A model generated the notes under the pieces. The model did no database searches, was not told the origin of the DNA, and worked only from the letters and a program-made list of their open reading frames with translations. A stretch of DNA of 64,000 nt from an uncultured Actinomycetes bacterium (GTDB taxonomy: Bacteria; Actinomycetota; Thermoleophilia; Gaiellales; JAICJC01): positions 452,793-516,792 of the forward strand of contig CAWEIZ010000002.1 in assembly GCA_963809325.1 (NCBI GenBank), written 5' to 3'. The position numbers were made by a program, and so were the translations under genes. The first letter of the stretch is position 1; each line of letters opens with the position of its first letter. Shown piece by piece: positions 1 through 64,000 of the stretch.

Positions 1-417
1 GACCGCCTCATGATCGAGATCACCGAGTCGGCGGCGATCGCCCGGCCGGGGAGCCTCGAGCCCATCATGGCCGACCTGCACGAGCGCGGCCTGCGGGTCG
101 CGATCGACGACTTCGGCACCGGCCACTCGTCGCTCGAGCGGCTCTCGCAGATGCGGGTGACGACGCTCAAGATCGACCGGTCGTTCATCGCCGCCGTCCC
201 CGACGACAGGCGCGTCTCGCTGCTCGTCGCCACGATCGTCCAGCTGGCCCTAAACCTCGGCCTCGAGCCGCTGGCCGAGGGCGTCGAGACGGAGTCGCAG
301 CGCCGCTTCCTCGTCGAGCACGGCTGCATGCTCGGCCAGGGCTTCTACTTCAGCCGCGCCGTGCCGGCGGAGCAGATCGCCGAGCTCCACGCTCGCACCG
401 TGCGCCGCGCCGCGTAA
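1..417 (+). CDS. EAL-domain c-di-GMP phosphodiesterase, C-terminal fragment (5' end outside window)
   Basis: The frame is open from position 1. The translation carries EAL C-terminal motifs ([31 protein letters not shown]). It is paralogous to the C-terminus of the 7301..9838 product. Confidence 0.85.
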   Translation, partial: DRLMIEITESAAIARPGSLEPIMADLHERGLRVAIDDFGTGHSSLERLSQMRVTTLKIDRSFIAAVPDDRRVSLLVATIVQLALNLGLEPLAEGVETESQRRFLVEHGCMLGQGFYFSRAVPAEQIAELHARTVRRAA

Positions 418-423
418 CCGCCC

Positions 424-1193
424 TCAGGTCTGCACCGAGCGCCGGAACGCCTGCACCGCAAGCGGCAGCGTTACCGCGCCGACCGCCGCCGCCGCGAGGA
501 ACGCCTCCCCGATCGTCCCCCACTGCCAGCCCTCGAGCATCAGCGCCCGCATGCCGTCGACGAGGTAGCTCACCGGGTTCACCTTGTTCAGCGTCTGGAG
601 CCACGACGGCAGGAGGGCGTACGGGACGAAGGCGGTCGAGGCGAAGTAGAGCGGGAAGATGAGGACGTTCGGGCGCCGGTGATCTCGGCGTTCTTCGTCC
701 GCAGGGCGACGTTCAGCGAGATCCCCGACCACATCGCGCCGAAGAAGCCGCCGAGCAGCATCATGACGAGCAGGCCCGGGATCCCCGTCTCGAGCTTCGC
801 GCCGATCACGAGCGCCACGCAGGTGACGACGAGGACGTGCGTGGCCAGGCGCACGGCGTCGGTCGCGAGCAGGCCGGCGACGATCGAGAGCCGCGGGATC
901 GGCGCGACCCGCAGCTTGTCGAAGAAGCCGGAGTCGATGTCCTGCACCATCTGGAACCCCGCGCCGCCCGCACCGACGAGCACCGACAGCGCGACCTGCC
1001 CGGCGGCGAGAAACTCGATCGAGCTGCTCGACGAGGCGGTCTTGTACTGGCCGAAGTTCTGGAAGACCGCCGCGAAGAGGATCATCTGGAGGATCGGGAT
1101 CAGCATCGGGAAGGCGATCCGTCCGGGCACACGTGGGATCTCGCGCAGCGCGCGGCGGCAGAGGACGGCCGAGGCGACGACGCCCGCGGTCAC
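424..1193 (-). pseudogene. ABC-2 type transporter permease, one frameshift (or assembly indel)
   Basis: ORFs 588..1193 and 424..732 read as one permease (...LRTKNAEITG / PNVLIFPLYFASTAFVPYALLPSWLQ...NPVSYLVDGMR). The frame switches at a C/G run near 671-673. The start overlaps the ATPase stop at 1190-1193. Confidence 0.75.
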
Positions 1194-2161
1194 GCGGCCA
1201 CCCCGCTCTCGGCCCGGCCCTCGCCCTCGCGCGCCTCGATGGTCGCCCCGGTGTGGAGCAGGAAGACGTCGTCGAGGGTCGGCCGCGCGACCATCACCGT
1301 GCGCGGCCTGATCCCGGCGGCTCCCAGCCGCTCGACGACGGCGACGACCGCGCCCGCACCGTCGCTCGCCTCGATCGAGACGCTCTCGGGCTCCGGCGCG
1401 CGCAGCCGGCCGAGCGCCTCGAGCGCCGCCCGCGCCGCGACGACCTCGGACGAGTCGACCGCCACCGTCACCACGTCAGCCCCGATCCCCGCCTTGAGCT
1501 CGTTGGGTGTGCCCTCGGCGACGACGATCCCGCGGTCGACGATGGCGAGCCGCTCGCACAGGCGGTCGGCCTCCTCGAGGTAGTGCGTCGTCAGAAACAG
1601 CGAGACGCCCGACTCGCGCAGCCGGCCGAGCTCCGACCAGAGCGCCGCCCGGGAGGCGGGGTCGACGCCGGTCGTCGGCTCGTCGAGAAAGAGCAGCTTC
1701 GGGCGGTGGACGAGCCCGCACGCCAGGTCGATCCGGCGCCGCATGCCGCCCGAGTACGTGCGCACGAGCCGGTCGGCGGCGTCCTCGAGCTCGAACAGCT
1801 CGAGCAGCTCGTCCGCGCGGGCCCGGGTCTCGGCGCGGGAGAGCCCGTACAGGCGACCCATGAGCAGCAGGTGCTCGCGGCCGGTCGAGTACTTCGCCAG
1901 GCCCGCCTCCTGGAGGGCGAAGCCGATCGTGCGGCGCACGGCCGCCGGCTCGCGGGCGACGTCGTGTCCGGCGACCGTCGCCGTCCCCGACGTCGGCGAG
2001 AGGAGCGTGCCGAGCATGCGCATCGTCGTTGTCTTGCCCGCGCCGTTGGGCCCCAGAAGCCCGAACACCTCGCCCTCCGCGATCTCGAACGAGACGCCCC
2101 GCACCGCCTCGACACCGCCGGGGAACGTCTTGCGCAGATCGCGGCATTCCAGTATCGGCAC
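1190..2161 (-). CDS. ABC transporter ATP-binding protein (DrrA-like, partner of the ABC-2 permease)
   Basis: Walker A GPNGAGKTT, signature YSGGMRRR and Walker B LLFLDEPTTGVD are present. GTG 2161 sits just before the conserved N-terminus VPILECRDLRKTF. The rest of the 636-aa ORF is a GC artefact. Confidence 0.9.
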   Translation of the reverse strand: MPILECRDLRKTFPGGVEAVRGVSFEIAEGEVFGLLGPNGAGKTTTMRMLGTLLSPTSGTATVAGHDVAREPAAVRRTIGFALQEAGLAKYSTGREHLLLMGRLYGLSRAETRARADELLELFELEDAADRLVRTYSGGMRRRIDLACGLVHRPKLLFLDEPTTGVDPASRAALWSELGRLRESGVSLFLTTHYLEEADRLCERLAIVDRGIVVAEGTPNELKAGIGADVVTVAVDSSEVVAARAALEALGRLRAPEPESVSIEASDGAGAVVAVVERLGAAGIRPRTVMVARPTLDDVFLLHTGATIEAREGEGRAESGVAA

Positions 2162-2209
2162 GCGCGGCAGAGTAACGTCCGGATCTACCCAACGAGGAAG
2201 GTACGGCGC

Positions 2210-3190
2210 ATGCGCGGAGGCATCGATCTCGGAGGCACGAAGATCCAGGCCGTTGTCGTGGACGGCCGCTCGAAGGTGCTCGGAGAGCACCGCATGCCGA
2301 CTCCCAAGGACGCCGGCGCAGAGGGCGTCGTCTGGGCGCTGGCGGAGGCGATCAGAGCTGCGGCGGCGGCGGCGGGGGTCGAGCCGTCGGCGCTCGACGG
2401 CGTGGGCGTCGGGTCGCCAGGCACCGTCGACGCCGATGCCGGAACGGTTGCGAACGCCCGGAACGTCATCTCGAGCTGGGAGGCGCCGGTGCCCGTCGGC
2501 GCGAGCCTCGCGGACGAGGTCGGCACGGCCGTGCACCTCGGCCACGACGTGCGCGTCGGGACGATGGCCGAGTTCCGGCTGGGGGCGGGCAAGCCGTACC
2601 GGTCGATCCTGGGCGTCTTCTGGGGGACCGGCGTCGGCGGCGGTCTCGTCCTGAACGGCAGGGCCTGGACCGGTCGCCACGCGGCCGGAGAGATCGGCCA
2701 CATGGTGATCAGGCGCGGCGGGGCCCGCTGTCCGTGCGGCCGGATCGGCTGCATGGAGGCCTATGCGGGGCGGCTGGCGATGGAGCGTGAGGCCCGCCGG
2801 CGGCAGAAGGCCGGCCACAAGACCAAGCTCTTCGACATCATGCGCGACCGTGACCGCACGCAGCTCACGAGCGGCGTCTGGGCGCGCGCGCTCGAGCGCG
2901 GCGACGACATGGCGAAGGAGCTGATCGAGCGCGCCATCGAGGCGCTGGGAGCCGGGGTCGCCTCGGCGTGCAACCTGCTCGACGTCGAGGCCGTGATCAT
3001 CGGTGGCGGGCTGGGGACGCGGCTCGGCGAGGACTACGCGGGCAGGATCGAGAAGGCGATGCGGCCGCACGTCTTCGTCGACAACCCGCCGGCCGTGCAC
3101 GTCGCGGCGCTCGGGGACCTGGGCGGCGCGATCGGCGCCGCGCTTCTCGTGCCCGTCGTCAGGGCGGGCAGTGCCGCTCGAGGAAGCTGA
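2210..3190 (+). CDS. ROK family glucokinase / sugar kinase
   Basis: MRGGIDLGGTKI N-terminal motif, GEIGHM, and the zinc motif CPCGRIGCMEAY. An AGGAAGG RBS precedes ATG 2210, which is in frame with track ORF 1133..3190. Confidence 0.85.
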   Translation: MRGGIDLGGTKIQAVVVDGRSKVLGEHRMPTPKDAGAEGVVWALAEAIRAAAAAAGVEPSALDGVGVGSPGTVDADAGTVANARNVISSWEAPVPVGASLADEVGTAVHLGHDVRVGTMAEFRLGAGKPYRSILGVFWGTGVGGGLVLNGRAWTGRHAAGEIGHMVIRRGGARCPCGRIGCMEAYAGRLAMEREARRRQKAGHKTKLFDIMRDRDRTQLTSGVWARALERGDDMAKELIERAIEALGAGVASACNLLDVEAVIIGGGLGTRLGEDYAGRIEKAMRPHVFVDNPPAVHVAALGDLGGAIGAALLVPVVRAGSAARGS

Positions 3191-5105
3191 CGACCCGCTC
3201 CATCCGGTCGACCCGGCGGTCGGGCCGGGCGGTCGCCATCATCACGTGGTGCTCCTCGGGGTAGAGCACGAGCTCGACGTCGTGGCCGCGCTCGCGGAGC
3301 GCCACGAAGAGCTGCCAGTTGTCGTCGATCGGGCAGATCCGGTCGGCCTCGCCCTGGAGCATCAGCATCGGCGCGGCGATGCGGTGGGCCATCCGCAGGG
3401 GTGACGCCTGCCACAGCGCGTCCTGGTGGGTCGCGAGCGGCCCGTAGCCGATGTCGTGGTCGTACGAGGCGCCGAAGCACGACACGGCGTGGGCCGTCGA
3501 CATCGACGCGACGCCGTTCTCGGAGACGACGCAGCAGAACCGCCTGGGCTCGGCGCCGGCCAGCCAGTTGGCAGCCCACCCGCCGTAGGAGAGGCCCATG
3601 ACGGCCATCCGGGCCGGGTCGGCCAGGCGCCGCCGCACGGCCCACTTCACGGCGGTCACGAGATCGTCGGCGTCGGGGCCACCCCACTTCCCCTGGATGG
3701 GCTCGACCCAGGCCCGGCCGTAGCCGCACGACCCGCGGATGTTCGGCGCGAGCACGCGGTAGCCGCGCGAGACGAGCACCCACGTGTCGAGCTCCGGCGT
3801 CGGGGCGTGGGAGCCGTACGGCCCACCGTGGGGCGCGAGCACCATCGCCGTTCGCTCGCCTGCGCCGGGCGGCTCGAACAGGAAGGCCGGCACGCCGCCC
3901 GCATCGACCTCGCGCACGACCGGCGCGGGGCTGCGGCGGAGCCACGACCCGCCGTGGCTCGTGAGTGACCGGAGCCGCCCGTTCTCGACGGCGCACACCT
4001 CGGGCGGGCTCTGGTCGCCGGTCGCGGTCGTGACGATCCGCCCCGATCCGACCGAGACGGCCGACAGCGTGGTGTCGCCCGTCGTCGCCGGCTCCGGGTC
4101 GCCGCGCAGCGGGACGCGCCACACCTCGTCGCGCCCGCGCCGGTTCATGATCGCGAGGAGGTCGTCGCCGTCCCAGCGCGGCACCGGGTCGACCGCGTCG
4201 AGCCAGTCGTGCAGGTCGGAGCCCCACCCGATCGTGGTCGGGACGTCGAGGTGGGCAGTCAGGCTGCGGACGTCAGAGCCCTCGCGCACCCACAGGGTGG
4301 GCTCCGCGTAGTCGGGCGCGCCGGGGATGTCGGTGCCGACGAACGCCAGCCGGCGGCCGTCGGGCGACCAGACCGGCTGCTCGGCGAAGCCGGGGAGCGC
4401 GACCAGCTCCCTGGGCTTCCCCCCGCGAACCGCCACCTCGTACAGGCGGGTCTTCGGGCGGATGTCGGCATCGGGCTCGAGGATCGACGTGAAGGCGAGC
4501 CGCTTCCCCGACGGGTGCCACGACGGCTGCGAGACGTCGAAGTCGCCCTTCGTCACCTGGCGCGGCCGGGCGCCGGGGCGGGCCGCGACGACGAAGAGAT
4601 GCGAGCGGCGGTCGTTCGTGCCGCTGTCGTCCTGCCAGTCGGTCGTGCGGATGACGCGCGCCACGTGCTTCTTGGGATCCCCGGTCCAGAACCGCACCTC
4701 CTCGCCCGAGGAGACGAACGCGATCGTGTGGCCGTCGGGCGACCAGAGCGGAGCGCCCACGCTGCCGTGCGGCGCCCTGCAGACCCGCTCGGCCTCGCCG
4801 CCGTCGGGGTCGATCAGGTAGAGCTCGGCCCCCGTGTCGTCGTCGGGCTTGGCGGCGGTGCCGCGATCCGAGAGGAACGCGATCGTGCGGCCGTCGGGCG
4901 ACCAGGCCGGCGCGGTGTCGCTCCACCTCCCGTGGGTGAGCCGCCGTGGCCGCCCGCCGCGATACGGGACGAGCCACAGGCTCACCTGGTAGCGGTCGCC
5001 CGCCACCGTGCGGCGCGTGTAGACGACGCGCTCGCCGTCCGGCGACACGGCCGAGACGCCGATGACGGCCTGGCGGCGGATGACGTCTGGCCCGAGAGGC
5101 GGCAC
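3159..5105 (-). CDS. S9 family peptidase (beta-propeller plus prolyl-oligopeptidase-type hydrolase domain)
   Basis: Repeated SPDG..(I/L)AF propeller motifs and a GLSYGGW nucleophile elbow. The full 648-aa ORF is intact. Its 3' end overlaps the ROK gene by 32 nt in convergent orientation. Confidence 0.85.
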   Translation of the reverse strand: MPPLGPDVIRRQAVIGVSAVSPDGERVVYTRRTVAGDRYQVSLWLVPYRGGRPRRLTHGRWSDTAPAWSPDGRTIAFLSDRGTAAKPDDDTGAELYLIDPDGGEAERVCRAPHGSVGAPLWSPDGHTIAFVSSGEEVRFWTGDPKKHVARVIRTTDWQDDSGTNDRRSHLFVVAARPGARPRQVTKGDFDVSQPSWHPSGKRLAFTSILEPDADIRPKTRLYEVAVRGGKPRELVALPGFAEQPVWSPDGRRLAFVGTDIPGAPDYAEPTLWVREGSDVRSLTAHLDVPTTIGWGSDLHDWLDAVDPVPRWDGDDLLAIMNRRGRDEVWRVPLRGDPEPATTGDTTLSAVSVGSGRIVTTATGDQSPPEVCAVENGRLRSLTSHGGSWLRRSPAPVVREVDAGGVPAFLFEPPGAGERTAMVLAPHGGPYGSHAPTPELDTWVLVSRGYRVLAPNIRGSCGYGRAWVEPIQGKWGGPDADDLVTAVKWAVRRRLADPARMAVMGLSYGGWAANWLAGAEPRRFCCVVSENGVASMSTAHAVSCFGASYDHDIGYGPLATHQDALWQASPLRMAHRIAAPMLMLQGEADRICPIDDNWQLFVALRERGHDVELVLYPEEHHVMMATARPDRRVDRMERVVSFLERHCPP

Positions 5106-5114
5106 GAGCGCGGA

Positions 5115-6314
5115 CTATACGGGGTCGATCGCGACGTCGAGCCGTGCGTGCGCCGTGCGGAGCGCCGACTCGACCTCGTCCGGGCCGGCGCCGCGCGCGA
5201 ACATGAACCCCAGGTACCGATCGCCCTCGGGCAGCGGGACCATCCGGCCCCCGACGGGGATGGTGATGCGGAGGTCGGAGATGCCGGGCACGGCCCGCGC
5301 CTCGTCCTGGCCGGACACCCCCCGCAGGGTGCCGGCCCCCGGGATCGGCAGCATCATGACCCCGGCCGCCGCCTCCTCACGCCTGAGCCGCCCTTCGAGC
5401 GGGAGCCCCAGCGCGTGGCGCAGGATGACCTCCTCGAGCCGCACGCCGAGCCCGAACCGGAGCGTCCGCCCGCACAGCCCGCCGATCGAGCGGGCGGCCA
5501 GCTCGATCGCCCACATCCGGGGCCCGTCGAGGCGCACCTCGGCGTGGAGTGGCCCCTCGCGCAGGCCCACCGCGGCGGCCGCCGCGGCCACGAGCCGCTC
5601 GACCGCGGCGTGCGCGTCCTCCGGCAGGCGCGACGGCGTCACGTAGATCGTCTCCTCGAAGTAGGGGCCCTCGAGCGGATCGGGCTTGTCGAAGACGGCG
5701 AGCGTCTCCATCCGGCCGTCGCGAAGCAGGGCTTCGACGGCGACCTCGACGCCCGGCACGTACTCCTCGAGGAGGAGCGGCGCGGCCGGGTCGTCGCCGG
5801 CGGCCGCCACGATCCTGCGGATGCGGCGCTCGGACTCGCGCGCGGCCCCGGCGTCGTCGGCGCGGATGACGCCCCGCCCCATCGCGAGCCGCGTGGGCTT
5901 CAGGACGGCGGGGAACCCGACGGCGGCCACGTCCCCGCCCGGCGGGAGCGCGGCGAAGCGCGGCTGGGAGACGCCTACCGCGGCGAGCGCTTGCCGCAGC
6001 GCGAGCTTGTCACGCGCCCGGCTCGCGGCCTCGGGAGGATTCGCCGGCAGGCCGAGCCGGGTGGCGGCGATCGCCGCTGCGACGACCCCGCCGTCGTCGG
6101 CGGCCACGACGGCGTCGAGCGGCCGTTCGCGGGCGAGCTCGACGATCGCCTCGGCAGCGCGCTCGGGCCGGCGCAGATCGATCCGGAGCGCATCGCCGAT
6201 CGTCTGGCGGCGGTCGGTCGCCACGACCACCTCGACGTCGAGCGCCGACGCGGCGGCGAGGAAGTCCTCGGTGCGGTATCCGGAGGTCGGCAGGATGAGG
6301 AGCGCCCGGGGCAT
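5115..6314 (-). CDS. ATP-grasp domain protein
   Basis: The 399-aa ORF has an ATP-grasp layout (KLALRQALAAVGV, FPAVLKP, LLLEEYVPGVEVAVEAL, LHAEVRL). It ends 9 nt upstream of the S9 peptidase gene on the same strand. Confidence 0.8.
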   Translation of the reverse strand: MPRALLILPTSGYRTEDFLAAASALDVEVVVATDRRQTIGDALRIDLRRPERAAEAIVELARERPLDAVVAADDGGVVAAAIAATRLGLPANPPEAASRARDKLALRQALAAVGVSQPRFAALPPGGDVAAVGFPAVLKPTRLAMGRGVIRADDAGAARESERRIRRIVAAAGDDPAAPLLLEEYVPGVEVAVEALLRDGRMETLAVFDKPDPLEGPYFEETIYVTPSRLPEDAHAAVERLVAAAAAAVGLREGPLHAEVRLDGPRMWAIELAARSIGGLCGRTLRFGLGVRLEEVILRHALGLPLEGRLRREEAAAGVMMLPIPGAGTLRGVSGQDEARAVPGISDLRITIPVGGRMVPLPEGDRYLGFMFARGAGPDEVESALRTAHARLDVAIDPV

Positions 6315-6331
6315 GCCGGTACCCTACGGGT

Positions 6332-6952
6332 GTGGAGAGCATCCTCACCGTCACCGACGCCGCCATCGAGAAGGCGGTCATGGTGCGCTCGCGCGAGGAC
6401 GAGCCGGAGCGGCATGCGCTGTGGGTCGAGATCGTCGGATCCGGGCCCCAGCCGGGATACGACCTGTACCTCCAGCCGCTCGACCTGGCCCCGCCCGATG
6501 CCCACGTCCAGGACCACGGCCGGATCGCCGTCGTCATCCCCGCCGGGAGCATCGAGGCCCTGCGCGGCGCGACGCTCGACCGGCAGGGCGATCTCCTGAC
6601 CGGCGGGCTCGTCCTGAACACGCCGGCGCCACCGCCTGCGAGCCCGGCGATGGGGGCGCCGCCGGACGCGCTCGAGGGGCCCGTCGCCGAGCGCGTCCAT
6701 CGCGTGCTCGAGGAGCAGATCAACCCGGCGATCGCCTCGCACGGCGGGTCGGCGGAGCTGGTCGCGGTGCAGGAGGGCGTGGCCTACCTGCGCCTCGGCG
6801 GCGGCTGCGTGGGCTGCGGGATGGTCGCCGTGACCCTGACGCAGGGCATCGAGTCGGCGATCCTCCAGACGGTCCCGGAGGTCCACCGCATCGTCGACGT
6901 CACGGATCACGCGGCCGGGACGAACCCGTACTTCGAGCCCGCCAAGAAGTAG
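6332..6952 (+). CDS. Nfu/NifU-type Fe-S cluster assembly protein with HesB/IscA-like N-domain
   Basis: The C-terminal Nfu domain reads INPAIASHGGSAELV...GGGCVGCGM...TLTQGIE. The start is a GTG only 17 nt from the divergent ATP-grasp start, so it is uncertain. Confidence 0.75.
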   Translation: MESILTVTDAAIEKAVMVRSREDEPERHALWVEIVGSGPQPGYDLYLQPLDLAPPDAHVQDHGRIAVVIPAGSIEALRGATLDRQGDLLTGGLVLNTPAPPPASPAMGAPPDALEGPVAERVHRVLEEQINPAIASHGGSAELVAVQEGVAYLRLGGGCVGCGMVAVTLTQGIESAILQTVPEVHRIVDVTDHAAGTNPYFEPAKK

Positions 6953-7050
6953 ATGTGGTAGGGGTGAACCCCCCGTCCGGGGCAGGGCGGACCGGCGGCC
7001 GGCCGCTAGGCTGGCGTTGAGGGTAGGCAGTTCGACACGGGGGTCGTGGG

Positions 7051-7251
7051 ATGAGCATTGCAGTCGCCGCTGAGAACGGCACGATGTGCGCGGGGCACGC
7101 GGCGCGCGGGGACTTCCGCTGCGCCGACTGCGGCTACGGCGTGACGATCCACCGCACGCTTCCCACCTGCCCGATGTGCCGCGGCGAGCACTGGGAGATC
7201 TGGCCGGTCGCCCGTGCATCGGCGCCTCCGGTGCGCCTCGGCGTCCGCTAG
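7051..7251 (+). CDS. small zinc-ribbon protein (hypothetical)
   Basis: 66-aa ORF with two CxxC pairs (CADCGY ... CPMCRG) and GC3-rich codons. I do not recognise a family. Confidence 0.5.
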   Translation: MSIAVAAENGTMCAGHAARGDFRCADCGYGVTIHRTLPTCPMCRGEHWEIWPVARASAPPVRLGVR

Positions 7252-7300
7252 CTCACGTCCGCTCAAGGGCGGCCGCCGCCTGGCCGATGGGAAGGGCGAG

Positions 7301-9838
7301 GTGGCGTCCCCCAGCCGTCAACAGGCGCTGTTCGAGCTTGCCCGTGACCTCTCGTCGACGCTCGAGCTCGACGAGGTCGCCCGGGCATTCACGGCCCATG
7401 CTCCTGAGCTGACCGGCGGTGAGGTCCGGATCTGGCTCCTGCGCGACCGCCCACGGCGGCTGGTCCCGCTCAGCGAGCCCGTGGCCGAGCGGCCGCTCGA
7501 CGATGACGCCGCGGAGCTGGCGGTCATCCGCTCGCGCCGGCCGCTTCGGACTCCGGCCCTCTTCATCCTCCCGCTCACCGCATCCGACCGCGCGATCGGC
7601 GTCATCGAGGTCGACGGCGCGTCGACGGCCCAGCTCGCATCGGGCGGGATGCAGTACTGGCGCACGCTCGGCGAGATCGTCGGCGCAGCGGTCGAGAACG
7701 CGCGCCGCCACGAGAAGCTGATGGAGGCCGCGAGCCGCTTCCGGTCGCTCGTCGAGCAGATCCCGGTGGTGACGTACATCGATCGCGCCGGCACCGGCGA
7801 GCCGATCTACGTGAGCCCGCAGATCGACGCCGTCATCGGCGTGCCGGCCGCCGAGTGGCTGGCCAACCCCGACGCCTGGACGGCCAGGATCCACCCCGAC
7901 GACCGCGACGCGGCGGTCGCGGCGTACGGGCGGACGATCGAGCTCGGCGAGCCGTTCACGTTCGAGTACCGGGTGATCGACGTGTCGGGTCGGACGCGCT
8001 GGTTTCACGACGAGGCCGTCGCCGTGGCGACCGACGGCAACCGTGACGACGAGATCCACGGCGTGGTCTACGACATCACCGAGCGCAAGGAGGCCGAGCA
8101 GGCCATGCGGGCGTCGGAGCGAGCCCTCGGCGATGCCGAGCACCGCTACCGGACGCTCGTCGAGCAGCTGCCCCTCGCCATCTACATCGATGCGCTCGAC
8201 GAGGGCGGGACGTCGCTCTACAACAGCCCCCAGAACGACGTGATCACCGGCTACACGCATCCCGAGTGGGAGCAGGATCCCGACCTCTTCGCCAAGATCA
8301 TCCACGAGGACGACCGCCGCCGGGTGCTTGATGGCTTCGAGGCCGCCCGGATCGACAGCGCGCCGTTCGTGAGCGAGTACCGCATCGTGCGCCCCGACGG
8401 AACGATGGTGTGGGTGCACGACGAGTCGGTCGTCGTGCGCGATGCCGCCGGAGAGGCGCTCCACCGCCAGGGCTATCTCCTCGACATCACCCAGCGCAAG
8501 CTCGCGGAGGAGCGGCTCGGGCACCTCGCCTACCACGACTCGCTGACAGGCCTTCCGAACCGCGACCTGTTCTCGGAGCACCTGGAGGTCGCGCTGGCGC
8601 GGGCGGAGCCGACCGGTCACGGCGTCGCCGTGCTGTACGTCGACCTCGACGACTTCAAGCTCGTCAACGACTCGCTCGGCCACAGCGCCGGCGACGAGCT
8701 CCTGATCGAGGTGGCGCAGCGGCTCCTCGGCGCGGTGCGCTCGGGCGACATCGTCGCCCGCCAGAGCGGGGACGAGTTCCTGATCCTGGTCGCCGACCTC
8801 GACGTCTCTGCCGACGGCGACGGCGTCGCCATCGCCGATGTGGCGCGCAACATCGCCCAGAACCTGCGGACGGCGCTCGCCGCGCCGTTCGAGCTCGGTG
8901 GCACCGAGGTGTACTGCTCCGGCAGCGTCGGCATCAGCATCTATCCGGTCGACGCCGTCGACGCGGCCAGCCTGCTGAAGCACGCCGACGCCGCCATGTA
9001 CCGGGCCAAGGAGTCGGGCCGGGACGGCGCCCACCTGTACACGCGCGAGGGCGGCGACGCGATGGCGCGCCTCTCGATGGCCGGGCGGCTGCGCCGGGCC
9101 GCCGCGCGGGACGAGTTCGTGCTGCACTACCAGCCGCTGGTCGACCTCTCGACGGGAGCGGCGGTCGGCGTCGAGGCCCTCATCCGCTGGTTCGACGGCG
9201 ACCGGGGGATGATCATGCCCGGAGACTTCATCCCGCTCGCAGAGCGCACCGGCCTGATCGCGCCGATCTCGGAGTGGGTCGTCGAGGAGGCCTGCCGCCA
9301 GGGCCGAGCCTGGCGCGACGCCGGGCTCGACCTCTACGTCTCGGTGAACCTGCCGGCCGCCTTCTGGGAGCCGACCGCGATGCGGCACGTCCTCGACACG
9401 ATCGAGTCGTTCGGCCTCTCGCCCGACCGGATGATGATCGAGATCACCGAGTCGACCGCCGCTCGGGAGGGCTTTCGCGAGGCACCGATCCTCGCCGAGC
9501 TTCACGAGCGCGGCCTGCGCCTGGCCATCGACGACTTCGGCACGGGCCATTCGAGCCTCGAGCGCCTGAACCGGATGGCCGTGACGACGCTCAAGATCGA
9601 CCGCTCGTTCGTCGCGGGCGTGCCCGCCGATCGCAGCGCGTGCGTCCTCGTCGCGGCGATGCTCGGGCTCGCCGACGGGCTCGGCCTTCAGGCTTTGGCG
9701 GAGGGCATCGAGACCGAGGCCCAGCGCGCATTCCTGCTGGACCACGGCTGCCCGCTCGGACAGGGCTTCCTGTTCTCGCCGGCGGTCGCGCCAACGCAGG
9801 TCGAGCCGCTCGTGCGGCGGCTCCCGCGGGCGGCCTGA
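7301..9838 (+). CDS. GAF-PAS-PAS-GGDEF-EAL signalling protein (GGDEF site reads SGDEF)
   Basis: A GAF-like N-terminus and two PAS units are followed by a GGDEF domain ([10 protein letters not shown]) and an EAL domain ([25 protein letters not shown]). GTG 7301 is preferred because it has a GGGAAGGG RBS and does not overlap the previous ORF. GTG 7214 is the alternative. Confidence 0.85.
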
Positions 9839-9843
9839 GTCTC

Positions 9844-9893
9844 GACGAACCCCGTGGGGCCAGGCCCCGTACGGGGCCTGGCCCCGGTTGTTC
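9844..9893. repeat. REP-like palindromic element, copy A
   Basis: Sequence GACGAACCCCGTGGGGCCAGGCCCCGTACGGGGCCTGGCCCCGGTTGTTC. The core is a perfect 13-bp stem, GGGGCCAGGCCCC/GGGGCCTGGCCCC, around a GTAC loop. It starts 6 nt after the stop at 9838. Confidence 0.9.
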
Positions 9894-9954
9894 GCCGCGG
9901 CGAATGGGGACCAGGTATCGCATCGAAAGCGTGACAACTGGCCGGTTTAGCCTG

Positions 9955-10004
9955 GACGAACCCCGTGGGGCCAGGCCCCGTACGGGGCCTGGCCCCGGTT
10001 GTTC
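9955..10004. repeat. REP-like palindromic element, copy B
   Basis: Identical 50-nt copy of element A, 61 nt downstream. It ends 6 nt before the convergent kynU stop at 10010. Confidence 0.9.
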
Positions 10005-10009
10005 TGCGC

Positions 10010-11272
10010 CTACGTGACCCGAGACGGAGTGTCGGCCATCCGCTCGTGCTCGCCCGACTCGACGATGCCCGCGAGCCGGTCGATCGCGTCCCAGACGTCG
10101 ACGTAGCGCGTGTAGAGCGGCGCCAGCCCGAAGCGGATCGAGTCGGGCGCGCGGAAGTCGGGGATGACGTCCGCGCGCTCGACGAGCGCCCGGCAGATCC
10201 GCCACGCGTCTGGATGGCGTAGCGACACGTGCGCACCGCGGCGCTCGGCGGCGCGCGGAGTCCCGAGCGTGAAGCCGAGCTGCGCCAGGCGCTGGTCGTG
10301 GAGGTCGACGGCGAGGGTCGTGAGCGCCGCCGCCTTGGCCCGCACGCGGCCGATGCCCGCCTCGGCGAGCATGTCCGCACCCGCCTCGACGGCCGCCAGG
10401 GCGATGATCGGCGGCGTCCCGGCCAGGAACCTCCCGATCCCCTCGACCGGCCGGTACTCGGGCCCCATCGCGAACTGATCCTCCTGCGAGAACCAGCCCC
10501 AGATCGGCGAGCGCAGCTGCGCGCTGCAGCTCCGAGCGGACGTAGAGGAGCGCGGGCGAACCCGGGCCGGCGTTCAGGTACTTGTAGGTGCACCCGACGG
10601 CCAGGTCGGCGCCGACCGCGTCGAGGTCGACCTCGACGGCGCCGGCGGCATGGCACAGGTCCCACAGGACGAGCGCCCCCGCCGCGTGGCCGGCCGCCGT
10701 GATCTCGGCCATGCCGCGCCAGCGCGCCGGAGCGGTAGTTCACCGCCGAGAGCACGACCAGCGCCGCCCCGCCCGCGCACGCCTCCTCGATCTCGGCCGG
10801 CTGCGGGCCGGCGACGGGATCGGCGGCGAGCATGCGAAGCTCGCGGCCGGTCCGGGCGGCCAGGCCCTGGAGGACGTAGCGGTCGGTGGGGAAGTCGGAC
10901 GAGTCGGCGACGATCGCGCCCGGCCGGGCGTCGAGCGCCGCTCCGGCGAGCTTGTACAGGTTGACCGTCGTCGAGTCCGACACGATGACCTGCCCCGGCG
11001 CCGCGCCGAGCGCCGCCGCGCCGAGCCGGTCGCCGGCGGCCGTCGGGGCCTCGACCCAGTCGTTCCAGCCCGTCACGAGCCGGTCGCGCCCACTCGCCGA
11101 TCCGGCGCTCGAGCGCGGCCTGGGCGTCGTGCGCGAGCGGTCCGAGCGAGTTGCCGTCGACGTAGATCCTCGGCGCGTCTCCGAGCGCGAACCGGCCGCG
11201 GAACGCCGCGAGCGGGTCGGCCGTGTCGAGAGCCTCGGCGTCCGCCCGCGTGGTCAGTGCCGTTCGAGCCAC
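10010..11272 (-). pseudogene. kynU: kynureninase, three frameshifts
   Basis: Four minus-strand ORF pieces join into one kynureninase: DPLAAFRGRF...YVDGNSLGP...IGEW / TGWNDWVEAP...VNYRSGALA / [30 protein letters not shown]...[24 protein letters not shown] / [22 protein letters not shown]... The frame changes near 11086-11092, 10714-10718 and 10519-10523. Confidence 0.8.
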
Positions 11273-11973
11273 TCGACCACCGTAGCCCATGCGCGCGAGC
11301 CGGGCTCGAGGTGCTCGAAGTGGCCGTCCGCCTCGAGCTCCACGAGCTCGCATCCCGCCGCCGCGGCGAACCGGCGGCTCATGTCGACGGGCACGACGTC
11401 GTCGCGGCCGCCGTGGACGAGCAGCACCGGGACATCGAGCGGAAGCCGGCGAGCGGGCGAGGCCTCGCGGTAGCGGTCAGGGACGCGGGCAGGCGCGCCG
11501 CCCAGCAGCCGCTCGACCATGCCGCCGCAGACGCCCGCCGCGGCCGCGCGGTCGAGGTCCGAGACGGCCGCCTGGCCGACAGCGGCCGACAGCGGCACTC
11601 GCGCGTCGCTGCGCCCCGCCGCCCACAGCGCCAGGTGGCCGCCGGCCGAGTGTCCGACCGCGGTGACGCGCCCGAGATCGAGCGGCGCTTCGACGTCGGC
11701 GAGAAGGTCGATCGCGGCGGCCACATCGTCGAACGTCGCCGGCCAGCCGCCGCCCGCGCGAAGGCCGACGCGGCGGTACTCGACGTTCCAGGCCGCCCAT
11801 CCATGCGCGACGAGGTCGGCCGCGAGCGGGTCCATCAGATGGCGGTCGTAGCGGGCGCGCCAGCACCCACCGTGGATCAGGACTGCGACCGGATGCGGCC
11901 CCGCCCCGGCCGGCAGGAAGAGCTCGGCGACCTGGCTGCGGTGGCGGCCGTACCGGTGGAGCGAAGTGGTCAC
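11254..11973 (-). CDS. alpha/beta hydrolase, arylformamidase (kynurenine formamidase)-like
   Basis: HGGCW motif and GHSAGGH nucleophile elbow. The GTG 11973 start forms a GTGA overlap with the upstream gene. The formamidase role is inferred from the kynU neighbour. Confidence 0.7.
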   Translation of the reverse strand: MTTSLHRYGRHRSQVAELFLPAGAGPHPVAVLIHGGCWRARYDRHLMDPLAADLVAHGWAAWNVEYRRVGLRAGGGWPATFDDVAAAIDLLADVEAPLDLGRVTAVGHSAGGHLALWAAGRSDARVPLSAAVGQAAVSDLDRAAAAGVCGGMVERLLGGAPARVPDRYREASPARRLPLDVPVLLVHGGRDDVVPVDMSRRFAAAAGCELVELEADGHFEHLEPGSRAWATVVEWLERH

Positions 11974-12566
11974 ACCGGCCGGGCTGAGAACGGGACGATC
12001 ACGGGCGCCGGCCGGTCGGGGTACCCCTCGGCCGCGAACGCGACGATGAACCCGTCGAGCACCGCCGGGACGAGCGGCCACGGGTCGAGCGTGATCCCGC
12101 CCTCACCGTCGACCTCGTACGCGACTCCCGAGACCGACCCGGATGCGGGCTCCTCGAGGCAGAAGTCGAACGCCACCATGTCGTAGAGCTCGGTGACCGC
12201 GTCGGCGGCGGCAGCCTCCTCCGCGGTCAGCCCGCTCCGGACCAGGCTTCCGGCGAGCGCCGGCTCGAGCTCGGCCGCCAGGTCGGGGGCCGCGCTTCGT
12301 GTGAGCCGGTGGATGTGCATCCGGGCGAGGTGGTCGACGACCGGGTCGGCGGTTTCGGGCTCGAACCCGGCCCGCATGACCGCCCGCCAGCGCTCCGGCT
12401 CCATCTCGCCGATCCCGTCGGTGTCGAGCGCCGGATACCCGCGGTCGTGCCAGAGGACGCCGGCGACGATCCGCGGCTCGGCGCCCGAGGCGGCGGCCAG
12501 CATCGCCGCCAGCCGGGCGTGCTCGCCCTGCGGGAAGATGACGTCGCGGCGCCGCGAGCGGAACAT
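11970..12566 (-). CDS. hypothetical protein
   Basis: 198-aa reading frame (MFRSRRRDVIFPQGEHARLAAML...) with coding-like composition. ATG 12566 shares one base with the ABC exporter stop (TGATG). I do not recognise a family. Confidence 0.6.
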   Translation of the reverse strand: MFRSRRRDVIFPQGEHARLAAMLAAASGAEPRIVAGVLWHDRGYPALDTDGIGEMEPERWRAVMRAGFEPETADPVVDHLARMHIHRLTRSAAPDLAAELEPALAGSLVRSGLTAEEAAAADAVTELYDMVAFDFCLEEPASGSVSGVAYEVDGEGGITLDPWPLVPAVLDGFIVAFAAEGYPDRPAPVIVPFSARPV

Positions 12567-14326
12567 CAGGCGATGACGGCGTCGCGCTCGACGAGGGCGG
12601 CGTAGCGGCCGCCTCGAGCGACGAGCTCGGCGTGCGTCCCGCGCTCGGCGATCCGGCCGCGGTCGAGGACGAGGATCAGGTCGGCGTCGCGGATCGTGCT
12701 CAGCCGGTGGGCGATCACGATCGTCGTGCGGCCCTCGCTGAGCCGGTCGAGCGCGTCCTGCACCGCCCGCTCGGTCTCGACGTCGAGGGCGCTCGTCGCC
12801 TCGTCGAGGAGCAGCACCGGCGGGTCGCGGAGCACGGCCCGGGCGATCGCGAGCCGCTGCTTCTCGCCGCCCGAGAACCGGTAGCCGCGCTCGCCGACGA
12901 CCGTGTCGTAGCCCTCCGGAAGCGAGGCGAGATGGTCGTGGATGCGGGCTGCGCGGGCGGCCTGCTCGATCTCGTCGTCGGTCGCGTCGGGCCGCGCGAA
13001 GCGCAGGTTCTCGCGCACCGTCCCGTGAAAGAGGTAGGTCTCCTGCGAGACCACGCCGACCGTCTCGCGGAGCGAGGCGAACGAGAGGTCGCGCACGTCG
13101 ACGCCGTCGACCGTGACCGCGCCGGCGGTCGTGTCGTAGAGGCGGCCGACGAGGTAGCCGAGCGTCGTCTTGCCCGCGCCCGTCTCGCCGACGACCGCGA
13201 CCTTCGTGCCCGGATCGGCGACGAACGAGATGCCGTCGAGCGTCGGCGCCGCGTCGGGGTCGTAGCCGAAGCTGACGTCCCGGAACTCGACCTCGCCGCG
13301 CACCCTGGAGCGGTCGAGCGTGACCGGGTCGTCGCGCTCCTCGATGTCGACCGGGAGGTCGAGGTACTCGAAGACGCGGTCGAAGAGGGCCAGCGAGGTC
13401 TGGACGTCGACCTGCACGCCGAGCAGCGAGTTCACGGGGAAGAAGAGGCGCGTCTGAAGCGTGGTGAACGCGACCAGCGTGCCGATCGAGATCGCGGCGC
13501 TGCCCGACGCGAGCAGGTGGCCGGCGACGCCGTAGACGAGCGCCGGCATGACCGCGAACGTCGTCTGGATCGAGGCCATCATCCACCGGCCCGCCATGCG
13601 CGAGCGCATCTCGAGGTCGGCGAGCCGCGTGCTCTCCTGCGTGAACCGCCGCGTCAGGTCGCCGGTCTGGCCCATCGTCTTTGCGAGCAGGACGCCCGAG
13701 ACCGAGAGCGACTCCTCGACGAGCGCCGAGATGTCGGCCAGGGTGCCCTGCTTGGTGGTGGTCAGCTCCTTGCGCAGCCGGCCGATGCGGCGCGTCATGA
13801 GGACGAAGATCGGAAGGAGCCCGAACGCCGCGGCCGCGAGGCGCCAGTCCAGCAGGATCATGGCGGCGGCCGTGGCGATGACGGTGGTCACGTTGGAGAC
13901 GATCGACGTGGCGGTCGTCGTGACGACGCTCTGGACGCCGCCGATGTCGTTTGCGATCCGCGACTGCACCTCGCCGGTGCGGGTGCGGGTGAAGAAGGCG
14001 AGCGACAGCCGCTGGAGGTGCTCGTAGACGGCGGCGCGCAGGTCGTGCATCACGCGCTGGCCGACGAGGTTCGACTGCCACGTCTGCGCGACGCCGATCA
14101 CGCCGGTGATGATCGGGATCGCGACCATCCCGGCGACGAGCAGGTCGAGCCGGGTCGTGTCGACGTTCGAGCCCTGGGCCAGCACGTTGTTCAGGAGGTC
14201 GCGCAGCAGGAACGCGGGGATGACGCCGAGCCCGGCCGAGATCACGATGAGGCCGAGAAGGCCCATGAGCCGCTTCCGGTACGGCTTGAAGAGCCGGGCG
14301 ATCCGGCGTCCGGAACCCTCGCTCAC
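12566..14326 (-). CDS. ABC exporter, fused permease/ATPase (MsbA-like type I exporter)
   Basis: An N-terminal six-helix TMD is followed by an NBD with GETGAGKTT, FSGGEKQRLAIARA and LLLDEATSALD. The 586-aa ORF is intact. Confidence 0.9.
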   Translation of the reverse strand: MSEGSGRRIARLFKPYRKRLMGLLGLIVISAGLGVIPAFLLRDLLNNVLAQGSNVDTTRLDLLVAGMVAIPIITGVIGVAQTWQSNLVGQRVMHDLRAAVYEHLQRLSLAFFTRTRTGEVQSRIANDIGGVQSVVTTTATSIVSNVTTVIATAAAMILLDWRLAAAAFGLLPIFVLMTRRIGRLRKELTTTKQGTLADISALVEESLSVSGVLLAKTMGQTGDLTRRFTQESTRLADLEMRSRMAGRWMMASIQTTFAVMPALVYGVAGHLLASGSAAISIGTLVAFTTLQTRLFFPVNSLLGVQVDVQTSLALFDRVFEYLDLPVDIEERDDPVTLDRSRVRGEVEFRDVSFGYDPDAAPTLDGISFVADPGTKVAVVGETGAGKTTLGYLVGRLYDTTAGAVTVDGVDVRDLSFASLRETVGVVSQETYLFHGTVRENLRFARPDATDDEIEQAARAARIHDHLASLPEGYDTVVGERGYRFSGGEKQRLAIARAVLRDPPVLLLDEATSALDVETERAVQDALDRLSEGRTTIVIAHRLSTIRDADLILVLDRGRIAERGTHAELVARGGRYAALVERDAVIA

Positions 14327-14772
14327 CGGGCGGCCTCCAGGTTGGTCGCGCAGCGCTCGAGCAGGCCCGCGAGCTGGGTGCGCTCGTCGTCGCTGAAACC
14401 GGCGGTCATGCGCTTACCGACCTCGCGGCCGAGGTGGGGCGCCGCGGCGATCGCGACCTCGCCGGCGGGCGTCAGCTCGACACGGCGGCGGCGGCGATCG
14501 GCGGGGTGCGGCGAGCGCAGGATCCAGCCGCGCTCCTCGGCGGTGTCGACGAGCGCCGTCAGCGTGGGGGGCGCGACGCCGAAGCTGCAGCACAGCTCGC
14601 GCAGGTCGACGGCGCCGCCGGCGTGCCGGAGGCGGGCCAGGAGCTCCCACTGCTGCATGGTGAGGCCGTGCTCGCGCGCGATCCGATCGGCGGCCGCCTG
14701 GGCGAGCCGATCGACGCGGCGGACAGCCCGAAGCGCGGGCGGTCGCGGCGGCGATTGGGAGCGAGAACTCAT
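14323..14772 (-). CDS. MarR family transcriptional regulator
   Basis: 149-aa ORF with a winged-helix MarR core (LTMQQWELLARL...ADRRRRRVELTPAG). A 4-nt overlap with the ABC exporter start makes it the first gene of the operon. Confidence 0.9.
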   Translation of the reverse strand: MSSRSQSPPRPPALRAVRRVDRLAQAAADRIAREHGLTMQQWELLARLRHAGGAVDLRELCCSFGVAPPTLTALVDTAEERGWILRSPHPADRRRRRVELTPAGEVAIAAAPHLGREVGKRMTAGFSDDERTQLAGLLERCATNLEAAR

Positions 14773-14837
14773 TAGGCATCGAAATATTAGCAGGCGAAGA
14801 ATCGGGCAGAAGTTCGCAAATAGCGTGAAATTCGTGG

Positions 14838-14866
14838 TTGCACATGGGGCTCCGGTGCCGTACCTT
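14838..14866 (+). promoter_or_regulatory. sigma-70-like promoter of riboswitch module 1
   Basis: TTGCAC (14838-14843), a 17-nt spacer, then TACCTT (14861-14866, TANNNT). The same architecture and spacing occur at 25041-25069. The upstream box GAAGTTCGCAA-N3-GCGTGAAA is also conserved. Confidence 0.6.
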
Positions 14867-14868
14867 CA

Positions 14869-14985
14869 CCACTGCGCCGTCCAGGGCAGCCGAGTAGGTC
14901 GAAGCCGGACGGAGGAGCTGTAGGGGCGACTCGAAAGCTCTTTCGTGCGGGGGACGAAAGGTCAGCCGGGACGGCGAATCCTTTT
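14869..14985 (+). promoter_or_regulatory. ydaO-like (c-di-AMP class) riboswitch candidate, copy 1
   Basis: The closing helix is CGCCGUCC (14875-82) with GGACGGCG (14969-76). Collinear hallmarks are GCCGAGUA-GGUCGAAGCC-GGACGGAGGAGC, GGGGCGACUC-hairpin-GUGCGGGGGAC, GGUCAGC and GAAUCCUUUU. It is about 88 percent identical by eye to 25072..25189. Confidence 0.6.
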
Positions 14986-15026
14986 AAGGCAGGGGTTTCG
15001 CCATCGTCCGCGAAGGGCAGGGCGAT

Positions 15027-15179
15027 ATGACGGATCACCTGCTCCTCATCGCCGGCGCTCCCGTCATCGCTGTGGGCGCAATCCTCATCGTCGCGGCTCG
15101 CTTCGGTGCCAGCCGGCGCGCGGTCGTCGCCGAGCTCGAGCGGCTCGAGCAGGACGAGGCCGAGGACATCGCCGCGTAG
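15027..15179 (+). CDS. small membrane protein (50 aa) downstream of riboswitch candidate 1
   Basis: ATG 15027 follows GAAGGGCAGGG. The product is MTDHLLLIAGAPVIAVGAILIVAARFGASRRAVVAELERLEQDEAEDIAA, one TM helix plus an acidic tail. Codon third positions are strongly GC-biased. It is below the ORF-track size cutoff. Confidence 0.45.
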   Translation: MTDHLLLIAGAPVIAVGAILIVAARFGASRRAVVAELERLEQDEAEDIAA

Positions 15180-15183
15180 CGGC

Positions 15184-16311
15184 TCAGCCGCCGGAGAGCG
15201 CCTGGTCGAGGTCCGCGATCAGGTCGCCGGCGGCCTCGATCCCGACCGAGAGGCGGACGAGCGTCGCGGGCACGGCGAACGGTGAGTCCGCCGTCGAGGC
15301 GTGCGTCATCCGGCCGGGGTGCTCGATGAGGCTCTCGACGCCGCCCAGGCTCTCGGCGAGGGTCCAGATCCGGGTACGCGCGACGAGCGCCACCGCCTCC
15401 TCCTCGGACGCCGCCAGGAACGAGACCATCCCGCCGAAGCCGTCCATCTGACGGGCGGCGATGTCGTGCCCGGGGTGGCCCGGGAGCCCAGGGTAGAGCA
15501 CGCGCTCGACCGCCGAGTGGCCGAGGAGGAACTCGACCACCTGCTCGGCGTTCGCGCAGTGGGCGCGCATCCGGACGGCGAGCGTCTTCAGCCCGCGGAG
15601 CGCGAGCCAGGCGTCGAACGGCCCGGGGACGGCGCCGAGCGAGTTCTGGAGGAACCGCAGCCGCTCGGCGATGGCGGCGTCGGACGTGGCGGCGACCCCG
15701 CCGATCAGATCGGAGTGGCCGCCGAGGTACTTCGTCGTCGAGTGGACGACGATGTCGGCGCCGTGCTCCAGCGGCCGCTGCAGGAACGGGGAGGCGAACG
15801 TGTTGTCGACGACGACGATCGCGCCCGCGGCGTGGGCCGCGGCGGACGCCGCGCGCAGGTCGACGATGTTCAGCAGCGGGTTCGTCGGCGTCTCGAGCCA
15901 CAGCATCGAGGCGCCCTCCAGCTTCGCGCCGAGGCCGGCGTTGCACTCGTCCGCGGTCACGTAGGTGAAGCGGTAGCCCTTGGGCTCGTAGACCTTCGAG
16001 AAGAGCCGATACGTGCCGCCGTAGACGTCGTTCACCGCCACGACATGCGCGCCCGGCTCGAGCAGGTGCATGACGGTCGTGGTCGCCGCCATGCCCGACC
16101 CGAACGCGATCCCGTGCTCGGCTCCCTCGAGTGAGGCGAGGCACGTCTCGAACGCCTCGCGCGTGGGATTGGCCGTGCGCGAGTAGTCGTAGCGGAACTC
16201 GCCGACCGCCCGCTGGGCGTAGGTCGAGGTCGCGTAGATCGGCACCGTCACCGCGCCGGTGTGCGGATCCGGGTCCTGGCCGGCGTGGATGGCGCGGGTC
16301 TCGAACTCCAC
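15184..16311 (-). CDS. cystathionine gamma-lyase/gamma-synthase family PLP enzyme
   Basis: Cys/Met-metabolism PLP family motifs: YSRTANPTREAFE, GSGMAA, and STTKYLGGHSD with the PLP lysine. The 375-aa ORF is intact. Confidence 0.9.
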   Translation of the reverse strand: MEFETRAIHAGQDPDPHTGAVTVPIYATSTYAQRAVGEFRYDYSRTANPTREAFETCLASLEGAEHGIAFGSGMAATTTVMHLLEPGAHVVAVNDVYGGTYRLFSKVYEPKGYRFTYVTADECNAGLGAKLEGASMLWLETPTNPLLNIVDLRAASAAAHAAGAIVVVDNTFASPFLQRPLEHGADIVVHSTTKYLGGHSDLIGGVAATSDAAIAERLRFLQNSLGAVPGPFDAWLALRGLKTLAVRMRAHCANAEQVVEFLLGHSAVERVLYPGLPGHPGHDIAARQMDGFGGMVSFLAASEEEAVALVARTRIWTLAESLGGVESLIEHPGRMTHASTADSPFAVPATLVRLSVGIEAAGDLIADLDQALSGG

Positions 16312-16322
16312 CGCGGCCGAGT

Positions 16323-17453
16323 CTAGCGGGCCGGTTCGAGGGCGAGCTGGCGGGCGAGGCGCGAGAAGGCGCGCTCGAGCGCCTCGTCGCGGGCCGCCGA
16401 TCGCCGGCGCGACTCGGGGTGCCAGGCGAGCAGCCGTAGGACGCCGGCCTTGCGGTCGGCCTTGACGTCGGCGCGGCCCGCCACCCGGTCTCCGACGACG
16501 AGCGGCAGCACGTAGTAGCCGTACCGCCGCTCGGGCGCCGGCTTGTAGACCTCGATCAGGTGCCGGAACCCGAGCACGCGCTCGGCGAACGGCCGGTCCC
16601 AGAGCAGGTTGTCGAACGGCGAGAGGAGGACGGCACCGGCCGGCTTCGCAGCCTCAACCTCGGCGCCCGCCTCGATCAGCACCGGCGGCCCGCCGTCGTC
16701 GACGGCTTCGCGACGGAGCGCTCCGGCCGCCACGAGCGCGTCGATGTACGGCTTCACCGCCGCCACCCCGCCCCGCAGGCGCCAGTGCTCGACCACCCCG
16801 GCGTCGGTCAGCGCGCCGCGGGCCGCCACGGCCCGCAGCACGAGCGCCTGCATCATCTCGACCTCCCCCGGAACCGGCGCACCGAGCACCTCGTCCGGGA
16901 TCACCCGCTCGGGCAGGTCGTACATCCGCTGGAACCCGTCTCGCGCGCCGATGACGAGCCGGCCCGCCGACCACAGCGCCTCGAGCATCTGCTTGGCGGG
17001 CTTCAGGCTCCACATCCCGCCCGCGGAGCGGGCGCCCTCGAAGTGGCGCGACCCGAGCGGGCCGCGCTCGCGGATCTCGCCCATGATGCGGTCGGCGAGC
17101 GCGGGGTCGCGGTCGATGAGGTCGCCCCACCACGGATGATCGGGGCGGGAGAGCATCCTGCTTCGTGCGAGCGGCCAGTCCTCGATCGGGAGCAGGCACG
17201 CCTCGTGCGCCCAGTACTCGAAGACGCGTCCGGCCGCGAGGAGCCCCGAGACGGTGCGGGGCGGGTAGCGGCCCACGCGCGAGAGCAGCGTCAGGCGGTG
17301 TGAGCGGTCGACGGTCGAGATCGAGTCGAGCTGCACGGCCGACAGGCGCCGGATGGCGTCGGCCACATCGTCCCCACCGGCTGTCCGGTACCGGGTCGCA
17401 TACCTCTGAGCCGCCACGACATGCCGGCGAAGCGCCGCGAGTGTGAGGCTCAA
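16323..17453 (-). CDS. winged-helix DUF1006 / YcaQ (AlkZ-like crosslink-repair glycosylase) family protein
   Basis: Family-typical blocks AVQLDSISTVDRSH, FEYWAHEACLLP, SPFDNLLWDR and YKPAPERRYGYYVLP. ATGA overlap with the CBS stop. Confidence 0.8.
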   Translation of the reverse strand: MSLTLAALRRHVVAAQRYATRYRTAGGDDVADAIRRLSAVQLDSISTVDRSHRLTLLSRVGRYPPRTVSGLLAAGRVFEYWAHEACLLPIEDWPLARSRMLSRPDHPWWGDLIDRDPALADRIMGEIRERGPLGSRHFEGARSAGGMWSLKPAKQMLEALWSAGRLVIGARDGFQRMYDLPERVIPDEVLGAPVPGEVEMMQALVLRAVAARGALTDAGVVEHWRLRGGVAAVKPYIDALVAAGALRREAVDDGGPPVLIEAGAEVEAAKPAGAVLLSPFDNLLWDRPFAERVLGFRHLIEVYKPAPERRYGYYVLPLVVGDRVAGRADVKADRKAGVLRLLAWHPESRRRSAARDEALERAFSRLARQLALEPAR

Positions 17454-18838
17454 GAACCGTTCCGGGCGCGCGCGAGGTACTCGAGCAGGTCCGAGCGGGT
17501 GAGCATGCCGGCCGGGCGGCCGGCCCGCGCGACGACCACCGCCGGGCTCCCACCCGAGAGGTCCGAGAACACACGGTCGAGCGTGTCGGCCGCGTCGACC
17601 GCGGCCAGCGGCGGCTGCATCGCCTGCGAGACCTCGTCGTTCAGGGCGTCGGGGTTCTTGAACACCCGGTCGAGCAGCCCGCGCTCGCGCAGCGACCCGA
17701 CGATGTCGGAGAGCGACTCGACCGGCTGCGTCCGAACGACGGGAAGCTGCGAGATCGAGTAGCGCTGCATGAGCGAGATGGCCTCGCCGACCTTGTGGTG
17801 CGACGCGATGGTGACGAGCTCCGGCACCTCGCCGCTGTGCTTCGCCAGCAGCACCTCGTCGACTGTCGGCGCGGGCGCCTCGCGCTCGAGGAAGCCGTAC
17901 TCGATCATGTAGTTGTCGTTCAGGAACTTCGAGAGGTAGGCGCGCCCGCCGTCGGGGACGAGCGTCACGACGGTCTGTCCCGGCTGCATCCGGCGCGCGA
18001 CCACCAGGGCGGCGTGGATCGCCGTCCCAGCCGAGCCGCCCACCAGGAGGCCCTCTTCGCGCGCCATCCGCCGGGCGGTCGTGAACGAGTCGCGGTCGGA
18101 GACGGTCACGTACTCGTCGACCAGGTCGGCGTCGTAGGTCTTGGGCCAGAAGTCCTCGCCGATGCCCTCGACGAGGTAGGGGTGCACCGAGGCGGACGAG
18201 TAGATCGAGCCCTCCGGGTCGGCGCCGACGACGCGCAGGTCGGGCTTCTGCTCCTTGAGGTATCGCGCGCAGCCCGAGATCGTGCCGCCGGTGCCGATCG
18301 CGATCACGAGCGCGTCGAGCTCGCCGCCGGTCTGCTCCCAGATCTCCGGCCCTGTCGTGTCGTAGTGGGCCTGCGGGTTGGCGGCGTTCGAGTACTGGTC
18401 GGGCTTGAACGCGCCGGGGATCTCCTCGGCGAGCCGGTCGGACACCGAGTAGTAGCTCTCGGGCGACTCCGGCTCGACCGCCGTCGGGCAGACGACGACC
18501 TCGGCACCGAACGCGCGCAGGAGCGAGATCTTCTCCTGGCTCATCTTGTCGGGCATGACGAAGATCATCTTGTAGCCCCGGATCGCGGCGGCCATCGCGA
18601 GCGCCACGCCGGTGTTCCCCGACGTCGGCTCGACGATCGTCCCGCCCGGCCGGAGCTTCCCCTCGCGCTCGGCCGCCTCGATCATCGGGAGCCCGATGCG
18701 ATCCTTCACGGAGCCGCCGGGGTTCATGTACTCGAGCTTCGCGACCACCTGCGCGGGGAGGCCCTGCGCCACCCGGTCGAGCCGGACGATGGGGGTGCCT
18801 CCGACCAGCTCCAGCACCGAGGGGTAGTCGCGCGCCAT
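17450..18838 (-). CDS. cystathionine beta-synthase (PLP domain plus tandem CBS domains)
   Basis: MARDYPSVLELVGGTPIV, GGSVKDR, SGNTGVALA and GTGGTISG, followed by a C-terminal CBS pair. ATG 18838 is in frame within track ORF 17450..19561. Confidence 0.9.
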   Translation of the reverse strand: MARDYPSVLELVGGTPIVRLDRVAQGLPAQVVAKLEYMNPGGSVKDRIGLPMIEAAEREGKLRPGGTIVEPTSGNTGVALAMAAAIRGYKMIFVMPDKMSQEKISLLRAFGAEVVVCPTAVEPESPESYYSVSDRLAEEIPGAFKPDQYSNAANPQAHYDTTGPEIWEQTGGELDALVIAIGTGGTISGCARYLKEQKPDLRVVGADPEGSIYSSASVHPYLVEGIGEDFWPKTYDADLVDEYVTVSDRDSFTTARRMAREEGLLVGGSAGTAIHAALVVARRMQPGQTVVTLVPDGGRAYLSKFLNDNYMIEYGFLEREAPAPTVDEVLLAKHSGEVPELVTIASHHKVGEAISLMQRYSISQLPVVRTQPVESLSDIVGSLRERGLLDRVFKNPDALNDEVSQAMQPPLAAVDAADTLDRVFSDLSGGSPAVVVARAGRPAGMLTRSDLLEYLARARNGS

Positions 18839-18868
18839 GCCGGGGCAGTGTACCGGTGCCGGCTCCCG

Positions 18869-18880
18869 TAGAATCGTCCG
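18869..18880 (+). promoter_or_regulatory. -10 element (TAGAAT) placed for a leaderless transcript of the cyclase gene
   Basis: TAGAAT at 18869-18874 lies 6 nt before ATG 18881. There is no RBS, and the -35 is weak. Confidence 0.35.
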
Positions 18881-21800
18881 ATGAACGTCCGTACCGGGAG
18901 TCGTGGGCCCCCGTCCACGGCGCAGGTGCGAAAGACGGTCACCATCGTCTTCGCGGACCTCGCCGGTTCGACCGCTGTGGGCGAGCGACTCGATCCCGAG
19001 GCGCTGCGCGATCTCCACACCCGGTACTTCGCCGCCATGCGCCGGCCGCTCGAGCGTCACGGCGGCACCGTCGAGAAGTACATCGGCGACGCCGTGATGG
19101 CGGTCTTCGGGATCCCCGTGCTGCACGAGGATGACGCGCTGCGCGCGGTGCGCGCGGCCGTCGAGATGCGCGACGCGATGGCGGAGCTGAACCGCGAGCT
19201 CGAGCACGACCTCGGGGTCGGCCTGGAGCTGCGCATCGGCATCAACACCGGGGAGGTCGCGGGCATCGACGGTGTCACCGACCACGGGTTCGTCTCCGGT
19301 GACGCCGTGAACACGGCCGCCCGGCTCCAGTCCGCGGCGCCGCCCGGCGGGATCGTCATCGGCGCGCAGACCCGCCGGCTCGTCGAGGGCGCGGTCCGCC
19401 TGCGCCCGCACGGGCCGGTCGAGGCGAAGGGCAAGCGGCGGCCGCTTCGGATATGGCAGGTCGAGCGGCTCGTCGACACGACCGGCCGCTTCACGGGTGG
19501 GACGGCGGTGCCGCTCGTCGGGCGGCGGGCCGAGCTGCGAAGGCTCACGACCCGGTTCCACCGCGCGGTGGAGCGCGACCGATGCGTGCTCGTCACGGTC
19601 ACGGGGCCGGCCGGCATGGGCAAGTCGCGCATCCTGAAGGAGTTCGCCGCGGGTATCGAGGACGAGGCGACCGTCGTCGTCGGACGCTGCCTGCCCTACG
19701 GCGAGGGGATCACCTACTGGCCGCTGATCGAGATCGTGAACGACCTCGCCGGCGTCACCGGAACGCCGGAGATCGAGGGCCTGCTGGCCGGGGACTCGCA
19801 GCCGCAGGTGGTGGCGTCACGCGTCGCCGCCGCTGCCGGCCGAAGCGGGGCGAGCGCAACCGAGCAGGATGTGCAGTGGGCCGTCCGCCGCCTCTTCGAG
19901 GCGCTCGCCCGCCGCCGTCCGCTGGTGGCGGCGTTCGACGACATCCACTGGGCCGAGCCGGCGATGCTCGATCTGATCGAGCACGTGGCCGCCAACGCCA
20001 AGGCCCCGATCCTGATCGTGTGCCTCAGCCGGGGCGACCTGCTCGAGCGCCGCCCCGGGTGGGCCGCCGCCGGCGGCCGGGGCAGCGTCGTCCGCCTCGA
20101 GCCGCTGTCCGACACCGATTCGGCTCGCCTGCTCCGCCGCCTGGCCGTCCGGAGGCGCGCCAAGGTGCGGCGCGAGGAGGTCATGTACGCCGCGGAGGGA
20201 AACCCGCTCTTCCTCGAGCAGCTCGTCGCGATGCGTGCCGACGATCCGGGGGTGCGGACGCCGCCGACGATCCAGGCGCTGCTCGCCGCGCGCATCGACT
20301 CGCTCCCGGTCAGGGAGCGCCGGGTGATCGAGGCGGCGTCGATCGAGGGGCGCGGCTTCCACCGGGGGGCGGTGCGGGCGCTCGTTGACCAGAAGCGAAG
20401 CGTCGACGCCGCGCTCGCCTCGTTGGTGGATCGCGAGCTGATCCGGCCGGACCGGTCGGAGCTTCCCGGTGAGATCGGCTACCGGTTCACCCACATCCTC
20501 GTGCGCGACGCGGCGTACGACCTGCTTCCCAAGCGGCGCCGGGCGGACCTGCACGTCGCGTACGCCGACTGGCTCGTCGGACAGGACGACCCCGGGAGCG
20601 CGGCTGACGAGATCGTCGGCTACCACCTCGAGCAGGCCTACGAGTACCGCTCGCAGCTCGGGCGCGTCGGCGACGACCGCCACCGCGAGCTCGCGGCGCG
20701 GGCGTCAACCCACCTGAGCGATGCCGGGCGGCGGGCGCTGTCGGCGGGGGATCGCGGCGGCGCCTCGAACCTGCTCGAGCGCGCGGTCGCCCTTCGCTCC
20801 AAGACCGACCCGGATCGCGCGGCGCTCCTCATCGACGTGGGTGGGGTTCACCGTGAGCAGGGGCAGTTCCGGGACGCGGAGGCGGCCCTGCGCGAGGCGC
20901 GCTCGCTCGCCATCGACGCCGGCGACGGGGCACTCGAGGCACGGGCTCAGGTCGCCCGGCTGCTCTCGCGCCTCCAGGTCGACCCGGATGCCGTGGCGCG
21001 GCTCATGCGCCGGCAGGCTTCCGGGCTGGAGCAGGCGCTGGAGGCCGCCGGCGACCACGCGGGTCTGGCCCAGCTCTGGCACGTCCGCGCCCTGATCTGG
21101 TGGATCAGGGCGCAGTCCGCGGAGGCGGAGCGCGCGTGGCGGCGAGCTGCGGACGAGGCCCTCCTGGCGGGCGACGAGCGCATGCTCTTTGACGCGGTCG
21201 GCTGGGAGGCTTCATCGATGGCCATCGGGCCGATGCCGGTCGACAATGCGATCGTCCGTTGCCGCGAGATCTGCGCGGTCTTGAAGGGCGACCCGTGGTC
21301 GGAGGCGCTCGCGCTCCAGCCGCTCGCAAGTCTCCATGCCATGCGGGGTGAGTTCTCGACCGCGTTCGACTTGCTCGACACGTCCTCCGCGACACTCGCC
21401 GGGTTCGGCCCGACCGTCGATGCCGCTGTCTCGCATCCGGAGGTATTCGTTGCGACGCTCGCGGGCGACCTCGACCGTGCCGAGCGCCTCCTCAGAGTCG
21501 GCCGGCGCGTCTTGGAGCAGATGGGGGAGCGGGCGGTCCTTGCGTCCACGGAGGGCTACCTGGCACACGTTCTGCTCCTGGCCGGGCGCGACCGGGAGGC
21601 CGACCGGCTTGCGCGACGCTGCGCGGCGCTTGCAACGGAGGATGACGCGGCGCCACAGGCCGCCTGGCGTCGGGTGCGCGCCCGCGTGCTCGCCCGCCGA
21701 GGCCACACTCGAAGGGCCGTCGAGCTGGCGCGGGAAGCGGTCGAGATCGCGATGACGACCGACCATCTGAACATCCAGGGCGACGCCTGGGTCGATCTCG

Positions 21801-21973
21801 CGATCGTGTACGCGGCAGCCGGGGCTCACGACGATGCGGCCGAAGCGCTCGCGACCGCCGTGGGCATCTACGAGGCAAAGGGCAACCAGGTCAGCGCGCG
21901 GGTCTCGGCCGGCCTGTTGGAGCATCCTGTGAGCGTTCGATCGGGAAGATCACGTGGCTCGCGGGCGTCATAG
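18881..21973 (+). CDS. class III adenylate/guanylate cyclase fused to P-loop ATPase and TPR-like repeats
   Basis: Cyclase motifs FADLAGST, KYIGDAVMAVFG and GINTGEV, the P-loop GPAGMGKSR, and a long helical-repeat C-terminus. The 1030-aa ORF is intact. Confidence 0.85.
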   Translation: MNVRTGSRGPPSTAQVRKTVTIVFADLAGSTAVGERLDPEALRDLHTRYFAAMRRPLERHGGTVEKYIGDAVMAVFGIPVLHEDDALRAVRAAVEMRDAMAELNRELEHDLGVGLELRIGINTGEVAGIDGVTDHGFVSGDAVNTAARLQSAAPPGGIVIGAQTRRLVEGAVRLRPHGPVEAKGKRRPLRIWQVERLVDTTGRFTGGTAVPLVGRRAELRRLTTRFHRAVERDRCVLVTVTGPAGMGKSRILKEFAAGIEDEATVVVGRCLPYGEGITYWPLIEIVNDLAGVTGTPEIEGLLAGDSQPQVVASRVAAAAGRSGASATEQDVQWAVRRLFEALARRRPLVAAFDDIHWAEPAMLDLIEHVAANAKAPILIVCLSRGDLLERRPGWAAAGGRGSVVRLEPLSDTDSARLLRRLAVRRRAKVRREEVMYAAEGNPLFLEQLVAMRADDPGVRTPPTIQALLAARIDSLPVRERRVIEAASIEGRGFHRGAVRALVDQKRSVDAALASLVDRELIRPDRSELPGEIGYRFTHILVRDAAYDLLPKRRRADLHVAYADWLVGQDDPGSAADEIVGYHLEQAYEYRSQLGRVGDDRHRELAARASTHLSDAGRRALSAGDRGGASNLLERAVALRSKTDPDRAALLIDVGGVHREQGQFRDAEAALREARSLAIDAGDGALEARAQVARLLSRLQVDPDAVARLMRRQASGLEQALEAAGDHAGLAQLWHVRALIWWIRAQSAEAERAWRRAADEALLAGDERMLFDAVGWEASSMAIGPMPVDNAIVRCREICAVLKGDPWSEALALQPLASLHAMRGEFSTAFDLLDTSSATLAGFGPTVDAAVSHPEVFVATLAGDLDRAERLLRVGRRVLEQMGERAVLASTEGYLAHVLLLAGRDREADRLARRCAALATEDDAAPQAAWRRVRARVLARRGHTRRAVELAREAVEIAMTTDHLNIQGDAWVDLAIVYAAAGAHDDAAEALATAVGIYEAKGNQVSARVSAGLLEHPVSVRSGRSRGSRAS

Positions 21974-22017
21974 CAAGCGACATGAGACAATCGTCACCCG
22001 CTAGGAGGTGATGGTTC

Positions 22018-22395
22018 GTGGAATCGCGTGTAGACAGTCCTCTGATGCTGACAAGTGGCGGCAATACGGTGAAGGGGCGGGGCCCGGTCCTCAGTTGGGA
22101 CATTGGTGAGTTGAGCGCCATTGTGTCCGTCGTGATCGCCCAGGCCCAGACCGGTGCCAACGGTGCGACGAAGCTCGCCCTCGCGGCCGGTGTCACTCAG
22201 CGGTTCACGAATCCCAGCGCGCCCAATGCGTGGGTGCCTCCACCGAACAAGACGTGGAGCGCCATGGCAAAAGTGGCGGGGAATGGGACGGCGTTCGTGC
22301 CCGGGGCCGCAGTCGCGTATGCGCATGCTCTGGTCGAGAACGTCGCCGGTGAGCTCGAACCGTACGACTGGGAAGTGCACGTCGTCCTCCAGTGA
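22018..22395 (+). CDS. hypothetical small protein, paralog 1 of a tandem pair
   Basis: AGGAGG at 22003-22008 lies 9 nt before GTG 22018; ATG 22045 is an alternative start. It aligns with the next ORF (GP..WD...AQ...TW.A.A.V..NG...G.A.A.A...G..E.Y.W). GC3 is locally lower. Confidence 0.6.
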   Translation: MESRVDSPLMLTSGGNTVKGRGPVLSWDIGELSAIVSVVIAQAQTGANGATKLALAAGVTQRFTNPSAPNAWVPPPNKTWSAMAKVAGNGTAFVPGAAVAYAHALVENVAGELEPYDWEVHVVLQ

Positions 22396-22460
22396 GACAA
22401 CGCGCACCGGGCGGCGTCACAATCCGAACTGCAATCGATCACCACCAGGGAGGTGGCGAG

Positions 22461-22823
22461 ATGCACTCCAAAGTGAACGACAACCTTCGCCTGAGCGCGG
22501 ACGGCCGCGAGGTCGCCGTCTCGGGCCCCATCACCGACTGGGACGATGACGAGGAGAGCGCGACCTTCACCGTCTTCCTCGCCCAGGTCGACGAGAACGG
22601 CGACATCGTCGTCGCCCGCGGCCGGTCCCGTCAGACGTACCGCAACGGCGCCAGGACGTGGGAGGCGACCGCCGAGGTGACCCGGAACGGCGCTCGGCTC
22701 ACGGCCGGCACGGCGCAGGCCTGGGCACTGGCGTCGATCGCCGAGACCAGCGGACAGTTCGAGCTCTACCCCTGGTCGCTCGAGACGCACCTCGTGAGCG
22801 ACGTCGTCGCGGCGGCGCGTTGA
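22461..22823 (+). CDS. hypothetical small protein, paralog 2 of a tandem pair
   Basis: A GGGAGGTGG RBS precedes ATG 22461. The 120-aa product is MHSKVNDNLRLSADG...GQFELYPWSLETHLV. Its stop overlaps the TTG start of the deacetylase (TTGA). Confidence 0.65.
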   Translation: MHSKVNDNLRLSADGREVAVSGPITDWDDDEESATFTVFLAQVDENGDIVVARGRSRQTYRNGARTWEATAEVTRNGARLTAGTAQAWALASIAETSGQFELYPWSLETHLVSDVVAAAR

Positions 22824-23608
22824 CCTGGCCTTCGGGCGCCCGCTGCGCCGTCGCCTTCACGTTCGACTTCGATGCCGAGGAGGTGTGGCTGGCGGGCGAC
22901 CCGGATGCCGCGTCCAAGCCGGGGCTCCTGTCGATGGGTGCCTACGGCGCCAACGTGGGGGTACCCGAGCTCCTGCGCCTGCTTGACCGGCGCGGGCTTC
23001 CGGCGACGTTCTTCGTCCCCGGCCGCGTGGCTGAGATGCACCCCGACCGGGTGCGCGACATCGTCGCGGCCGGTCACGAGGTCGGCGCCCACGGCTACAC
23101 CCACCGGTCGCCGACCGCCCTCTCGCGCGCCGAGGAGGAGGACGAGCTCGTGAAGACGAAGGCGATCCTCGAGGGGTTCGGGACGGCCGTCCGCGGCTAC
23201 CGCTCGCCGGCGTGGGAGTTCTCGGTGAACACGCTTGAGCTGCTCGCCGCCCACGGCATCGGCTACTCGACCAACCTGATGGACCGCCTCCACCCGTACC
23301 GGCATCCGAACGGCGTGGTCGAGCTCCCGGTGCAGTGGCTCCTCGACGACGCCGCGCACTTCTGGTTCTCGCCCGACGAGTGGGTGAAGAAGATCTCGAC
23401 GCCGTCGGAGGTGCGCGAGATCTGGGAGGAGGAGCTGCTCGGCATCCGCGACCTCGGCGGCCTGTGCGTGCTCACGATGCACCCGCAGGTGATCGGCCGC
23501 CCGTCCCGGCTGCGGTTCCTCGACCGCTTCATGGGGATGGTTCAGGAGCTGGACGGCGTCTGGGTCGCCGGCTGTGCCGACATCGCCGACACCGTGACCG
23601 CCTCGTAG
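22820..23608 (+). CDS. polysaccharide deacetylase family protein (PuuE-like)
   Basis: CAVAFTFDFDAEE, ATFFVPG and GHEVGAHGYTH; paralog of 33489..34361. TTG 22820 is chosen at the start of the conserved region. The upstream part of the track ORF is Arg-rich junk that overlaps the previous gene. Confidence 0.8.
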   Translation: MTWPSGARCAVAFTFDFDAEEVWLAGDPDAASKPGLLSMGAYGANVGVPELLRLLDRRGLPATFFVPGRVAEMHPDRVRDIVAAGHEVGAHGYTHRSPTALSRAEEEDELVKTKAILEGFGTAVRGYRSPAWEFSVNTLELLAAHGIGYSTNLMDRLHPYRHPNGVVELPVQWLLDDAAHFWFSPDEWVKKISTPSEVREIWEEELLGIRDLGGLCVLTMHPQVIGRPSRLRFLDRFMGMVQELDGVWVAGCADIADTVTAS

Positions 23609-24165
23609 CCGCGGCGGACGAGCTCGGGCAGGATCTCGCGCAGCGCGTCGACCGTCGGCGTGCGGTCGCGGATCCCGGTGTGGTGCGAGGGCCAGCCGTC
23701 GTGGAAGTCGACGATCGCGCCGTCGTGGACGCCGTCGAGCACGCGCCGCACGATCCGGTCGACCTTCCGCTCGCGCCAGTCGATCGGGTCGACGTCCCAC
23801 AGGATGCACGCGAGGCCCAGGCCGGCGCCGACCACGCCCACCCGCTCGGCGTCCTCGCCGTACGGCGGCCGGACGAGCCGCGGGGCGATCCCGGAGGCGT
23901 CGGTGATGACCTGCTGCGCGCGGGCCAGCTCCTCGCGCAGCGCGCTCTCCTCGAGGCGGCCGCAGTGCGGGTGCGAGTACGTGTGGTTTCCGAGCTCGTG
24001 GCCGGCGGCGACCATGCGCCGCAGGAGCGGCTCCTGGCCGGGGATCTTGTCCCCGAGGACGAAGAACGTCCCGGCCCCTCCGTGCTCGGCGATCAGATCG
24101 GCGATCGCCTCGGTGTGCGGGGACGGGCCGTCGTCGAAGGTGAGCGCTAGTCGGGCTCGGGCCAC
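23542..24165 (-). CDS. polysaccharide deacetylase (NodB homology domain)
   Basis: LALTFDDGP, GTFFVLG, GHELGNHTYSH and VRPPYG. GTG 24165 is preferred and ATG 24201 is the alternative. The 3' end overlaps the convergent deacetylase by 67 nt. Confidence 0.8.
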   Translation of the reverse strand: MARARLALTFDDGPSPHTEAIADLIAEHGGAGTFFVLGDKIPGQEPLLRRMVAAGHELGNHTYSHPHCGRLEESALREELARAQQVITDASGIAPRLVRPPYGEDAERVGVVGAGLGLACILWDVDPIDWRERKVDRIVRRVLDGVHDGAIVDFHDGWPSHHTGIRDRTPTVDALREILPELVRRGYEAVTVSAMSAQPATQTPSSS

Positions 24166-24980
24166 CGGTAGCTGAAGTAGAACTGCCGCCACGCCGTCCA
24201 CCAGTCGTCGGCGCGCGAGGCGATGGTGCGGCCGTCGATGATCTCGACCAGCGGGTGGTGGCGGAACTGCTCGGAGTGGTCAGGTGTCGCGAGCTCGACC
24301 CGGACCTCGCACGGCTTGCCCGGGTCGTACGGCGGCACGGCCTTCAGGTCGGCGAGCGCGGCCCGGGCTCCCTCCTCGATCATCCGGCGCGCCTCGGCCG
24401 GCGTCTTGTGCCGGCCGCTGAACCGCCCGAGGGCGGTCTTCACCTGGACGGTGGTGAGCCCGTCGCCGAGCAGCTCGCGCCCCTCGCGGCACGCCGCCTG
24501 GTCGCCGGTTACGAGCAGCACCGGGCACCCCCAGGTGCCGCACAGCGCCGCGTTGATGCCGGTCTCGCCGACCTCGGTGCCGTTGAACCGCACGCTGCGC
24601 CACTCGGTCCCCGAGACGGTGTGCGTCATGAACCCGTCGCTCGTCCCGGCCATGGCGTGCATCCCGATGAAGAGCGCGCCGTCGCACCCATCCTCGAGGA
24701 CGCCGGTGTACTCGGTCCACTCCTTCTGGACCACGAACTCGCACCCCTCGTCGAGGTCCTCGGGGATGAGCGAGTTGAACGACCAGCCCTTCCCGGCCCC
24801 ATGGCAGTCCATGACGACGACCTCGGTCGCGCCGCCCGCCCGCGCACCGCGGACGGCTGCGTTGATCTCCTGGGTGTAGAGCTTGCGCCCCTCCTCGTAG
24901 AGGGACTCACCGCCGGCGACCTGCTGCCAGTTCGAGATGCCGGCGACGCCCTCCATGTCGCTCACGATGAAGACGCGCAT
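24147..24980 (-). CDS. M55 family D-aminopeptidase (DppA-like)
   Basis: The MRVFIVSDMEGVAGI N-terminus is typical of M55. The 277-aa ORF is intact. Confidence 0.85.
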   Translation of the reverse strand: MRVFIVSDMEGVAGISNWQQVAGGESLYEEGRKLYTQEINAAVRGARAGGATEVVVMDCHGAGKGWSFNSLIPEDLDEGCEFVVQKEWTEYTGVLEDGCDGALFIGMHAMAGTSDGFMTHTVSGTEWRSVRFNGTEVGETGINAALCGTWGCPVLLVTGDQAACREGRELLGDGLTTVQVKTALGRFSGRHKTPAEARRMIEEGARAALADLKAVPPYDPGKPCEVRVELATPDHSEQFRHHPLVEIIDGRTIASRADDWWTAWRQFYFSYRWPEPD

Positions 24981-25040
24981 GCGGCGGCCACTCTACCGGC
25001 CGCCCGGCCCGGAAGGTCGCAACGTGCGTGAAAAACCCGG

Positions 25041-25069
25041 TTGCAGACCGTGGACGCGTCCCGTAGCTT
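25041..25069 (+). promoter_or_regulatory. sigma-70-like promoter of riboswitch module 2
   Basis: TTGCAG (25041-46), a 17-nt spacer, then TAGCTT (25064-69). The upstream box GAAGGTCGCAA-N3-GCGTGAAA has the same spacing as copy 1. Confidence 0.6.
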
Positions 25070-25071
25070 GA

Positions 25072-25189
25072 CCACTGCGCCGTCCAGGGCAGCCGAGTAG
25101 GTCGAAGCCGGGCGGAGGAGCGGGTAGAGGTGACTCGAACGCTCTTTCGCCCGGGGGACGAAAGGCCAGCCGGGACGGCGAATCCTTTT
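25072..25189 (+). promoter_or_regulatory. ydaO-like (c-di-AMP class) riboswitch candidate, copy 2
   Basis: Same closing helix and hallmark blocks as 14869..14985. The substitutions cluster in linker and hairpin positions. One is compensatory: A14909:U14962 becomes G25112:C25166. Confidence 0.6.
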
Positions 25190-25211
25190 CTCGAGCGGTA
25201 GGCTTGCGGCG

Positions 25212-25316
25212 ATGGGGCCGAGCGGCATCACACCGTGGGGCGAGTCGCCGAAGGGTCTTCGCGGCTGGCTCCGCTTCCTGCTGCGGCTGATCGCGCCGCG
25301 CCCGCCGCGGCACTGA
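25212..25316 (+). CDS. possible 34-codon sORF downstream of riboswitch candidate 2
   Basis: ATG 25212 to TGA 25316 gives MGPSGITPWGESPKGLRGWLRFLLRLIAPRPPRH. The RBS is weak and there is no similarity to the copy-1 sORF. It could be non-coding. Confidence 0.2.
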   Translation: MGPSGITPWGESPKGLRGWLRFLLRLIAPRPPRH

Positions 25317-25319
25317 TCG

Positions 25320-25741
25320 TCAGCTCAGCTGGACCGAGCCGTCGTCGCGGAGCGTCCAGTGCGGGTTGTGGGCGACCTCCCACGGATGCCCGTCGGGGTC
25401 GGCGAACACACCGGAGTAGCCGCCCCAGAAGGTCTCGGCCCCGCCCCGCAGCACGGTGCCGCCGGCGGCCCGGGCCTCCTCCAGGACGGCGTCGACCTCC
25501 GCGGGCGAGCGGGTGTTGTACGCCAGCGTCACGCCGCCCCAGCCGCCGCCGTCGGCAACGACCGAGTCCTCAGCGAGCTGCGCGCGGCCCCACAGCGCGA
25601 GGATCGTCCCTCCCGCCTGGAAGAACACGACGTCGTCGGCGGGCGCCGCGCCCGTCGTCCACCCGAGCCCCTCGTAGAACGCCCGCGCCCGCGCCCAGAT
25701 CCGAGACGCCCAGGCGTGACGAGGCTGACCCGCTGCTCCAC
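25320..25741 (-). pseudogene. VOC (glyoxalase/bleomycin-resistance) family protein, two frameshifts near the 5' end
   Basis: The body reads ARARAFYEGLGW...FADPDGHPWEVAHNP in one frame. The expected N-terminal strand is split over three frames (MEQRVSLVT / LGVSDL / ARARAFY), with an extra C near 25713-14 and an extra G near 25694-96. Confidence 0.65.
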
Positions 25742-25750
25742 GCTGCCATC

Positions 25751-26851
25751 CTAGCCAGTGCCGAGGATCTCGGACGCGAGCCACTGCCCCTGCTCGTTCA
25801 GGCGGCCGTGCGACACGAGCCCGAACTTGGAGACGCAGTCCAGGTTCCAGCGCGCCCAGCTGATGCCGTGCCGGCGCATGATGCCCTCCACCTGCTCGTT
25901 GTAGACGTGGTTTCGCACGTCGTCGTTTCGCGCGCCCCACTCGCCGACGATCATCGGGATCCCATGCAAGTGCGTGCTCCGCCACGGGATGGCGAGGTTC
26001 AGCCACTGGTTGCGAGCGGTGCCGTGGTAGCGGGTGCTGAGCTGGTTGTGCGTCTCCGACCAGTTCGGAACCCAGTTGTCGTCGGCAGCGTCGAGGCCCG
26101 ATCCGCAACAGCCGTTGTAGAAGTCGTGCCAGTCGAGCGCCGTATGGGCGAGCCGGAATCCGGCGCACCCGAAGCACGCCCGGGCGCCGAGGGCCCCGCC
26201 GCGGACGTTGAAGAAGACGGTCGTATAGGGGTCGATGGCGAGGATCGCATCGCGGATGCCCGCCTGCCATTCCAGCATGTCGCGGTCGACCCGCGGCGAT
26301 CCGACGTGATCCCAGACGAACGGTCGCGGCTCGTTGAAGATGCCGAAGCCGATGACGCGCGGGTTGCCGGCGTACCGGTGCACGAGCGCGCGCACGAAGA
26401 CGAGATACGCGCCGCGGGGCGCCGGCGCGCGGCGCACGTGGAAGCCGTGCCGGTTGACCCACCCCGGAAGCTCCTCGCCGCGCAGGTCGAGCACGACGTT
26501 CACGCGATGTGCGGTCAGGTATGCGATGAAGGCGTCGAGGCGCTCCAGCTCACGCGCATCGAGGTGTCCGCGGCGGGGCTCGATGTCGGCCCAGAGGACG
26601 CGGACCCGGGCGAAGTTCGCATGCAGCTCGATCACCTTCTCCACGAGCCGCGATTGGTAGCTGACGTCGACCCCGCGGAGGATCACGATCCTGCCGGCCC
26701 GGTCGACGAAGTGGATGCCGCTCGTGGTCACCGCCGGCCGCACCGGCCGCGCGGCCCTCGCGGGTGGCGAAAGGAGGAGAGGGACGAACGCCGCGAGCGC
26801 GAGGCTCGCGAAGGACCGGCTCAAACGACAGGTCCGCGACCCGGTCTGCAC
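25751..26851 (-). CDS. glycoside hydrolase family 5 (secreted)
   Basis: N-terminal signal peptide, an IFNEP acid/base motif and a GEWG nucleophile motif. The 366-aa ORF is intact. Confidence 0.85.
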   Translation of the reverse strand: MQTGSRTCRLSRSFASLALAAFVPLLLSPPARAARPVRPAVTTSGIHFVDRAGRIVILRGVDVSYQSRLVEKVIELHANFARVRVLWADIEPRRGHLDARELERLDAFIAYLTAHRVNVVLDLRGEELPGWVNRHGFHVRRAPAPRGAYLVFVRALVHRYAGNPRVIGFGIFNEPRPFVWDHVGSPRVDRDMLEWQAGIRDAILAIDPYTTVFFNVRGGALGARACFGCAGFRLAHTALDWHDFYNGCCGSGLDAADDNWVPNWSETHNQLSTRYHGTARNQWLNLAIPWRSTHLHGIPMIVGEWGARNDDVRNHVYNEQVEGIMRRHGISWARWNLDCVSKFGLVSHGRLNEQGQWLASEILGTG

Positions 26852-26966
26852 GCTCCCCTCCTTGTTCCAGGAAGGCTATGCCAGCGACCGTCCGACGCGC
26901 ATCGGGGAGGGCGCCGATCCTGTGCGTGGCGGACTACGGATCGGGCCGGCCGAATATGCTTGCCGC

Positions 26967-27557
26967 ATGCCTGAGACCATCCGCATCCCCGCTCGCGAGG
27001 GCCACGCCCTGCGCATGTCCGCCGGCGACCGCATCCGCGTCATCGACCCCGAGGGCGGCCAGGTTGCCGACGTGTTCGCCTTCTGTGCCGACGACCTGTC
27101 GGAGTACCACTCGGCCGAGCACACGCGCGTGTACGTGAGCCGGCTCTTCCCGCGCGTCGGCGAGCAGTTCGTGACGAACCGGCGCCGCCCGATCCTGACG
27201 CTCGAGGCCGACACGTCGCCCGGCATCCACGACATGCTCTGCGCGGCCTGCGACCCGAGCCGCTACGCCGGCCTCGGCGTCGAGGGCTGGCACGCCTCCT
27301 GCCAGGAGAACCTCCAGAAGGCGATGGCCGCGCTCGGCTACGAGGGCATCGAGATCCCCCAGCCGATCAACGTCTTCATGAACATCCCTGTGCGCGACGA
27401 CTGGGAGCTTGGGTGGGAGCCGGCGCCGACGAAGCCCGGCGACTCGGTCACGCTGCGCGCGGAGCGCGACATCGTCTTCGCGGTCTCGGCCTGCCCGCAG
27501 GACCTCGTCAGCATCAACGCCGGCAGCCCCGGCCCGATCGACCTCGAGCTCCAGTAA
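26967..27557 (+). CDS. DUF1989 family protein (urea-carboxylase-associated / carboxyguanidine-deiminase-like)
   Basis: ATG 26967 is in frame within track ORF 26715..27557. Blocks GGQVADVFAF, HSAEHTR, TNRRRPILT, IHDMLCAACD and INVFMN match my memory of DUF1989. Confidence 0.75.
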   Translation: MPETIRIPAREGHALRMSAGDRIRVIDPEGGQVADVFAFCADDLSEYHSAEHTRVYVSRLFPRVGEQFVTNRRRPILTLEADTSPGIHDMLCAACDPSRYAGLGVEGWHASCQENLQKAMAALGYEGIEIPQPINVFMNIPVRDDWELGWEPAPTKPGDSVTLRAERDIVFAVSACPQDLVSINAGSPGPIDLELQ

Positions 27558-27616
27558 CCACCGGGGCCAGGCCCCATCGCCCGCAGGCGATGGGGCCCGA
27601 CCCCACGGGGTTGGTC
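27556..27616. repeat. REP-like palindromic element, copy C
   Basis: AACCACCGGGGCCAGGCCCC-[ATCGCCCGCAGGCGAT]-GGGGCCCGACCCCACGGGGTTGGTC. It fills the whole gap between the convergent stops at 27555-57 and 27615-17 and overlaps both. Confidence 0.85.
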
Positions 27617-28592
27617 AGCGGTGAGCGTCGGCGTAGGCGGCCAGCGTGTCGGCGATCACCTGGCACGCGGCCATGGCGGACTCGCCGTTGTCGTACGCCG
27701 GGGCGACCTCGCAGACGTCCATCGCCACGATGTTCGCGCGGCCGATCACCGAGACCATCGTGAGCGCCTCGCGCGAGGTGAGCCCGCCCATCGTCGGGAC
27801 GCAGGTTCCGGTGCAGACGGAGCTGTCGAGGCTGTCGACGTCGAAGCTGAAGTAGACGCCGTCGGTGCCGTCGGACGCGATCTGGACCGCCTCCTCGGCG
27901 ATCGCCCGTGCACCGCGGCGGTCGACGTCGGAGACGTGGAAGACGGTCACGCCCGCCTCGCGCACGTAGGCGTACTCGCTCTTCGGGTTCATCGCCCCGT
28001 GCGGGCCGATGATGACGCACTTGGCAGGGTCGAACGCCGCGAGCTCCATCGCCCGCGTGATCGGGCAGCAGTGGTTGATCCGCTCGCCGCCGACGTCGGG
28101 CGCCGTGTCGAGGTGCGTGTCGACCAGGATCAGCCCGTACGTCCCCTCCGGCGCGTGCCGGTCGACGGCCATCGAGCCGCCGATCGTCGTGATGTGCTCG
28201 CCCCCGCACAGGACGGGGATCGCGCCCGCCTTGATCGCCTCGCCCATCGCGTCGGCGACGAGGTCGACGGTCTTGGCAGCGTTGGCCGGGACGACGGCGA
28301 CGTCGCCCATGTCGGCGACGCCGAGCGCCTCGAAGATGTCGAGGTCGTACTCGCCGTGGTAGGAGAGCATGTGGCTCGACCAGTCCCGCACCGCCCGGGG
28401 GCCGAGCTGGGCCCCCGGACGGGCGATCGTGGTCGAGTCGAACGGCATGCCAAGGAAGGCTGCCTTGACGCCCGCCGCCCGCAGGGCATCGGCGTCGGCC
28501 TCCACCTGGGGGGCGCCCATGAACGTGGCGATCCCGCCCACGAGCACGGAGTGCCACCCCTGGCGGGTCTGTTGCGAAGCGACGGAGCTCAT
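27615..28592 (-). CDS. arginase/agmatinase (ureohydrolase) family protein, divergent signature
   Basis: The ureohydrolase fold reads GGEHIT, LVDTHLD and SFDVDSLD. The six predicted Mn-ligand positions are retained but flanking residues are atypical. Confidence 0.8.
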   Translation of the reverse strand: MSSVASQQTRQGWHSVLVGGIATFMGAPQVEADADALRAAGVKAAFLGMPFDSTTIARPGAQLGPRAVRDWSSHMLSYHGEYDLDIFEALGVADMGDVAVVPANAAKTVDLVADAMGEAIKAGAIPVLCGGEHITTIGGSMAVDRHAPEGTYGLILVDTHLDTAPDVGGERINHCCPITRAMELAAFDPAKCVIIGPHGAMNPKSEYAYVREAGVTVFHVSDVDRRGARAIAEEAVQIASDGTDGVYFSFDVDSLDSSVCTGTCVPTMGGLTSREALTMVSVIGRANIVAMDVCEVAPAYDNGESAMAACQVIADTLAAYADAHR

Positions 28593-28605
28593 CGAGTCCC
28601 CTTCC

Positions 28606-30222
28606 TCATTCCGGCGGGATCTCGGCGAACACCTTGTCCACCGCGACTCCGCGCTGCTTGCTTGTGAACCAGGCGATGCCGTAGACGACCGCGGCCGACG
28701 GGATGATCAGCGCCATGACCCACCGGAGCGTCGTGCCCCAGAGGTCGAAGCCCTGAACCGGGTCGTACCAGAACCAGTACTCGCAGAACACGAGACAGAT
28801 GGTCGAGACGGCGCCCAGGATCGTGATGTTGGGGATCCCGAGCGTCGACCCGTTCCACGGCGAGGCCTGCCACAGGTCGCGTCGCCGGTACGGGAACACG
28901 GTCGCCGCGATCGAGCACAGGACGAACGACAGGATCCAGGCGAAGATCCCGTTCAGCGTGTTGAAGATCTGATCGACGTAGAGGTAGAGGCAGATCTCCG
29001 AGAGCACCCACACGAACGCGATCGCGTAGATCGGCGTGTGGTAGCGCTCGTTCACCTCGGACAGCTTGCGCGGGAAGAGCCCGTCGAACGCCCACGCCAG
29101 GATCGCTCGCGTCGCGGCGAGGAAGTTGATCGGGAGCCACACGTACGTCCAGAACAGGAAGCTCACCCCGAGGATCAGGACGAGCCAGCCCTGGTTCCGC
29201 ACCATCGTGGCGATGACCTCGTTGTACGTCGGCAGGTTGCCGATCCCGAGCACGCTCGGGACGTCCTGCGGCAGTGGGTACCCGAGCCGGCCCAGGAACG
29301 TCGTCCCGACGGCGTGGTTCAGCCCGAGCACGAGGAGGAGCATGAAGATCGTCACGTAGACGATCGAGCCGGGCATGCCGATGAACTGCGACCGCTTCGC
29401 GTTTCGCACCTCGCCGCCGATGAAGCTCGACGTGATGGCGTAGAGCGTGATGAAGAGCGGCCACACCATCGCGTAGAGGGTCTGCTTCAGGTCGAAGCTG
29501 CTCTGTGCCAGGTTTTGCGAGTACTTGTCGAGGCTTGCGGTCGCATTGTCGACGCCGCCCACCCCGGAGATGTAGGAGTTGAAGCCACTGGCGGTGTCGG
29601 TCTGGTTGTGGATCGCGAGGATGATGAGGCCGACGACGACGCCGGTCATCGCGATCACGAACGTCACGGTCTGGATGCGGAAGTAGAGTCGCGTCCCGAG
29701 CGCGAAGACGATGGCGAAGAACGTGAGCAGGAGCGATCCCGCCACGAAGATCCACCACTTACGGCCGAAGTTGTCCCCATATCCGACGAGCGTCGGGCTG
29801 TCGAACACGTAGCCGAGCTCGCGGCACAGGCCCGAAAGACCGTACTGGGCCAGGTAGGCGGCGGGGATGCCCGTGTAGGTGACGAGCCAGACGACCCAGT
29901 TCCACGACGAGAGGAAGCCCAGGAATGGGTGCAGCGTGCGGCTGATGTAGATGTAGTCCCCGCCCGACCGCGGCATCGCCGCGGCGAAGTAGGCATACAC
30001 ACCGGCCATCGGCAGCGCGAGCAGGCCGGCGAGGATCGTCGCCGTCACCATGCTCCCGCCGACGTACAGCGCAGGGATCAGGAGCACCATGAACGTCACG
30101 CCGATGCCGATGTTCTGGTTGTTCGTGTTGTAGATGAAGACGTCGCGGGCGGATGCCTCACGCCGCAGCCCGGTCGCCTTCCTGGCGAAGACCTGCGGGG
30201 CCGGACTCGCTTCGGTGGCCAT
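28606..30222 (-). CDS. APC superfamily amino acid/polyamine permease
   Basis: 538-aa polytopic ORF with APC-type motifs (MPRSGGDYIYISR). Confidence 0.9.
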   Translation of the reverse strand: MATEASPAPQVFARKATGLRREASARDVFIYNTNNQNIGIGVTFMVLLIPALYVGGSMVTATILAGLLALPMAGVYAYFAAAMPRSGGDYIYISRTLHPFLGFLSSWNWVVWLVTYTGIPAAYLAQYGLSGLCRELGYVFDSPTLVGYGDNFGRKWWIFVAGSLLLTFFAIVFALGTRLYFRIQTVTFVIAMTGVVVGLIILAIHNQTDTASGFNSYISGVGGVDNATASLDKYSQNLAQSSFDLKQTLYAMVWPLFITLYAITSSFIGGEVRNAKRSQFIGMPGSIVYVTIFMLLLVLGLNHAVGTTFLGRLGYPLPQDVPSVLGIGNLPTYNEVIATMVRNQGWLVLILGVSFLFWTYVWLPINFLAATRAILAWAFDGLFPRKLSEVNERYHTPIYAIAFVWVLSEICLYLYVDQIFNTLNGIFAWILSFVLCSIAATVFPYRRRDLWQASPWNGSTLGIPNITILGAVSTICLVFCEYWFWYDPVQGFDLWGTTLRWVMALIIPSAAVVYGIAWFTSKQRGVAVDKVFAEIPPE

Positions 30223-30235
30223 ACGCGCTCCCTCC

Positions 30236-31174
30236 TTATCCTGTGACGAGCTGGCAGGACCGCACTCGGTCCTTGCGCAGGTCGATGACGGCCCCGTCGA
30301 TCACGCCCTCGGAGTAGGCGCTGCCGGGGTTGACGCACGTCGTCTTGCCGATCTTGGCGACTGCCTTGGACTCATGGATGTGCCCGTGCAGGGACAGCAC
30401 GGGCTGCACCTCCTCGATCAGGGTGCGCACCGCCGTCGAGCCGACCGAGACGATGCGCGGCTCGCCGCCGTCGAGCACCACCTTGAGCTCGTCGGTCAGC
30501 TGGGGCGCGCGGTCGAGCGTCGTGCCGTGCGGCGGGCAGTGCAGGTTGAAGATGGTCGTGACCCCGGGCTCGAGCTGGGCGGCCAGGCCGTGGAGCCGCT
30601 CGAGCAGCTGCTCCTCCGGCTCCTCGCGCGGGCTGTCCCAGGGGGTCGGGTTCGTCCACGAGCACGAGAGCATCTGGGCGTCGTCTCCGACCTTCACCAC
30701 CTTGTTGTCGGGATTGACGACGGTGGTCGACTCGAGCGCCTCGTCGATCGCGAACTCGTCGTCGTTCCCCGGCATGACGAAGCAGCGGATGCCGGTACCC
30801 GCCAGCCGCTCCTCGGCAAGCGCGATCCAGCGCCGCACCTCGTCGGTCATGAGCCGCGTGAACGTCTCCTCGCGGTAGGCCGTGTCGGCGGTCAGGCGGT
30901 CGTACTCGGCCCGGTCGCACCGGTACGGGTAGAAGCCGTTGAACCGGATGCGCTTCTCCATGTCCTCGACCTCGTCGGCCGGGACGATCTCGTGCCGGCC
31001 GAGGACGCGGGCCTCGTGGCGCCCGTCGGCCATCTCGATCACGGGCACCATCATCTTGCCGGTGATGTCCCCTCCCATGATCAGCGTGTCGGCCTCGTAG
31101 AACTTGGCCGCGTTCAGGAACTTGCGCCAGCACTTCTCGGAGCCGTGCACGTCGCCGGCGTAGTAGAGCTTCAT
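30236..31174 (-). CDS. metallophosphoesterase (calcineurin-like)
   Basis: Starts MKLYYAGDVHGSEK and carries GGDITG, PGNDDE and LHGHIHE. ATG 31174 forms an ATGA overlap with the agmatinase stop. Confidence 0.8.
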   Translation of the reverse strand: MKLYYAGDVHGSEKCWRKFLNAAKFYEADTLIMGGDITGKMMVPVIEMADGRHEARVLGRHEIVPADEVEDMEKRIRFNGFYPYRCDRAEYDRLTADTAYREETFTRLMTDEVRRWIALAEERLAGTGIRCFVMPGNDDEFAIDEALESTTVVNPDNKVVKVGDDAQMLSCSWTNPTPWDSPREEPEEQLLERLHGLAAQLEPGVTTIFNLHCPPHGTTLDRAPQLTDELKVVLDGGEPRIVSVGSTAVRTLIEEVQPVLSLHGHIHESKAVAKIGKTTCVNPGSAYSEGVIDGAVIDLRKDRVRSCQLVTG

Positions 31175-32133
31175 GCCTGCGCCTCCCGGGCGCGGGCGAG
31201 GGCGTGGAGCGAGATCATCTCCCAGGCGATGTTCGCCGCCAGGAGCGCCGTCGGCTGGCCGGGCGAGTCGTACGACGGCGAGACCTCGACCACGTCGCAC
31301 CCCACCAGGTTCACGCCGGTCAGCGCGCGTACGAACGCCGCCGCCTGTGCGGACGTCGGCCCGCCGATCTCCGGCGTGCCGGTGCCCGGCGCATAGGCCG
31401 GGTCGCAGAAGTCGACGTCGAACGTGAGGAACGCGGGCCGTCCGCCGGCCCGTTCGCGCACCAGGTCGCCGTAGCCGGCGGGGCCGAGCTCGAGCAGCTC
31501 GATGGTCGAGAGGACGGTGAAGCCCATGTCGCGCGCGTCGCCGATGTCCGACGGCGCATACAGCGACCCGCGCATACCGGCCTGCACCGAGGCCGACGGG
31601 TCGATCACGCCCTCCTCGGCCGCCCGCCGGAACGTGGTGCCGTGGTAGAAGCGCTGGCCGAAGTACTCGTGCCAGGTGTCGCCGTGGGCGTCGAGGTGGA
31701 CGAGCGCCAGCGGGCCGTGCCGGGCGGCGTGGGCGCGGAGCTCGGCGAGGGTGATCGCGTGGTCGCCCCCGAGGACGATCGGGAACACGCCGGCGTCGAT
31801 GAGCGCGCCGAGCCCCTCCTCGGCCAGCTTGTAGGTGCCGACCGTGTCGCCCGGAGCGAGCTGGAGGTCGCCCGCGTCCACCCCCGACAGGTGGGCGAAG
31901 ATGTCGACGTCCTGCTCGGCGTTGTAGGGGCGAAGGAGGGCCGAGGCCGACCGGATCGCCTCCGGGCCGAAGCGGGCGCCTGCCCGGAAGCTCGTGGCCG
32001 TGTCGAACGGCAGGCCGACGACCGCGAAGTCGACGCCCTCCATGTCGGTGACGTGCGGGAGGCGCATGAATGTCCGGATCCCCGAGAAGCGCGGGCTCCG
32101 GAACGCGTCGGCCGGCTGGTAGCGGCCGCTCAC
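31171..32133 (-). CDS. agmatinase / guanidino-acid hydrolase (canonical ureohydrolase)
   Basis: Canonical GGDHAIT, HLDAHGD and TFDVDFCDPAYAPGTGTPEIGG motifs. GTG 32133 forms a GTGA overlap with the upstream SDR. Confidence 0.9.
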   Translation of the reverse strand: MSGRYQPADAFRSPRFSGIRTFMRLPHVTDMEGVDFAVVGLPFDTATSFRAGARFGPEAIRSASALLRPYNAEQDVDIFAHLSGVDAGDLQLAPGDTVGTYKLAEEGLGALIDAGVFPIVLGGDHAITLAELRAHAARHGPLALVHLDAHGDTWHEYFGQRFYHGTTFRRAAEEGVIDPSASVQAGMRGSLYAPSDIGDARDMGFTVLSTIELLELGPAGYGDLVRERAGGRPAFLTFDVDFCDPAYAPGTGTPEIGGPTSAQAAAFVRALTGVNLVGCDVVEVSPSYDSPGQPTALLAANIAWEMISLHALARAREAQA

Positions 32134-32840
32134 CGCGCGCCCCCGTTCACCGACACGATCTGGCCCGTGATCGTCCCGGCCGCGTCGCTGCACAGGTGGG
32201 CGATCACCTCGGCGACCTCCGCCGGGCGGCCGACCCGTCCCATCGGCACCGCCCGTGCGTAGCGCTCGTGCATCTCGGCCATCGACAGCCCCGCGTCGTC
32301 GGCGTCGACCTGCAGCTGGGGCGTGTCGATGATGCCGGGCGCCACGGCGTTCACGGTCACGCCGTGCGGGCCGAGCTCGAGCGCCGCCGCCCTGGTGAGC
32401 GAGATGATGCCGGCCTTCGAGGCGGAGTACGCGGTCGCGCGCGGCCAGCCGGTGCGACCCCATTCGGACGTCACATTCACGATCCGCCCCCAGCCGGCCT
32501 CGGTCATCGCCGGAGCGCATGCCCTCATGCACGCGAAGGTGCCGGTGAGGTTGGTGTTGACGACGCGCCAGAACTCGCCGGCGCCGATCTCGTCGATGCC
32601 GCCCATCACCATGTACGCCGCGTTCGCGACCAGCACGCTGACCGGCCCCAGGTCGCGCGTCACGTTCTGCACCATGCGGTCGACGGCCGCCGAGTCGGAG
32701 ACGTCGGCCTCGGCGGAGTAGCCGGAGACGGCCTGGCCCGGCAGGTGGTTTCGGGCCACCGCGAAGCCGCGCGCCTCGAGGACGTCGGCCGTCGCCCGGC
32801 CGATGCCGGTGGCCGCTCCGGTCACGAGCGCCACCCTCAC
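32130..32840 (-). CDS. SDR family oxidoreductase
   Basis: TGAATGIG Rossmann motif, NAA, and YSASKAG catalytic YxxxK. GTG 32840 forms a GTGA overlap with the upstream SDR. Confidence 0.85.
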   Translation of the reverse strand: MRVALVTGAATGIGRATADVLEARGFAVARNHLPGQAVSGYSAEADVSDSAAVDRMVQNVTRDLGPVSVLVANAAYMVMGGIDEIGAGEFWRVVNTNLTGTFACMRACAPAMTEAGWGRIVNVTSEWGRTGWPRATAYSASKAGIISLTRAAALELGPHGVTVNAVAPGIIDTPQLQVDADDAGLSMAEMHERYARAVPMGRVGRPAEVAEVIAHLCSDAAGTITGQIVSVNGGAR

Positions 32841-33496
32841 ACCACCGCCCCGGAGTTGGGCGAGATGACCTCGCCGGTCAGGTACGACGCGGCGTCCGAT
32901 GCGACGAAGGCGATGGTCGCCGCGATCTCCGCGGCCGTCGAGAGCCGCCGTACCGGCAGCGACTCGACGTACGCCGGCGTGCGCCACATGTCGGTCAGGA
33001 GGGCCGTGTCGGTCGCGCCGGGGGCGACCGAGTTGACGCGCACCCCATGCGGGGCGAGCTCGAGCGCGAGCGCCTTCGTGAGGCCCACGATCGCGCCCTT
33101 GGCGGCGCAGTAGTGGGCGTGCAGCTCGGCGCCGCAGAGGGCGAGCTCGGAGCTGACGTTCACGATCGAGCCCCGGCCCCGAGCGGCCATCCGCGGAGCG
33201 GTGGCGCGGCAGGTGTGCCATGTCCCGCCGAGGTGCACGCGCAGCATCCGGTCCCACTCCTCGTCGGAGATCCGCTCGATCGGCGTCTCGGCGACATGGC
33301 CCGCGCAGTTCACGAGGACGTCGATCGGGCCGCGATCGGCCTCCGTCCTGGCCACGAGCTCGGTGATCGCCGCCTCGTCGGTGACGTCGAGCGGCAGGTC
33401 GGTGCAGACGACGTCGTGGCCCGCCGTCTCGAGCGCGTCGGCCGTCGCTCCGCCGATCCCGCCGGCCGCTCCGGTCACGAGGGCGATGCTAGCCAT
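32837..33496 (-). CDS. SDR family oxidoreductase
   Basis: TGAAGGIG, NCAG and YCAAKGA. A GAGGAGGAC RBS precedes ATG 33496. Confidence 0.85.
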   Translation of the reverse strand: MASIALVTGAAGGIGGATADALETAGHDVVCTDLPLDVTDEAAITELVARTEADRGPIDVLVNCAGHVAETPIERISDEEWDRMLRVHLGGTWHTCRATAPRMAARGRGSIVNVSSELALCGAELHAHYCAAKGAIVGLTKALALELAPHGVRVNSVAPGATDTALLTDMWRTPAYVESLPVRRLSTAAEIAATIAFVASDAASYLTGEVISPNSGAVV

Positions 33497-34361
33497 AGAC
33501 GTCCTCCTCGATCCGGACGACGGGCACGGGCCGCGCCTCCTGCGCGGGGATCGCCGTCCGGGTGTGGGCGGCGATCTCACCGGCCGGCGCGATCCACACG
33601 CCTCCCAGCGCGCGCGCGCGCTCGACGACCCGCTCGAGCGTCACGACCCGCGACGGGCGCCCCGACAGGAACGGGTGGCTCGTGTGCACCATGAGGCCGC
33701 CCTCGTCGGCGAGCGCCTCGAGCTCTCCGCCCCACAGGTCGAGCACCTTCGCCGGCGACTCGATGACGGCACCGATGTGCGGCTCCGGCAGGAACGCGTA
33801 CTGCTCCCAGTCGTCGAGCATCCAGTGGACGGGGAGCTCGGCGAGGATGCCGCGGCCCGTGTCGAGCAGGTACGGGCGGTCGTCGTCCATCATGCTCGAG
33901 TCCCACGCGACGCCGAAGTCGGCGAGGATCCCGGGCGTCGAGTTCGTGAGCTCCCACCACGGCGCCCGGAACCCCTCGGGCCGCAGGCCGGTGACCCGCT
34001 CGAGGCTCGCGAACGCGCGCTCGATGTCGCGCTTCTGCTCGTCGTCGGTCATCCGGTGGTACGGGACGTGGGAGTAGCCGTGGTGGCCGAGCTCGTGGCC
34101 GGCGGCGACGATCGACTCGACCATCGCGGGATGGAGGTCGGCGGTGAGGCCGGGGACGAAGAACGTCGCCCGCACGCCGGTCCGCTCGAGCATCCGCATG
34201 ATGCGCGGCACGCCGACCTTCGGCCCGTACGCCTGGTGGCTCATCGTCGAGAGCCGGCCGGCGTACCTCGGGTCGACGGCCAGGACGGCCGACTCCGCGT
34301 CGACGTCGAACGTCAGCGAGAGCGCGGCACGGTGGCCGTCGGGCCAGGCGAAGGGCGCCAT
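33489..34361 (-). CDS. polysaccharide deacetylase family protein (PuuE-like); first gene of the operon
   Basis: LSLTFDVDAES, ATFFVPG and GHELGHHGYSH. Paralog of 22820..23608. It is divergent from the PucR regulator. Confidence 0.8.
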   Translation of the reverse strand: MAPFAWPDGHRAALSLTFDVDAESAVLAVDPRYAGRLSTMSHQAYGPKVGVPRIMRMLERTGVRATFFVPGLTADLHPAMVESIVAAGHELGHHGYSHVPYHRMTDDEQKRDIERAFASLERVTGLRPEGFRAPWWELTNSTPGILADFGVAWDSSMMDDDRPYLLDTGRGILAELPVHWMLDDWEQYAFLPEPHIGAVIESPAKVLDLWGGELEALADEGGLMVHTSHPFLSGRPSRVVTLERVVERARALGGVWIAPAGEIAAHTRTAIPAQEARPVPVVRIEEDVYG

Positions 34362-34446
34362 TCCGCGCTGAGTGTGGCCGATCGCCTCCGACCCGACAAG
34401 GGTGCGACCCTATAACGCTGTACGATCGGCGTTGGAGGTTCATCCA

Positions 34447-35940
34447 ATGCCGATGACGGTGCGAGAGCTTCTGGACGACCCGGCGCTCGAGCTGCGCGTC
34501 GTGGTGGACGGCGCGCTCGACCGCCCGGTCCGGTGGGTGCACACGACCGAGCTCGCCGACCCGACGCGCTATCTCCAGGGCGGCGAGCTGATCCTGACGA
34601 CGGGGGTCTGGCGCGACGCCGGCGTGACGAGCGCGCAGTTCGTCGCGCCGCTCAGGTTGATGAACGTCGCGGCCCTCGGATACGGCATCCCGACGGCGGA
34701 CGGCGACGTCCCGGCCGATCTCGTGCGGGCCTGCCGCCGCGCCGGGCTCCCGCTCATCGCGGTGCCGTTCGAGCTGCCGTTCATCGCCGTCACGCGCGCG
34801 TTCGTCGACCGCGAGTACGGCGGCCGCGAGGACGCGCTTCGGGCCCGCGTGCGCCGAAACGACGAGCTCGTGCGCGCGGCGGGCTACGGATCCGGCCTCG
34901 AGAGCATCCTCGACGTGCTCGACCAGCGGCTCTCGGCCTGGGTCGCCGGCCCGGGCTCGCAGGTGGCGGCGGCCGGCCCGGGGCCGTCAGACGAGGACGC
35001 GGCGGCTGTGCGGGCGGCGGTCGCCGGCCTCCAGGCCGAGTACCCCATCGCCGCCGGCGGCTGGCTCGCGTTCCCGATCGTCACCGTGGGGCGGACCGAG
35101 GCCCACCTCGTGGTCTCGGCCGGGAGGCGGGGACTGGCCGAGGACGACCGCGCGGCGGTCGACCAGGCGCTGCCGTTCCTCGGGCTCGAGCTCGCCCGCC
35201 GCCGGGCGATCCGCGAGAGCGAGCGGCGCCTCGCATCGGAGCTGGTCGACCTGATCATGGCCGGGCCGGGGCAGCAGCAGGCGGCCGCCGCCCGGCTCGA
35301 GACCTTCTCGCTCGACGCGGGCCGGCCGCTGGCCGCCATCGTGTGCGAGGCCGAGGATCCGGACGCGGGGCTCGATCCGGTGGAGGTGGGGCTCGCAGAC
35401 GCGGGCGTGGCCGCGGTGGCCGCCGTCAAGGCGCCCGAGATCGTCGCGGTCGTGCAGTGGGCCGGCGGCGAGCCCGAGCTCGCCGGCCTGGCGGCGGCGC
35501 TCCACGAGCGGCTCGGCGGCGCCGTCGGGGTGGGCGGCCTCGCGGGCGACGCCACCGGACTTCGCACGTCGATCGTCGAGGCCCGCCACGCGTGCCGGTT
35601 CGCCCGCCTCCGGCGCGACGCGGGCTGGGCCACCCACCACCAGGTCGGCTCGCACTCGCTGCTGCTCGCGCTCCAGGACGAGGATGTGCTCGCGGCGTTC
35701 CGGCAGGCGCTGCTCCAGCCGCTCGAGGAGCACGACGCCCGGCGCCAGTCCCAGCTCGTCGACACGCTCGACCGGTTCCTGTCGTCGGGCTGCCGCTGGC
35801 AGCGGACGGCCGCCGAGCTGCACGTCCACGTGAACACGCTCCGCCACCGCCTGGCCCGCGTCGAGCAGCTGACCGGGCGCGACCTGGGATCGATGGAGGA
35901 TCAGGTGGATCTGTGGATCGCTCTGCGCTCGCGGGGCTGA
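34447..35940 (+). CDS. PucR family transcriptional regulator
   Basis: PucR-like N-terminus (MPMTVRELLDDPALELRVV...RWVHTTEL) and a C-terminal HTH (AELHVHVNTLRHRLARVEQLTGRDL). Confidence 0.85.
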   Translation: MPMTVRELLDDPALELRVVVDGALDRPVRWVHTTELADPTRYLQGGELILTTGVWRDAGVTSAQFVAPLRLMNVAALGYGIPTADGDVPADLVRACRRAGLPLIAVPFELPFIAVTRAFVDREYGGREDALRARVRRNDELVRAAGYGSGLESILDVLDQRLSAWVAGPGSQVAAAGPGPSDEDAAAVRAAVAGLQAEYPIAAGGWLAFPIVTVGRTEAHLVVSAGRRGLAEDDRAAVDQALPFLGLELARRRAIRESERRLASELVDLIMAGPGQQQAAAARLETFSLDAGRPLAAIVCEAEDPDAGLDPVEVGLADAGVAAVAAVKAPEIVAVVQWAGGEPELAGLAAALHERLGGAVGVGGLAGDATGLRTSIVEARHACRFARLRRDAGWATHHQVGSHSLLLALQDEDVLAAFRQALLQPLEEHDARRQSQLVDTLDRFLSSGCRWQRTAAELHVHVNTLRHRLARVEQLTGRDLGSMEDQVDLWIALRSRG

Positions 35941-36000
35941 GCCTCCGCCGGGTGGTATCGTTGCCGGTGGCATTCGTCACATCTTGAGGGGGAGTGGGCT

Positions 36001-37422
36001 ATGAGACGGATCCTTCTGCCGGCGGTCGCCGTGGCGGCTGCTGCGCTGGCCGGGACGAGCGCACAGGCAACGGCGGCGGTCGCGCCCAGCTGGGCGCTCC
36101 TGCCGATCGGGCCGTTCCCCGGTTGCAGCCTCGTGCTCGACAACTGCGACAACGACATCTGGAGCTCCGACGTGAACACGAAGGGATGGGTGGCCGGCGG
36201 AGGCTTCCCCGACCTGCACCGCGCCTGGATCTGGAAGGGCGGCTCGCTGATCCAGCTCGGCGAGGGCAGCGGTGCCTTCAGCTTCGGCGCCGACGTGGCG
36301 GCGATGAACGACGCCGGTGACGTGACAGGGCACGTCGAGGACGTCGGCGGGATCCAGCACGCCTATCTGCACGTGAACGGCAGCGCGACGTTCACCGACA
36401 TCGGGACGCTGGGAGGCGCGCAGTCGAACGGCGAGGGGATCGATGCGAACGACGTCATCGTCGGCAGCTCGGACACGGCCGGCGGTCAGAGCCACGCCTT
36501 CCGGTGGGCCGGCGGAACGATGACCGACCTCGGCACGTTCGGCGGCCCGAACAGCCACGCGACCGCGATCGCACCCGGCGGCCTGATCGCCGGGTCGGCG
36601 CAGACCGCTGCCGGTCACTGGCATGCGTTCCTGATCAGAGCCGGCCATATGCAGGATCTCGGCTCGCTGGGAGCGCTCGACAGCTTCGCGCTCTCGGTGA
36701 ACGCCGCCGGCACGGTCGTTGGCTTCACCGAGACACGCACAGGCGTGAAGGACGGGTTCGTGCTCCGAGACGGGCATCGCACCGACATCACCGCCCGCCT
36801 GAAGGCCGCCGGCCTGCCGGCCGCGTCGAGCGTGGCCGCGGACATCACCGACGCCGGCGACGTGGTCGGCTCGGCGACCCGCGCGGACGGCACGCGGTTC
36901 GGCTACGTCATCACCGGGGGCACGGTGTTCAGCCTCGATCGGCGGACGGTCACCTGCTGCGCCCAGGTCCGTCCGGGCGCCCTGAACAGCGCCCTCCAGA
37001 TCGCCTCCGACGGCGACATCGACCAGTTCACCGCGAAGGTGTGGGAACCGGTGCAGATCTTCGACGACGGGAGCTCCGCGCTCGTCTACACGGGTCACTG
37101 GACGAGGCAGGCCTCGAGCGGTGCGTGGCTCGGGCACGTCTCGACCTCGACGCGGGCGGGCGACTCCGTCAGCCTGTCGTTCACCGGCAGGCGCGTCTGG
37201 TGGATCGCGCCGATGGGCGTCGGCGGCGGCATCGCACGGGTCTTCGTGGACGGCTCGCTTGCGGCCACGGTCGACCTCTCGCAGACGCCGACCGGCATCC
37301 TCCGCCGGCAGACCGCGTTCCTGCGGTCGTGGCCGGGAGTGGGGCACCACACGATCAAGGTCGTCGTGGGCACGCGCGCCCCCAGGGTCGACGTCGACGC
37401 GTTTGCGGTGTCGATGCGGTAG
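36001..37422 (+). CDS. secreted HAF-repeat protein with C-terminal beta-sandwich-like domain
   Basis: Signal peptide plus repeated G..HAF.W..G.M.DLGT(L/F)GG units. Confidence 0.8.
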   Translation: MRRILLPAVAVAAAALAGTSAQATAAVAPSWALLPIGPFPGCSLVLDNCDNDIWSSDVNTKGWVAGGGFPDLHRAWIWKGGSLIQLGEGSGAFSFGADVAAMNDAGDVTGHVEDVGGIQHAYLHVNGSATFTDIGTLGGAQSNGEGIDANDVIVGSSDTAGGQSHAFRWAGGTMTDLGTFGGPNSHATAIAPGGLIAGSAQTAAGHWHAFLIRAGHMQDLGSLGALDSFALSVNAAGTVVGFTETRTGVKDGFVLRDGHRTDITARLKAAGLPAASSVAADITDAGDVVGSATRADGTRFGYVITGGTVFSLDRRTVTCCAQVRPGALNSALQIASDGDIDQFTAKVWEPVQIFDDGSSALVYTGHWTRQASSGAWLGHVSTSTRAGDSVSLSFTGRRVWWIAPMGVGGGIARVFVDGSLAATVDLSQTPTGILRRQTAFLRSWPGVGHHTIKVVVGTRAPRVDVDAFAVSMR

Positions 37423-37440
37423 CGGGCGGCCCGCCCGGCG

Positions 37441-38199
37441 CTACCCGTCGACCTCCTCGGGCTCCTCGTACCAGCGGACCTTGTCGCCGACCCGGTTTCG
37501 CATCTTCCACTTGGTCGACTTGGGCTCCGATTCGATCCGCGCCCACAGCCGCTCGAGGCGCTCGCTCACGAGTGCCCGCTGCTCGTCCGTGAGGCTCGAG
37601 TCGACCAGCGCGTTGCGGGTGCGCTCGACGTTCAGGAGACTCGTGCGCCAGAGGCCCCAGTCGCCGGCGCAGAGCCGGGCGACCCGCGCGCCGTTCACGA
37701 CGTCGCCGCCGCCGTCGCCCTCGGCGATGTCGTGGTGGTAGAGGATCGTCAGGATGTCGGCCTGGTCCTTGGCGTTCAGCTCGACGATCTGCATCTTGGT
37801 GAGGAGGAGCTCGGCGAGCGGGACGGCCGACGGATGGAGCTCGATCCGCTCGGTGATCGGAATCGAGTGGCACATCTCGAACGCCCCGACGAAGACGTCC
37901 ACCTGGCGGCCGTGCGGGGGGTCGTAGTAGAGCAGCCGGCGATGGCCGTTCGTGGCGTTGAACGGCCGGTCGGCCTCGTAGCCCATCGCCGTCATGAACT
38001 CGGAGACGCGCTTTCCGCGGCCCTTCAGCGTGACGAGGTCGATGTCCTTGTACGTCCGCGCGATGACCGGCTCTCCGCCGACGTGCATCCGCACCGCGAG
38101 GCCGCCGACAAGGCGGACCGGAACGTCCGAAGTGGCGGCCGCTTCGAGCAGGCGGTTCGCTTCCAGGACGATGTCGTCGAGAGGGGCGTGATCGGACAT
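37441..38199 (-). CDS. nucleotidyltransferase-fold hypothetical protein
   Basis: The hG[GS]-x(n)-DhD pattern (VGGLAVRMH...YKDIDLV) is present. ATG 38199 is in frame within track ORF 37441..38358. Confidence 0.55.
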   Translation of the reverse strand: MSDHAPLDDIVLEANRLLEAAATSDVPVRLVGGLAVRMHVGGEPVIARTYKDIDLVTLKGRGKRVSEFMTAMGYEADRPFNATNGHRRLLYYDPPHGRQVDVFVGAFEMCHSIPITERIELHPSAVPLAELLLTKMQIVELNAKDQADILTILYHHDIAEGDGGGDVVNGARVARLCAGDWGLWRTSLLNVERTRNALVDSSLTDEQRALVSERLERLWARIESEPKSTKWKMRNRVGDKVRWYEEPEEVDG

Positions 38200-38233
38200 C
38201 CGTGGGTGGGCGTAGAGGGTACACTCGCCCGCC

Positions 38234-39340
38234 ATGAAGATGCGCGCTGCAGTGCTGGAGGCGTTCGGGGAGCCGCTCGCCGTCCAGGAGATCGACATCG
38301 CCGAGCCGCACGCCGGCGAGGTGCTGGTGCGGCTCGAGGCGTGCGGCGTCTGCCACACCGATCTCTACACCGCCTCGGGGGCCGACCCGTCGGGGTACGC
38401 CCCGACCGTGCTCGGGCACGAGGGCGCCGGCGTCGTCGAGCGGGTCGGCGACGGGGTCACGCTCGTGGGCCCGGGCGACCACGTCGTCACCCTGTTCTCG
38501 CCGCAGTGCGGCGAGTGCATCCACTGCAAGAGCCCGCGCACGAACCTGTGCCTCGCGATCCGCGACAAGCAGGGGCAGGGCTACCTGCCCGACGGCACCG
38601 CCCGGCTCTCACGCGGCGGCGAGCCGATCCGCCACTTCATGGGCTGCTCGACGTTTGCGGAGTACACGGTGATGCCCGAGATCGCGCTCGCCAAGGTCAA
38701 CCCGGAGGCGCCGCTCGACCGGGCCTGCCTCTTCGCCTGCGGCCTCTCGACGGGCCTGGGTGCGGCGCTCAACACGGCGAAGGTCGAGCCGGGCTCGACC
38801 TGCGTCGTCTTCGGCGCGGGAATGGTCGGGCTGGGCGCGGTGGCCGGCTGCCGCCTGGCCGGCGCCGAGCGCATCGTGTGCGTCGACCTCTCGGAGGATC
38901 GCCTGGAGCTGGCCCGCGGCCAGGGGGCGACCGACACGATGGTGGGCGGGGAGGACGCGGTCGCGCAGATCGTCGAGATGACCGGCGGGTTCGGGGCCGA
39001 CTACACGTTCGAGGCGACCGGCAACGTGAAGGTGATGCGCCAGGCGGTCGAGGCCGCCCGGATGGGCTGGGGGCTCTGCACGGTCGCGGGCGTGGCCGGC
39101 AAGGGCGAGACGCTCGACGTGGTCCCGCGCCTCCTGATCACCGGCCGCCGCATCGCCGGCTCGTCGTTCGGCGGCGTCAAGGGGCGCGAGGGCGTGCCGG
39201 CGTTCGTCGACCGCTGGCTGGCGGGCGAGATCGACGTCGACCCGTTTCTCTCCCACCACATCACGCTGGACGAGGTGAACCGCGGGTTCGAGCTGATGGA
39301 GGCCCAGGACGGCATCCGCAGCGTTATCAGCTTCAGCTAG
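38234..39340 (+). CDS. zinc-dependent class III alcohol dehydrogenase (thiol-dependent formaldehyde dehydrogenase-like)
   Basis: CGVCHTD, GHEGAGVVE, CGECIHCKS and the GAGMVGLGA Rossmann motif. The 368-aa ORF is intact. Confidence 0.9.
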   Translation: MKMRAAVLEAFGEPLAVQEIDIAEPHAGEVLVRLEACGVCHTDLYTASGADPSGYAPTVLGHEGAGVVERVGDGVTLVGPGDHVVTLFSPQCGECIHCKSPRTNLCLAIRDKQGQGYLPDGTARLSRGGEPIRHFMGCSTFAEYTVMPEIALAKVNPEAPLDRACLFACGLSTGLGAALNTAKVEPGSTCVVFGAGMVGLGAVAGCRLAGAERIVCVDLSEDRLELARGQGATDTMVGGEDAVAQIVEMTGGFGADYTFEATGNVKVMRQAVEAARMGWGLCTVAGVAGKGETLDVVPRLLITGRRIAGSSFGGVKGREGVPAFVDRWLAGEIDVDPFLSHHITLDEVNRGFELMEAQDGIRSVISFS

Positions 39341-40062
39341 CTGCGGCGGAAGAGGCCGCGCCAGCCGTCGCTGTCGCTCTCGCCGACCGCTTCGCGCAGG
39401 GGGCCCACGTCGACGCCGGCCGGTCGCTCCGGCGGGGAGTCGGCGGCTGCGACCAGCCGCTGCACCCGGGCGCGCTGGGCGGCGTTGATGTCGACGAATG
39501 CGCAGCCCGCGATCGTGCGGCCGTTGGCGCCGTCGCGCAGCGAGGTGATACGCACCTCGGCCTCGACGTGCTCGGCGAAGAACCGGCCGTTGAAGACCAG
39601 GCGGTCGTGGATGCGAAGCACGCGCCAGGTGGCGAACGCCACGCCCGACTCGCTGAGATCGACGATCGTGCCCTCGATGCGGTCGCCGTCATTGACGTCG
39701 CGGCAGCTCACGGCGATGAGCCAGGCGACACCGCCGGCCGGCACGCGCGGCGTGCGCCGGCGTGAGTGGTCGGGGCCGACCGAGACGGCGCGCAGCCTGA
39801 CCCGGGCGAGCTCATTCGTGTGGAACGACGCATCCTCGGTCTCGAAGCGGACGAGCCACGGCTGCGCCTCCTCCGGGACGATGATCCGTCCGCGGAGCGG
39901 CATGCCGGTCGCCACCGCGAGCCGCGGGGCGGTCGCCCACACCTTGGCGCCCTTCATCCCGGTGGCCTGCATCGGGATCAGGACGCCCGCGTCGGTCTCG
40001 AGCTCAGCCGTCATGCCGGCGAACAGCATGCGAATGGCATCCGAGGGGTTGAGACGTGGCAT
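39337..40062 (-). CDS. PilZ-domain protein (putative c-di-GMP receptor)
   Basis: The RRRTPR (RxxxR) and DLSESGVAF (DxSxxG) motifs are at the correct spacing. The start is uncertain (ATG 40062, 40029 or 40104). Its stop overlaps the ADH stop region. Confidence 0.7.
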   Translation of the reverse strand: MPRLNPSDAIRMLFAGMTAELETDAGVLIPMQATGMKGAKVWATAPRLAVATGMPLRGRIIVPEEAQPWLVRFETEDASFHTNELARVRLRAVSVGPDHSRRRTPRVPAGGVAWLIAVSCRDVNDGDRIEGTIVDLSESGVAFATWRVLRIHDRLVFNGRFFAEHVEAEVRITSLRDGANGRTIAGCAFVDINAAQRARVQRLVAAADSPPERPAGVDVGPLREAVGESDSDGWRGLFRRS

Positions 40063-40973
40063 CCGGTGAGGTATCGGCGCGAGAGGCCCGCGACCTGAGG
40101 GCAACCTCCGAGCTCGTCGTCACGCTCGTCCTGTTCGGCAGCTCGTTCCCGGCGTTCAAGCTCGCGACGGAGCACTTCGGCGTCGGCACCGTGGTGGGCC
40201 TCCGGTTCGCGCTCGCCACGGTGACGCTGATCGTCATCGGCCGCGGCCTGCCGTCGCTCGAGCCGCGGATGTGGCGGCGCCTGCTGCTGATCGGCGCCGT
40301 CGGGCTCGGCGGCCAGGCGGTCGCGATGACGGCGGGGATCGACGCCGGCAGCTCGACGCTCGGCGCGCTCGTGCTCGGCCTCGAGCCGATCGGCGTGGCG
40401 GTTGCCGCGGTGCTGGTGGCCCGCGAGCGGCCGACGCCCGCCACCCTCGCCGGCCTCGGCCTCGGACTGGCGGGCGTCGCCGTCGTCTCGGGCCTCTTCA
40501 CCTCGGGGGTCTCGGGCGCGGGCAGGCCCGTCGCATTCCTGCTGCTCACCGTCGTCCTCTTCGCCGCCTACACCGTGTCGGTGCGCCGCGAGGCCGGCAG
40601 GCTCGACGCCGGGGCGGTGGCGGTGGTCACGTCGATCGGGGCGTGCGTCCTGACGCTCCCGCTGATCGCGCTGGACGTCGCCCACGGCCGCGCCGTCCAG
40701 GGCGAGCTGCACGCGTCGTCGGTGGCGGTCGTGGTGTACATCGGGGTGGGGAGCGGCATCGCCTACTTCCTCTTCGCCCACGTCCTCTCGCGCCTGCCCG
40801 CGTCGCGGTTCGCCGTCGCCATGTACGCGGTGCCGACGATCGGCGTCCTCGCGTCGTGGGCCGTCCTCGGCGAGCGGCCGAACGCCCGCGACGTCGTCGG
40901 CGGCGCCATGATCCTGGGGGCCGTGTGGATCGCCGAGCATCGCCGGGGCGGGCGCGACGTTGCGGCGGCGTGA
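40056..40973 (+). CDS. EamA/DMT family transporter
   Basis: 305-aa ORF of about 10 TM helices with two EamA-like halves. The start is uncertain because it overlaps the divergent PilZ start. Confidence 0.8.
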   Translation: MASGEVSAREARDLRATSELVVTLVLFGSSFPAFKLATEHFGVGTVVGLRFALATVTLIVIGRGLPSLEPRMWRRLLLIGAVGLGGQAVAMTAGIDAGSSTLGALVLGLEPIGVAVAAVLVARERPTPATLAGLGLGLAGVAVVSGLFTSGVSGAGRPVAFLLLTVVLFAAYTVSVRREAGRLDAGAVAVVTSIGACVLTLPLIALDVAHGRAVQGELHASSVAVVVYIGVGSGIAYFLFAHVLSRLPASRFAVAMYAVPTIGVLASWAVLGERPNARDVVGGAMILGAVWIAEHRRGGRDVAAA

Positions 40974-41013
40974 CCGGGCCGGCCGCCGGTCAGTAGTATC
41001 GGAGACAGCCGAA

Positions 41014-42486
41014 ATGGAGGACGTGATGTCGCAGGTCGCCACCGAGACCCTCCGGGGCATCCCGGAGATCCGCCGGTTCTTCCGCACCCAGACGACGCCC
41101 GTCTACTTCGTCTCGGCGACCGCGTTCAACCTGCTCGGGATGGACCGGTGGGTGCGGGCGCTGCGGTACATCAACTACTACGACTCGTTCGACGGGCACC
41201 ATCCGCGCGTGTTCGTCCCGCGCGACCGGCCGCACCGGGCGTTCGACTCGATCGAGGAGATCTGCAACCACCTCCTGGCCCACAAGGAGACGCACGACCT
41301 GATCGGCGACCGCGGCGGCAAGGTCGTCTTCCTGATGTTCGACGACGAGACCGAGAGCCTTGCCGCCGACCTCGGGCTCGACGTCGCGTTCCCGCCCGCG
41401 GCGCTGCGGCACCGGCTCGACTCGAAGATCGAGACGACGCGCATCGCCGACGAGGCGGGTGTGCCGAGCGTCCCCAACATCCTCGGCCGGGCCTCGACCT
41501 ACGACGAGCTGCGCGCGCTGGCTGCGACGGGCGGCGTGGGCGACGACCTGGTCGTGCAGACGCCGTACGGCGACTCGGGCCAGACGACGTTCTTCATCGC
41601 CTCCCAGGCCGACTGGGACGAGCACGCCGTCGACATGGCCCGCGAGGAGCTCAAGGTGATGCGGCGGATCAACTGCCGTGAGGCGGCGATCGAGGGCGTC
41701 ATCACCCGGCACGGGACGCTCGTCGGCCCGCTCATGACCGAGCTGGCCGGCTTCCCGGAGCTCACGCCCTACGGCGGCGGCTGGTGCGGCAACGACGTCT
41801 CGTCGACCGTCCTCACCGACCGCCACCGCCAGATCGCGCGGGAGCGCACCCGCGCCATGGGCGACCGGCTCGCGGCCGAGGGCTACCGCGGCTACTTCGA
41901 GCTCGACTTCCTCGCCGACGTCGACACGGGCGAGATGTACCTCGGCGAGCTCAACCCGCGGGTGACCGGCGCCAGCTCGATGACCAACGTGACCGCCGTC
42001 GCCTACGGCGACATGCCGCTCTTCCTGTTCCACCTGCTCGAGTTCATGGACGTCGACTACGAGATCGACGTCGCCGAGCTGAACGAACGCTGGAGCCAGT
42101 CGCAGGCCATCGACTCGTGGAGCCAGTTCATCCTGAAGCAGACCGACGACACGATCGAGCTGATCACGCACGCGCCGACGTCGGGCATCTGGCGGCTCGC
42201 GCCCGACGGGTCGATCGGCTTCGTCCGCCGCGACACCGACTGGCACGCGGTCGCCGACGAGCGCGAGGCGTTCTACCTCCGCATCGCCGCGGCCGGCTCC
42301 TACCGGTATCCCGGCGCCGATCTCGGGATCCTCGTGACCAGGGGCCGGCTGATGGACGATGATCACAACCTGACCGATCGCGCGCACGCCTGGATCGATG
42401 GGGTGAAGGGCCAGTTCAGGGGCGAGCCGGTGGCTCCCGCCGTGCCGGTACAGCCTCCGGAGCCCTTCTCGTTTAAGATGTTGTAG
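41014..42486 (+). CDS. ATP-grasp family protein (carboxylate-amine ligase-like)
   Basis: The central ATP-grasp core reads LVVQTPYGDSGQTTFFI, EGYRGYFELDF and YLGELNPRVTGAS. ATG 41014 is used. In-frame ATG 41026 has the better GGAGG RBS. Confidence 0.8.
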   Translation: MEDVMSQVATETLRGIPEIRRFFRTQTTPVYFVSATAFNLLGMDRWVRALRYINYYDSFDGHHPRVFVPRDRPHRAFDSIEEICNHLLAHKETHDLIGDRGGKVVFLMFDDETESLAADLGLDVAFPPAALRHRLDSKIETTRIADEAGVPSVPNILGRASTYDELRALAATGGVGDDLVVQTPYGDSGQTTFFIASQADWDEHAVDMAREELKVMRRINCREAAIEGVITRHGTLVGPLMTELAGFPELTPYGGGWCGNDVSSTVLTDRHRQIARERTRAMGDRLAAEGYRGYFELDFLADVDTGEMYLGELNPRVTGASSMTNVTAVAYGDMPLFLFHLLEFMDVDYEIDVAELNERWSQSQAIDSWSQFILKQTDDTIELITHAPTSGIWRLAPDGSIGFVRRDTDWHAVADEREAFYLRIAAAGSYRYPGADLGILVTRGRLMDDDHNLTDRAHAWIDGVKGQFRGEPVAPAVPVQPPEPFSFKML

Positions 42487-42488
42487 GA

Positions 42489-43484
42489 GTGCAGTCGATC
42501 CAGTTCACATTTCGCGCCGTGCAGGAGGATCGGCCGGGGGAGGCGTGGCGCGGCGTCTTCGAGGAGCTGTGGCCCAGGTACCGGGACTGGTTCCTCCGCG
42601 ACGGCGATGCGGCCCGCTCGAGCTTCGCCCACTCGTCGCGCATGCTCCGCGAGCACATGCCCGAGCTCGTCCCGACCTGGCAGCGGCTCGTCGAGCTGGC
42701 CGGCGGCGGCGACGTGGCCGCGCGCATGCTCTCGATGGTGAACCCGCCGCCGTACCTGAGCGGCTGCTCGCAGGGCGTCTTCCGCGGGCCCGGCGGCCCG
42801 CTCCTCGTCCGGAACTACGACTACGCGCCGGCGCGGCTCGAGGGGCTCGTCTGGAACACGGCGTGGAACGGGAAGCGCGTGATGGGCACGAGCGACTGCC
42901 TGTGGGGCCTCCTCGACGGCATCAACGAGGACGGCCTGGCGGTCTCGCTCACGTTCGGCGGCCGGCCGGTGCTCGGCGACGGGTTCGGCGTGCCGATCGT
43001 CCTGCGCTACCTGCTCGAGACGTGCTCGACCGTGCCCGAGGCGGCGGCGGTGCTCGCCCGGCTCCCGTACCACCTGGCCCACTCGCTGACGCTGGCCGAC
43101 CTCAACGGCGACGTGCTGACGGCGCACCTCGCACCCGACCGCGGCGTGGCCTTCCGGCCGCAGCCGGCCGCGACGAACCACCAGGACGTCGTCGAGTGGA
43201 CCGAGCACGCCGCGGTCACGCGGACGCTCGAGCGCGAGGCGTGCATCCTCGCGATGCTCGACGACCCGGCGACGACCGCCGACGGCTTCGTCCAGGCGTT
43301 CCTGGCGCCGCCGCTGCGGTCGACGACCTACTCCCGCGGCTTCGGCACGCTCTACACCGCCTCCTACAACCTGCCCGAGCTGACCGTCGACTACCGCTGG
43401 ATCGGGGCGGGCTGGAGCCACTCGCTTCGGAGCTTCCAGCCGAGCACGCATGTCGAGGCGCTGGTCGAGGCCTCGGTCGCGTAG
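42489..43484 (+). CDS. C45 family peptidase / Ntn-hydrolase (acyl-CoA:6-APA acyltransferase-like)
   Basis: SGCSQGV (candidate Cys nucleophile) followed by LLVRNYDY. It starts 3 nt after the ATP-grasp stop. Confidence 0.7.
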   Translation: MQSIQFTFRAVQEDRPGEAWRGVFEELWPRYRDWFLRDGDAARSSFAHSSRMLREHMPELVPTWQRLVELAGGGDVAARMLSMVNPPPYLSGCSQGVFRGPGGPLLVRNYDYAPARLEGLVWNTAWNGKRVMGTSDCLWGLLDGINEDGLAVSLTFGGRPVLGDGFGVPIVLRYLLETCSTVPEAAAVLARLPYHLAHSLTLADLNGDVLTAHLAPDRGVAFRPQPAATNHQDVVEWTEHAAVTRTLEREACILAMLDDPATTADGFVQAFLAPPLRSTTYSRGFGTLYTASYNLPELTVDYRWIGAGWSHSLRSFQPSTHVEALVEASVA

Positions 43485-44418
43485 CGTCCGCGCGGCGCTC
43501 GCGGCGTGCGTCGCCGTGGCCGCTCTCGGGGTCGCCGCACCGGGCGCTGCCGCCGGGCCGCTGGCGGGCGCGTGCACCGGGCAGGCCGGCCACCCCGCGA
43601 CCTACCGTCACGTCCTCGTGATCGTGATGGAGAACCACTCGGCCCGCCAGATCGTGGGCTCGCCGAAGACGCCCTTCATCACGAGCGTCGCCCGCAGGTG
43701 CGGCTGGGCGTCGCAGTTCCACAGCATCACGCACCCGTCGCTCCCGAACTACCTCGCGCTCACGTCCGGCTCGACGGCCGGGATCACGACCGACTGCAAC
43801 GGCTGCCGCAGCAGCGGGCCGAGCATCTTCGAGCAGGTCGAGGCCGCCGGTCGATCGTGGCGGGCCTACGAGGAGTCGATGCCGTCGCCGTGCCTGCGCG
43901 CCGACCACGGCCGCTACCTGATGCGCCACAACCCGCCCGCCTACTTCACGCATCTTCGGCCGACGTGCCCGGCGTCCGACCTGCCGATGGGCACCCCAGC
44001 GCGGGGAGCGCTGCGGCACGCCCTCCGCCAGAACACGCTGCCGGCGTACTCGTTCGTGACGCCGGACGCCTGCCACGACATGCACGACTGCCCGAAGCGG
44101 GTGGGCGACGCATGGCTCAGGTCGTGGCTGCCGCTGATCCTCGCGAACACGTCGTACCAGAACGGCGAGCTGGTCGTCTTCCTGACGTTCGACGAGGGCC
44201 AGGGCGGCGTCGAGGGCGAGAGCTGCCACCTGCACCCGAGCGACCCGAGCTGCCATGTGGCGACGATCGTGATCAGCCCGTACATCGAGCCGGGAACCGT
44301 CTCGCGCACGCCGTTCACGCACTACTCGCTCCTGCGCACGACCGAGAACCTGCTCGGCCTGCCGCTCCTCGGGCGGGCGCAGAACGCGGTCGGGATGCGG
44401 CGCGCGTTCGGGCTCTGA
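43450..44418 (+). CDS. secreted phosphoesterase family protein (acid phosphatase / PLC-like)
   Basis: Signal peptide, then HVLVIVMENHS, HPSLPNYLALTSG and TFDEG. The start overlaps the previous gene and is uncertain. Confidence 0.75.
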   Translation: MSRRWSRPRSRSVRAALAACVAVAALGVAAPGAAAGPLAGACTGQAGHPATYRHVLVIVMENHSARQIVGSPKTPFITSVARRCGWASQFHSITHPSLPNYLALTSGSTAGITTDCNGCRSSGPSIFEQVEAAGRSWRAYEESMPSPCLRADHGRYLMRHNPPAYFTHLRPTCPASDLPMGTPARGALRHALRQNTLPAYSFVTPDACHDMHDCPKRVGDAWLRSWLPLILANTSYQNGELVVFLTFDEGQGGVEGESCHLHPSDPSCHVATIVISPYIEPGTVSRTPFTHYSLLRTTENLLGLPLLGRAQNAVGMRRAFGL

Positions 44419-44462
44419 ACGACCCCTGGGGCCAGGCCCGTGGGGCCTGGCCCCGGTGGTTC
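44417..44462. repeat. REP-like palindromic element, copy D
   Basis: GAACGACCCCTGGGGCCAGGCCCGTGGGGCCTGGCCCCGGTGGTTC. It begins inside the TGA stop at 44416-18. Confidence 0.85.
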
Positions 44463-44481
44463 GGGTCCCAACTTGCGTCCC

Positions 44482-44497
44482 TAGTGAATATTCACTA
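44482..44497. promoter_or_regulatory. perfect 16-bp palindrome, candidate TetR operator overlapping the tetR promoter
   Basis: TAGTGAATATTCACTA lies between TTGCGT (44473-78) and TAACCT (44496-501), which are separated by a 17-nt spacer. ATG 44512 follows. Confidence 0.65.
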
Positions 44498-44511
44498 ACC
44501 TGCCCCTCTTC

Positions 44512-45132
44512 ATGGTCCAGGAACGCACCCGGCTCACGCACGAGGATCGGCGCACAGCCATCCTCGACGCGGCCCGGCACGAGTTCGCGCGCAAGGGGTT
44601 CCGGGGCGCGGGCACGGCCGACATCGCGGCCCGGTGCGGCTGCTCCGAGCCGATGCTCTACAAGCACTTCGCCTCGAAGCAGGAGCTCTTCGCCGCCGTC
44701 CTCACCCACGCCGGCTCGCTCATGGGGCAGCGCGTCGACGCGCTCCTCGACGAGTCCGGCGACTCGGTGACGGCGGCGCTCGTCGAGGTCGCCGAGCTCG
44801 CGGCCACCGACGAGCTGATCGTCGAGGTGATGCGCCTGCGGATGCTGGCGGCGTCGCTCGTCGGCGAGCCGGCCGTCCGCGCCGCCCTGGACGAGAACAT
44901 GCGCTTCATGCGCGCTCGCATCGTCGCGATGCTCGCCCGGGCGCGCGACCGTGGCGAGGTGCGCTCCGACCTCGACCTGGAGCACGTCGCGTGGCTCTGG
45001 GTCGGCTTCACCCTCTCGTGCGGGTTCCGGCACGCCCTCGAGCCCGAGCGGGCCGTCGAGGACAGCCCCTTCGTCGCCCGCACGTTCGTGCAGATGCTCA
45101 GCACCGATCCCAACGCAGAGGAGGCGGAATGA
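44512..45132 (+). CDS. TetR family transcriptional regulator
   Basis: N-terminal TetR HTH (RRTAILDAARHEFARKGFRGAGTADIAARCGCSEPMLYKHFASK). ATGA overlap with the MFS gene. Confidence 0.9.
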   Translation: MVQERTRLTHEDRRTAILDAARHEFARKGFRGAGTADIAARCGCSEPMLYKHFASKQELFAAVLTHAGSLMGQRVDALLDESGDSVTAALVEVAELAATDELIVEVMRLRMLAASLVGEPAVRAALDENMRFMRARIVAMLARARDRGEVRSDLDLEHVAWLWVGFTLSCGFRHALEPERAVEDSPFVARTFVQMLSTDPNAEEAE

Positions 45133-46685
45133 CCTCTGACCATCCGAACCACAAGTGGTGGACGCTCTTCGCCATGTGCTTCGCCCTCTTCATGATCATG
45201 CTCGACAACACGATCGTGAACGTGGCGCTGCCGTCGATCCAGCACTCGCTGAACCCGTCGCCGGAGAACCTCGAGTGGACGATCAACGCCTACGTCCTCG
45301 TGTTCGCGACGCTGATCCTGCTCGGCGGGAAGCTGGGCGACCGCTACGGCCGCAAGCGCATCTTCCTCCTGGGTCTTGCGATCTTCACGCTGGCCTCGGC
45401 CGGCTGCGCCCTGGCCCAGTCCGACACGCAGCTGATCGTCGCCCGGGCCATTCAGGGCGTCGGCGGTGCGTTCCTGAACCCGCTCTCGCTCTCGATCATC
45501 GTCGCCGCCTTCCCGCGCCGGCAGCTTCCCCAGGCCATCGGCATCTGGGCCGGCATCTCGGGCCTCGGCCTCGCCATCGGCCCGCTCCTGGGCGGGTTCC
45601 TGGTCGAGCACTTCTCGTGGTCGGCCGTCTTCTGGGTGAACGTGCCGGTGGGCATCGTCGCGGCCGCCGCGACGGTGTGGGCCGTGGTCGAGTCGCGCGA
45701 CACGACGACCCACAGCCTCGACATCGTCGGCACGGTGCTCATCACCGCCGGCCTCGGCGCCCTCACGTGGGGGCTCATCAAGACCGCCAGCCACGCCTGG
45801 CTGAGCCCGTACACGCTCGGCTTCCTCGGCGCGGCCGCCGTGCTAATCGCGCTGTTCGTGCTGTGGGAGAGCCGCCATTCCGACCCGATGGTGCCGCTCG
45901 AATTCTTCAGGTCACCCGCATTCACATCGTCGAGCATCATCGTCACGCTGATCGGCGTGGGGCTCTTCGGCGTCATCTACTTCCTGACGCTCTACTTCCA
46001 GAACGTCGAGGGCTACTCGCCGATCGAGGCGGGCGTGCGCACGCTGCCCACGACGATGATGATCCTGTTCGTCGCCCCGATCGCCGGCAAGCTGGGGCCG
46101 AGGATCGGGCCGCGAAAGCTCATGACGTTCGGCATGCTGACCGCGACCGTCGGCCTCGTCGGGCTCTCGTTCATCGACGTCGGCACGAGCTACAACGCGA
46201 TCTGGCCGTTCCAGATGCTGCTCGGCATCGGCCTCGCCTCGACGATGCCGGCGAGCGCCGCGACCGCCATGGGCGCGGTCGACCATGCCAAGGCCGGCGT
46301 GGCATCGGGCGTCATCAACGCGTCGCGCCAGGTGGGGGGCGCGCTCGGGATCGCGGTCCTGGGCGGCATCGGTGCGACGCTGGCCGCGAACGCCTGGTCG
46401 GACAAGATCGCCAACCTGCCGCCGGCGCGGCACGCGCTGGCCGAGCAGCTCACGCCGCTCGTCCAGGGCGGCCGCGGCAACGTGATCGAGCGGCTGACGG
46501 GAAGTCATCTCGCAGCCACTGAGGCGCTGGACTCGTTCATGAGCGGCGTCCACGCGGCGCTGCTCACGGCCGGCGCGCTCACGTTCCTGGCCGCGATCGT
46601 GGCACTCGTCGGCCTGCGCGGCGTCCACGTCAGCGAGCCGGCCGAGGGCCGCGACGCGGCCCCGGCGGCCATCGTCGAGGCCTGA
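45129..46685 (+). CDS. MFS transporter, DHA2 (EmrB/QacA, 14-TMS) type
   Basis: MLDNTIVNVALPSI, GKLGDRYGRKRIF and a 14-helix layout. ATG 45129 is in frame within track ORF 44634..46685. Confidence 0.9.
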   Translation: MTSDHPNHKWWTLFAMCFALFMIMLDNTIVNVALPSIQHSLNPSPENLEWTINAYVLVFATLILLGGKLGDRYGRKRIFLLGLAIFTLASAGCALAQSDTQLIVARAIQGVGGAFLNPLSLSIIVAAFPRRQLPQAIGIWAGISGLGLAIGPLLGGFLVEHFSWSAVFWVNVPVGIVAAAATVWAVVESRDTTTHSLDIVGTVLITAGLGALTWGLIKTASHAWLSPYTLGFLGAAAVLIALFVLWESRHSDPMVPLEFFRSPAFTSSSIIVTLIGVGLFGVIYFLTLYFQNVEGYSPIEAGVRTLPTTMMILFVAPIAGKLGPRIGPRKLMTFGMLTATVGLVGLSFIDVGTSYNAIWPFQMLLGIGLASTMPASAATAMGAVDHAKAGVASGVINASRQVGGALGIAVLGGIGATLAANAWSDKIANLPPARHALAEQLTPLVQGGRGNVIERLTGSHLAATEALDSFMSGVHAALLTAGALTFLAAIVALVGLRGVHVSEPAEGRDAAPAAIVEA

Positions 46686-46688
46686 GCT

Positions 46689-46716
46689 GAACCACCGGGG
46701 CCTGGCCCCTCGGGTC
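46689..46716. repeat. REP-like element, truncated copy E
   Basis: GAACCACCGGGGCCTGGCCCCTCGGGTC, the left arm only. It lies between the convergent stops at 46683-85 and 46717-19. Confidence 0.6.
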
Positions 46717-47538
46717 CTAGGACACCGACCAGCTGTCGCGGCTCAGGAAGAAGCTGTGCCCGGAGGTGCTCGAGCACTGAAGGCCCGACGAGTCCGAGAG
46801 GCACGTGATGCCGCCCCCGCCCCAGGTCGACCCGTAGTCGAGTGTCGGGGCCGAGTCGTCGTAGATCGTGTCGCTCGCGCAGTTCGGCCTGGCCTTGCCG
46901 TGTGAGGAGAGGACGGCGCCGCCCCAGTCGCCGGCGCAGCTCTTGGCCGGCGGCGGCTTGAGGCCGCTTCGGATGTCGCACCGCACCGTCGTGCCCTCGA
47001 GCTCGCACCCGATGTTCCCCGAGGGCATCTTGAAGCTCGCCGTCGTCAGGATCGGATAGCCGAGCGCCTTGCAGGCCACGAGCGTCTGATCGTCGAGCGG
47101 GAGGGACGTGCACCCGATGTCGGTCCCGACGTTGAAGATGTTCCACTGCGTCCCGTCCCACGACAGGAACACCTGGGCCGAGTCGTAGCAGTCGGCCACG
47201 CCCTCCTGGCAGACGGAGCGGTCCGGCACCGCGATCACGAACGCGTAGTCGTTCTGGCAGCGGATCACCTTGACCTTCACGATCGTGTACTTCTCGGCCG
47301 TCCCGTCCATCTTGGCCTTGAGCACCGGCAGCAGGTCGCTCGCGGCGCACGGGGCCGCCGAGCCCGTGCCGGTCGACGAGCCCACGGTGTCGGTCGCAGT
47401 CTTGGTGACGGTGCTGGTGACCGTGACGCCGCTCGAGCCCGAGCTGCCGCTTCCGCCGCACGCCGCCGTGGCCGCCAGGACGATGACCGCCGATACCAGA
47501 AGGCCGGCTGCCCGCCCGGCCGTGGATGAGGTCCGCAT
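46717..47538 (-). CDS. lipoprotein, unknown function (Cys-rich)
   Basis: Signal peptide with a lipobox-like LAATAAC, a Gly/Ser linker, then a Cys-rich body. ATG 47538 is in frame within track ORF 46717..48567. Confidence 0.65.
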   Translation of the reverse strand: MRTSSTAGRAAGLLVSAVIVLAATAACGGSGSSGSSGVTVTSTVTKTATDTVGSSTGTGSAAPCAASDLLPVLKAKMDGTAEKYTIVKVKVIRCQNDYAFVIAVPDRSVCQEGVADCYDSAQVFLSWDGTQWNIFNVGTDIGCTSLPLDDQTLVACKALGYPILTTASFKMPSGNIGCELEGTTVRCDIRSGLKPPPAKSCAGDWGGAVLSSHGKARPNCASDTIYDDSAPTLDYGSTWGGGGITCLSDSSGLQCSSTSGHSFFLSRDSWSVS

Positions 47539-47630
47539 CACTCGGGAGTATGGGCGATCCGGCGGCCGGACGCGTGTTCCGGGAGTCACCGGTGGCTCCC
47601 CGTCGGGAGCCACCGGCCTCGCCGGCGTGG

Positions 47631-47966
47631 CTACGCCAGCACCCGGTACCAGGTGAGCATCCCGGCGGTGATGTGGTCGTTCACGTGGCAGTGGAAGAGC
47701 CAGGTGCCGGAGTCGTCGGGCACCATGTCGGCGACGACCATCGTCGCCGGGAGCAGGCTGACGACGTCCATCCGCATGCCGTTCACGGTCACGGTGTTGC
47801 CGTGCCAGTGGGGCGTGTGCAGATCGACCTCGGTGCCCATGCTCATCACGTACCAGCGCACGTGCTCGCCCCGGTGCATCGTGATCATCGGCTGGTTCCC
47901 GAACACGTAGCCGTTGATCGAGTGCATCAGGTTCGACTCCTGGAACTCCTCGTCGTCGGGATCCGG
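47631..47966 (-). pseudogene. multicopper oxidase remnant (last cupredoxin domain only)
   Basis: It carries HTPHWHG and HCHVNDHITAGM copper motifs. Recognisable similarity (PDPDDEEFQESNLMHSINGY) continues upstream of the only ATG (47927) with no start codon and runs into the next gene. Confidence 0.6.
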
Positions 47967-48054
47967 GGCCGGCGGCTGCGCGAACCCACTCGGGGCCGCG
48001 CGCCGCCGCGGGCCAATAGCGGAGGGAAGACGAGCACACGACTACGATCGAACG

Positions 48055-48399
48055 ATGGCGGCGGCGCTCGACCACGTGCAGGTGATGATGCCGAACGGAG
48101 CCGAGGACGATGCCCGCGCCTTCTACGCCGGCCTCCTCGGCCTGACCGAGATCGAGAAGCCCGAGCCGATGCGCGCAAGCGGCGGCGTGTGGTTCGCCGA
48201 GGGGATCCACGTCTCGGGCGAGGAGGGCTTCTCGCCGCCTCGCCGGGCGCACCCGGCGCTGCGCGTCGAGGACCTGGACCGGCTGGCTGGGGTGCTCGCG
48301 GCTGCCGGCTGCACCGTCGAGTGGGACGAGCGCTGGCCCGCGGTGCGGCGGTTCTACACGCGCGATCCGTTCGGGAACCGGGTGGAGCTGCTGGCGTGA
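48055..48399 (+). CDS. VOC/glyoxalase family protein
   Basis: LDHVQVMMP...ARAFYAGLLGL...RDPFGNRVELL. ATG 48055 is in frame within track ORF 47914..48399. A GGGGCG/CGCCCC hairpin follows the stop. Confidence 0.8.
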   Translation: MAAALDHVQVMMPNGAEDDARAFYAGLLGLTEIEKPEPMRASGGVWFAEGIHVSGEEGFSPPRRAHPALRVEDLDRLAGVLAAAGCTVEWDERWPAVRRFYTRDPFGNRVELLA

Positions 48400-48677
48400 G
48401 AAGGGCGAAGGGGCGCGGGCGCGACGCCCCGTGCCGCGAGCGCAGCGGAGCCGTCGTCGGGTGGAATCCGGCCTCGATGTGCTCTGCATTGAGATCGAAG
48501 CAATCCTCAATGAGCGATCGCCAGTATCACACGCATGCAATATTTCGCATGCTTCCTCTTCGGACATCTGCCCGTCTCGGTGATGTACGGCCGGTTCCGT
48601 ACGGCGACCCGTGTCCAGTGCGCTCGCTGCGGCCGAACGCGTGGCCAGGACGTGCGGGGCAATGAGGTCTGGGACTG

Positions 48678-48972
48678 ATGCCGGTCAAGCCGCGCCTGGA
48701 CCGCGAGCCCTGGCGAGCCGTGTACGACGATCCCCGGTGGACGATGACGCTGCGCGAGGCGAGGATCCGCGACAGCGACCAGTGCCGTGCACTGCTCGAA
48801 GAACGGCGTTCGCTGCCCGGAGGTCTCCGGCCTCAAGGGCCACCACACGATCCCGTTGGGGGATCTGTGGGCTCGAGGCGAAGGGGCGCGCGCGTTTGAC
48901 TCGCGGATCGTGATCATGCTCTGCACGGCGCACCACCACCAGGCGGAAGCCGCGCTTCGGAGCGCGTCCTAG
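48678..48972 (+). pseudogene. small HNH endonuclease, one frameshift
   Basis: Frame 1 (MPVKPRLD...RIRDSDQCR) joins frame 2 (HCSKNGVRC...LKGHHTIPL...IVIMLCTAHHH), giving the HNH pattern C..C....HH...C..H. The shift is at a CC run near 48785-89. Confidence 0.65.
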
Positions 48973-48992
48973 CACGGGTCGGGACGAGGTAC

Positions 48993-49226
48993 ATGCCTCC
49001 TTCCCCGGACGCGCAGGACGTGGACGACGCCGGCGACGGCGCCGTGAGACCGCAGTCCTACGAGAGCATCACAACCATTCCCCGCTGGCGGATCGACAAG
49101 CTGCTCGACGCGGGGTTCACGCCGGAGCAAGTGCAGCGCGTCCTCGACGAGGAGCTTGACTGGCGGCTGGCGCTGACGCTGGTCGAGGGCGGCTGCTCCC
49201 ACGACACCGCGCTTCGGATCGCCTAG
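48993..49226 (+). CDS. small actinophage/plasmid-like protein (hypothetical)
   Basis: 77-aa ORF ending DWRLALTLVEGGCSHDTALRIA. From memory this tail is common in actinobacterial phage and plasmid small proteins. No firm family is assigned. Confidence 0.45.
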   Translation: MPPSPDAQDVDDAGDGAVRPQSYESITTIPRWRIDKLLDAGFTPEQVQRVLDEELDWRLALTLVEGGCSHDTALRIA

Positions 49227-49458
49227 AGCCGGGCCGGGGTGCTGGCCGCACCACGATCGTCGGGGCAATCGCCCTCCGGACGCCGGGCAGCCGTATGGCC
49301 GGGGCCGACCGTGCGATCGAGACTCCGCCAATGACCCCGTCGCCCGCATCGAGCCCGACCCGGCCGCACCCCACGTGGCGGCTGCCGACCCCGCCGCCTC
49401 AGCTGCGACTGCGCCCGGATCCTCCGTACGCGAACGCCGGCCGCTAGCAGCTCTCGCG

Positions 49459-49488
49459 TTGACATCGGCGCGAGCCGGGGCGTATCCT
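49459..49488 (+). promoter_or_regulatory. promoter upstream of HAF-repeat gene (duplicated at 50687)
   Basis: TTGACA (49459-64), an 18-nt spacer, then TATCCT (49483-88). The roughly 45-nt block CGCGTTGACATCG.CGCG.GC.GGGGCGTATCCTCG.TCCG is nearly identical at 50683-50724. Confidence 0.55.
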
Positions 49489-49534
49489 CGCTCCGTTCGA
49501 CAGGGCGGGCCGGGCGGATCGACGGAGGTGGAGC

Positions 49535-50650
49535 ATGCGCGCATCCGAGACGTTCAGGCGTGCGGGCGGTCGCCGGTGGGCATCGCTCGCGGTGGCGGTC
49601 GCCGTGACGCTCACCGTGGCGGCACCGGCCGGTGCGGCGACCTACCGGGTGGTCGACCTGGGGACGCTCGGAGGGGCGTCGAGCGCCGCAACCGACCTGA
49701 ACAACGCGGGCGCCGTGGTGGGCTGGTCGCGCACCGCCTCGGGCCATGTGCACGCGGTCGTGTGGCGAAACGGCCGAAAGACCGACATCGGGACGCTCGG
49801 CGGCCCGACCAGCATGGCCACCGGGATCAGCAACACGTTCGCCGTCGTCGGCACCGCGAGCGTCGCCGCCGGAGGGCCGCAGCACGGGTTCCTGTGGCGG
49901 GCCAACCAGGGCGCGATGCACAACATCGGGATCCCGCTTCCTGTGCGGATCGGCGACACCGGAGCGATCATCGGCAACGCCACCACCGCGGCCGGCGAGT
50001 CGGTCGCCGCCTACCGCAACCAGCACGGTTGGGTCCGGCTGCCGCTGCGCGGGTTCGACGGCAGCCACGGCGAGGACGTGAACGACGCCGGCACCGCCGT
50101 CGGAACGCTCTTCGACGATCCTCACGGCTCGGCGCCGTTCGTCTATGCGAACGGTGTGCTGACCATCCTGCCGTCCGTGCCGACCGCGGCCGAGACATCG
50201 GCCGACGCGATCAACGACGCCGGCCAGATCGCCGGTCAGACGTTCGATCCGCTCGGGATCGTGCTCTGGGACGGGATGAGCTGGCACCCGGTCCCGACAC
50301 CGGCGCTGGTCGAGCCCGAGATCCACGACATGAACGACTGCGGCCAGATCGTCGGCGCGCACCATCCCGAGGAGTTCTTCAAGCCGCACGCGTTCCTCAT
50401 CGCAAACGGGGTGGGCGTCGACCTGAACTCGCAGATCCCGGCCGGCTCCGGCTGGCGGCTCGGCACGGCCAGCGCGATCAACGACGCGGGCGAGATCGCC
50501 GGCGTCGGACGCCACAACGGCAAGCAGCACGCCTTCCTGCTGGTGCCGAGCGGGCCCCGGGGCGGGCTGTCCCTGAGGCCGCCGGGGCGTCAGGGCGACG
50601 CCCTTGGTCGCGATGGAAGGAACCTCGGTCGCCCGCCGTCTACTCACTGA
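49535..50650 (+). CDS. secreted HAF-repeat protein
   Basis: Signal peptide plus repeats (DLGTLGG..S.A..(L/I)N..G..VG, HAV/HGF/HAF). The 371-aa ORF is intact. Confidence 0.8.
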   Translation: MRASETFRRAGGRRWASLAVAVAVTLTVAAPAGAATYRVVDLGTLGGASSAATDLNNAGAVVGWSRTASGHVHAVVWRNGRKTDIGTLGGPTSMATGISNTFAVVGTASVAAGGPQHGFLWRANQGAMHNIGIPLPVRIGDTGAIIGNATTAAGESVAAYRNQHGWVRLPLRGFDGSHGEDVNDAGTAVGTLFDDPHGSAPFVYANGVLTILPSVPTAAETSADAINDAGQIAGQTFDPLGIVLWDGMSWHPVPTPALVEPEIHDMNDCGQIVGAHHPEEFFKPHAFLIANGVGVDLNSQIPAGSGWRLGTASAINDAGEIAGVGRHNGKQHAFLLVPSGPRGGLSLRPPGRQGDALGRDGRNLGRPPSTH

Positions 50651-50686
50651 TGCCCTGGTTCCCCCGTCAGGAGGCCGCCTCCCGCG

Positions 50687-50716
50687 TTGACATCGCCGCG
50701 CGCGGGGGCGTATCCT
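50687..50716 (+). promoter_or_regulatory. promoter upstream of Ser/Thr kinase gene (duplicate of 49459)
   Basis: TTGACA (50687-92), an 18-nt spacer, then TATCCT (50711-16). A leader of about 105 nt with a GAAGCGG/CCGCTTC hairpin follows. Confidence 0.55.
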
Positions 50717-50827
50717 CGTTCCGGTTTCGGCGTCGAGGCCCCTCCGAAGCGGTTCTCCGCTTCACGCCACCGGGAGCGCCGAACCCGAGTCATCCCCTGG
50801 GCTCGAGCGCGCCGGAAGGAGGTCGCG

Positions 50828-52613
50828 GTGGGTGATCATCGACGTGAGACGCCAGACCCGTCGGGGCAGGGCGCCGCCGCGAGCATCGGCCACATGCCGC
50901 GCGTCGGCTCGGATTTCGCGTCGTACCGGATCCAGGGCGTGCTCGGTCGCGGCGGGATGAGCGTGGTGTTCCGCGCCGACAACATGCGCCTGGGGAACGA
51001 GGTCGCCCTCAAGGTCCTGAGCGCGGAGCTCTCGGAGAACGACGCGTTCCGGGAGCGGTTCGTGCGCGAGTCACGGCTCGCAGCCTCGATCAACCACCCG
51101 AACATCATCCCGATCTACGACGCGGGCGAGGAGGACGGCCTCCTCTACATCGCCATGCGCTTCGTCGCGGGCGCCGACCTGAAGACGCTCATCCGCCAGG
51201 AGGGCCCGCTGTCGCTGCGGCGATCCGCCGAGCTGATTTCGCAGGTCGCGCGCGGCCTCAGCGTCGCGCACCAGCGCGGGCTCATCCACCGCGACATCAA
51301 GCCTGCGAACATCCTCACCGAGCGGGCCGGGGGCGACGGCGAGACCGTCGACCACGCCTACCTCGCCGACTTCGGCCTCATGAAGCACCAGGTGTCCCGG
51401 TCGGGGCTGACCGACACGGGCCAGTTCCTCGGCACGGTCGACTACGTGGCGCCTGAGCAGGTGGAGGGGCGCCAGACCGACCATCGCGCCGACGTCTACT
51501 CGCTGGGATGCGTGCTCTACGAGTGCCTCACGGGCTCCGTGCCGTACCCGCGCGACAGCGACGTCGCGGTGCTCTTCGCGCACGTTCAGGACACGGTCCC
51601 GCGGATCACCGACCTGCGGCCCGATCTGACGCCGGCGATCGACGAGATCTGCGCCCGGGCGATGGCGAAGCGCCCCGAGCACCGCTACGCCACGGCGGGC
51701 GACCTCTCCCGCGACCTGTCGGAGCTCGCCGGTGCCTTCCGCTACTCGAGCGAGCGGCCGTCGCGTGTGACGACCGAGCCGACCATTCCGCCCACTCCAG
51801 CAACCGGCTACGGCGAGTCGCCCGACGTCGTCCGGGCTCGCGAGCCCGTCGCCCAGGAGCCGCCTTCCGGGCCGCCCGGCGATTCCGGGCGCGGCGGTGG
51901 GGTGCCTCCGAGGGCCCCTCGCGGCCGTCCGTCGACGGTCGTGATCGCGCTCGTCGTGGCCCTTGTGGCCGCGCTCGGCGTGATCGCGTTCCAGCTCACG
52001 AGCGGCAGCGACTCGGCGTCGAGCTCGGGCGGCCCGGGGACGACGGCGTCGCCGAGCGGGACGACCGGCGCCGCCGACCGGCGGCACCGGCACGACCGCG
52101 CCCACCGGCGGCCCGGTGGTGGCCGGCGATCTGCGACTGGCCATGCCGAAGAATCTGCTCGCCGACTGCACGAACGTCCCGCCGGTCGGCGCTGCGCTCG
52201 CGTCGCTCAGCTGCTCGGTGCCCTCGAACTCCGCGATCACGTACGACGTCTCGATGTACCCGGACACCGCCGCGGTGCAGGCTGTCTTCAAGACCCTGCT
52301 CGCGTCACAGGGGATCCAGACCAACACGAACGGCTGCACCAAGCGCAACTGGAACGGCGAGCGGCCCTGGTTCCATCCGACGGGCTCGCTCGGCGGGCAC
52401 GTCGCGTGCTATCTCGACGCGAACGACGACTCCGTGATCATGTGGACGCACATGAGCAAGAACGAGAAGGGCGCGCCGCCGCAGACCGACCACCGCGACA
52501 TCGTCGGGATCGCAAAGCAGCACACGCAGCTTCCGGGTGAGCTGCTCGCGTTCTGGAAGTTCTGGAGCGGTGCGAGCGGCACCGACAGCATCATCGGCAA
52601 GTTCTCGAGCTAG
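50828..52613 (+). pseudogene. transmembrane Ser/Thr protein kinase with novel Cys-containing ectodomain, one frameshift (or assembly indel)
   Basis: GTG 50828 follows GGAAGGAGG. The Hanks kinase motifs are GRGGMSVVF, VALKVL, HRDIKPANIL, DFG and APE, followed by a TM helix. After the linker the frame moves to ORF 52116..52613 (PAPPTGGTGTTAPTGGPVVAGDLRLAMPKNLLADC...). The shift lies within 52050-52090. Confidence 0.75.
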
Positions 52614-52625
52614 ATGCCGAGTCCG

Positions 52626-55520
52626 CTAGCCGGTCGTCGGCGCGCGGCCGGCGGTGCGGAGCATCTGCGCGAACATGGCGGCCGACTGCGGCCGCTGGGC
52701 CGGGTCGTCGGCGAGCGCCGTGCCGATCGCCCACCCGAGGTCGTCCGACACGGTGCCGCCCCTGGCGAGGCACGCCTGGGCGATCGCCGCGAGCTCGTAG
52801 ACGTCGCTCGCCGGCGTCGGCTCGGCGCCGCCCTGCGCCTCCGGCGCGCCGCTCTTCTCGGCGCTCGTCGCGACCGGGACGAGCAGCGCGCGGCCGTCGG
52901 CGTCGAACAGGATCGACCCGGTGCGCACGCCGCCGTGGACGATGCCCTCGCGGTGCAGCGCATCGAGCCCGCGCGCGACTCGAACGACGATGCGGATCGT
53001 CTCGTCGGCCGACGGCGTGCGGCCTCCCGCGAGCCGATCGGCCAGCGACCCGCCGTCGCACCACGCGAGGACGAGATACCTCCAGCCGTCGGCCTCGTCG
53101 GCGCGAAGGCCCGGCACGAGGCTCCGGTCCTCCACACGCGCCGCCCGCGCCGCCGCCTCGCGGAGCCGGCGCCAGTCGTCGGCGCCCCCGCCGTCCGATC
53201 GGCCGACCAGGCGCAGCGCCACCGGCATGTCGTCTGCGGTGAGCGCCCGGGCGACGGCCCCGGGGGTCTGCGCGACGCCCTCGAGCGTGTAGGGGCCGAT
53301 CCGCGTCCGCGTCTTCACCGGCGGCTCGCCGACCTGCGCGCCGTCGCGCTGCGCGGGAGGCTCGGGCTCCTCCGCCGCCTCGCCGAGCCGCTCCCGGAGG
53401 CGGTTCGCCGCCTCGGGGTCGTCCATCCGCTCGGCGACGCGGAGGGCCCGCCGCCACAGCCGGACGGCCTCGTCGCGCTGGCCCCACTCCTCGGCGCGCG
53501 CGGCCGAGCGGTCGAGGTACTCGAGCGCCTTCGAGAGGTTCCCGCTCTGGGCGTGGTAGTGCGCGAGCATCTCCATCCGCTCGTCGAGGGCGTCGGCGAA
53601 GAGCTCCTCGAACACCTCCGCCACCCGCGCGCAGAGGGCGGCTCGCCGGGCCTGGGTGAGCGTGCTGCGGGCCGCCTCCTGCAGGAGGCCGTGGCGGAAG
53701 CTGTACTCGAGCTCCGGGTACCGGCGCACCTCGCGGACGACGCCGGAGCGGAGCAGGCCCGGCATCCCCGCCTCGAACCGCTCGGCGCCGGCCACGCGCT
53801 CGAGCACGCGCGCCGGGAACTCGCGGCCGATGACGGCGGCGGTCTGGCCGAGCGTGCGCGCGTCCGGGTCGAGCCGGTCCATGCGCGCGATCAGGAGCGC
53901 GTCGAGCGAGGCGGGGAGCGCCGGGGCGGTTCCGACGGTGACGGTCCAGGCGCGCGGGCGGATCTCCTCGGCTTCGAGCGCGTAGGCCATCTCCTCGAGG
54001 TAGAGCGGATTCCCCTCCGCCCGGGCTACGAGCTCCTCGCGGGTGGTCGGGTCGAGCAGCCCCGACGCGGTGATGTCGAGCAGCTGGCCCGCCGCCCCGT
54101 CGGCGATCGGCTCGAGCGCGATCTCCTCGAACCGGTGGCCGAAGTGCGTCATGGCATGGGCGCGGAAGCGCCACGCGGGCGTGTCGTGCTCGGGCCGGGA
54201 GCTCATCGCGACCATGACGGGCGCCCTGTCGGTCAGCTCGAGCAGGTCCTCGAGCATCTGGCAGGTGGCGACGTCCGCCTCGTGCAGGCCCTCGATCGCG
54301 ACGACGACCGGCGCCTGGTGCGCGAGCCGCAGCGTCCAGTCGCAGAACGCCGCCCGCGTTCCCGCCGCCAGGTCTTCGGCGTTGCCCTCGCGCAGGAGGT
54401 CGCGGTGGTCCGGCTCCGGCTGCACCGAGAGGAGATGGCCGATATACATGAGCGCGTCGTCGGCATCGCCGTCGTAGAGCGCGGGCAGGCGCGCCCGCAG
54501 CCGCGTCCGGACGACGATCTCGCGCTCGGTGTGGTCGATCCCGAGCCACGCCCGGATCATCTCGACGAACGGCTGGTACAGGCCGACCGCTCCGTACGAG
54601 CGGCAGTCGCCCTCGAGCCATGTCACGTCCGGGCCGAGGTTCTCGCGCAGCTCGCCGAGCAGGCGCGACTTGCCGATCCCGGCCTCGCCGATCAGGAGCA
54701 GCGACTGGCCCCGTCCGGCGAGCAGGTCGTCGGCGGCCCGGCGCAGGTGCGCGGCCTCGGCCTCCCTGCCGACCAGCGGCGACTGCGTGTGGTCGCGGCC
54801 GGTCGTCTTCCGGCGCAGGACGCGCCAGGCCGACACGGGAGCCGCGCGCCCCTTGAGCGCGAGCTCGCCCATCGGCTCCAGCACGAAGCGGGGCATGAGC
54901 CGCTGCGCCGTCGTCTCGCCGGTCACGATCGTGCCGGGAGCGGCCGCCGCCTGGAGCCGCGCCGCGACGTTCGTCATGTCGCCGAGCGCCACCGCCTGGG
55001 GCGTGGCCGCCCCGACCACTCCGACGGCGGCGAGGCCGCCGTTGATCCCGATGCGGACGTTGAACTGGTCGATCTCCCAGGCCTGGCGGACGTCCCGGCC
55101 GTACGCTCCCACCATCTGGAGCAGCGCGAGCCCCGCTTCGGCCGCGCGGTCGGCATCGTCCTCGTGGGCGGCCGGGACGCCGAAGTAGGCGCACACGCCG
55201 TCGCCCATGTAGGCCTGCACCGTCCCGCCGAACTCCTCGACGACGCGGCTCATGCGCGTGACGCACTCGCCCACGAGCGCCTTGACCTCGTCGGGGCTCA
55301 TGCGCTCGCCCAGCCCGGTGGAGCCGACGATGTCCGCGAAGAGCGCGGTCACCGGCCGAAGCTCGTCACCCCCGCCGGACCCGCCTGGCTCGGTCGATTC
55401 GGATGGCTGTAACACGCAGTCGTTACGGTAGTGACTTCCGCCCGGAGTCGTCAATCGAGACTGCGCAGGATCGCTGCGCGGTTTGACATCCTGCCGGGAT
55501 CGACGCCGGGTTCTGGTCAC
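52626..55520 (-). CDS. class III cyclase - P-loop ATPase - TPR - degenerate kinase (pseudokinase) fusion protein
   Basis: Cyclase motifs FADIVGST, AYMGDGVCAYFG and GINGG, plus the P-loop GEAGIGKSR. The C-terminal kinase-like fold has VALRLV (Lys to Arg), IVHGGVRTGSILF in place of HRD..KP.N, and no DFG. The start is uncertain (ATG 55520 or GTG 55415). Confidence 0.85.
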   Translation of the reverse strand: MTRTRRRSRQDVKPRSDPAQSRLTTPGGSHYRNDCVLQPSESTEPGGSGGGDELRPVTALFADIVGSTGLGERMSPDEVKALVGECVTRMSRVVEEFGGTVQAYMGDGVCAYFGVPAAHEDDADRAAEAGLALLQMVGAYGRDVRQAWEIDQFNVRIGINGGLAAVGVVGAATPQAVALGDMTNVAARLQAAAAPGTIVTGETTAQRLMPRFVLEPMGELALKGRAAPVSAWRVLRRKTTGRDHTQSPLVGREAEAAHLRRAADDLLAGRGQSLLLIGEAGIGKSRLLGELRENLGPDVTWLEGDCRSYGAVGLYQPFVEMIRAWLGIDHTEREIVVRTRLRARLPALYDGDADDALMYIGHLLSVQPEPDHRDLLREGNAEDLAAGTRAAFCDWTLRLAHQAPVVVAIEGLHEADVATCQMLEDLLELTDRAPVMVAMSSRPEHDTPAWRFRAHAMTHFGHRFEEIALEPIADGAAGQLLDITASGLLDPTTREELVARAEGNPLYLEEMAYALEAEEIRPRAWTVTVGTAPALPASLDALLIARMDRLDPDARTLGQTAAVIGREFPARVLERVAGAERFEAGMPGLLRSGVVREVRRYPELEYSFRHGLLQEAARSTLTQARRAALCARVAEVFEELFADALDERMEMLAHYHAQSGNLSKALEYLDRSAARAEEWGQRDEAVRLWRRALRVAERMDDPEAANRLRERLGEAAEEPEPPAQRDGAQVGEPPVKTRTRIGPYTLEGVAQTPGAVARALTADDMPVALRLVGRSDGGGADDWRRLREAAARAARVEDRSLVPGLRADEADGWRYLVLAWCDGGSLADRLAGGRTPSADETIRIVVRVARGLDALHREGIVHGGVRTGSILFDADGRALLVPVATSAEKSGAPEAQGGAEPTPASDVYELAAIAQACLARGGTVSDDLGWAIGTALADDPAQRPQSAAMFAQMLRTAGRAPTTG

Positions 55521-55558
55521 TCTCGCATCGCCGCTCCGACGCCGTCGGCCGGCGGGGC

Positions 55559-56857
55559 ATGGTCGCGACGTCGAACCCCGACGCCGCGCTCGCCGGGCTG
55601 CGGGCCCTGGAGGCGGGCGGGAACGCGTGTGACGCCGCGCTCGCCGCGGCCGGCGTGCTCGTCGTCACCGAGCCGTACCAGTGTGCGCCGGGCGGCGACC
55701 TCTTCGCGATCGTCGTCCGCGACGGCGAGCCGCCGGTCGGGCTGAACGCCAGCGGACGGGCGCCGGCGGAGCCCGGCGACGCGCTTCCCGAGGAGTTCGG
55801 CCCGCGCAGCGTGACCGTCCCCGGGTGCGTCGCCGGCTGGACCGACCTCGCGGCCAGGTTCTCGCGGCGCGGCCTGGCGGAGGCGCTGGCTCCGGCGATC
55901 GCGCTGGCACGGGGCGGGTTCGAGATCCAGCCCAAGGCCGGGCGCCACTGGCGGGCGTGCCAAGCGAACCTCGAGGGCGACGCCGCCGCAGCATTCGCCC
56001 CGGCCTCGCCGTTTTGCTCGCCGGCCATCGCGACGGCGCTCGAGCACGCGGTCGCCGGGACGTTCTACACCGGGCCGGTCGCCGACGCGATCGCGGCGGT
56101 CTCGTGGCTCGACAAGGCGGACCTCGCGGCGCACGAGAACGACTGGGTCGAGCCGGTCGAGTTCGCCTACCGCGATCGCACGCTGCTCGAGCTGCCGCCG
56201 AACGGCCAGGGGTCGATCGCGGGCTGGGCGCTGGAGGGGCTCGAGTCGCCCGACCCGCCCGCCCAGGTCGAGGCGCTCGCCGCCGCCTACGCGCGTGGCT
56301 ACGCCACCATCGGCGGCACGGCGTACGTCTGCGCCGCCGACGGTGAGGGGATGGCCGTGTCGCTCATCCAGTCGGTCTACCACGGCTTCGGCTCGCGGGT
56401 GCTCGTGCCGGGCTTCGGGTTCGTGCTCCAGAACCGGGGCGCCGGGTTCGTGCTCGACCCCGGACACCCGAACCAGTTCGCGCCGGCCAAGCGGCCGTTC
56501 CACACGATCATCCCGGCGGCCCTGCTCGGGCCGGACGGGCGCTGGGAGGCGGTGTTCGGCGTGACGGGAGGGCAGTACCAGCCGCAGGGCCACGTCCAGG
56601 TCGTCGTCAACCTCCTCGACCACGGCATGGGGCCGCAGGCGGCACTCGACGCGCCGCGCTACCGGCTGGAGGAGGACGGCACCGTCTCGCTCGAGTCGCC
56701 GCTCGCGCACCTGGTCGGTGCGTTCGGCGATCGCGCGACGGCGGTCGTCGACACCGACGACAACTACGGGAACGGCCACCTCATCGTGCGCGCGGCCGAC
56801 GGCCGGCTGCTCGGCGGCACCGAGCCGCGCCGCGACGGCCTGGCGGTCGGGCACTAG
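55559..56857 (+). CDS. ggt: gamma-glutamyltransferase family protein (short form)
   Basis: MVATSNPDAALAG..LEAGGNACDAA and the autoprocessing/nucleophile region IGGTAYVCAADGEGMAVSLIQS. The 432-aa ORF is intact. Confidence 0.8.
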   Translation: MVATSNPDAALAGLRALEAGGNACDAALAAAGVLVVTEPYQCAPGGDLFAIVVRDGEPPVGLNASGRAPAEPGDALPEEFGPRSVTVPGCVAGWTDLAARFSRRGLAEALAPAIALARGGFEIQPKAGRHWRACQANLEGDAAAAFAPASPFCSPAIATALEHAVAGTFYTGPVADAIAAVSWLDKADLAAHENDWVEPVEFAYRDRTLLELPPNGQGSIAGWALEGLESPDPPAQVEALAAAYARGYATIGGTAYVCAADGEGMAVSLIQSVYHGFGSRVLVPGFGFVLQNRGAGFVLDPGHPNQFAPAKRPFHTIIPAALLGPDGRWEAVFGVTGGQYQPQGHVQVVVNLLDHGMGPQAALDAPRYRLEEDGTVSLESPLAHLVGAFGDRATAVVDTDDNYGNGHLIVRAADGRLLGGTEPRRDGLAVGH

Positions 56858-56875
56858 ATGATTTCAACCATCTAG
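56854..56875. other. AT-rich perfect inverted repeat CTAGATG-N8-CATCTAG
   Basis: It overlaps the ggt stop codon and lies 11 nt before the next gene's GTG. It could be an operator or a small hairpin; the function is unknown. Confidence 0.4.
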
Positions 56876-56885
56876 TATCGCCGCC

Positions 56886-57734
56886 GTGCCCAGCCTGACC
56901 ACCAAGGACGGCCGCACCCTCGCGTGGCACGAGCGCGGCTCGGGCCCGCCGCTCCTCTGTCATCCGGGCGGGCCCGGATGCTCGTCGGCGTACTTCGGCG
57001 ACCTCCCCGAGCTGGCGACCGAGCGCACGCTGCTTCTGCTCGATCCGCGCGGCACGGGCGCGTCCGACCCGCCGGCCGACCCGTCGGCCTACGACCTCGA
57101 GGACTACGCCGACGACATCGAGGCCGTCCGCCGCCACCTCGGCATCGAGCGGCTCGATCTGCTGGGCCACTCCCACGGCGGGTTCGTGGCCATGCCATGG
57201 GCCGCCCGGCATGCGGAGCACGTGCGAAAGCTGGTGCTCGCCAGCACCGCTCCGCGATTCACCGACGAGATCCGGCAGGCCCGGAGGGACCGGGTCGCCT
57301 CGCACATGGGGCGGCCGTACTTCGCCGACGCCATGCAGGCGTTGCAGCAGCGCGAGGAGGGTCGCTACGCGAACGACGAGGAGCTGACCGACCTCTACCG
57401 GCGCGAGGGCGTGCTCTTCGCCCCGGTGGGCGTCGACCCCACGCCGGTGCTCGACGCGCTCGTGCGCGCAGGCGACAACTCCGATGCGCTTCGCCACTTC
57501 AACGAGGAGATCGCCGGCAGCATGGACCAGCGGCCGCTGCTGGCGCACGTGCCGGCGCCGACGCTCGTGATCACCGGATCCGAGGACGCGTTCGTCTCCG
57601 GGGCGCGCGAGATCGCCGAGGCGCTGCCTGACGCGACCCTCGTCATCCTGCCGGGCGTCGACCACTTCCCGTTCCTCGAGCCCGACCACGAGGCGGCCTG
57701 GTCGCGGGCGGTGCTCGACTTCCTGGGGGGCTAG
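56886..57734 (+). CDS. alpha/beta hydrolase (proline iminopeptidase-like)
   Basis: HPGGPG and GHSHGG nucleophile elbow. The 282-aa ORF has a GTG start. Confidence 0.85.
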   Translation: MPSLTTKDGRTLAWHERGSGPPLLCHPGGPGCSSAYFGDLPELATERTLLLLDPRGTGASDPPADPSAYDLEDYADDIEAVRRHLGIERLDLLGHSHGGFVAMPWAARHAEHVRKLVLASTAPRFTDEIRQARRDRVASHMGRPYFADAMQALQQREEGRYANDEELTDLYRREGVLFAPVGVDPTPVLDALVRAGDNSDALRHFNEEIAGSMDQRPLLAHVPAPTLVITGSEDAFVSGAREIAEALPDATLVILPGVDHFPFLEPDHEAAWSRAVLDFLGG

Positions 57735-57736
57735 GC

Positions 57737-57765
57737 GAACCACCGGGGCCAGCCCCACGGGGTCC
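57737..57765. repeat. REP-like element, collapsed copy F
   Basis: GAACCACCGGGGCCAGCCCCACGGGGTCC lies between the convergent stops at 57732-34 and 57770-72. Confidence 0.6.
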
Positions 57766-57769
57766 GGCG

Positions 57770-59311
57770 CTAGGCGGCCGCCGCGCCGACCACCCGGTCG
57801 CGGCCGGCGGTCTTGGCGCGGTAGAGCGCCGCGTCAGCCGTGCGGACGAGCTCGACCCGGTCGTCGGCGTCGGCAGGGAACACGGCCCAGCCGATCGAGG
57901 CCGAGAGCGAGTGGCCGGCGCCCGGCTCGATCGCGAGCGACCGGACCGCCTGGCGCGCGCGGTCGAGCAGGTCGGCGACGCCGTCGGGATCGGTCGTCTC
58001 GAGCAGCACCGCGAACTCCTCGCCGCCGAGGCGGTAGATCCGGTCGGAGCCGCGGAGCACCTGCCGGATCGCCTCCCCCGCCCGGCGCAGCACGGCGTCT
58101 CCCTCCGGGTGCCCGAACGAGTCGTTCACGTCCTTGAAGTGGTCGAGGTCGACCATCGCGAGCGTGAACCCGAGATCGCGCCGCTTCGACACCGCGACGC
58201 GCCGCCGGAGCTCCGACTCGAACGTGCGCCGGTTCGGAAGGCCGGTGAGGGCGTCGTGGCCGGCCGCGCGCTCGAGCTCCTCCTGGCGGAGCACCGTCCG
58301 CCAGAGCGCCGCGAGGTGGCCGAGCATGAGGTCGAGCGCGTGATGGTCGAGCTCGTCGCCGCGTCCCGCCGCGAAGCAGACCGACGCGTGCAGGCCCTCG
58401 CCCGCCGTGTCGACCGGGAGCGTGATCCGCGCCAGCCCGTGCGAGCCGTGCCGGGGCGGGGCGCCTTCGGCGATGCTCAGACAGGCGGCGCCGATGGCCT
58501 CGCGGGGCGCCATGTGCGCGAAGCCGATGAGCTGGCTGCGCGTCGTCGCCTCCTTCGCCCGGCTCGACCAGGCGAGGACCTGCTCGATCTGCCGGGCCCA
58601 GCGGCCGTGCCGGTCGTGGCGGGAGTCGGCGTCGACGGCGAGCCGCCAGGCCTTCTGGAGGAGCAGCGCGCCTCCGGCGAGGAGCACGCCCATGCCGATG
58701 AGGGTCGCCGCGAGCACCGCGATGTCCGAGAGCCGCGTGGCGTGGGCGGCGTCGGCGTCGGCCCGGGTCGCGACCGTGGTCAGCCGGTTCGCGCTCGCAG
58801 CGAGGCGACGCTCGAGGGCCGCGCCGCGCCGGTCGACGCCGGCGGGCGGGGGAGCGGTCGGACGATCCGCCGATGCCGTCGATGCCTCCCAGCGCTGAAT
58901 GGCGGACGCCAGCGCCTGTGCTTTGCCGACCGATGCCCCTGCGGCGCCCGCCGCGCGAACGGTGCGGGCGAACCGGGCGATGCCGCGCTTCGTCGCCGCC
59001 CGATCCGCGGTCAGGGCGTTCGCGTCGCGCGCGTCATGCGAGAGCTGCCAGGCGAGGCGATGGTTCATCTCCTGCTGAATCGAGCCGAGCAGCGCCGTCG
59101 CGGCGGCCTGGGCGTGGTCGCCGGCCGTCGCGCGATGGGATGCATCCGATCGGTAGATGCCCGTCGCCACGCTCGTGGCCACGATCGCCACGATGATGCC
59201 CGCGGTGGCAACGGCCCAGAGCAGGGCGAACCGCCGTACCTGATTGGCGATCCGGGGCTGCGCGGGTACGCGTGGCTGGTCGAGCTGTCGAACGGGGGAA
59301 TCCGACCGCAT
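57770..59311 (-). CDS. membrane-anchored diguanylate cyclase (GGDEF; GGEEF site)
   Basis: Two TM segments flank a helical sensor region, followed by a GGDEF domain (DALTGLPNRR, DHFKDVNDSFGH, RLGGEEFAVLL). Confidence 0.85.
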   Translation of the reverse strand: MRSDSPVRQLDQPRVPAQPRIANQVRRFALLWAVATAGIIVAIVATSVATGIYRSDASHRATAGDHAQAAATALLGSIQQEMNHRLAWQLSHDARDANALTADRAATKRGIARFARTVRAAGAAGASVGKAQALASAIQRWEASTASADRPTAPPPAGVDRRGAALERRLAASANRLTTVATRADADAAHATRLSDIAVLAATLIGMGVLLAGGALLLQKAWRLAVDADSRHDRHGRWARQIEQVLAWSSRAKEATTRSQLIGFAHMAPREAIGAACLSIAEGAPPRHGSHGLARITLPVDTAGEGLHASVCFAAGRGDELDHHALDLMLGHLAALWRTVLRQEELERAAGHDALTGLPNRRTFESELRRRVAVSKRRDLGFTLAMVDLDHFKDVNDSFGHPEGDAVLRRAGEAIRQVLRGSDRIYRLGGEEFAVLLETTDPDGVADLLDRARQAVRSLAIEPGAGHSLSASIGWAVFPADADDRVELVRTADAALYRAKTAGRDRVVGAAAA

Positions 59312-59374
59312 TCATCTCAGTGTTGCGGCGAAGGGGCAATACGGCATCACCCGGATTCGGGATCGCGAGGGCGA

Positions 59375-60620
59375 TCAGGGCGCGCGGCGGTCGTTCGCGA
59401 CGAACGCGGCGTGCGTGATCGGCATCTTCGCGGCGAAGAGCTCCTCGACCGCGACGGCGTAGCGGCGGATCTCGCGCTGGGCCGTCTCGGAGTTCCGGAG
59501 CGAGAGGAAGTTCATCAGGCTGCGCGCGTTCACCGTCCAGTAGAACTGGGTGTAGATCGCGACCGGGAGCACGTTGCGCGCGATCTCCTTGGCGACGCCG
59601 CGCTCGAGCAGGTCCTCGTAGGTGCGGTACGCCTCGTCGAAGACCGCCCGCTGGGCCTCGCGGGTGTGCTCGGCGAGCTCGGGGTCGACGGTCTCGAACG
59701 AGTAGGAGCCGGGCTTTCCGACCTGCGTTCGGACGTCCTCCGGCTCGGGCACGTAGAACTCCGGCTCGAGCTGCGAGTACCTCCCGGACCACTCATTGAA
59801 GAGTTGTGGACCACGACGCCGTTGGCGACGAAGTTGTGCCACGGCCCGTCGACGCTCAGATCGTACGTCTGCTGCACCCCGACGTATCGGATGCCGATGA
59901 CCTTGACCGGGTGGGCGACGAGCTTGGGTGCCGCGCCTTCCTGCGGTTGGTCACGCTCGAGGGCGACGACGCCGTTCGTGAGCAGCGCGCAGTCGCGGGT
60001 CATCGTCGCGGACTCACCCACGCCGACGAGCCCGACGGCATCGCGCATTGTCGACCACCCTTGATCCGTAAGCAGACGGTGAGTGGCCGTCATCGTGAGT
60101 CGCTTCCCGTCCTCGAGAGCGACCTCGTAGACAGGTTGAGGACCCTTGTCGACGATATCGGCGATCCGGCTGACCCCGAATGTGCCCGTGGTCTCGTTGA
60201 GCACGCGCAACCGCAGGCGTCGCACCTGCGCTGATCCAGCTCCTCACCTTCGACCACAGTGCCAGAGCTCGTCAATCGTCTTCCGAAGGCGCGGGAGGTC
60301 TGTCCGTTGACGTCGACGAACGTCACCTCCGTATCACCGGTCAGGCAGCCGATGCGGTGGCGGGCCCATTCGCGCATCACGAAGATGGGCAGCTTGATGT
60401 GGAAGCGGAAGGCGTTGTGCTCGAAGGGGCTTCCGTGGCGCTCGCGCATGAGGAACCGGATCAGGCCGGCCTCGCGGTCGGTCATCTCGTCGGAGCGCTG
60501 CGCGAACGACACGCGCGCGCCGTTCACGACCGAGAGGTCGTCCGCCATGCAGCCGTCGAGGCGGACGAACCCGTGGTCAAGAACGCGAATTTCGTCGGTC
60601 TCGTGCATCACGGCGCCCAT
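59375..60620 (-). pseudogene. thyX: flavin-dependent thymidylate synthase ThyX interrupted by a mini-intein; at least two frameshifts (or assembly indels)
   Basis: The N-extein reads ...ERHGSPFEHNAFRFHIKLPIFVMREWARHRIG and the C-extein reads FNEWSGRYSQLEPEFY...FYWTVNARSLMNFLSLR. Together they restore the ThyX motif RHR-x7-S. The frame breaks at 59801-02 and within 60205-60290. Confidence 0.85.
59803..60347 (-). mobile_element. mini-intein (about 181 aa, no homing-endonuclease domain evident) in the ThyX RHR motif
   Basis: Block A CLTGDTEV, block B TMTATHRLLTDQGW and blocks F/G VQQTYDLSVDGPWHNFVANGVVVHN. It is flanked by RHRIG and (S)FNEWSGRY. Confidence 0.8.
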
Positions 60621-60640
60621 CGCGTCCAGCGTACCAACGC

Positions 60641-61369
60641 CTACGGACGCAGCAGCCGGCCGCCGTCGACGACGACGCTCTGGCCGGTCACGAAGTCGGA
60701 TTCGATGCAGAACCGGACGGCATGGGCGACGTCGGCGGGGTCGCCGAGCCGGCCGAGCACGGTCTCGTCGGGGTTCCCGGCGATCCCCTCGGGCATGAGC
60801 ACGGGCCCGGGCGCGACGCCGCACACGCGGATCCCGTCGCGGCCCCAGGCGGCGGCGAGGCACTTGACGAGGTGGATCAGCGCCGCCTTGGCCGCGGCGT
60901 GCGGCGCGAACCTCGGCCACGGCTGAAGGCCGGCGACGTCGGTGATCGCGACGATGACGCCGCCGCCCGCCGGTGCCATGACGCGCTGTGCCGCCTGCGC
61001 CGCGAACATGAAGCCCTTGGCTGTCGAGTCCATCGCCGCGTCCCAGAGCGCCTCGTCGACGTCCGCCGCGTCGCGCGGCTCGAAGCCGCCCGAGGGGCAG
61101 TGGACGTAGACGTCGAGCCCGCCGAGGGCGTCGGCGGCGGCGTCGACCATCGCCGTCATGTCGGCCGGGTCGGACGCGTCGGCCCGCACGACCCCCGAGC
61201 GGCGGCCGAGCGCCTCGATGTCGGCCCGGGTCTTCTCGGCCGGCCCGACCGAGCTGTGGTAGCTCACGAAGACGTCCGCGCCCCCCTCCGCAAGGTCGAG
61301 CGCGAGGGCCCTCCCGACCCGGTGCGCGCCGCCGGCGACGAGGACCCGGCTGCCGTCGATGGCGGGCAT
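60641..61369 (-). CDS. SDR family oxidoreductase (pteridine-reductase-like; function inferred only)
   Basis: VAGGAHRVGRA Rossmann motif. ATG 61369 is in frame within track ORF 60641..61930. It lies directly upstream of thyX on the same strand. Confidence 0.8.
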   Translation of the reverse strand: MPAIDGSRVLVAGGAHRVGRALALDLAEGGADVFVSYHSSVGPAEKTRADIEALGRRSGVVRADASDPADMTAMVDAAADALGGLDVYVHCPSGGFEPRDAADVDEALWDAAMDSTAKGFMFAAQAAQRVMAPAGGGVIVAITDVAGLQPWPRFAPHAAAKAALIHLVKCLAAAWGRDGIRVCGVAPGPVLMPEGIAGNPDETVLGRLGDPADVAHAVRFCIESDFVTGQSVVVDGGRLLRP

Positions 61370-61429
61370 GTGGGGATATGCTAGTCGCCGGGTAACAAGG
61401 GAGATGAAGGCTCCGGGAAAGGAGATGGG

Positions 61430-62053
61430 ATGGGCTACGAGGTACCCGATCTGCCGTACGGCTACGACGCGCTCGAGCCGCACATCGACGAGCAGACGAT
61501 GCGGATCCATCATGACAAGCACCACCAGGCGTACGTGGACAAGGCCAACGCCGCGCTGGAGGGCACGGAGTGGGCGGACAAGCCGGTTGAGGAGGTCCTG
61601 AAGAACCTCTCGTCCCTGCCGCAGGACAAGCAGGGCCCGGTGCGCAACAACGCCGGCGGGCATGCCAACCACTCGCTCTTCTGGACGATCCTCGGCCCGA
61701 ACGGCGGGGGCACCCCCTCCGGCGAGCTGGGCTCGGCGATCGACTCGACGTTCGGCGGCTTCGACGCGCTGAAGAAGCAGCTCATCGACGCGGGCGTGAA
61801 CCGGTTCGGCTCGGGCTGGTCGTGGCTGGTCGTCGACGGGGGCAACCTCAAGGTGACCTCCACGGCGAACCAGGACTCGCCGATCTCGGACGGCCAGACG
61901 CCGATCCTCGGGATCGACGTGTGGGAGCACGCGTACTACCTGAAGTACCAGAACCGCCGGCCCGACTACCTCGAGGCGATCTTCAACGCCATCGACTGGT
62001 CGGCCGTGTCGGACCGCTACACCGCCGCCCGCTCGGTCGGCGCCACGGCGTAG
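61430..62053 (+). CDS. sodA: Fe/Mn superoxide dismutase
   Basis: [29 protein letters not shown] and DVWEHAYYL. The 207-aa ORF is intact. Confidence 0.95.
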
Positions 62054-62068
62054 CGCTCGTCATACTCC

Positions 62069-62101
62069 GCGCAACGCCGGGGTCTGACCCCGGCGTTGCG
62101 C
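62069..62101 (+). terminator. strong hairpin after sodA (15-bp perfect stem, no U-tract)
   Basis: GCGCAACGCCGGGGT-CTG-ACCCCGGCGTTGCGC lies 16 nt after the sodA stop. Confidence 0.6.
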
Positions 62102-62125
62102 GCAGTCGACGACGCGGAGGTGAGC

Positions 62126-63403
62126 GTGGCCACGGTGGTGTTCTTCCCCGAGGGGGCGTTCGGCCCCACCAACAACTGCGTCGGCATCGGCGACGTTCTC
62201 CGTTCGCGCGGCCATCGCGTCGTGTTCATCATCGAGGAGTCGTTCGCCGGCACGCTCGAGGCGCGCGGCTTCGAGGAGCGGCTCATGCGGCTCGGGCCCG
62301 CTCCGGAGGTGGAGGAGGCGCCGGGCCAGTTCTGGAAGGACTTCATCCGCGACACGGCGCCGACGTTTCGCAAGCCGACCATCGAGCAGCTGGGCGAGTT
62401 CCTCGAGCCGACCTGGCGCGCGCTGACCGACGGGTCGCGCTACGTGAACCCGCGGCTCGAGGAGATCATCGGCGAGCTCGAGCCTGACGTCATCTGCGAG
62501 GACAACGTCCCCGCCTTTCCCGCGCTCCCGGCATGCGGCAGGCCCTGGGTGCGCATCGTGTCGTGCAACCCGCTCGAGATCCGCGACCCCGACATCCCGC
62601 CGGTCTTCTCGGGCTACCCGGCGGACGACCGCTCGGGTTGGGACGAGTTCCACGCCGAGCACGACCGCACCCACCGCGCGCTCTGGACGGAGTTCAACGA
62701 GTTCTGCCAGGAGGCCGGCGCGCCGCCGCTGCCGGAGCTCGAGTTCATCCACGCCTCGCCGTATCTCAACCTCTACGTCTACCCGGACGAGCTCGACTAC
62801 CGCCGCTCGCGGCCGCTCGACGGCACGTGGCACCGGGTCGAGTCGTGCGTCCGCTCGACCGACGCCGACTTCGAGATCCCGGAGGCGGTGCGCGACGGCG
62901 ACGGCGCGCTCGTCTACCTCTCGCTCGGCTCGCTCGGCTCGGCCGACGTCGACCTGATGCGCCGCCTCGTCGAGGTGCTGGGAGAGACGCGGCACCGCTA
63001 CATCGTCTCGAAGGGCCCGCAGGCCGACCTCTACGACCTGGCCCCGAACATGTGGGGCGAGGAGTTCGTGCCGCAGCCGTCGATCCTGCCCCAGGTCGAC
63101 CTCGTCATCACCCACGCCGGGAACAACACGACGACGGAGTGCATGCACTTCGGCAAGCCCATGATCGCGCTGCCGCTCTTCTGGGATCAGTACGACAACG
63201 CCCAGCGGGTCGACGACACCGGGTTCGGCGCCCGCCTTCGCACGTACGCGTTCGAGCCGGGCGAGATGTCCGCGGCGATCGACCGGCTGCTCGGCGACGA
63301 GGGGCACCGGCGCCGGCTCGACGCGACGGCGGCCCGGCTCCAGGCGAACCCCGGCACCGTCACCGCGGCCGACCTGATTGAGCGCGTCGCTAGCTCAAAC
63401 TAG
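62126..63403 (+). CDS. GT1 family glycosyltransferase (UDP-glycosyltransferase / MGT-like)
   Basis: The C-terminal donor-binding region reads ITHAGNNTTTECMHFGKPMIALPLFWDQYDNA. GTG 62126 is preferred because GGAGG lies 5 nt upstream and the TTG 62096 start would sit inside the sodA terminator hairpin. Confidence 0.85.
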   Translation: MATVVFFPEGAFGPTNNCVGIGDVLRSRGHRVVFIIEESFAGTLEARGFEERLMRLGPAPEVEEAPGQFWKDFIRDTAPTFRKPTIEQLGEFLEPTWRALTDGSRYVNPRLEEIIGELEPDVICEDNVPAFPALPACGRPWVRIVSCNPLEIRDPDIPPVFSGYPADDRSGWDEFHAEHDRTHRALWTEFNEFCQEAGAPPLPELEFIHASPYLNLYVYPDELDYRRSRPLDGTWHRVESCVRSTDADFEIPEAVRDGDGALVYLSLGSLGSADVDLMRRLVEVLGETRHRYIVSKGPQADLYDLAPNMWGEEFVPQPSILPQVDLVITHAGNNTTTECMHFGKPMIALPLFWDQYDNAQRVDDTGFGARLRTYAFEPGEMSAAIDRLLGDEGHRRRLDATAARLQANPGTVTAADLIERVASSN

Positions 63404-64000
63404 TGGCAGTTGGTCTGGCCGCTGTCCAGGACGTGCTTGGCGGTGTTCACGAACCGCCACTCGTACCAGCGCGGATGCAGCGTCAGCTTGAGCACGCCGA
63501 ACTGCGTGTTCTGGCGGAACTGGCCGTTCGTGAACGTCCCGGCGACCGGGTCGAGCGAGTCGCCGCCGGTGCCGACCACGAACTCACGGATGCCGTGCTG
63601 CGGATCGGGCACCTGAGCGGGAGTCTGGAGCGCGAACCGCTCGTAGTCGTGGTCGTGCCCCCCGAGGACGACGTCGACGTGGTGGGAGTAGAGGGCCTTC
63701 CAGATCGCGTCGTAGGCGGCGAGGTTTCCCTGCGGGCCGGACGAGAACCGGGACTGGTGCCAGTAGGCGAGCGTGCACGCCGGGTGGTGGGCGGCGAGGT
63801 CGCCCTCGAGCCACGTCATCTGATCCGACGAGGCGCCGCATCCACCGGCGATGTGCGTGCAGTTGCCGTTGAGCGCGATCAGGTGCCACTGGCCGACGTT
63901 GAAGCTGTACCAGCCCTTGGCGGAGTCGCCGGCCCGCGCGCCGAAGTAGGCGAAGTACCCCGCGCCGTTGCTGCCCCCCGCGTACTCGTGGTTTCCGGGG
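63400..64000 (-). CDS. metallophosphoesterase (purple-acid-phosphatase-like), 5' end outside window
   Basis: GNHEY, GGHDHDYER and VVGTGG motifs. The frame stays open to the window edge. A 4-nt overlap joins the two convergent stops at 63400-63403. Confidence 0.8.
   Translation of the reverse strand, partial: PGNHEYAGGSNGAGYFAYFGARAGDSAKGWYSFNVGQWHLIALNGNCTHIAGGCGASSDQMTWLEGDLAAHHPACTLAYWHQSRFSSGPQGNLAAYDAIWKALYSHHVDVVLGGHDHDYERFALQTPAQVPDPQHGIREFVVGTGGDSLDPVAGTFTNGQFRQNTQFGVLKLTLHPRWYEWRFVNTAKHVLDSGQTNCH

Follow-up and report, generated by a model that had tools for sequence, protein, structure and literature searches.

The guanidine carboxylase pathway consists of guanidine carboxylase, CgdAB (two DUF1989 proteins) and allophanate hydrolase. 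Comammox Nitrospira has a guanidine module, shown by experiment to be induced, in which a guanidine-I riboswitch is joined by an APC permease and a Ni guanidinase (Palatinszky et al. 2024, PMC11410670); the founding enzyme is Synechocystis GdmH. The metformin and dimethylguanidine hydrolases MefH (MfmAB) and DmgH are heteromers encoded by two tandem ureohydrolase genes, which are accompanied by hypA/hypB and a Ni transporter gene (PMC11399263, PMC11271267, PMC10927577).

The 64-kb stretch of DNA analyzed here (the window) carries a soil actinobacterial gene cluster that most likely imports guanidine-type compounds and breaks them down for nitrogen. We consider it somewhat more probable than otherwise that the cluster is a two-part island for scavenging nitrogen from guanidine and substituted guanidino compounds. 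The main new result is that a triad of its genes, encoding a metallophosphoesterase (E), an APC permease (F) and a nucleotidyltransferase-like protein (N), is linked to guanidine-I riboswitches in other bacteria, a connection of which we found no description in the literature.

Organization and conservation of the island

Nine gene calls were made in the island from a third-codon-position GC frame plot and inspection of start codons. As the earlier note had described, a seven-gene minus-strand operon (A to G) is accompanied by a divergent PucR-family gene (R) and a convergent DUF1989 gene (H), and its junction overlaps proved correct when starts and stops were inspected: A and B overlap by 8 nt, GTGA is common to both B/C and C/D, and ATGA is common to D and E, while E/F and F/G are each spaced by 13 nt. 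The genes at 26967–35940 stand as reported, but the island reaches further, to N on the minus strand at 37441–38235. The gene order at 26967–35940 is shared by no fewer than nine related genomes of Gaiellales-like type, with protein identities of 72–96% in loci L005–L012 and 58–84% in L025, which is more than a chance arrangement would give. Gene-neighborhood comparison thus found the cluster kept as a unit within its clade, as expected if the earlier note was right to propose a single catabolic island.

R (34447–35940, plus strand, 497 aa; Pfam PucR, GGDEF_2 and HTH_30) belongs to a regulator family often associated with the breakdown of polyamines and GABA, and every member of the clade has it in divergent orientation to A. 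Within the intergenic A/R region (34362–34446), seven genomes with protein identities of 72–96% show hardly any variation over approximately 70 nt, a stretch that contains the palindrome AGGGTCGCACCCT. The divergent synteny and the conserved intergenic region suggest that R controls the operon. An Rfam scan of the window returned no guanidine riboswitch, nor any other match.

At the opposite end, H (26967–27557, plus strand, 196 aa) is a stand-alone protein that matches the DUF1989 family PF09347 with 164 bits, and its L025 orthologue, on the same strand as G, shares 4 nt with the end of the G gene. The convergent position that the earlier note gave for H is correct. H is not a CgdA/CgdB equivalent: it scored under the NCBIfam cut-offs for UAAP1 and UAAP2, the models that cover CgdA/CgdB-type proteins. 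No carboxylase was found among the window genes scanned. H and G converge on a GC-rich inverted repeat (27563–27604) with a 19-bp stem and a 4-nt loop, which separates their stop codons. It had been called a REP element, yet its sequence occurs only once in the window, which does not bear out repetitiveness. The hairpin looks like a bidirectional terminator; a consensus scan found no T-tract terminator.

A triad linked to guanidine-I riboswitches

E (30236–31174, minus strand, 312 aa; weak Metallophos matches in Pfam) is a COG2129-like metallophosphoesterase with an intact dinuclear-metal motif set, its invariant residues being D8, H10, D36, N137, H212, H265 and H267. F (28606–30222, minus strand, 538 aa) is a member of Pfam AA_permease_2. 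N (252–264 aa; weak PF14907 match) retains an invariant GG...DxD...D motif, and its AF2 model (pLDDT 89.5) weakly matches MenT1, LnuA and ANT(2''). Of 79 loci, 64 have an APC permease next to the E homologue and 51 have an N-like gene there, 30–47% identical to N; the triad occurs from Actinomycetota to Archaea. E and N look like obligate partners of the permease. The phosphoesterase does not on its own indicate a phosphorylated substrate, which the earlier note had considered: E is part of a conserved permease triad recurring beside unrelated accessory enzymes.

In six loci of other bacteria, among them three Bacillota and one Acidiphilium, triad genes lie directly behind guanidine-I riboswitches that score 76–86 bits (gathering score, 63); no guanidine riboswitch was found in the 79 further loci nearest to E. 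The E orthologues concerned (49–52% identical) take first or second place after the riboswitch, five of the triad permeases of L098–L104 sit behind such elements, and an N-like gene, again 30–47% identical to N, is present in every riboswitch-headed operon whose contig extends past the permease. In Kyrpidia spormannii (L098), the riboswitch is followed by genes for GdmH, the metallophosphoesterase, the APC permease, N, P-II and Amt, and in Sulfoacidibacillus (L099) by the first four of these. The metallophosphoesterase, permease, N and type III glutamine synthetase genes follow it directly in L103, as they do in L102, where a hydrolase and GdmH come next, and in Acidiphilium sp. MT5 (L101), where two DUF1989 genes and a biotin carboxylase gene come next. 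In L057, the riboswitch, metallophosphoesterase and permease precede a second riboswitch with an F-like permease. The companions of riboswitch-headed triads are true guanidinases or guanidine carboxylase/CgdAB genes.

F shares 39–43% full-length identity with the triad permeases of L098–L104 and, in a neighbor-joining tree, clusters with the riboswitch-controlled permeases and not with those found in sugar contexts. Metallophosphoesterase identity to E is approximately 50% whatever the gene context. F is presumed to import guanidine or a small substituted guanidine. In other lineages the triad forms tight operons with DeoR-BtpA-glycerol kinase-SDR or GntR-PfkB/SIS-SLOG genes, and these sugar-type operons do not obviously concern guanidine. 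The most frequent enzymatic neighbors of the triad are SDRs, followed by ureohydrolases (L018, L019, L022, L049, L059, L068, L070, L098–L100, L102 and L104), and A-like genes also lie beside it in L013, L018 and L019.

Ureohydrolases and accessory enzymes

G (27615–28592, minus strand, 325 aa; Arginase family, 232 bits), which the earlier note had simply called a divergent ureohydrolase, can be placed more closely. Its best PDB matches are MfmA (8snf, 181 bits) and Synechocystis GdmH (7esr, 169 bits), followed by the N. inopinata guanidinase (9fek) with 158 bits, which puts it in the nickel guanidinase/metformin-hydrolase clade, and it falls below both NCBIfam agmatinase cut-offs. All of its metal-ligand motifs are kept (GGEH, DTHLD and DVDSLD). 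However, G misses two of the three published guanidinase signature residues, with I/H/V in place of T/H/W in all orthologues, whereas T/H/W is found in triad-neighboring ureohydrolases of Kyrpidia, Sulfoacidibacillus, Thermogemmatispora, L102 and L104. G represents a distinct "I/H/V, NHCCP" subtype of the clade, and a rare one, with 157 representatives at E ≤ 1e-30 among 1.84 billion. Since Ile and Val take up the pocket positions that Thr and Trp hold in guanidinases, the predicted substrate is a little larger than guanidine or more hydrophobic, e.g. methyl- or dimethylguanidine.

D (31171–32133, minus strand, 320 aa; Arginase family, 286 bits) is also a ureohydrolase, previously assigned to the canonical agmatinase type. 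Its best PDB matches are guanidinobutyrase (3nio, 274 bits), proclavaminate amidinohydrolase (1gq6, 267 bits) and guanidinopropionase (3nip, 260 bits), against at most 223 bits for solved true agmatinases. These three types are the closest to D, and its predicted function lies among them; S/H/T at the signature positions ruled it out as a guanidinase.

A (33489–34361, minus strand, 290 aa) matches Pfam Polysacc_deac_1 with 74 bits. It had been described as PuuE-like, but it reached only 83.6 bits with the PuuE model (cut-off, 424.6), and its closest structure is M. smegmatis 3RXZ (298 bits), which retains all five NodB catalytic motifs (PMC10967932). PuuE was rejected on these grounds, and A, the first gene of the operon, encodes a cytoplasmic CE4/NodB-fold amidohydrolase of the metal-motif kind. 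B (32837–33496, 219 aa) and C (32130–32840, 236 aa; alternative start, 32825), both on the minus strand, match adh_short_C2 with 171 and 178 bits, respectively. B is a short SDR oxidoreductase and C a classical SDR whose PDB matches are generic FabG-like enzymes; neither met an NCBIfam equivalog cut-off. Several best relatives of island proteins are uncharacterized structural-genomics entries, namely 3RXZ for A, 3ORU for H (190 bits), and 2YVT (aq_1956) and 1UF3 (TT1561) for E (AF2 model, pLDDT 86.8), and because these have no known function they offer no mechanistic help.

Proposed function and comparison with known systems

The family placement of D and G, the riboswitch-linked orthologues of E, F and N, and conservation in the clade uphold the earlier proposal of a guanidino-compound catabolic island, with the corrections given above. 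In the two-part island that we favor, the distal part would comprise E-F-G, with N and H close by. F would take up guanidinium or a small N-substituted guanidine, and G, as a dinuclear-metal ureohydrolase, would convert it to urea and ammonia or an amine. Our preferred reading of E and N, an active-looking metallophosphoesterase and an active-looking minimal nucleotidyltransferase, is that they may run a cycle of nucleotidylylation and de-nucleotidylylation governing uptake of the toxic cation; alternatively, they may catalyze steps on a nucleotidylated intermediate. In the proximal part, A-B-C-D, the CE4 amidohydrolase and two SDRs would process a precursor before D frees urea from an omega-guanidino acid resembling guanidinobutyrate or guanidinopropionate. 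R would switch the operon on from the conserved divergent control region. Several results weigh against this proposal: no guanidine riboswitch was found in the window or in the 79 further loci nearest to E, G deviates at two signature residues, the scanned window genes revealed no urease, urea carboxylase, allophanate hydrolase or Ni chaperone and hence no onward route for the urea, and the triad of other lineages also sits in the sugar-type operons.

It is unlikely that the genes do not form one pathway, and that E, F and N are a generic amine-uptake module with lineage-specific cargo, here other than a guanidine, beside which the ureohydrolases are mere nitrogen-salvage neighbors. The uniform identity to E in every context would fit such a module, as would the diversity of triad accessories (Cyclase; CN_hydrolase; glycerol kinase, BtpA and SDR; PfkB-SIS fusion and SLOG). 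However, the D/E ATGA overlap and the 13-nt E/F and F/G gaps indicate translational linkage, the D-E-F-G order is retained down to 58–84% identity, ureohydrolases rank second only to SDRs as enzymatic neighbors of the triad and recur in independent lineages, and F groups with guanidine-regulated permeases. An ordinary agmatine or arginine-polyamine operon, with D as an agmatinase yielding putrescine and urea, G as a second agmatinase-like enzyme and F as a polyamine or arginine permease, is improbable. The frequent tie of PucR regulators to polyamine and GABA catabolism speaks for it, F is a generic APC permease, and D exceeds the TIGR01230 cut-off and barely meets that of the NCBIfam agmatinase subfamily (303.8 vs 302 bits). 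Against this stand the structural matches of D, the failure of G at both agmatinase cut-offs together with its proximity to guanidine and metformin hydrolases, the lack of putrescine-catabolic genes in the operon and the occurrence of triad orthologues under free-guanidine riboswitches.

The PucR family of R and the distant similarity of A to PuuE (3cl6, 75 bits) could also point to a purine-derived ureide or guanidino-hydantoin, e.g. 5-guanidinohydantoin from oxidized guanine, and guanidine has been hypothesized to arise from oxidized guanine (PMC12623156). A would then open the ring, as PuuE does with allantoin, leaving the ureohydrolases to split off urea or guanidine and the SDRs to oxidize a glycolate-like intermediate, all under a purine-type PucR regulator. 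This scheme is very improbable: A lies far under the PuuE cut-off, its closest relative 3RXZ retains the catalytic motifs of CE4 enzymes, in contrast to PuuE, which has been described as not depending on a metal, and further purine-catabolic genes were not found in the window. There is hardly any likelihood of a biosynthetic or tailoring cluster, in which D would unmask an amine as proclavaminate amidinohydrolase, its second-best solved relative, does in a natural-product pathway. SDRs and deacetylases are frequent tailoring enzymes, but no NRPS, PKS or synthase genes lie in or beside the operon, which has one permease gene, with a second in many relatives, and the P-II, Amt, type III glutamine synthetase and urease genes of riboswitch-controlled orthologous contexts indicate nitrogen assimilation.

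Among described systems, P. aeruginosa GbuA (3NIO) and GpuA (3NIP) are close homologues of D, which has the canonical motifs GGDH, DAHGD and DVDFCDP, although the operon surroundings of D are wholly unlike theirs. A DUF1989 protein adjoins guanidine-type genes here as in the guanidine carboxylase pathway, which in Acidiphilium L101 shares one riboswitch-controlled operon with E, F and N orthologues; the window, however, has a single DUF1989 gene, under both UAAP cut-offs, and carboxylase and allophanate hydrolase were not found among its scanned genes, nor were urease, urea carboxylase or a Ni chaperone. In the alpha subunit of MefH (MfmAB), the best solved relative of G, the first signature position is likewise Ile, and Trp again gives way to a small residue. 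G differs in being encoded singly, with its distant paralogue D two genes off, in retaining the His where MefH-alpha has Asn, and in its conserved NHCCP motif; identity to MefH/DmgH, judged by eye from the alignment, seems to be below 40%. As in the comammox Nitrospira module, an APC permease gene is immediately followed by that of a same-clade ureohydrolase (F and G, 13 nt apart), Ni chaperones are lacking nearby, as reported for comammox (PMC11410670), and the predicted outcome is urea and ammonia for nitrogen supply. In contrast to that module, the island has a PucR regulator in place of the riboswitch and I/H/V where the guanidinase signature is T/H/W, and it adds a metallophosphoesterase, a nucleotidyltransferase-like gene, two SDRs, a CE4 enzyme and a second ureohydrolase, which is guanidinobutyrase-like.

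Layout and conservation of the operon

Because the G+C content of the window is ~72%, raw ORF lists were useless, and genes were called from a third-codon-position GC frame plot together with inspection of start codons, which gave a single coding frame all through 26.9-35.9 kb. The minus-strand operon encodes, from A to G, a CE4 deacetylase (A, 33489-34361), two SDR proteins (B, 32837-33496, and C, 32130-32840), an Arginase-family protein (D, 31171-32133), a metallophosphoesterase (MPE; E, 30236-31174), an APC permease (F, 28606-30222) and a second Arginase-family protein (G, 27615-28592). A DUF1989 gene (H, 26967-27557) converges on G, and a PucR-family gene (R, 34447-35940) diverges from A. 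Pfam returned, for all nine genes, the families that the earlier note had assigned from the sequence, and the junctions it described were recovered as well: A and B overlap by 8 nt, GTGA is common to B/C and C/D, ATGA is common to D/E, and gaps of 13 nt separate E from F and F from G. What had been taken for a REP element between H and the operon end is a GC hairpin with a 19-bp stem (27563-27604) in the 57-nt H/G spacer, terminator-like and present as a single copy in the window.

The identical G protein is encoded on soil-metagenome contigs as long as 861 kb, and close relatives carry the labels Gaiellales or "uncultured Actinomycetes" MAGs. Species-representative genomes were scanned with E as the seed, and 80 loci were fetched. 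The full order, R diverging from A-(extra permease)-B-C-D-E-F-G, is present in eight of them (L005-L012) at 72-96% protein identity, as judged by gene calls and Pfam, and it is repeated in L025 at 58-84%. Because the order recurs in these loci, the cluster is conserved as a unit, and an outcome that the earlier note had named as refuting its proposal does not hold. The extra APC permease between A and B is found in L005 and L007-L012 (at about 6080-7680), is 38% identical to F, and falls in a neighbor-joining (NJ) tree into a sister group holding riboswitch-regulated permeases. It is missing from the window, L006 and L025, where A and B overlap cleanly (window 33489-33496). In the 861-kb contig that encodes the identical G protein (L001), C, E and F were called as fragments at about 6000-10000, which would reflect an error of long-read assembly or else decay of the triad in that population.

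The A/R intergenic region (34362-34446) contains ~70 nt that are almost invariant among relatives, including the palindromes AGGGTCGCACCCT and CGATCG, and its conservation greatly exceeds that of the adjacent coding sequence. R possesses an N-terminal PucR domain, a GGDEF-like middle domain (GGDEF_2) and a C-terminal HTH_30 domain, each above its Pfam cut-off, and the conserved region is consistent with putative control of the operon by R. Between R and a nucleotidyltransferase-like gene (N, 37441-38235, minus strand), a 473-aa ORF with a strong coding signal (36001-37422, plus strand) has no Pfam match; since relatives lack it and have R and N abutting, it looks like a lineage-specific insertion. 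Downstream of H, window 22550-26851 holds a GH5 cellulase-family gene, an M55 D-aminopeptidase gene and two more CE4 deacetylase genes, one of them 41% identical to A, and portions of this neighborhood recur in relatives. Two proteins of ~1000 aa encoded farther off (18872-21973, plus strand, and 52626-55664, minus strand) combine adenylate/guanylate cyclase and AAA_16 domains, one with TPR repeats and the other with a weak, below-cut-off kinase-like match.

The E/F/N triad and the guanidine-I regulon

All ORFs around E were clustered over the 80 loci, and partners were counted out of 79. An APC permease lies beside E homologs in 64 of the 79 loci and a protein of ~250 aa near them in 51, mostly immediately adjacent and on the same strand. 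These partners recur in Actinomycetota, Chloroflexota, Bathyarchaeia, Nitrososphaerota, Asgard archaea and Caldisericum, and one scan of species-representative genomes returned 560 confirmed matches, Archaea included. The window copy of the ~250-aa partner is N, which lies past the region that the earlier note had delimited; E and F are direct neighbors, N lies on the operon strand at a distance of 7 kb, and this arrangement is kept in the clade. N has a weak match to PF14907 and an invariant GG...DxD...D nucleotidyltransferase motif, and its AF2 model (pLDDT 89.5) bears a weak resemblance, to minimal nucleotidyltransferases only (MenT1, LnuA and ANT(2'')). The family of E is large, with more than 7,000 proteins at E<=0.001. 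E keeps every metallophosphoesterase metal ligand; a profile search against PDB sequences gave marginal matches only, and the structures closest to its AF2 model (pLDDT 86.8) are the uncharacterized 2YVT and 1UF3. The triad is complete at the window locus, and its catalytic motifs are invariant.

The window has no Rfam match at the gathering threshold, and so no RF00442 aptamer. Among 20 short loci scanned with Rfam, two guanidine-I riboswitches were found, both in the Bacillota contig L057 (1103-1224 and 4086-4207), one directly upstream of the E homolog and the other upstream of an F-like permease; no further Rfam family was found in this contig at E<=0.01. With 97% identity between them, the two copies point to a regulatory element that was duplicated recently. 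Relatives of the L057 MPE were then searched, and seven contexts were read (L098-L104). Kyrpidia spormannii (L098) and Sulfoacidibacillus thermotolerans (L099) have a riboswitch followed by genes for a guanidinase, MPE, APC permease and N-like protein, with P-II and Amt genes after the triad in Kyrpidia. Thermogemmatispora carboxidivorans (L100) has the same genes as S. thermotolerans, with no riboswitch found. In Acidiphilium sp. MT5 (L101), the riboswitch and triad are followed by genes for a type III glutamine synthetase (GSIII), a hydrolase, two DUF1989 proteins and a biotin carboxylase. L102 has riboswitch, triad, GSIII, hydrolase and guanidinase, and L103 has riboswitch, triad and GSIII. 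In L104, the triad is directly preceded, on the same strand, by a complete urease operon, and GSIII and guanidinase genes follow it. The GSIII gene comes after the N-like gene in all four of L101-L104; of the three products scanned, those of L101 and L103 score above the TIGR03105 cut-off and that of L104 below it.

A guanidine-I aptamer thus stands upstream of orthologous triad genes in L057 (two copies), L098, L099, L101, L102 and L103, with scores in the last five of 79-86 bits against a gathering score of 63, and the ureohydrolases beside the triad in L098, L099, L100, L102 and L104 carry the Thr/His/Trp (T/H/W) residues diagnostic of guanidinases. The MPEs of L098-L104 are 49-52% identical to E, the permeases 39-43% identical to F along the full length, and the N-like proteins 30-42% identical to N. 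In the NJ tree, F shares one superclade with the permeases of riboswitch loci, and permeases from sugar-type and archaeal contexts fall elsewhere. A metagenome scan seeded on the L057 MPE returned only nine distant relatives, with a riboswitch in none, a riboswitch sequence pattern matched L057 alone among 88 loci, and seven loci of Chloroflexota or Caldisericum had no riboswitch by Rfam. In several phyla the triad is part of the guanidine-I regulon, and in the window it is set, N apart, between two guanidine-type ureohydrolases in a clade-conserved operon.

The ureohydrolases and accessory enzymes

The best matches of D are guanidinobutyrase 3NIO (274 bits), proclavaminate amidinohydrolase 1gq6 (267) and guanidinopropionase 3nip (260), as against 223 bits at most for solved agmatinases, and the canonical Mn-ligand motifs are visible in its translation. 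By these scores D can be assigned to the guanidinobutyrase/guanidinopropionase clade; it also lies 1.8 bits above the cut-off of the NCBIfam agmatinase subfamily. G is closest to the metformin hydrolase alpha subunit (MefH-alpha or MfmA, 8snf; 181 bits), the Synechocystis guanidinase GdmH (7esr; 169) and the Nitrospira inopinata guanidinase (9fek; 158), with other ureohydrolases reaching 138 bits at most. All six His/Asp metal ligands are kept in G, whose GGEH, DTHLD and DVDSLD align with the ligand motifs of GdmH and MfmA. Guanidinases are recognized by Thr/His/Trp at PF00491 HMM positions 15/134/223 (Palatinszky et al., PMC11410670). G and all of its orthologs have Ile/His/Val (I/H/V) at these positions, so that two of the three do not agree, and an NHCCP motif is conserved in every one of them. 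We therefore place G, from its sequence, inside the guanidinase/metformin-hydrolase clade and outside the guanidinase family proper. MefH-alpha and G have the Ile and a small third residue in common, with the His kept in G, and the substrate of G is predicted to be slightly larger and more hydrophobic. Proteins of this subtype are scarce, with 157 representatives out of 1.84 billion at E<=1e-30, and the I/H/V signature is common to G and a few full-length relatives at 44-48% identity, as read by eye in retrieved sequences. Neither a Ni chaperone or transporter nor a urease or urea carboxylase was found among the window genes scanned.

The label "PuuE-like" given earlier to A is not borne out, with a score of 83.6 bits against the TIGR03212 cut-off of 424.6. 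The closest structure to A is 3RXZ (298 bits), an uncharacterized CE4 protein of M. smegmatis that keeps all five NodB catalytic motifs (PMC10967932), and the motifs TFDVD and HHGYSH can be read by eye in the A translation. H scores 98.9 and 64.7 bits against the NCBIfam UAAP1 and UAAP2 equivalogs (cut-offs 284.7 and 206), is 28-32% identical to the Acidiphilium DUF1989 pair, and has the uncharacterized 3ORU as its closest structure. The gene is single and unpaired, and no biotin-dependent guanidine carboxylase was found in the window. By its equivalog scores, and lacking both pair and carboxylase, H falls outside the carboxyguanidine deiminase proteins CgdA/CgdB.

Possible roles and relation to known guanidine systems

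The core of the earlier note's idea, a guanidino-compound catabolic island, is supported by the conserved cluster, the family placement of D and G and the riboswitch linkage of the triad elsewhere; its PuuE and REP details are not, and the island is larger than was given. We consider it fairly probable that the island scavenges nitrogen from guanidine or guanidino compounds. Counting against this reading are the missing riboswitch in the window, the failure to find a urease, urea carboxylase or Ni chaperone gene among the window genes scanned, the two deviating signature residues of G, and the sugar-type surroundings of the triad in other lineages. F would import guanidine or a small substituted guanidine for hydrolysis by G, D would hydrolyze an omega-guanidino acid, A, B and C may pre-process a precursor, and R would activate the operon.

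For E and N, we favor a cycle of nucleotidylylation and de-nucleotidylylation on the permease or another shared target, because the pair accompanies the permease whatever the catabolic enzymes, be it with a Ni guanidinase, with the Ni-independent carboxylase pathway or without any hydrolase. In the alternative, E and N would instead be catalytic, acting on a nucleotidylated intermediate. The idea that E and N insert Ni into G was dropped, since both occur with the Ni-independent pathway and in loci that lack a ureohydrolase. Also dropped as unsupported were lombricine or other phosphagen phosphodiesters as substrates of E, catabolism of streptidine or aminocyclitols, and catabolism of Amadori compounds, an idea from an FrlB/FrlD-like context in Streptosporangiaceae.

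Elsewhere, the triad is accompanied by CE4 and D-like ureohydrolase genes (L013, L018 and L019), by a Cyclase gene (Thermomicrobium and L022), or by G-like ureohydrolase and CN_hydrolase genes (L059, L068 and L070). It also lies in a tight operon with DeoR-BtpA-glycerol kinase-SDR in Solirubrobacteraceae or Solirubrobacterales (L036, L039, L042, L043, L048 and L073) and with GntR, a PfkB/SIS fusion and SLOG in Streptosporangiaceae and unclassified Actinomycetes MAGs (L056, L076, L077, L080, L083 and L084). These sugar-type contexts are unaccounted for by a guanidine role. We propose, more tentatively than the nitrogen-scavenging role, that E and N may be widely conserved, unrecognized parts of microbial guanidine assimilation in the guanidine-I regulon, either gating a guanidinium permease by nucleotidylylation or providing a third, nucleotide-dependent activation route beside the Ni guanidinase and the carboxylase pathway, and that G-type (I/H/V) proteins may be a new class of alkylguanidine-specific hydrolases.

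Guanidine metabolism has been worked out only recently: the riboswitches date from 2017, the carboxylase pathway from 2020, the Ni guanidinase from 2021-22, and both comammox growth on guanidine and the metformin hydrolase from 2024. Loci for guanidine utilization are already known. The elements that seem to be new to the literature are the pairing of an MPE with a nucleotidyltransferase, the I/H/V form of ureohydrolase, and the presence of these beside a guanidinobutyrase-like enzyme, two SDRs and a CE4 enzyme in an island under a PucR regulator; a literature search, not exhaustive, so that an earlier description is possible, found nothing tying E/N or these other elements to guanidine. Should guanidine uptake or turnover depend on the E/N pair, then a part of guanidine metabolism that is conserved in hundreds of genomes, including Archaea, has gone unnoticed. 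The triad has cultured hosts in K. spormannii, S. thermotolerans, T. carboxidivorans and Acidiphilium sp. MT5. The I/H/V subtype and its guanidinobutyrase-like partner would widen the range of guanidine compounds usable as nitrogen by soil actinobacteria, which would bear on the fate of guanidine-based fertilizer additives and drugs.

The window differs from the MefH/DmgH systems, in which two tandem ureohydrolase genes encode an alpha/beta heteromer beside hypA/hypB: the gene for G is solitary, with F on one side and the end of the operon on the other, the GbuA-like D lies beyond E and F, and no hyp genes were found in the window. The comammox module consists of a riboswitch, an APC permease and a guanidinase, with both genes induced by guanidine (PMC11410670), and F followed by G in the window reproduces its layout of a permease and a member of the guanidinase clade.

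Follow-up and report, generated by a model that had tools for sequence, protein, structure and literature searches.

A Cyclase–STAND Protein with a C-terminal Hanks-type Pseudokinase Encoded Beside a Receptor-type Ser/Thr Kinase in Gaiellales

Domain organization of the fusion protein

The window analyzed here is a 64,000-nucleotide stretch of DNA from an uncultured soil actinobacterium of the order Gaiellales. The 964-residue open reading frame named in a preliminary description (52626–55520, reverse strand, starting at GTG 55520) is present in the ORF list, but the coding region is most likely 52626–55415 on the same strand (GC3 0.93), corresponding to 929 residues and a stop codon. The GTG codon at 55415–55413 is the most likely start because this column holds a start codon in all close relatives in the alignment and is directly preceded by a stop codon in three of them (L011, L013 and L014); a conserved DELRPVTALF segment lies downstream. 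Residue numbers refer to the 964-residue frame unless the 929-residue protein is named.

The protein consists of a class III nucleotide cyclase, a STAND-type (AAA_16) NTPase, a short helical repeat and a Hanks-type pseudokinase of ~220 residues, and this composition is confirmed. The cyclase/ATPase layout proposed earlier was borne out by Pfam matches to Guanylate_cyc (residues 55–226) and AAA_16 (residues 248–437). The pseudokinase occupies the place where STAND proteins usually bear their sensor. The whole protein is probably cytoplasmic and devoted to signalling, with the cyclase as its output and the NTPase as its switch. The relative placement of the domains is not fixed by the AlphaFold2 model of the full-length protein, which has a pTM of only 0.56.

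The cyclase catalytic domain (54843–55358, reverse strand) matches PF00211 with an E-value of 2.4e-23 and a score of 83.1 bits (gathering score 21.9), and its fold was recognized by Foldseek (TM score 0.85 to CyaB, PDB code 3r5g). Alignment to CyaB and Cya2 (PDB code 2w01) shows that both metal-binding aspartates (FADIVGST, 55317–55340, and AYMGDG, 55197–55214) and the transition-state asparagine and arginine (LGDMTNVAARL, 54954–54986) are intact, and a motif census found these residues to be kept throughout the family. Canonical class III cyclases specify the base with Lys and Asp/Thr for ATP or with Glu and Cys/Gly for GTP. The corresponding positions here are non-canonical, with Gln-Ala in place of Lys and Val in place of Asp/Thr, and the product nucleotide is therefore not assignable from the cyclase sequence. 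Castro and colleagues are said to have found in 2005 that the base-specifying residues of Rv0386 from Mycobacterium tuberculosis are likewise non-canonical (Gln/Asn).

The STAND-type NTPase (54210–54779, reverse strand) matches PF13191 with an E-value of 2.4e-21 and 77.4 bits (cut-off 32.6). Its Walker A motif reads GEAGIGKS (54666–54689). The Walker B motif, expected to take the form hhhh[DE][DE], reads VVVAIEG (within 54273–54308); the second acidic residue is replaced by glycine (AIEG) in the subclade to which the window protein belongs, and other members have AIED, LED or IDD. The region that follows (53370–54101, reverse strand) contains a putative helical arm, a putative winged-helix region and five TPR-like helices, as judged from the secondary structure of the full-length AlphaFold2 model (pLDDT mostly 80–95). 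The five helices (53370–53654, residues 588–682 of the 929-residue protein) correspond to about 2.5 repeats. The TPR label given earlier comes down to these five helices and a sub-threshold match to TPR_2 (E-value 0.0057, 17.1 bits against 27).

A second protein with the same architecture is encoded in the window on the forward strand (18881–21973, 1030 residues) and consists of a cyclase, an AAA_16 NTPase and a long TPR region (TPR_12); Pfam detects no kinase domain in it. It had been called a paralog of the fusion protein. The shared layout and the missing kinase domain agree with that description, but with sequence identities of 38% in the cyclase and 26% in the NTPase the two proteins are only distantly related.

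The C-terminal pseudokinase

A disordered linker rich in Pro, Ala and Glu (53316–53366, reverse strand; pLDDT below 50 at residues 684–700 of the 929-residue protein) connects the helical repeat to the pseudokinase domain (residues 739–959; 52644–53306, reverse strand). A C-terminal kinase-like domain had been predicted at roughly 270 residues; the domain is present, but its folded part comprises only ~220 residues after the linker. The Pfam Pkinase profile (PF00069) matches only residues 794–876, covering profile positions 53–135 of 263, with an E-value of 1.1e-6 and 28.7 bits, below the gathering score of 31.7. The C-terminal 248 residues match bona fide Ser/Thr kinases of ~280 residues with an E-value of 1e-27. 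The AlphaFold2 model of the domain (pLDDT 89.4, pTM 0.85) displays a bilobal kinase fold, and Foldseek matches it to the kinase domains of M. tuberculosis PknI, PknB and PknA with E-values of 1e-13 to 1e-12 and TM scores of 0.66–0.76. The kinase relationship proposed earlier thus goes well beyond chance, in the sequence matches to kinases as well as in the predicted structure.

The motif readings in the preliminary description were all correct. All motifs lie on the reverse strand: the degenerate G-loop reads GVAQTPGAV (53244–53303), the β3 motif VALR (53202–53222) and the catalytic loop HGGVRTGS (52914–52937), and the DFG motif is replaced by VPV (52863–52886). Since the G-loop, the β3 lysine, the HRD aspartate, the catalytic-loop asparagine and the DFG aspartate are all absent from the window protein, the domain is classified as a pseudokinase. 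The αC glutamate (53133–53171), the APE motif (52833–52850), the αF aspartate and the DPxxRP motif (52689–52709) are retained. Compared with the nearest active kinases, the activation loop is shorter by ~16 residues and the αG region by ~27 residues. The G-loop, the β3 lysine, the catalytic-loop lysine and asparagine and the DFG motif are missing from all 39 full-length family members, in which the structural core is kept; the HRD aspartate is missing from all but three of them (P0147, P0148 and P0149, which have HGD). Across these 39 members, no phospho-acceptor common to the whole family is found in the shortened activation loop, which counts against coupling to the receptor kinase described below.

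In close comparisons, the dN/dS ratio of the pseudokinase is 0.15–0.31, and that of the linker (residues 716–737) is 0.75–2.7, which is about neutral. These data support a genuine pseudokinase module that is held under purifying selection on a cyclase–STAND scaffold.

The neighboring receptor kinase and the evolution of the module

The fusion gene converges on a receptor-type Ser/Thr kinase gene on the forward strand, and the 12-nucleotide gap between the two stop codons (52614–52625) is as described earlier. The kinase domain is encoded in the first of two reading frames (50828–52069; Pfam Pkinase E-value 3.9e-48) and looks active, with the motifs GRGGMS (50945), VALK (51002), HRDIKPAN (51287), DFG (51368) and APE (51446). 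The first frame also encodes a transmembrane helix (51938–51997) and a linker rich in Ser, Gly and Thr. The extracellular domain, of 165 residues with four cysteines, is encoded in another frame (52116–52613) and has no sequence match in Pfam, NCBIfam or the PDB. In a tblastn comparison with the intact 586-residue orthologue from L002, homology is split between frame 2 (50828–52069, residues 1–413) and frame 3 (52116–52610). The frame is lost near 52066, where a short G/C run contains one extra base relative to L001; in 13 related loci the kinase and extracellular domains share one uninterrupted reading frame. Hence the neighbor at 50828–52613 is a transmembrane Ser/Thr kinase, as proposed, but in the window it is frameshifted rather than a single open reading frame. 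If the frameshift is real, the partner kinase in this genome is without its sensor domain, which would count against receptor-kinase coupling.

About 40 protein clusters, with 47–96% sequence identity, contain the fusion, and all of them can be traced to Gaiellales metagenome-assembled genomes (MAGs). Of 14 distinct loci with at least 46% identity in the pseudokinase, 13 have an orthologous kinase gene in convergent orientation after the fusion gene. It is kept even in two lineages (L003/L018 and L017) with rearranged flanks, where the GGT, hydrolase, GGDEF and HAF-repeat genes were not found. To judge from this gene order, the fusion gene and the receptor kinase next to it are not paired by accident. 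Co-conservation fails directly downstream in three lineages (L016, L006/7 and L005), where an ATP-grasp/APH/ABC operon takes the place of the kinase, which argues against receptor-kinase coupling; L005 keeps the receptor kinase 7 kb away. The pseudokinase also diverges fast, falling to 47% identity where the kinase domain of the neighbor is 83% identical, and no co-variation between the two was visible in the compared loci, a further point against coupling.

The closest relatives without the fusion (50–55% identical) have Ser/Thr kinase genes adjacent to them in all five cases examined. A receptor-type kinase orthologous to the neighbor in the window is found near four of the five, and a small soluble kinase, a separate and active-looking gene in these sister lineages, adjoins three. 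L020 has a small kinase 13 nucleotides away, L023 and L105 have both a small and a receptor kinase, and adjacent kinases are also present in L103/L104 and L106. By comparison, no kinase neighbor was found at any of 79 more distant cyclase–AAA_16 loci, 52 of which have usable flanks. Because the kinase neighborhood is common to the fusions and their unfused relatives and is absent from the distant loci, a link to kinase signalling, as had been hypothesized, is supported by comparative genomics; the specific pairing of pseudokinase and neighbor holds for the 13 loci, but not for the three lineages with another operon downstream.

The pseudokinase and the small soluble kinases form one clade apart from the receptor kinases, each in 100 of 100 bootstraps. 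The neighboring receptor kinase, considered as a source of the pseudokinase, is ruled out by this grouping. The phylogeny indicates a single evolutionary origin for the pseudokinase, by capture of a copy of a small soluble Ser/Thr kinase that is now catalytically dead, and gene order in the sister lineages indicates a conserved module in which a cyclase–STAND protein is combined with a small kinase and a membrane kinase of the receptor type. Among the best 120 matches, 22 sister proteins bear an N-terminal phosphothreonine-binding FHA domain, and an FHA domain and a kinase-like domain never occur in the same protein. The FHA domain may thus be an alternative coupling device, which points to phospho-dependent coupling in the family.

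A possible mechanism and its relation to known systems

At roughly even chances, we propose that the adjacent receptor kinase engages the pseudokinase, a captured small kinase, and thereby frees the STAND core and drives the formation of cyclase dimers. The receptor kinase would detect an extracellular signal and engage the pseudokinase module, either by pairing of kinase domains or by phosphorylation of the pseudokinase or the linker. Engagement would lift the autoinhibition of the STAND core, which would swap its nucleotide and then oligomerize, and oligomerization would gather the cyclase domains into catalytic dimers that make the cyclic nucleotide. We infer the direction of signalling, the physical contact with the receptor kinase and the oligomerization-driven activation, the last because of the established behavior of STAND proteins and the dimer that is obligate for catalysis in class III cyclases. 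Such switch behavior is established for MalT and AfsR (PMC4381067, PMC6468293, PMC10936776). In a narrower version, which we consider unlikely, kinase-domain pairing rather than phosphotransfer gates the switch, so that the pseudokinase, having arisen by capture and inactivation of the small kinase of the three-gene module, heterodimerizes with the activated receptor kinase and by this contact alone triggers oligomerization and cyclic-nucleotide synthesis. If true, the protein would be a bacterial counterpart both of the receptor guanylyl cyclases of animals, which a pseudokinase regulates, and of the plant NLR ZAR1 with its pseudokinase adaptor.

The pseudokinase might instead serve the STAND switch as an autonomous sensor or as an autoinhibitory lid, binding a nucleotide, another small molecule or a surface of the protein itself independently of the receptor kinase, the neighborhood then reflecting shared regulation or ancestry only. 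We regard this as rather unlikely but credible: the module follows a truncated TPR, where the sensor would be expected, ActPs2 pseudokinases with the same combination of a β3 Lys-to-Arg change and a retained αC glutamate are still proposed to bind ATP (PMC12599244), and both the three lineages without an immediately adjacent kinase and the lack of obvious pseudokinase–kinase co-variation agree with it. However, loss of the G-loop, the metal-binding asparagine and the DFG motif makes canonical nucleotide binding unlikely, kinase genes lie beside five of five unfused relatives examined against 0 of 79 distant homologues, and the FHA domains of the sister proteins point toward phospho-dependent coupling. 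Atypical catalysis retained despite the lost motifs, whether non-canonical phosphotransfer or nucleotidyl transfer, is very unlikely. Kinases that relocate catalytic residues exist (WNK, SelO), and an acidic residue persists at the HRD position in the three HGD proteins and, as glutamate, in some members of the 47% clade; in most members, however, this position is Gly, Ala, Ser or Val, the activation loop and αG are truncated, and the other catalytic motifs are lost from 39 of 39.

It is similarly improbable that the protein is an immune-type STAND sensor of biological conflict, with the pseudokinase as an integrated decoy that guards the kinases of the host and the cyclase as the source of an alarm nucleotide. 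Anti-phage receptors are often STAND NTPases with an N-terminal effector and a C-terminal sensor (PMC13581612), actinobacterial NTPase conflict systems contain inactive kinase and cNMP cyclase domains (PMC7159879), and the non-canonical base-specifying residues and weak PycC matches would fit. The PADLOC matches are, however, generic and at the domain level only (PycC for the cyclase, PD-T4-6/MkoA for the kinase), and no specific defence-system model in PADLOC-DB matches the fusion locus over most of its length. Moreover, the gene order at the locus is conserved and of a housekeeping kind (GGT, hydrolase, GGDEF, ThyX, SOD), the called genes include no evident mobile elements or effector genes, and the partners of the fusion gene are receptor kinases of an ordinary type that are kept across the family. 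A decaying C-terminal remnant, or a fusion created by misassembly or misannotation, has a negligible probability. Single-base frameshifts do occur in the dataset (in the kinase of the window and in the fusion gene of L001) and the kinase match in Pfam falls short of its threshold, but uninterrupted full-length fusions are present in about 40 clusters and in 12 species-level MAGs from independent assemblies, the dN/dS ratio is well below 1 against about 1 in the adjoining linker, and the predicted fold is confident.

Proteins with parts of this architecture are known. The fusion protein shares its N-terminal class III cyclase, AAA_16 STAND NTPase and helical C-terminal region with actinobacterial cyclase–STAND proteins such as M. 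tuberculosis Rv0386, Rv1358 and Rv2488c (survey PMC2447327), but has five helices and a pseudokinase instead of a long TPR or LuxR-HTH end, and its family is confined to Gaiellales, within a kinase-containing gene module. The curated NCBIfam family TIGR03903 ("TOMM system kinase/cyclase fusion protein") also combines a Hanks kinase, a class III cyclase and a STAND NTPase, and residues 20–670 of the 929-residue protein align to profile positions 286–930 (E-value 7.6e-80). Membership was rejected at 269.2 bits against a cut-off of 705.75. The kinase of TIGR03903 is N-terminal (profile positions about 3–273), whereas the fusion protein starts about 20 residues before its cyclase, leaving no N-terminal kinase, and its kinase-like domain is C-terminal, dead and of separate origin; no TOMM genes (cyclodehydratase/YcaO) are present among the annotated neighbors.

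Animal receptor guanylyl cyclases (GC-A, GC-C) likewise combine a pseudokinase, the kinase-homology domain, with a class III cyclase, and there the pseudokinase regulates the cyclase allosterically and in a phosphorylation-dependent manner (PMC9672810, PMC10400071, PMC3014569). They differ in having the reverse domain order and no STAND module; the bacterial protein is soluble, with the receptor function on a separate kinase. The fusion described here is clearly independent of, and convergent with, the animal proteins. The plant ZAR1-RKS1-PBL2 resistosome has a STAND/NLR switch to which a pseudokinase adaptor conveys the state of a kinase. Its adaptor is encoded separately and its role is in immunity, and the likeness is an analogy only. 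In M. tuberculosis, the pseudokinase of MviN is among the substrates of PknB and recruits an FHA protein. In Streptomyces, the Ser/Thr kinase AfsK regulates AfsR. Like the fusion protein, AfsR and MalT are STAND (NOD and TPR) proteins whose switch governs an output domain (PMC10936776, PMC4381067, PMC6468293), but their output is DNA binding, not a cyclase, and they have no kinase-like domain. The arrangement had been thought undescribed; a C-terminal pseudokinase on a cyclase–STAND protein was indeed not found in the literature searched, but the combinations of kinase, cyclase and STAND (TIGR03903) and of pseudokinase and cyclase (PMC9672810, PMC10400071) are known.

Bacterial pseudokinases are numerous and almost without experimental tests (PMC12599244), and inactive kinase domains occur in actinobacterial NTPase systems (Kaur et al. 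2020, PMC7159879). The described families are ActPs1-3, GLW, CP1, DYD and DLHK; their partner domains are PQQ, transmembrane segments and PAS, with no mention of a cyclase or STAND partner (PMC12599244), and the words cyclase, AAA, STAND and TPR do not occur in the 2025 review of these families. Of the described partners, PQQ and transmembrane segments are absent from the fusion protein. A pseudokinase on an enzyme with an easily measured product is a convenient test case for bacterial pseudokinase roles. The active, unfused relatives in sister lineages form with it a natural before-and-after pair for what remains when a kinase loses catalysis, and this pair also bears on the way in which signalling by Ser/Thr kinases connects to that by cyclic nucleotides in Actinomycetota. 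The fusion also shows that the coupling of a pseudokinase to a cyclase arose independently in bacteria. The hosts are uncultured Gaiellales, and all functional steps are inferred. As in the described actinobacterial pseudokinases, all three catalytic motifs of the Hanks-type domain are degraded; compared by description only, it mixes the activation-loop deletion of ActPs3, the G-helix loss seen in about 60% of ActPs1 and the β3 Lys-to-Arg change of ActPs2 (PMC12599244).

Architecture of the fusion protein

The gene at 52626–55520 (minus strand) is present in the ORF listing as the 964-residue frame of the preliminary description. That frame opens at 55520, but translation most probably begins at GTG 55415, which gives a protein of 929 residues: in the alignment, the column of this GTG holds a start codon in all close relatives, a stop codon lies immediately 5′ of it at three related loci (L011, L013 and L014), and the conserved motif DELRPVTALF starts shortly downstream. 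Just 5′ of the GTG, a candidate promoter (TTGACG-18 nt-TACCGT, 55416–55460) was picked out by eye but not reported by the consensus scanner; if real, it would imply a leaderless mRNA, which is offered as a lead only.

Pfam searches with the 964-residue frame identified a guanylate (class III) cyclase domain (residues 55–226, E = 2.4e-23), a STAND-type NTPase of the AAA_16 family (residues 248–437, E = 2.4e-21), and a partial, sub-threshold protein kinase match (residues 794–876, 28.7 bits against a cut-off of 31.7, E = 1.1e-6). In the full-length AlphaFold2 model (mean pLDDT 82.8; 929-residue numbering), the cyclase (17–202) is followed by the NTPase with a helical arm (to about 480), a winged-helix-like unit (502–584), only five TPR-like helices (588–682), a disordered linker (684–700) and a compact bilobal domain (704–924). 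The cyclase/ATPase/TPR layout proposed initially therefore stands for the cyclase and the NTPase, with the TPR region reduced to these five helices, and the scaffold belongs with the actinobacterial cyclase-STAND proteins (PMC2447327). A PDB sequence search with the NOD/helical region gave no match. The protein encoded at 18881–21973, previously called a paralog, does share the general layout, has a long TPR region and lacks a kinase-like domain by Pfam, but is only distantly related, with 38% identity in the cyclase and 26% in the NTPase.

The cyclase retains both metal-binding aspartates and the transition-state asparagine and arginine. When aligned to CyaB (PDB code 3r5g), its base-specifying positions are occupied by alanine, preceded by glutamine (55197–55214), and valine (54954–54986), rather than by lysine and aspartate/threonine. 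A motif census found this pattern to be family-wide and common to fused and unfused relatives; therefore, the product could be cAMP, cGMP or another nucleotide. The Walker A motif of the NTPase is intact, and Walker B reads AIEG in the subclade of the window protein (54273–54308) and AIED, LED or IDD elsewhere in the family. AIEG has thus lost the second acid of Walker B, which hydrolysis usually requires, and this could slow the off-switch. Some fusion members (P0139, P0145 and P0147; N-termini at L003 and L017) carry an N-terminal CxxC...CxxC zinc ribbon.

The C-terminal pseudokinase domain

The C-terminal 248 residues match genuine Ser/Thr kinases of about 280 residues (E = 1e-27). Modelled alone with AlphaFold2 from an 85-sequence alignment, the domain gave a pLDDT of 89.4 and a pTM of 0.85, and its best PDB matches are the kinase domains of Mycobacterium tuberculosis PknI, PknB and PknA (E = 1e-13 to 1e-12, TM 0.66–0.76). 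Homology search and structure prediction agree on a kinase fold, as had been suspected, although the bilobal domain (704–924) is smaller than the roughly 270 residues first assigned to it.

All of the earlier motif readings were upheld by an alignment of 39 full-length fusion-family members with five active relatives. The glycine loop is absent; VALR, HGGVRTGS and VPV stand where active kinases have VAxK, HRDxKPxN and DFG, respectively. Relative to the five active proteins, the activation loop is about 16 residues shorter and the helix G region about 27 residues shorter. The αC glutamate, the APE motif, the αF aspartate and the DPxxRP motif are retained. Every one of the 39 members, including those at only 47% identity, shows this degeneration, although three have an aspartate at the HRD position. 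The domain is a real pseudokinase.

Pairwise dN/dS values in close comparisons are 0.15–0.31 for the pseudokinase, 0.05–0.12 for the cyclase, 0.07–0.19 for the NTPase and helical parts, and 0.75–2.7 for the linker. The pseudokinase is therefore under purifying selection, roughly half as tight as that on the catalytic parts. An activation-loop Thr/Ser that might accept phosphate is conserved only in the window's subclade and not across the 39-member family; no specific phosphosite is therefore put forward.

Uninterrupted fusions of 907–972 residues form about 40 protein clusters sharing 47–96% identity, which are named in databases as "class 3 adenylate cyclase", "AAA family ATPase, partial" or "hypothetical protein". 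When one genome per GTDB species was scanned, 12 loci turned up, all in metagenome-assembled genomes (MAGs) that carry the label Gaiellales, Thermoleophilia or "uncultured Actinomycetes"; several related MAGs bear MFD sample names. In a search of a representative library with a profile of the pseudokinase alignment, which was dominated by proteins with multiple kinase domains since their scores sum, the family covers about three clusters at 50% identity. Apparent stand-alone pseudokinases in the first homology search were rejected as truncated or frameshifted gene calls, as shown by the full-length fusions and by L001, a relative with 91% identity in which a one-base deletion at about 9962 (window position about 53922) splits the fusion gene into calls of 486 and 419 residues.

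The neighbouring kinase and its conservation

The stop codons of the fusion gene and of the convergent kinase gene (50828–52613, plus strand) are 12 nt apart, in the tail-to-tail arrangement noted originally. The kinase domain is fully canonical (Pfam E = 3.9e-48) and is accompanied by a transmembrane helix and a 165-residue, cysteine-containing ectodomain, for which a PDB sequence search returned no match. The assignment as a transmembrane Ser/Thr kinase is thus correct, but the gene is not a single reading frame: the intact 586-residue orthologue at L002 (CAVPWG010000004.1), a locus whose fusion gene is intact too, aligns to 50828–52069 in frame 2 and to 52116–52610 in frame 3. The break is due to one extra base near 52066 relative to L001, in a short G/C run within the Ser/Gly/Thr-rich linker after the transmembrane helix (52029–52116). 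The kinase gene is intact in L001 and in a single frame at 13 related loci. The extra base is either an assembly error in the G/C run or recent pseudogenisation; the one-base deletion in L001 may likewise be an artefact of assembly or real.

The pair is largely co-conserved. Of 14 distinct loci with a pseudokinase at least 46% identical, 13 have an orthologous kinase gene in convergent orientation immediately after the fusion gene, with 83–98% identity in the kinase domain and 40–90% in the ectodomain. The pair persists at L003/L018 and L017 despite changed flanks, in which the GGT, hydrolase, GGDEF and HAF-repeat genes flanking it in the window were not found. Evolutionary rates of the parts are very uneven: between L003 and the window, identity is 83% for the neighbour kinase domain, 67% for the cyclase-STAND part, 47% for the pseudokinase and 40% for the ectodomain. 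In three divergent lineages, namely L016 (8779–11996), L006/L007 (3067–7221 and 3239–5909) and L005 (10914–16121), the fusion gene is instead followed, in the same direction, by genes for two RimK-like ATP-grasp enzymes and an APH-family phosphotransferase, and in L005, where the contig reaches far enough, by an ABC exporter gene; the orthologous kinase is still present there, 7 kb off. This gene set resembles a small operon for biosynthesis or export, which the cyclase protein may regulate in those lineages.

Other genes nearby include one for an HAF-repeat protein downstream of the kinase (49535–50650, TIGR02913, E = 9e-27), its position kept in close relatives, and a 136-residue ORF (47631–48041), possibly a fragment of a gene, whose sole match is to the Cu-oxidase_2 domain at the C terminus of multicopper oxidases. 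Three genes off lies a gene for a GGDEF protein (diguanylate cyclase; 57770–59311), its synteny kept in close relatives, and thus two second-messenger enzymes share one neighbourhood.

Origin and possible role of the pseudokinase

Among relatives without the fusion, those nearest to the cyclase-STAND part share 50–55% identity with it, and all five examined adjoin Ser/Thr kinase genes. At L020, a 687-residue cyclase-STAND protein is encoded tail-to-tail, 13 nt from a 285-residue soluble active kinase; at L023, a small kinase and a divergent receptor-type kinase are adjacent; at L103/L104, a 700-residue protein precedes a 720-residue kinase; at L105, a 679-residue protein is convergent with a 654-residue receptor kinase, followed by a 252-residue small kinase; and at L106, an FHA-zinc-ribbon-cyclase-STAND protein (P0187, 5001–7607) is convergent with a 547-residue kinase. 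The receptor-type kinase domains are 53–56% identical to that of the window's neighbour kinase. The small kinases are 54–64% identical to P0012, itself a member of the small-kinase family, or to P0049, and 34–36% identical to the pseudokinase of the window. Kinase genes are absent from the flanks of all 79 more distant cyclase-AAA_16 loci (27–41% identical), 52 of which extend 3 kb or more downstream or 2 kb or more upstream, and no extra small kinase was seen in the sequence flanking the fusion genes. A neighbour-joining tree (100 bootstraps; PknB as outgroup) gave 100% support each to the pseudokinases, to the pseudokinases with the small kinases, and to the receptor kinases; the pseudokinases have a single origin. 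The simplest history from these sequences would be an ancestral three-gene module of cyclase-STAND protein, receptor kinase and small kinase, from which, in a single event in one Gaiellales lineage, the small kinase was joined to the cyclase-STAND protein as its C-terminal domain and lost catalysis.

The preliminary description had not met the combination before; the general theme does have precedents. TIGR03903 (NCBIfam, TOMM) is a curated kinase, cyclase and STAND fusion in which the kinase is N-terminal; the window protein aligns only to its cyclase-STAND part, with a score far below the cut-off, and therefore falls outside the family. In animals, receptor guanylyl cyclases join a class III cyclase to a regulatory pseudokinase (PMC9672810, PMC10400071), an analogous, clearly independent arrangement. 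A 2025 review of bacterial pseudokinases lists seven families and mentions neither a cyclase nor a STAND partner (PMC12599244). The present family is well defined and lineage-restricted, with a traceable origin. Inactive kinase domains are also on record for NTPase conflict systems of a different kind in actinobacteria (PMC7159879). A defence-system reading was set aside: PADLOC gave only generic domain matches for the locus, and with the conserved housekeeping synteny a defence role is unlikely.

The preliminary description was thus correct in its observations, apart from the start codon, domain size, minimal TPR region, frameshifted neighbour and distant "paralog", and partly supported in its interpretation: neighbourhood and origin back a link to kinase signalling, for which the following mechanism is a proposal from sequence. 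The receptor kinase, whose ectodomain is variable and fast-evolving, would provide the input. STAND proteins carry their sensor where the pseudokinase sits here; in that position, the pseudokinase may link the state of the kinase to the NTPase switch, either by kinase-domain pairing or by phosphorylation. The resulting oligomerisation, inferred by analogy with MalT-type STANDs, which multimerise on inducer (PMC4381067, PMC6468293, PMC10936776), would bring together the cyclase dimers required for catalysis.

An N-terminal FHA domain occurs in 22 of the 120 top matches, all sister proteins, and never together with the kinase-like domain; many unfused relatives have it, with or without a zinc ribbon. 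FHA domains bind phosphothreonine, and this mutual exclusivity suggests two alternative couplings of one scaffold to kinase signalling. At L022 (8001–13146), the small kinase P0012 is encoded beside two FHA-domain proteins and a 1028-residue Pkinase-HTH_77-TPR protein, which is a different kinase/STAND-like combination.

What the first reader, a model, noticed from the sequence alone, without database searches (positions are those of the whole stretch)
59375..60620. thyX carries a mini-intein inside its catalytic RHR-x7-S motif, and the +1 Ser codon is one base short
**Intein.**
- The N-extein ends ...REWARHRIG and the intein starts CLTGDTEV.
- The intein ends ...NGVVVHN and the C-extein resumes (S)FNEWSGRY.
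- Excision would restore the ThyX signature RHRIGSFNEWS.
- Blocks A, B, F and G are recognisable.
- At about 181 aa there is no room for a LAGLIDADG or HNH homing domain.

**Frame problems.**
- Between the terminal AAC (Asn) and TTC (Phe) only two bases (TC) remain, so the +1 nucleophile codon is frameshifted (59801-02).
- The intein N-region changes frame at least once within 60205-60290. It may change three times, because KTIDELW reads in a second frame.

**Interpretation.** If these are real, the genome's thyX is dead and dTMP synthesis must come from elsewhere. If they are assembly errors, this is an intact intein in an essential active site. From memory, ThyX inteins are catalogued, but I cannot tell whether this insertion site or allele is known.
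Basis: partly seen in the sequence, partly recalled or inferred. Interest (0 to 1): 0.65.

Follow-up and report, generated by a model that had tools for sequence, protein, structure and literature searches.

The report
Known ThyX mini-intein, frameshifts likely assembly errors
The thymidylate synthase gene thyX here carries a common, already known self-splicing intein in its active-site motif, and the five missing bases that break its reading frame are most likely errors of a long-read metagenome assembly, not a dead gene.

Summary
thyX (minus strand, 60620-59375) is interrupted after ...REWARHRIG by a mini-intein (CLTGDTEV...NGVVVHN), followed by (S)FNEWSGRY.

As assembled, the gene lacks five single bases: four in the intein N-region (about 60293, 60259/58, 60252/51, 60238/37) and one in the Ser+1 codon (59801/00).

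The intein is ordinary.
- Thousands of ThyX proteins carry an intein here.
- Streptomyces and Mycobacterium phage ThyX use the same site.
- A syntenic Gaiellales relative has the empty site RHRIGSFNEWS.
- Close relatives carry the same intein with HTH and HNH modules.

The frame breaks are most likely consensus errors.
- A 99.5% identical contig from another assembly has an intact 416-aa gene. It differs from the window's gene by two synonymous substitutions and seven one-base indels.
- Restoring five bases gives an open frame with all splicing residues, and dN/dS is about 0.27 in the intein.
- The window has private one-base indels in three other genes: an ABC-2 permease, kynureninase (three) and a Ser/Thr kinase.
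- Five sister assemblies each have their own private indels.
- Related genomes are Nanopore-only Flye/Medaka MAGs.

A real, very recent pseudogene is not excluded (about 8%). Interest is low.

The parts
59375..60620 (-). thyX (flavin-dependent thymidylate synthase) with intein. It is 1246 nt as assembled and 1251 nt (416 aa plus stop) in intact relatives.
   Evidence: The repaired protein hits TIGR02170 thyX at 188.5 bits (cut-off 87.9) and PF02511.
60348..60620 (-). N-extein, 91 codons, MGAVMHETDE...FVMREWARHRIG. It contains the RHR of the ThyX motif.
   Evidence: It is 100% identical at protein level to P0001, P0002, P0004 and L008.
59803..60347 (-). Mini-intein, 545 nt as assembled (549 nt, 183 aa, C92-N274 when repaired). 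It has no homing-endonuclease domain.
   Evidence: TIGR01445 residues 92-186, TIGR01443 residues 253-275; nearest solved structure is the Ssp DnaB mini-intein 1mi8.
60345..60347 (-). Block A Cys1 codon (TGC), the first nucleophile.
   Evidence: Read directly from the sequence. The column is invariant in alignments A1 and A3.
60079..60090 (-). Block B T-A-T-H (T179-H182 of the repaired protein).
   Evidence: T179 and H182 are invariant in A3.
59803..59808 (-). Block G penultimate His and terminal Asn (CAC AAC).
   Evidence: H273 and N274 are invariant in A1 and A3.
59801..59802 (-). Truncated Ser+1 codon 'TC'. It reads TCA in L004 and L001 and TCG in L003. This is missing base 5.
60293..60295 (-). 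Missing base 1: a CCC run that is CCCC in L004. The frame shifts after ...NGQTS.
60237..60259 (-). Missing bases 2-4: A after 60259, G after 60252, T after 60238. Repaired, the stretch reads ...ELWHMWSEGEELGSAQV... It lies about 10-30 nt upstream of the point where full-length alleles carry an HTH module.
59375..59802 (-). C-extein (S)FNEWSGRYSQLEPEF...FVANDRRAP plus the TGA stop at 59375-59377.

Best explanation
**What it is.** This is a Gaiellales-type thyX gene carrying a class-1 mini-intein of 183 aa.
- It sits in the RHR-x7-S active-site motif, between Gly91 and Ser (RHRIG|C...HN|SFNEWS).

**How it works (inferred from the conserved residues).**
- The ThyX precursor is translated whole.
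- Cys1 makes the N-S acyl shift.
- The +1 Ser attacks the thioester.
- The terminal Asn cyclises, assisted by the penultimate His.
- An O-N shift rejoins RHRIG to SFNEWS and restores the active ThyX.

**Origin.** It is a shortened form of an HTH/HNH homing intein found at the same site in close relatives.

**The frame breaks.** The five missing bases are most likely consensus errors of a long-read (Nanopore-type, Flye-style) metagenome assembly.
- They are probably concentrated here because the intein is structurally and allelically polymorphic among co-occurring strains: present or absent, mini or full length, and with 2-3 times higher dS than the exteins.

**Shown:** the anatomy, homology, empty site, an intact near-identical copy, and indel noise elsewhere.
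**Inferred:** the sequencing technology of this window, the heterogeneity mechanism, and splicing competence.
For: **Intein identity**
- Thousands of ThyX homologues carry PF14890, best E = 4e-248 at 89% identity over the full length.
- The alignment shows the same junctions.
- HMM hits exceed the curated cut-offs.
- The syntenic relative L008 has the empty site REWARHRIGSFNEWSGRY. Its DNA alignment to the window breaks at 60349 and resumes at 59800.
- The same site is used in Streptomyces and in Mycobacterium phage Norm gp94.
- Full-length HTH+HNH versions of the same intein are 81-83% identical overall.

**Frame breaks as artefacts**
- L004 (ENA ERZ25039478 contig_18067) is 99.53% identical over 16.2 kb and encodes an intact 416-aa ThyX-intein. 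Within the gene it differs from the window by two synonymous substitutions and seven one-base indels.
- L004 has its own compensated -1/+1 pair that destroys the invariant Phe148, where the window is correct.
- With five bases restored there is no stop. C1, TxxH, HN and S+1 are all present. dN/dS is 0.06-0.09 in the exteins and 0.26-0.28 in the intein.
- Window-private one-base indels also break an ABC-2 permease (672), kynureninase (10519, 10714, 11087) and a Ser/Thr kinase (about 52066). The stitched kynureninase matches TIGR01814 over positions 1-399 of 400.
- Five sister assemblies at 98.2-99.8% identity each carry their own private one-base indels and differently fragmented genes.
- The kynureninase differences from the intact L090 copy are two-thirds synonymous (20 of 30). 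Eight of the ten window-private ones in the alignment are synonymous. This indicates a functional allele with errors on top, not decay.
- One sister contig ends within 2 nt of the intein/C-extein junction. That suggests an assembly-graph branch there.
- Related GTDB genomes are 'MFD' MAGs. [quoted passage not shown]
Against: - No reads are available, so the errors are inferred, not shown.
- The window's own assembly was not found in any collection. Its sequencing technology is inferred from near-identical sister contigs and related MAGs.
- Five deletions in 545 nt is about 60 times the window's background. About 0.085 would be expected, and P is about 2e-6 for at least four. A local cause is needed, and the proposed cause (mixed alleles in the pile-up) is untested.
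- Only two or three of the five deletions lie in homopolymer runs, and those runs are short.
- Multiple hits in one gene are also what a real pseudogene would show.
Confidence: 0.87

Rival explanations
1. The lesions are real. In this strain the intein has suffered five one-base deletions. The ThyX precursor cannot be translated or spliced, thyX is a very recent pseudogene, and dTMP comes from thyA or from thymidine salvage encoded elsewhere in the genome.
For: - The sequence as given is untranslatable in one frame.
- The lesions are strongly clustered in one gene, as expected once a gene is already dead.
- Some other actinobacteria, such as mycobacteria, carry both thyA and thyX (general knowledge). 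Loss could therefore be tolerated.
Against: - A 99.5% identical contig has the intact gene. Only two synonymous substitutions accompany seven indels. That indel-to-substitution ratio is far from the rest of the 16 kb compared (52 substitutions against roughly ten indel events) and unlike what neutral decay would give.
- The exteins show no private non-synonymous change.
- The same kind of private one-base indels hits unrelated genes in this window and in each sister assembly.
- No thyA, tdk or folA lies in the window. This is uninformative for the rest of the genome.
Confidence: 0.08
2. The window is a chimeric consensus of two co-existing alleles. These could be the mini-intein and the HTH/HNH full-length intein, or intein-containing and intein-less thyX. 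The polishing step then produced deletions at the places where the alleles misalign. This is a specific sub-case of the artefact explanation.
For: - Deletions 2-4 lie 10-30 nt from the point where full-length alleles insert an HTH module.
- Deletion 5 lies exactly at the intein/C-extein junction.
- A sister contig ends at that junction.
- Intein-less alleles exist in close relatives.
- dS in the intein is 2-3 times dS in the exteins.
- The other multi-indel gene, kynureninase, also lies in a private diverged haplotype block.
Against: - There is no evidence that such alleles co-occur in the sample the window came from.
- Deletion 1 is 65 nt from the module junction.
- There is no error at the N-extein/intein junction.
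Confidence: 0.45
3. The frame changes are read through by programmed ribosomal frameshifting or transcriptional slippage, so that the gene is expressed as it stands.
For: None beyond the existence of the frame changes.
Against: - Five separate sites would be needed, four of them within 56 nt.
- No homopolymer longer than 3 nt lies at any of the five sites, so I saw no slippery run of the usual kind. No formal search for slippery motifs or downstream structures was made.
- Every relative, including the 99.5% identical one, encodes the protein in one frame.
Confidence: 0.005

Closest known systems
Actinobacterial and mycobacteriophage ThyX inteins. Examples are Mycobacterium phage Norm gp94 and other cluster C1 Bixzunavirus ThyX (Kelley et al. 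2016, PMC5050341) and Streptomyces ThyX inteins.
   Same: - Same host protein and same insertion point, immediately before the S[FY]NE of the RHR-x7-S motif.
- Cys1, penultimate His, terminal Asn and Ser+1 are shared.
- Blocks are conserved (...TYDL..GP.HNF.ANG.VVHN|S).
   Different: - Those inteins carry an HNH endonuclease module and are about 250-300 aa or more. This one is a 183-aa mini-intein.
- Overall identity to the phage protein is only about 34-40%.
Full-length HTH+HNH ThyX inteins of close Gaiellales/Thermoleophilia relatives (P0007, P0011, P0020, L011, L013; intein of about 410 aa).
   Same: - Same site and the same intein lineage, with 81-83% identity over the shared parts for P0007 and P0011.
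- The exteins are nearly identical.
   Different: The window's allele lacks two modules. One is an HTH module of about 50 aa after ...WSEGE..G.A. The other is an HTH+HNH module of about 175 aa after ...LLTNGV.
Ter ThyX intein of Trichodesmium erythraeum. Splicing was shown experimentally and it is used as a mini and split intein (PMC3620165). The Arthrospira platensis PCC 7345 ThyX intein (L064) is taken here as its cyanobacterial counterpart. That equivalence is my assumption. The Ter ThyX site itself was not checked.
   Same: - Homologous intein in ThyX, about 40% identity across the whole protein in alignment A3.
- The F/G blocks are nearly identical (MTYDLEVDGPWHNFVANGIVVHN|S).
- Ser is the +1 residue.
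   Different: In Arthrospira the intein sits 5-6 residues further downstream, before the second Ser of the motif (...SFDVQ|C...HN|SYRY). This is a neighbouring but distinct insertion site.
Ssp DnaB mini-intein (PDB 1mi8), the nearest solved structure by sequence.
   Same: Hint-fold mini-intein. It aligns over blocks B to G at E = 6.5e-9.
   Different: The host protein is different, the similarity is low, and no structure of a ThyX intein was found.

Membership tests
Intein (Hint domain, class 1) | Cys/Ser nucleophile as first intein residue (block A) | tested here: met
   TGC at 60347-60345. The column is invariant in A1 and A3.
Intein (Hint domain, class 1) | Block B TxxH | tested here: met
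   T179-A-T-H182 at 60090-60079. T and H are invariant in A3.
Intein (Hint domain, class 1) | Blocks F and G ending in His-Asn | tested here: met
   ...TYDLSVDGPWHNFVANGVVVHN, with CAC AAC at 59808-59803. TIGR01443 scores 28.2 bits against a cut-off of 15.6.
Intein (Hint domain, class 1) | Ser/Thr/Cys as first C-extein residue | tested here: inconclusive
   In the window the codon is truncated to TC (59802-59801). It reads TCA or TCG (Ser) in L004, L001 and L003.
Intein (Hint domain, class 1) | Precise in-frame insertion relative to an intein-less homologue (empty site) | tested here: met
   L008 and about 65 other relatives read RHR(I/V/M)GSFNEW without interruption. The L008 DNA alignment breaks at 60349 and resumes at 59800.
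Intein (Hint domain, class 1) | One uninterrupted reading frame through extein-intein-extein | tested here: not met
   Five one-base deletions in the window as assembled. The feature is met in L004, L001, L002, L003 and L006. I attribute the failure to assembly error.
Intein (Hint domain, class 1) | Protein splicing activity | not testable with these tools
   Only the homologous Ter ThyX intein has been shown to splice (PMC3620165).
ThyX / flavin-dependent thymidylate synthase (TIGR02170, PF02511) | Profile match above the curated cut-off over both exteins | tested here: met
   TIGR02170 scores 188.5 bits (cut-off 87.9). PF02511 scores 166.4 bits (cut-off 24.8), in two stretches.
ThyX / flavin-dependent thymidylate synthase (TIGR02170, PF02511) | RHR-x7-S motif restored after excision | tested here: met
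   RHRIG plus SFNEWS gives RHRIGSFNEWS, identical to the intein-less L008.
Homing-endonuclease-containing (full-length) intein | HNH or LAGLIDADG endonuclease domain between blocks B and F | tested here: not met
   No such Pfam hit on the repaired protein. Relatives have PF01844 HNH plus HTH domains at the corresponding position.
Genuine pseudogene | Relaxed selection (dN/dS near 1, private non-synonymous changes or stops besides the indels) | tested here: not met
   dN/dS is 0.06-0.09 in the exteins and 0.26-0.28 in the intein. There are two synonymous differences from L004 and no stop once the five bases are restored.
Genuine pseudogene | Same lesions in an independent assembly or in the reads | tested here: inconclusive
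   - L004 lacks them.
- No JGI metagenome contig carries either form of this allele.
- The broken products are not on record.
- Reads are not available.

The most novel reading that the evidence does not exclude
The five deletions are real. One strain of this soil Gaiellales population has just lost thyX through decay of its active-site intein. It survives on thyA or thymidine salvage. This would be a natural snapshot of an intein killing its essential host gene.
Probability: 0.07. Interest if true: 0.3.

Novelty: already known. Interest (0 to 1): 0.1.

Why it matters
It matters little as biology.
- ThyX inteins at this active-site position are widespread and already catalogued.
- The mini-intein is an endonuclease-less derivative of HTH/HNH inteins found in close relatives.

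The practical value is as a caution.
- In long-read metagenome assemblies, mobile and polymorphic insertions such as inteins can attract clusters of one-base consensus errors.
- These errors mimic pseudogenes.
- 'Dead essential gene' calls there need read-level confirmation.

If the lesions were real, this would be a modestly interesting case of an essential gene lost through intein decay.

Tried and rejected
- **Looked for the window's own assembly.** I queried the broken products (60620-60090, 60225-59530, 59842-59375). None is on record. The GTDB species-representative scan did not contain the source genome either.
- **Scanned JGI metagenome contigs** for this intein allele with or without deletions 2 and 3. 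There were no matches, so there is no independent evidence either way.
This is uninformative for a 64-kb slice of a genome.
- **Rfam and tRNA scans** of the window found nothing.
- **A single 3-nt deletion plus an in-frame TGA** at 60237-60259 was considered instead of three one-base deletions. I rejected it because the alignments to L001, L003 and L004 place three separate one-base gaps with matching sequence between them.
- **The window as another version of ERZ25039478 contig_18067** was considered, because gene coordinates differ by exactly 160000 at 56886-59375. I rejected it as a simple identity. The offset is 156615 at window 6332 and the sequences differ by 0.5%. The coincidence remains unexplained.
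- **A GC3 hidden-Markov frame census** flagged a frame change near 45128. It is an ordinary TetR/MFS gene boundary.
- **Partition error.** The first dN/dS run had the C-junction one codon off. It was redone with the same result.

Full report
**1. What the sequence shows**

On the minus strand an ORF starts at ATG 60620 (MGAVMHETDE...) and reads ...FVMREWARHRIG to 60348. It continues with CLTGDTEVTFVDVNGQTS.
- The main body of the insert (RRLRLRVLNETTGTFGVSRIADIVDKGPQPVYEVALEDGKRLTMTATHRLLTDQGW...QTYDLSVDGPWHNFVANGVVVHN) lies in a second frame.
- After CAC AAC (59808-59803) only 'TC' (59802-59801) precedes TTC AAT GAG TGG.
- The rest of ThyX (FNEWSGRYSQLEPEF...FVANDRRAP, stop at 59375-59377) therefore lies in a third frame.

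**2. Exact lesions**

MAFFT alignment with three intact homologous genes of 1251 nt (L001, L002, L003, about 91-92% identical DNA) gives five one-base gaps in the window and no other gap. The comparison with L004, which is 99.53% identical over 16.2 kb, places them as follows.
- One C of CCCC is missing (window CCC at 60295-60293).
- An A is missing after 60259.
- A G is missing after 60252.
- A T is missing after 60238.
- The A of the TCA Ser+1 codon is missing after 59801.

Restoring these five bases gives a 416-aa open frame reading ...NGQTSPRLRKTIDELWHMWSEGEELGSAQVRRLRLRVLNE.... There are four frame changes in the intein N-region, not one or three.

**3. What it is**

The repaired protein matches the expected profiles.
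- TIGR02170 thyX scores 188.5 bits against a cut-off of 87.9.
- PF02511 Thy1 matches in two stretches.
- TIGR01445 intein_Nterm covers residues 92-186.
- TIGR01443 intein_Cterm covers residues 253-275.
- PF14890 also matches.

The intein is C92-N274, 183 aa. It has Cys1, block B T179-A-T-H182, the F/G blocks, penultimate His, terminal Asn and Ser+1. No endonuclease domain is detected.

A search of 5.8 billion proteins scored 8000 candidates, and 7987 had E <= 0.001. All 120 best hits have the Thy1 plus Intein_splicing architecture.
- Some are mini forms of 400-430 aa. The best are P0001 (89%) and P0002 (88%), both 416 aa.
- Others are forms of about 640 aa with HNH (PF01844) and HTH domains.

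Alignment A3 shows that the long forms in close relatives (P0007, P0011, 81-83% identical overall) are the same intein with two extra modules.
- An HTH module follows ...WSEGE..G.A.
- An HTH+HNH module follows ...LLTNGV.

**4. Empty site and distribution**

In a scan of GTDB species representatives, relatives are Gaiellales or 'uncultured Actinomycetes' MAGs, many named MFD... with contig_N names.
- L008 has the same gene neighbourhood (SDR, thyX, GGDEF) and 90-93% identical DNA.
- L008 reads REWARHRIGSFNEWSGRY without interruption.
- Its DNA alignment to the window stops at 60349 and resumes at 59800.
- Of 79 loci, about 66 have the empty site and a handful carry mini or HNH inteins there.

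This sporadic distribution is typical of inteins.

**5. Comparison with known ThyX inteins**
- Streptomyces ThyX (L031) reads RHRVGW|CVAGDTE...VVVHN|SYNEESGRY.
- Mycobacterium phage Norm gp94 reads RHRSGF|CVAGDMRV...WVVHN|SYNEESGRY.
- Both use the same position as the window, and both have HNH modules.
- Kelley et al. list two ThyX-like thymidylate synthase inteins in cluster C1 phages (PMC5050341).
- The Arthrospira ThyX intein (L064) is clearly homologous. It sits 5-6 residues downstream (...SFDVQ|C...HN|SYRY).
- The cyanobacterial Ter ThyX intein has been shown to splice efficiently, also as a mini-intein (PMC3620165).

The element is therefore a member of a known, catalogued kind at a known site.

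**6. Are the frame breaks real?**

Evidence that they are assembly errors:

(a) L004 (ENA ERZ25039478 contig_18067, 245 kb) encodes the intact 416-aa protein.
- Within thyX it differs from the window by two synonymous substitutions (59812, 59762) against seven one-base indels.
- The other 15 kb compared carry 52 substitutions and roughly ten indel events. Most of these lie in or near intergenic DNA, and two are at one kinase hot spot.

(b) L004 is itself noisy in the intein.
- A -1/+1 pair at window 60185/60178 turns the conserved GTF into AHS.
- That removes Phe148, which is invariant in A1. Here the window is the correct one.

(c) After repair, dN/dS against L001 and L003 is 0.06-0.09 for the exteins and 0.26-0.28 for the intein.
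- dS in the intein is 2-3 times dS in the exteins.

(d) The window has other private one-base indels that break genes.
- An ABC-2 permease is broken at 672. The two pieces match PF01061 positions 5-160 and 167-211.
- Kynureninase is broken at 10519, 10714 and 11087. The stitched protein matches TIGR01814 over positions 1-399 of 400, at 251 bits against a cut-off of 246.
- A Ser/Thr kinase is broken at about 52066. It is intact in L001 and L005.

(e) Five further assemblies of the same population (L088-L092, 98.2-99.8% identical) each have their own private one-base indels.
- L092 has dozens.
- Different genes are fragmented in each: Lon protease, an S9 peptidase, PAS-GGDEF-EAL, an ABC transporter, a Cys/Met enzyme and kynureninase.
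- The other assemblies have those genes whole.

(f) The kynureninase region of the window is a private diverged haplotype block.
- It holds 21 of the 24 window-private substitutions found in 17 kb.
- Its differences from the intact L090 copy are mostly synonymous (20 against 10). This points to a functional allele with errors on top and not to decay.

- Two other MFD MAGs show frameshifted thyX genes, L019 and L084.

**7. Why the errors cluster here**

Five deletions in 545 nt is about 60 times the window's background of private frame-breaking indels. About 0.085 would be expected, and P is about 2e-6 for at least four. A local cause is needed. My inference is a mixed pile-up over a polymorphic element.
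- Deletion 5 is exactly at the intein/C-extein junction.
- A sister contig (L005, ERZ25039490 contig_91349) ends within 2 nt of that junction.
- Deletions 2-4 lie 10-30 nt from the point where full-length alleles carry the HTH module.
- Intein-less and full-length alleles exist in close relatives.

This mechanism is not shown, because no reads are available.

**8. What remains open**
- The window's own assembly was not found.
- No JGI contig carries this allele in either form.
- A real, very recent pseudogene cannot be excluded. I give it about 8%.
- thyA, tdk and folA are not in the window. This says nothing about the rest of the genome.

**9. Verdict**
- The intein interpretation is supported.
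- The pseudogene branch is unlikely.
- The element is already known in kind and in insertion site, and interest is low.

Noticed in passing
window 10010-11300 (minus strand): The kynureninase gene is split over four frames by three window-private one-base insertions (about 10519, 10714, 11087). The stitched protein matches TIGR01814 end to end. The gene is intact (425 aa) in three sister assemblies.
   Followed up: yes
window 424-1293 (minus strand): An ABC-2 transporter permease is broken by a window-private one-base deletion at about 672. It is intact (256 aa) in all five sister assemblies.
   Followed up: yes
window 50890-52613 (plus strand): A Ser/Thr protein kinase is frameshifted at about 52066 in a GC-rich stretch. 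L004 is frameshifted at the same spot in the other direction. L001 and L005 are intact.
   Followed up: yes
window 9694-10942: This is a private diverged haplotype block. It holds 21 of the 24 window-private substitutions found in the first 17 kb, and they are mostly synonymous. It looks like a recombined or strain-specific segment.
   Followed up: partly
window 9829-10009; remnant near 57747-57751: A perfect 30-nt palindrome GGGGCCAGGCCCCGTACGGGGCCTGGCCCC occurs twice, inside a 70-nt direct repeat between two convergent genes. A related hairpin lies downstream of the GGDEF gene in relative L001. It may be a REP-like element or a bidirectional terminator.
   Followed up: partly
L005 position 1 (ERZ25039490 contig_91349 end), equivalent to window about 59801: A sister contig terminates within 2 nt of the intein/C-extein junction. 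This is what would be expected if intein-containing and intein-less alleles branch in the assembly graph.
   Followed up: partly
L019 3001-4674 and L084 3001-3701: Two other MFD long-read MAGs have frameshifted thyX genes. One carries an HNH intein and one has no intein.
   Followed up: no
window 56886-59375 versus ERZ25039478 contig_18067: Gene coordinates differ by exactly 160000, although the sequences differ by 0.5% and the offset is 156615 at window 6332. This coincidence is unexplained.
   Followed up: partly
L064 2914-4332 (Arthrospira platensis PCC 7345): A homologous ThyX intein is inserted 5-6 residues downstream of the actinobacterial site, before the second Ser of the RHR-x7-S motif. 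One intein lineage therefore occupies two neighbouring sites.
   Followed up: partly
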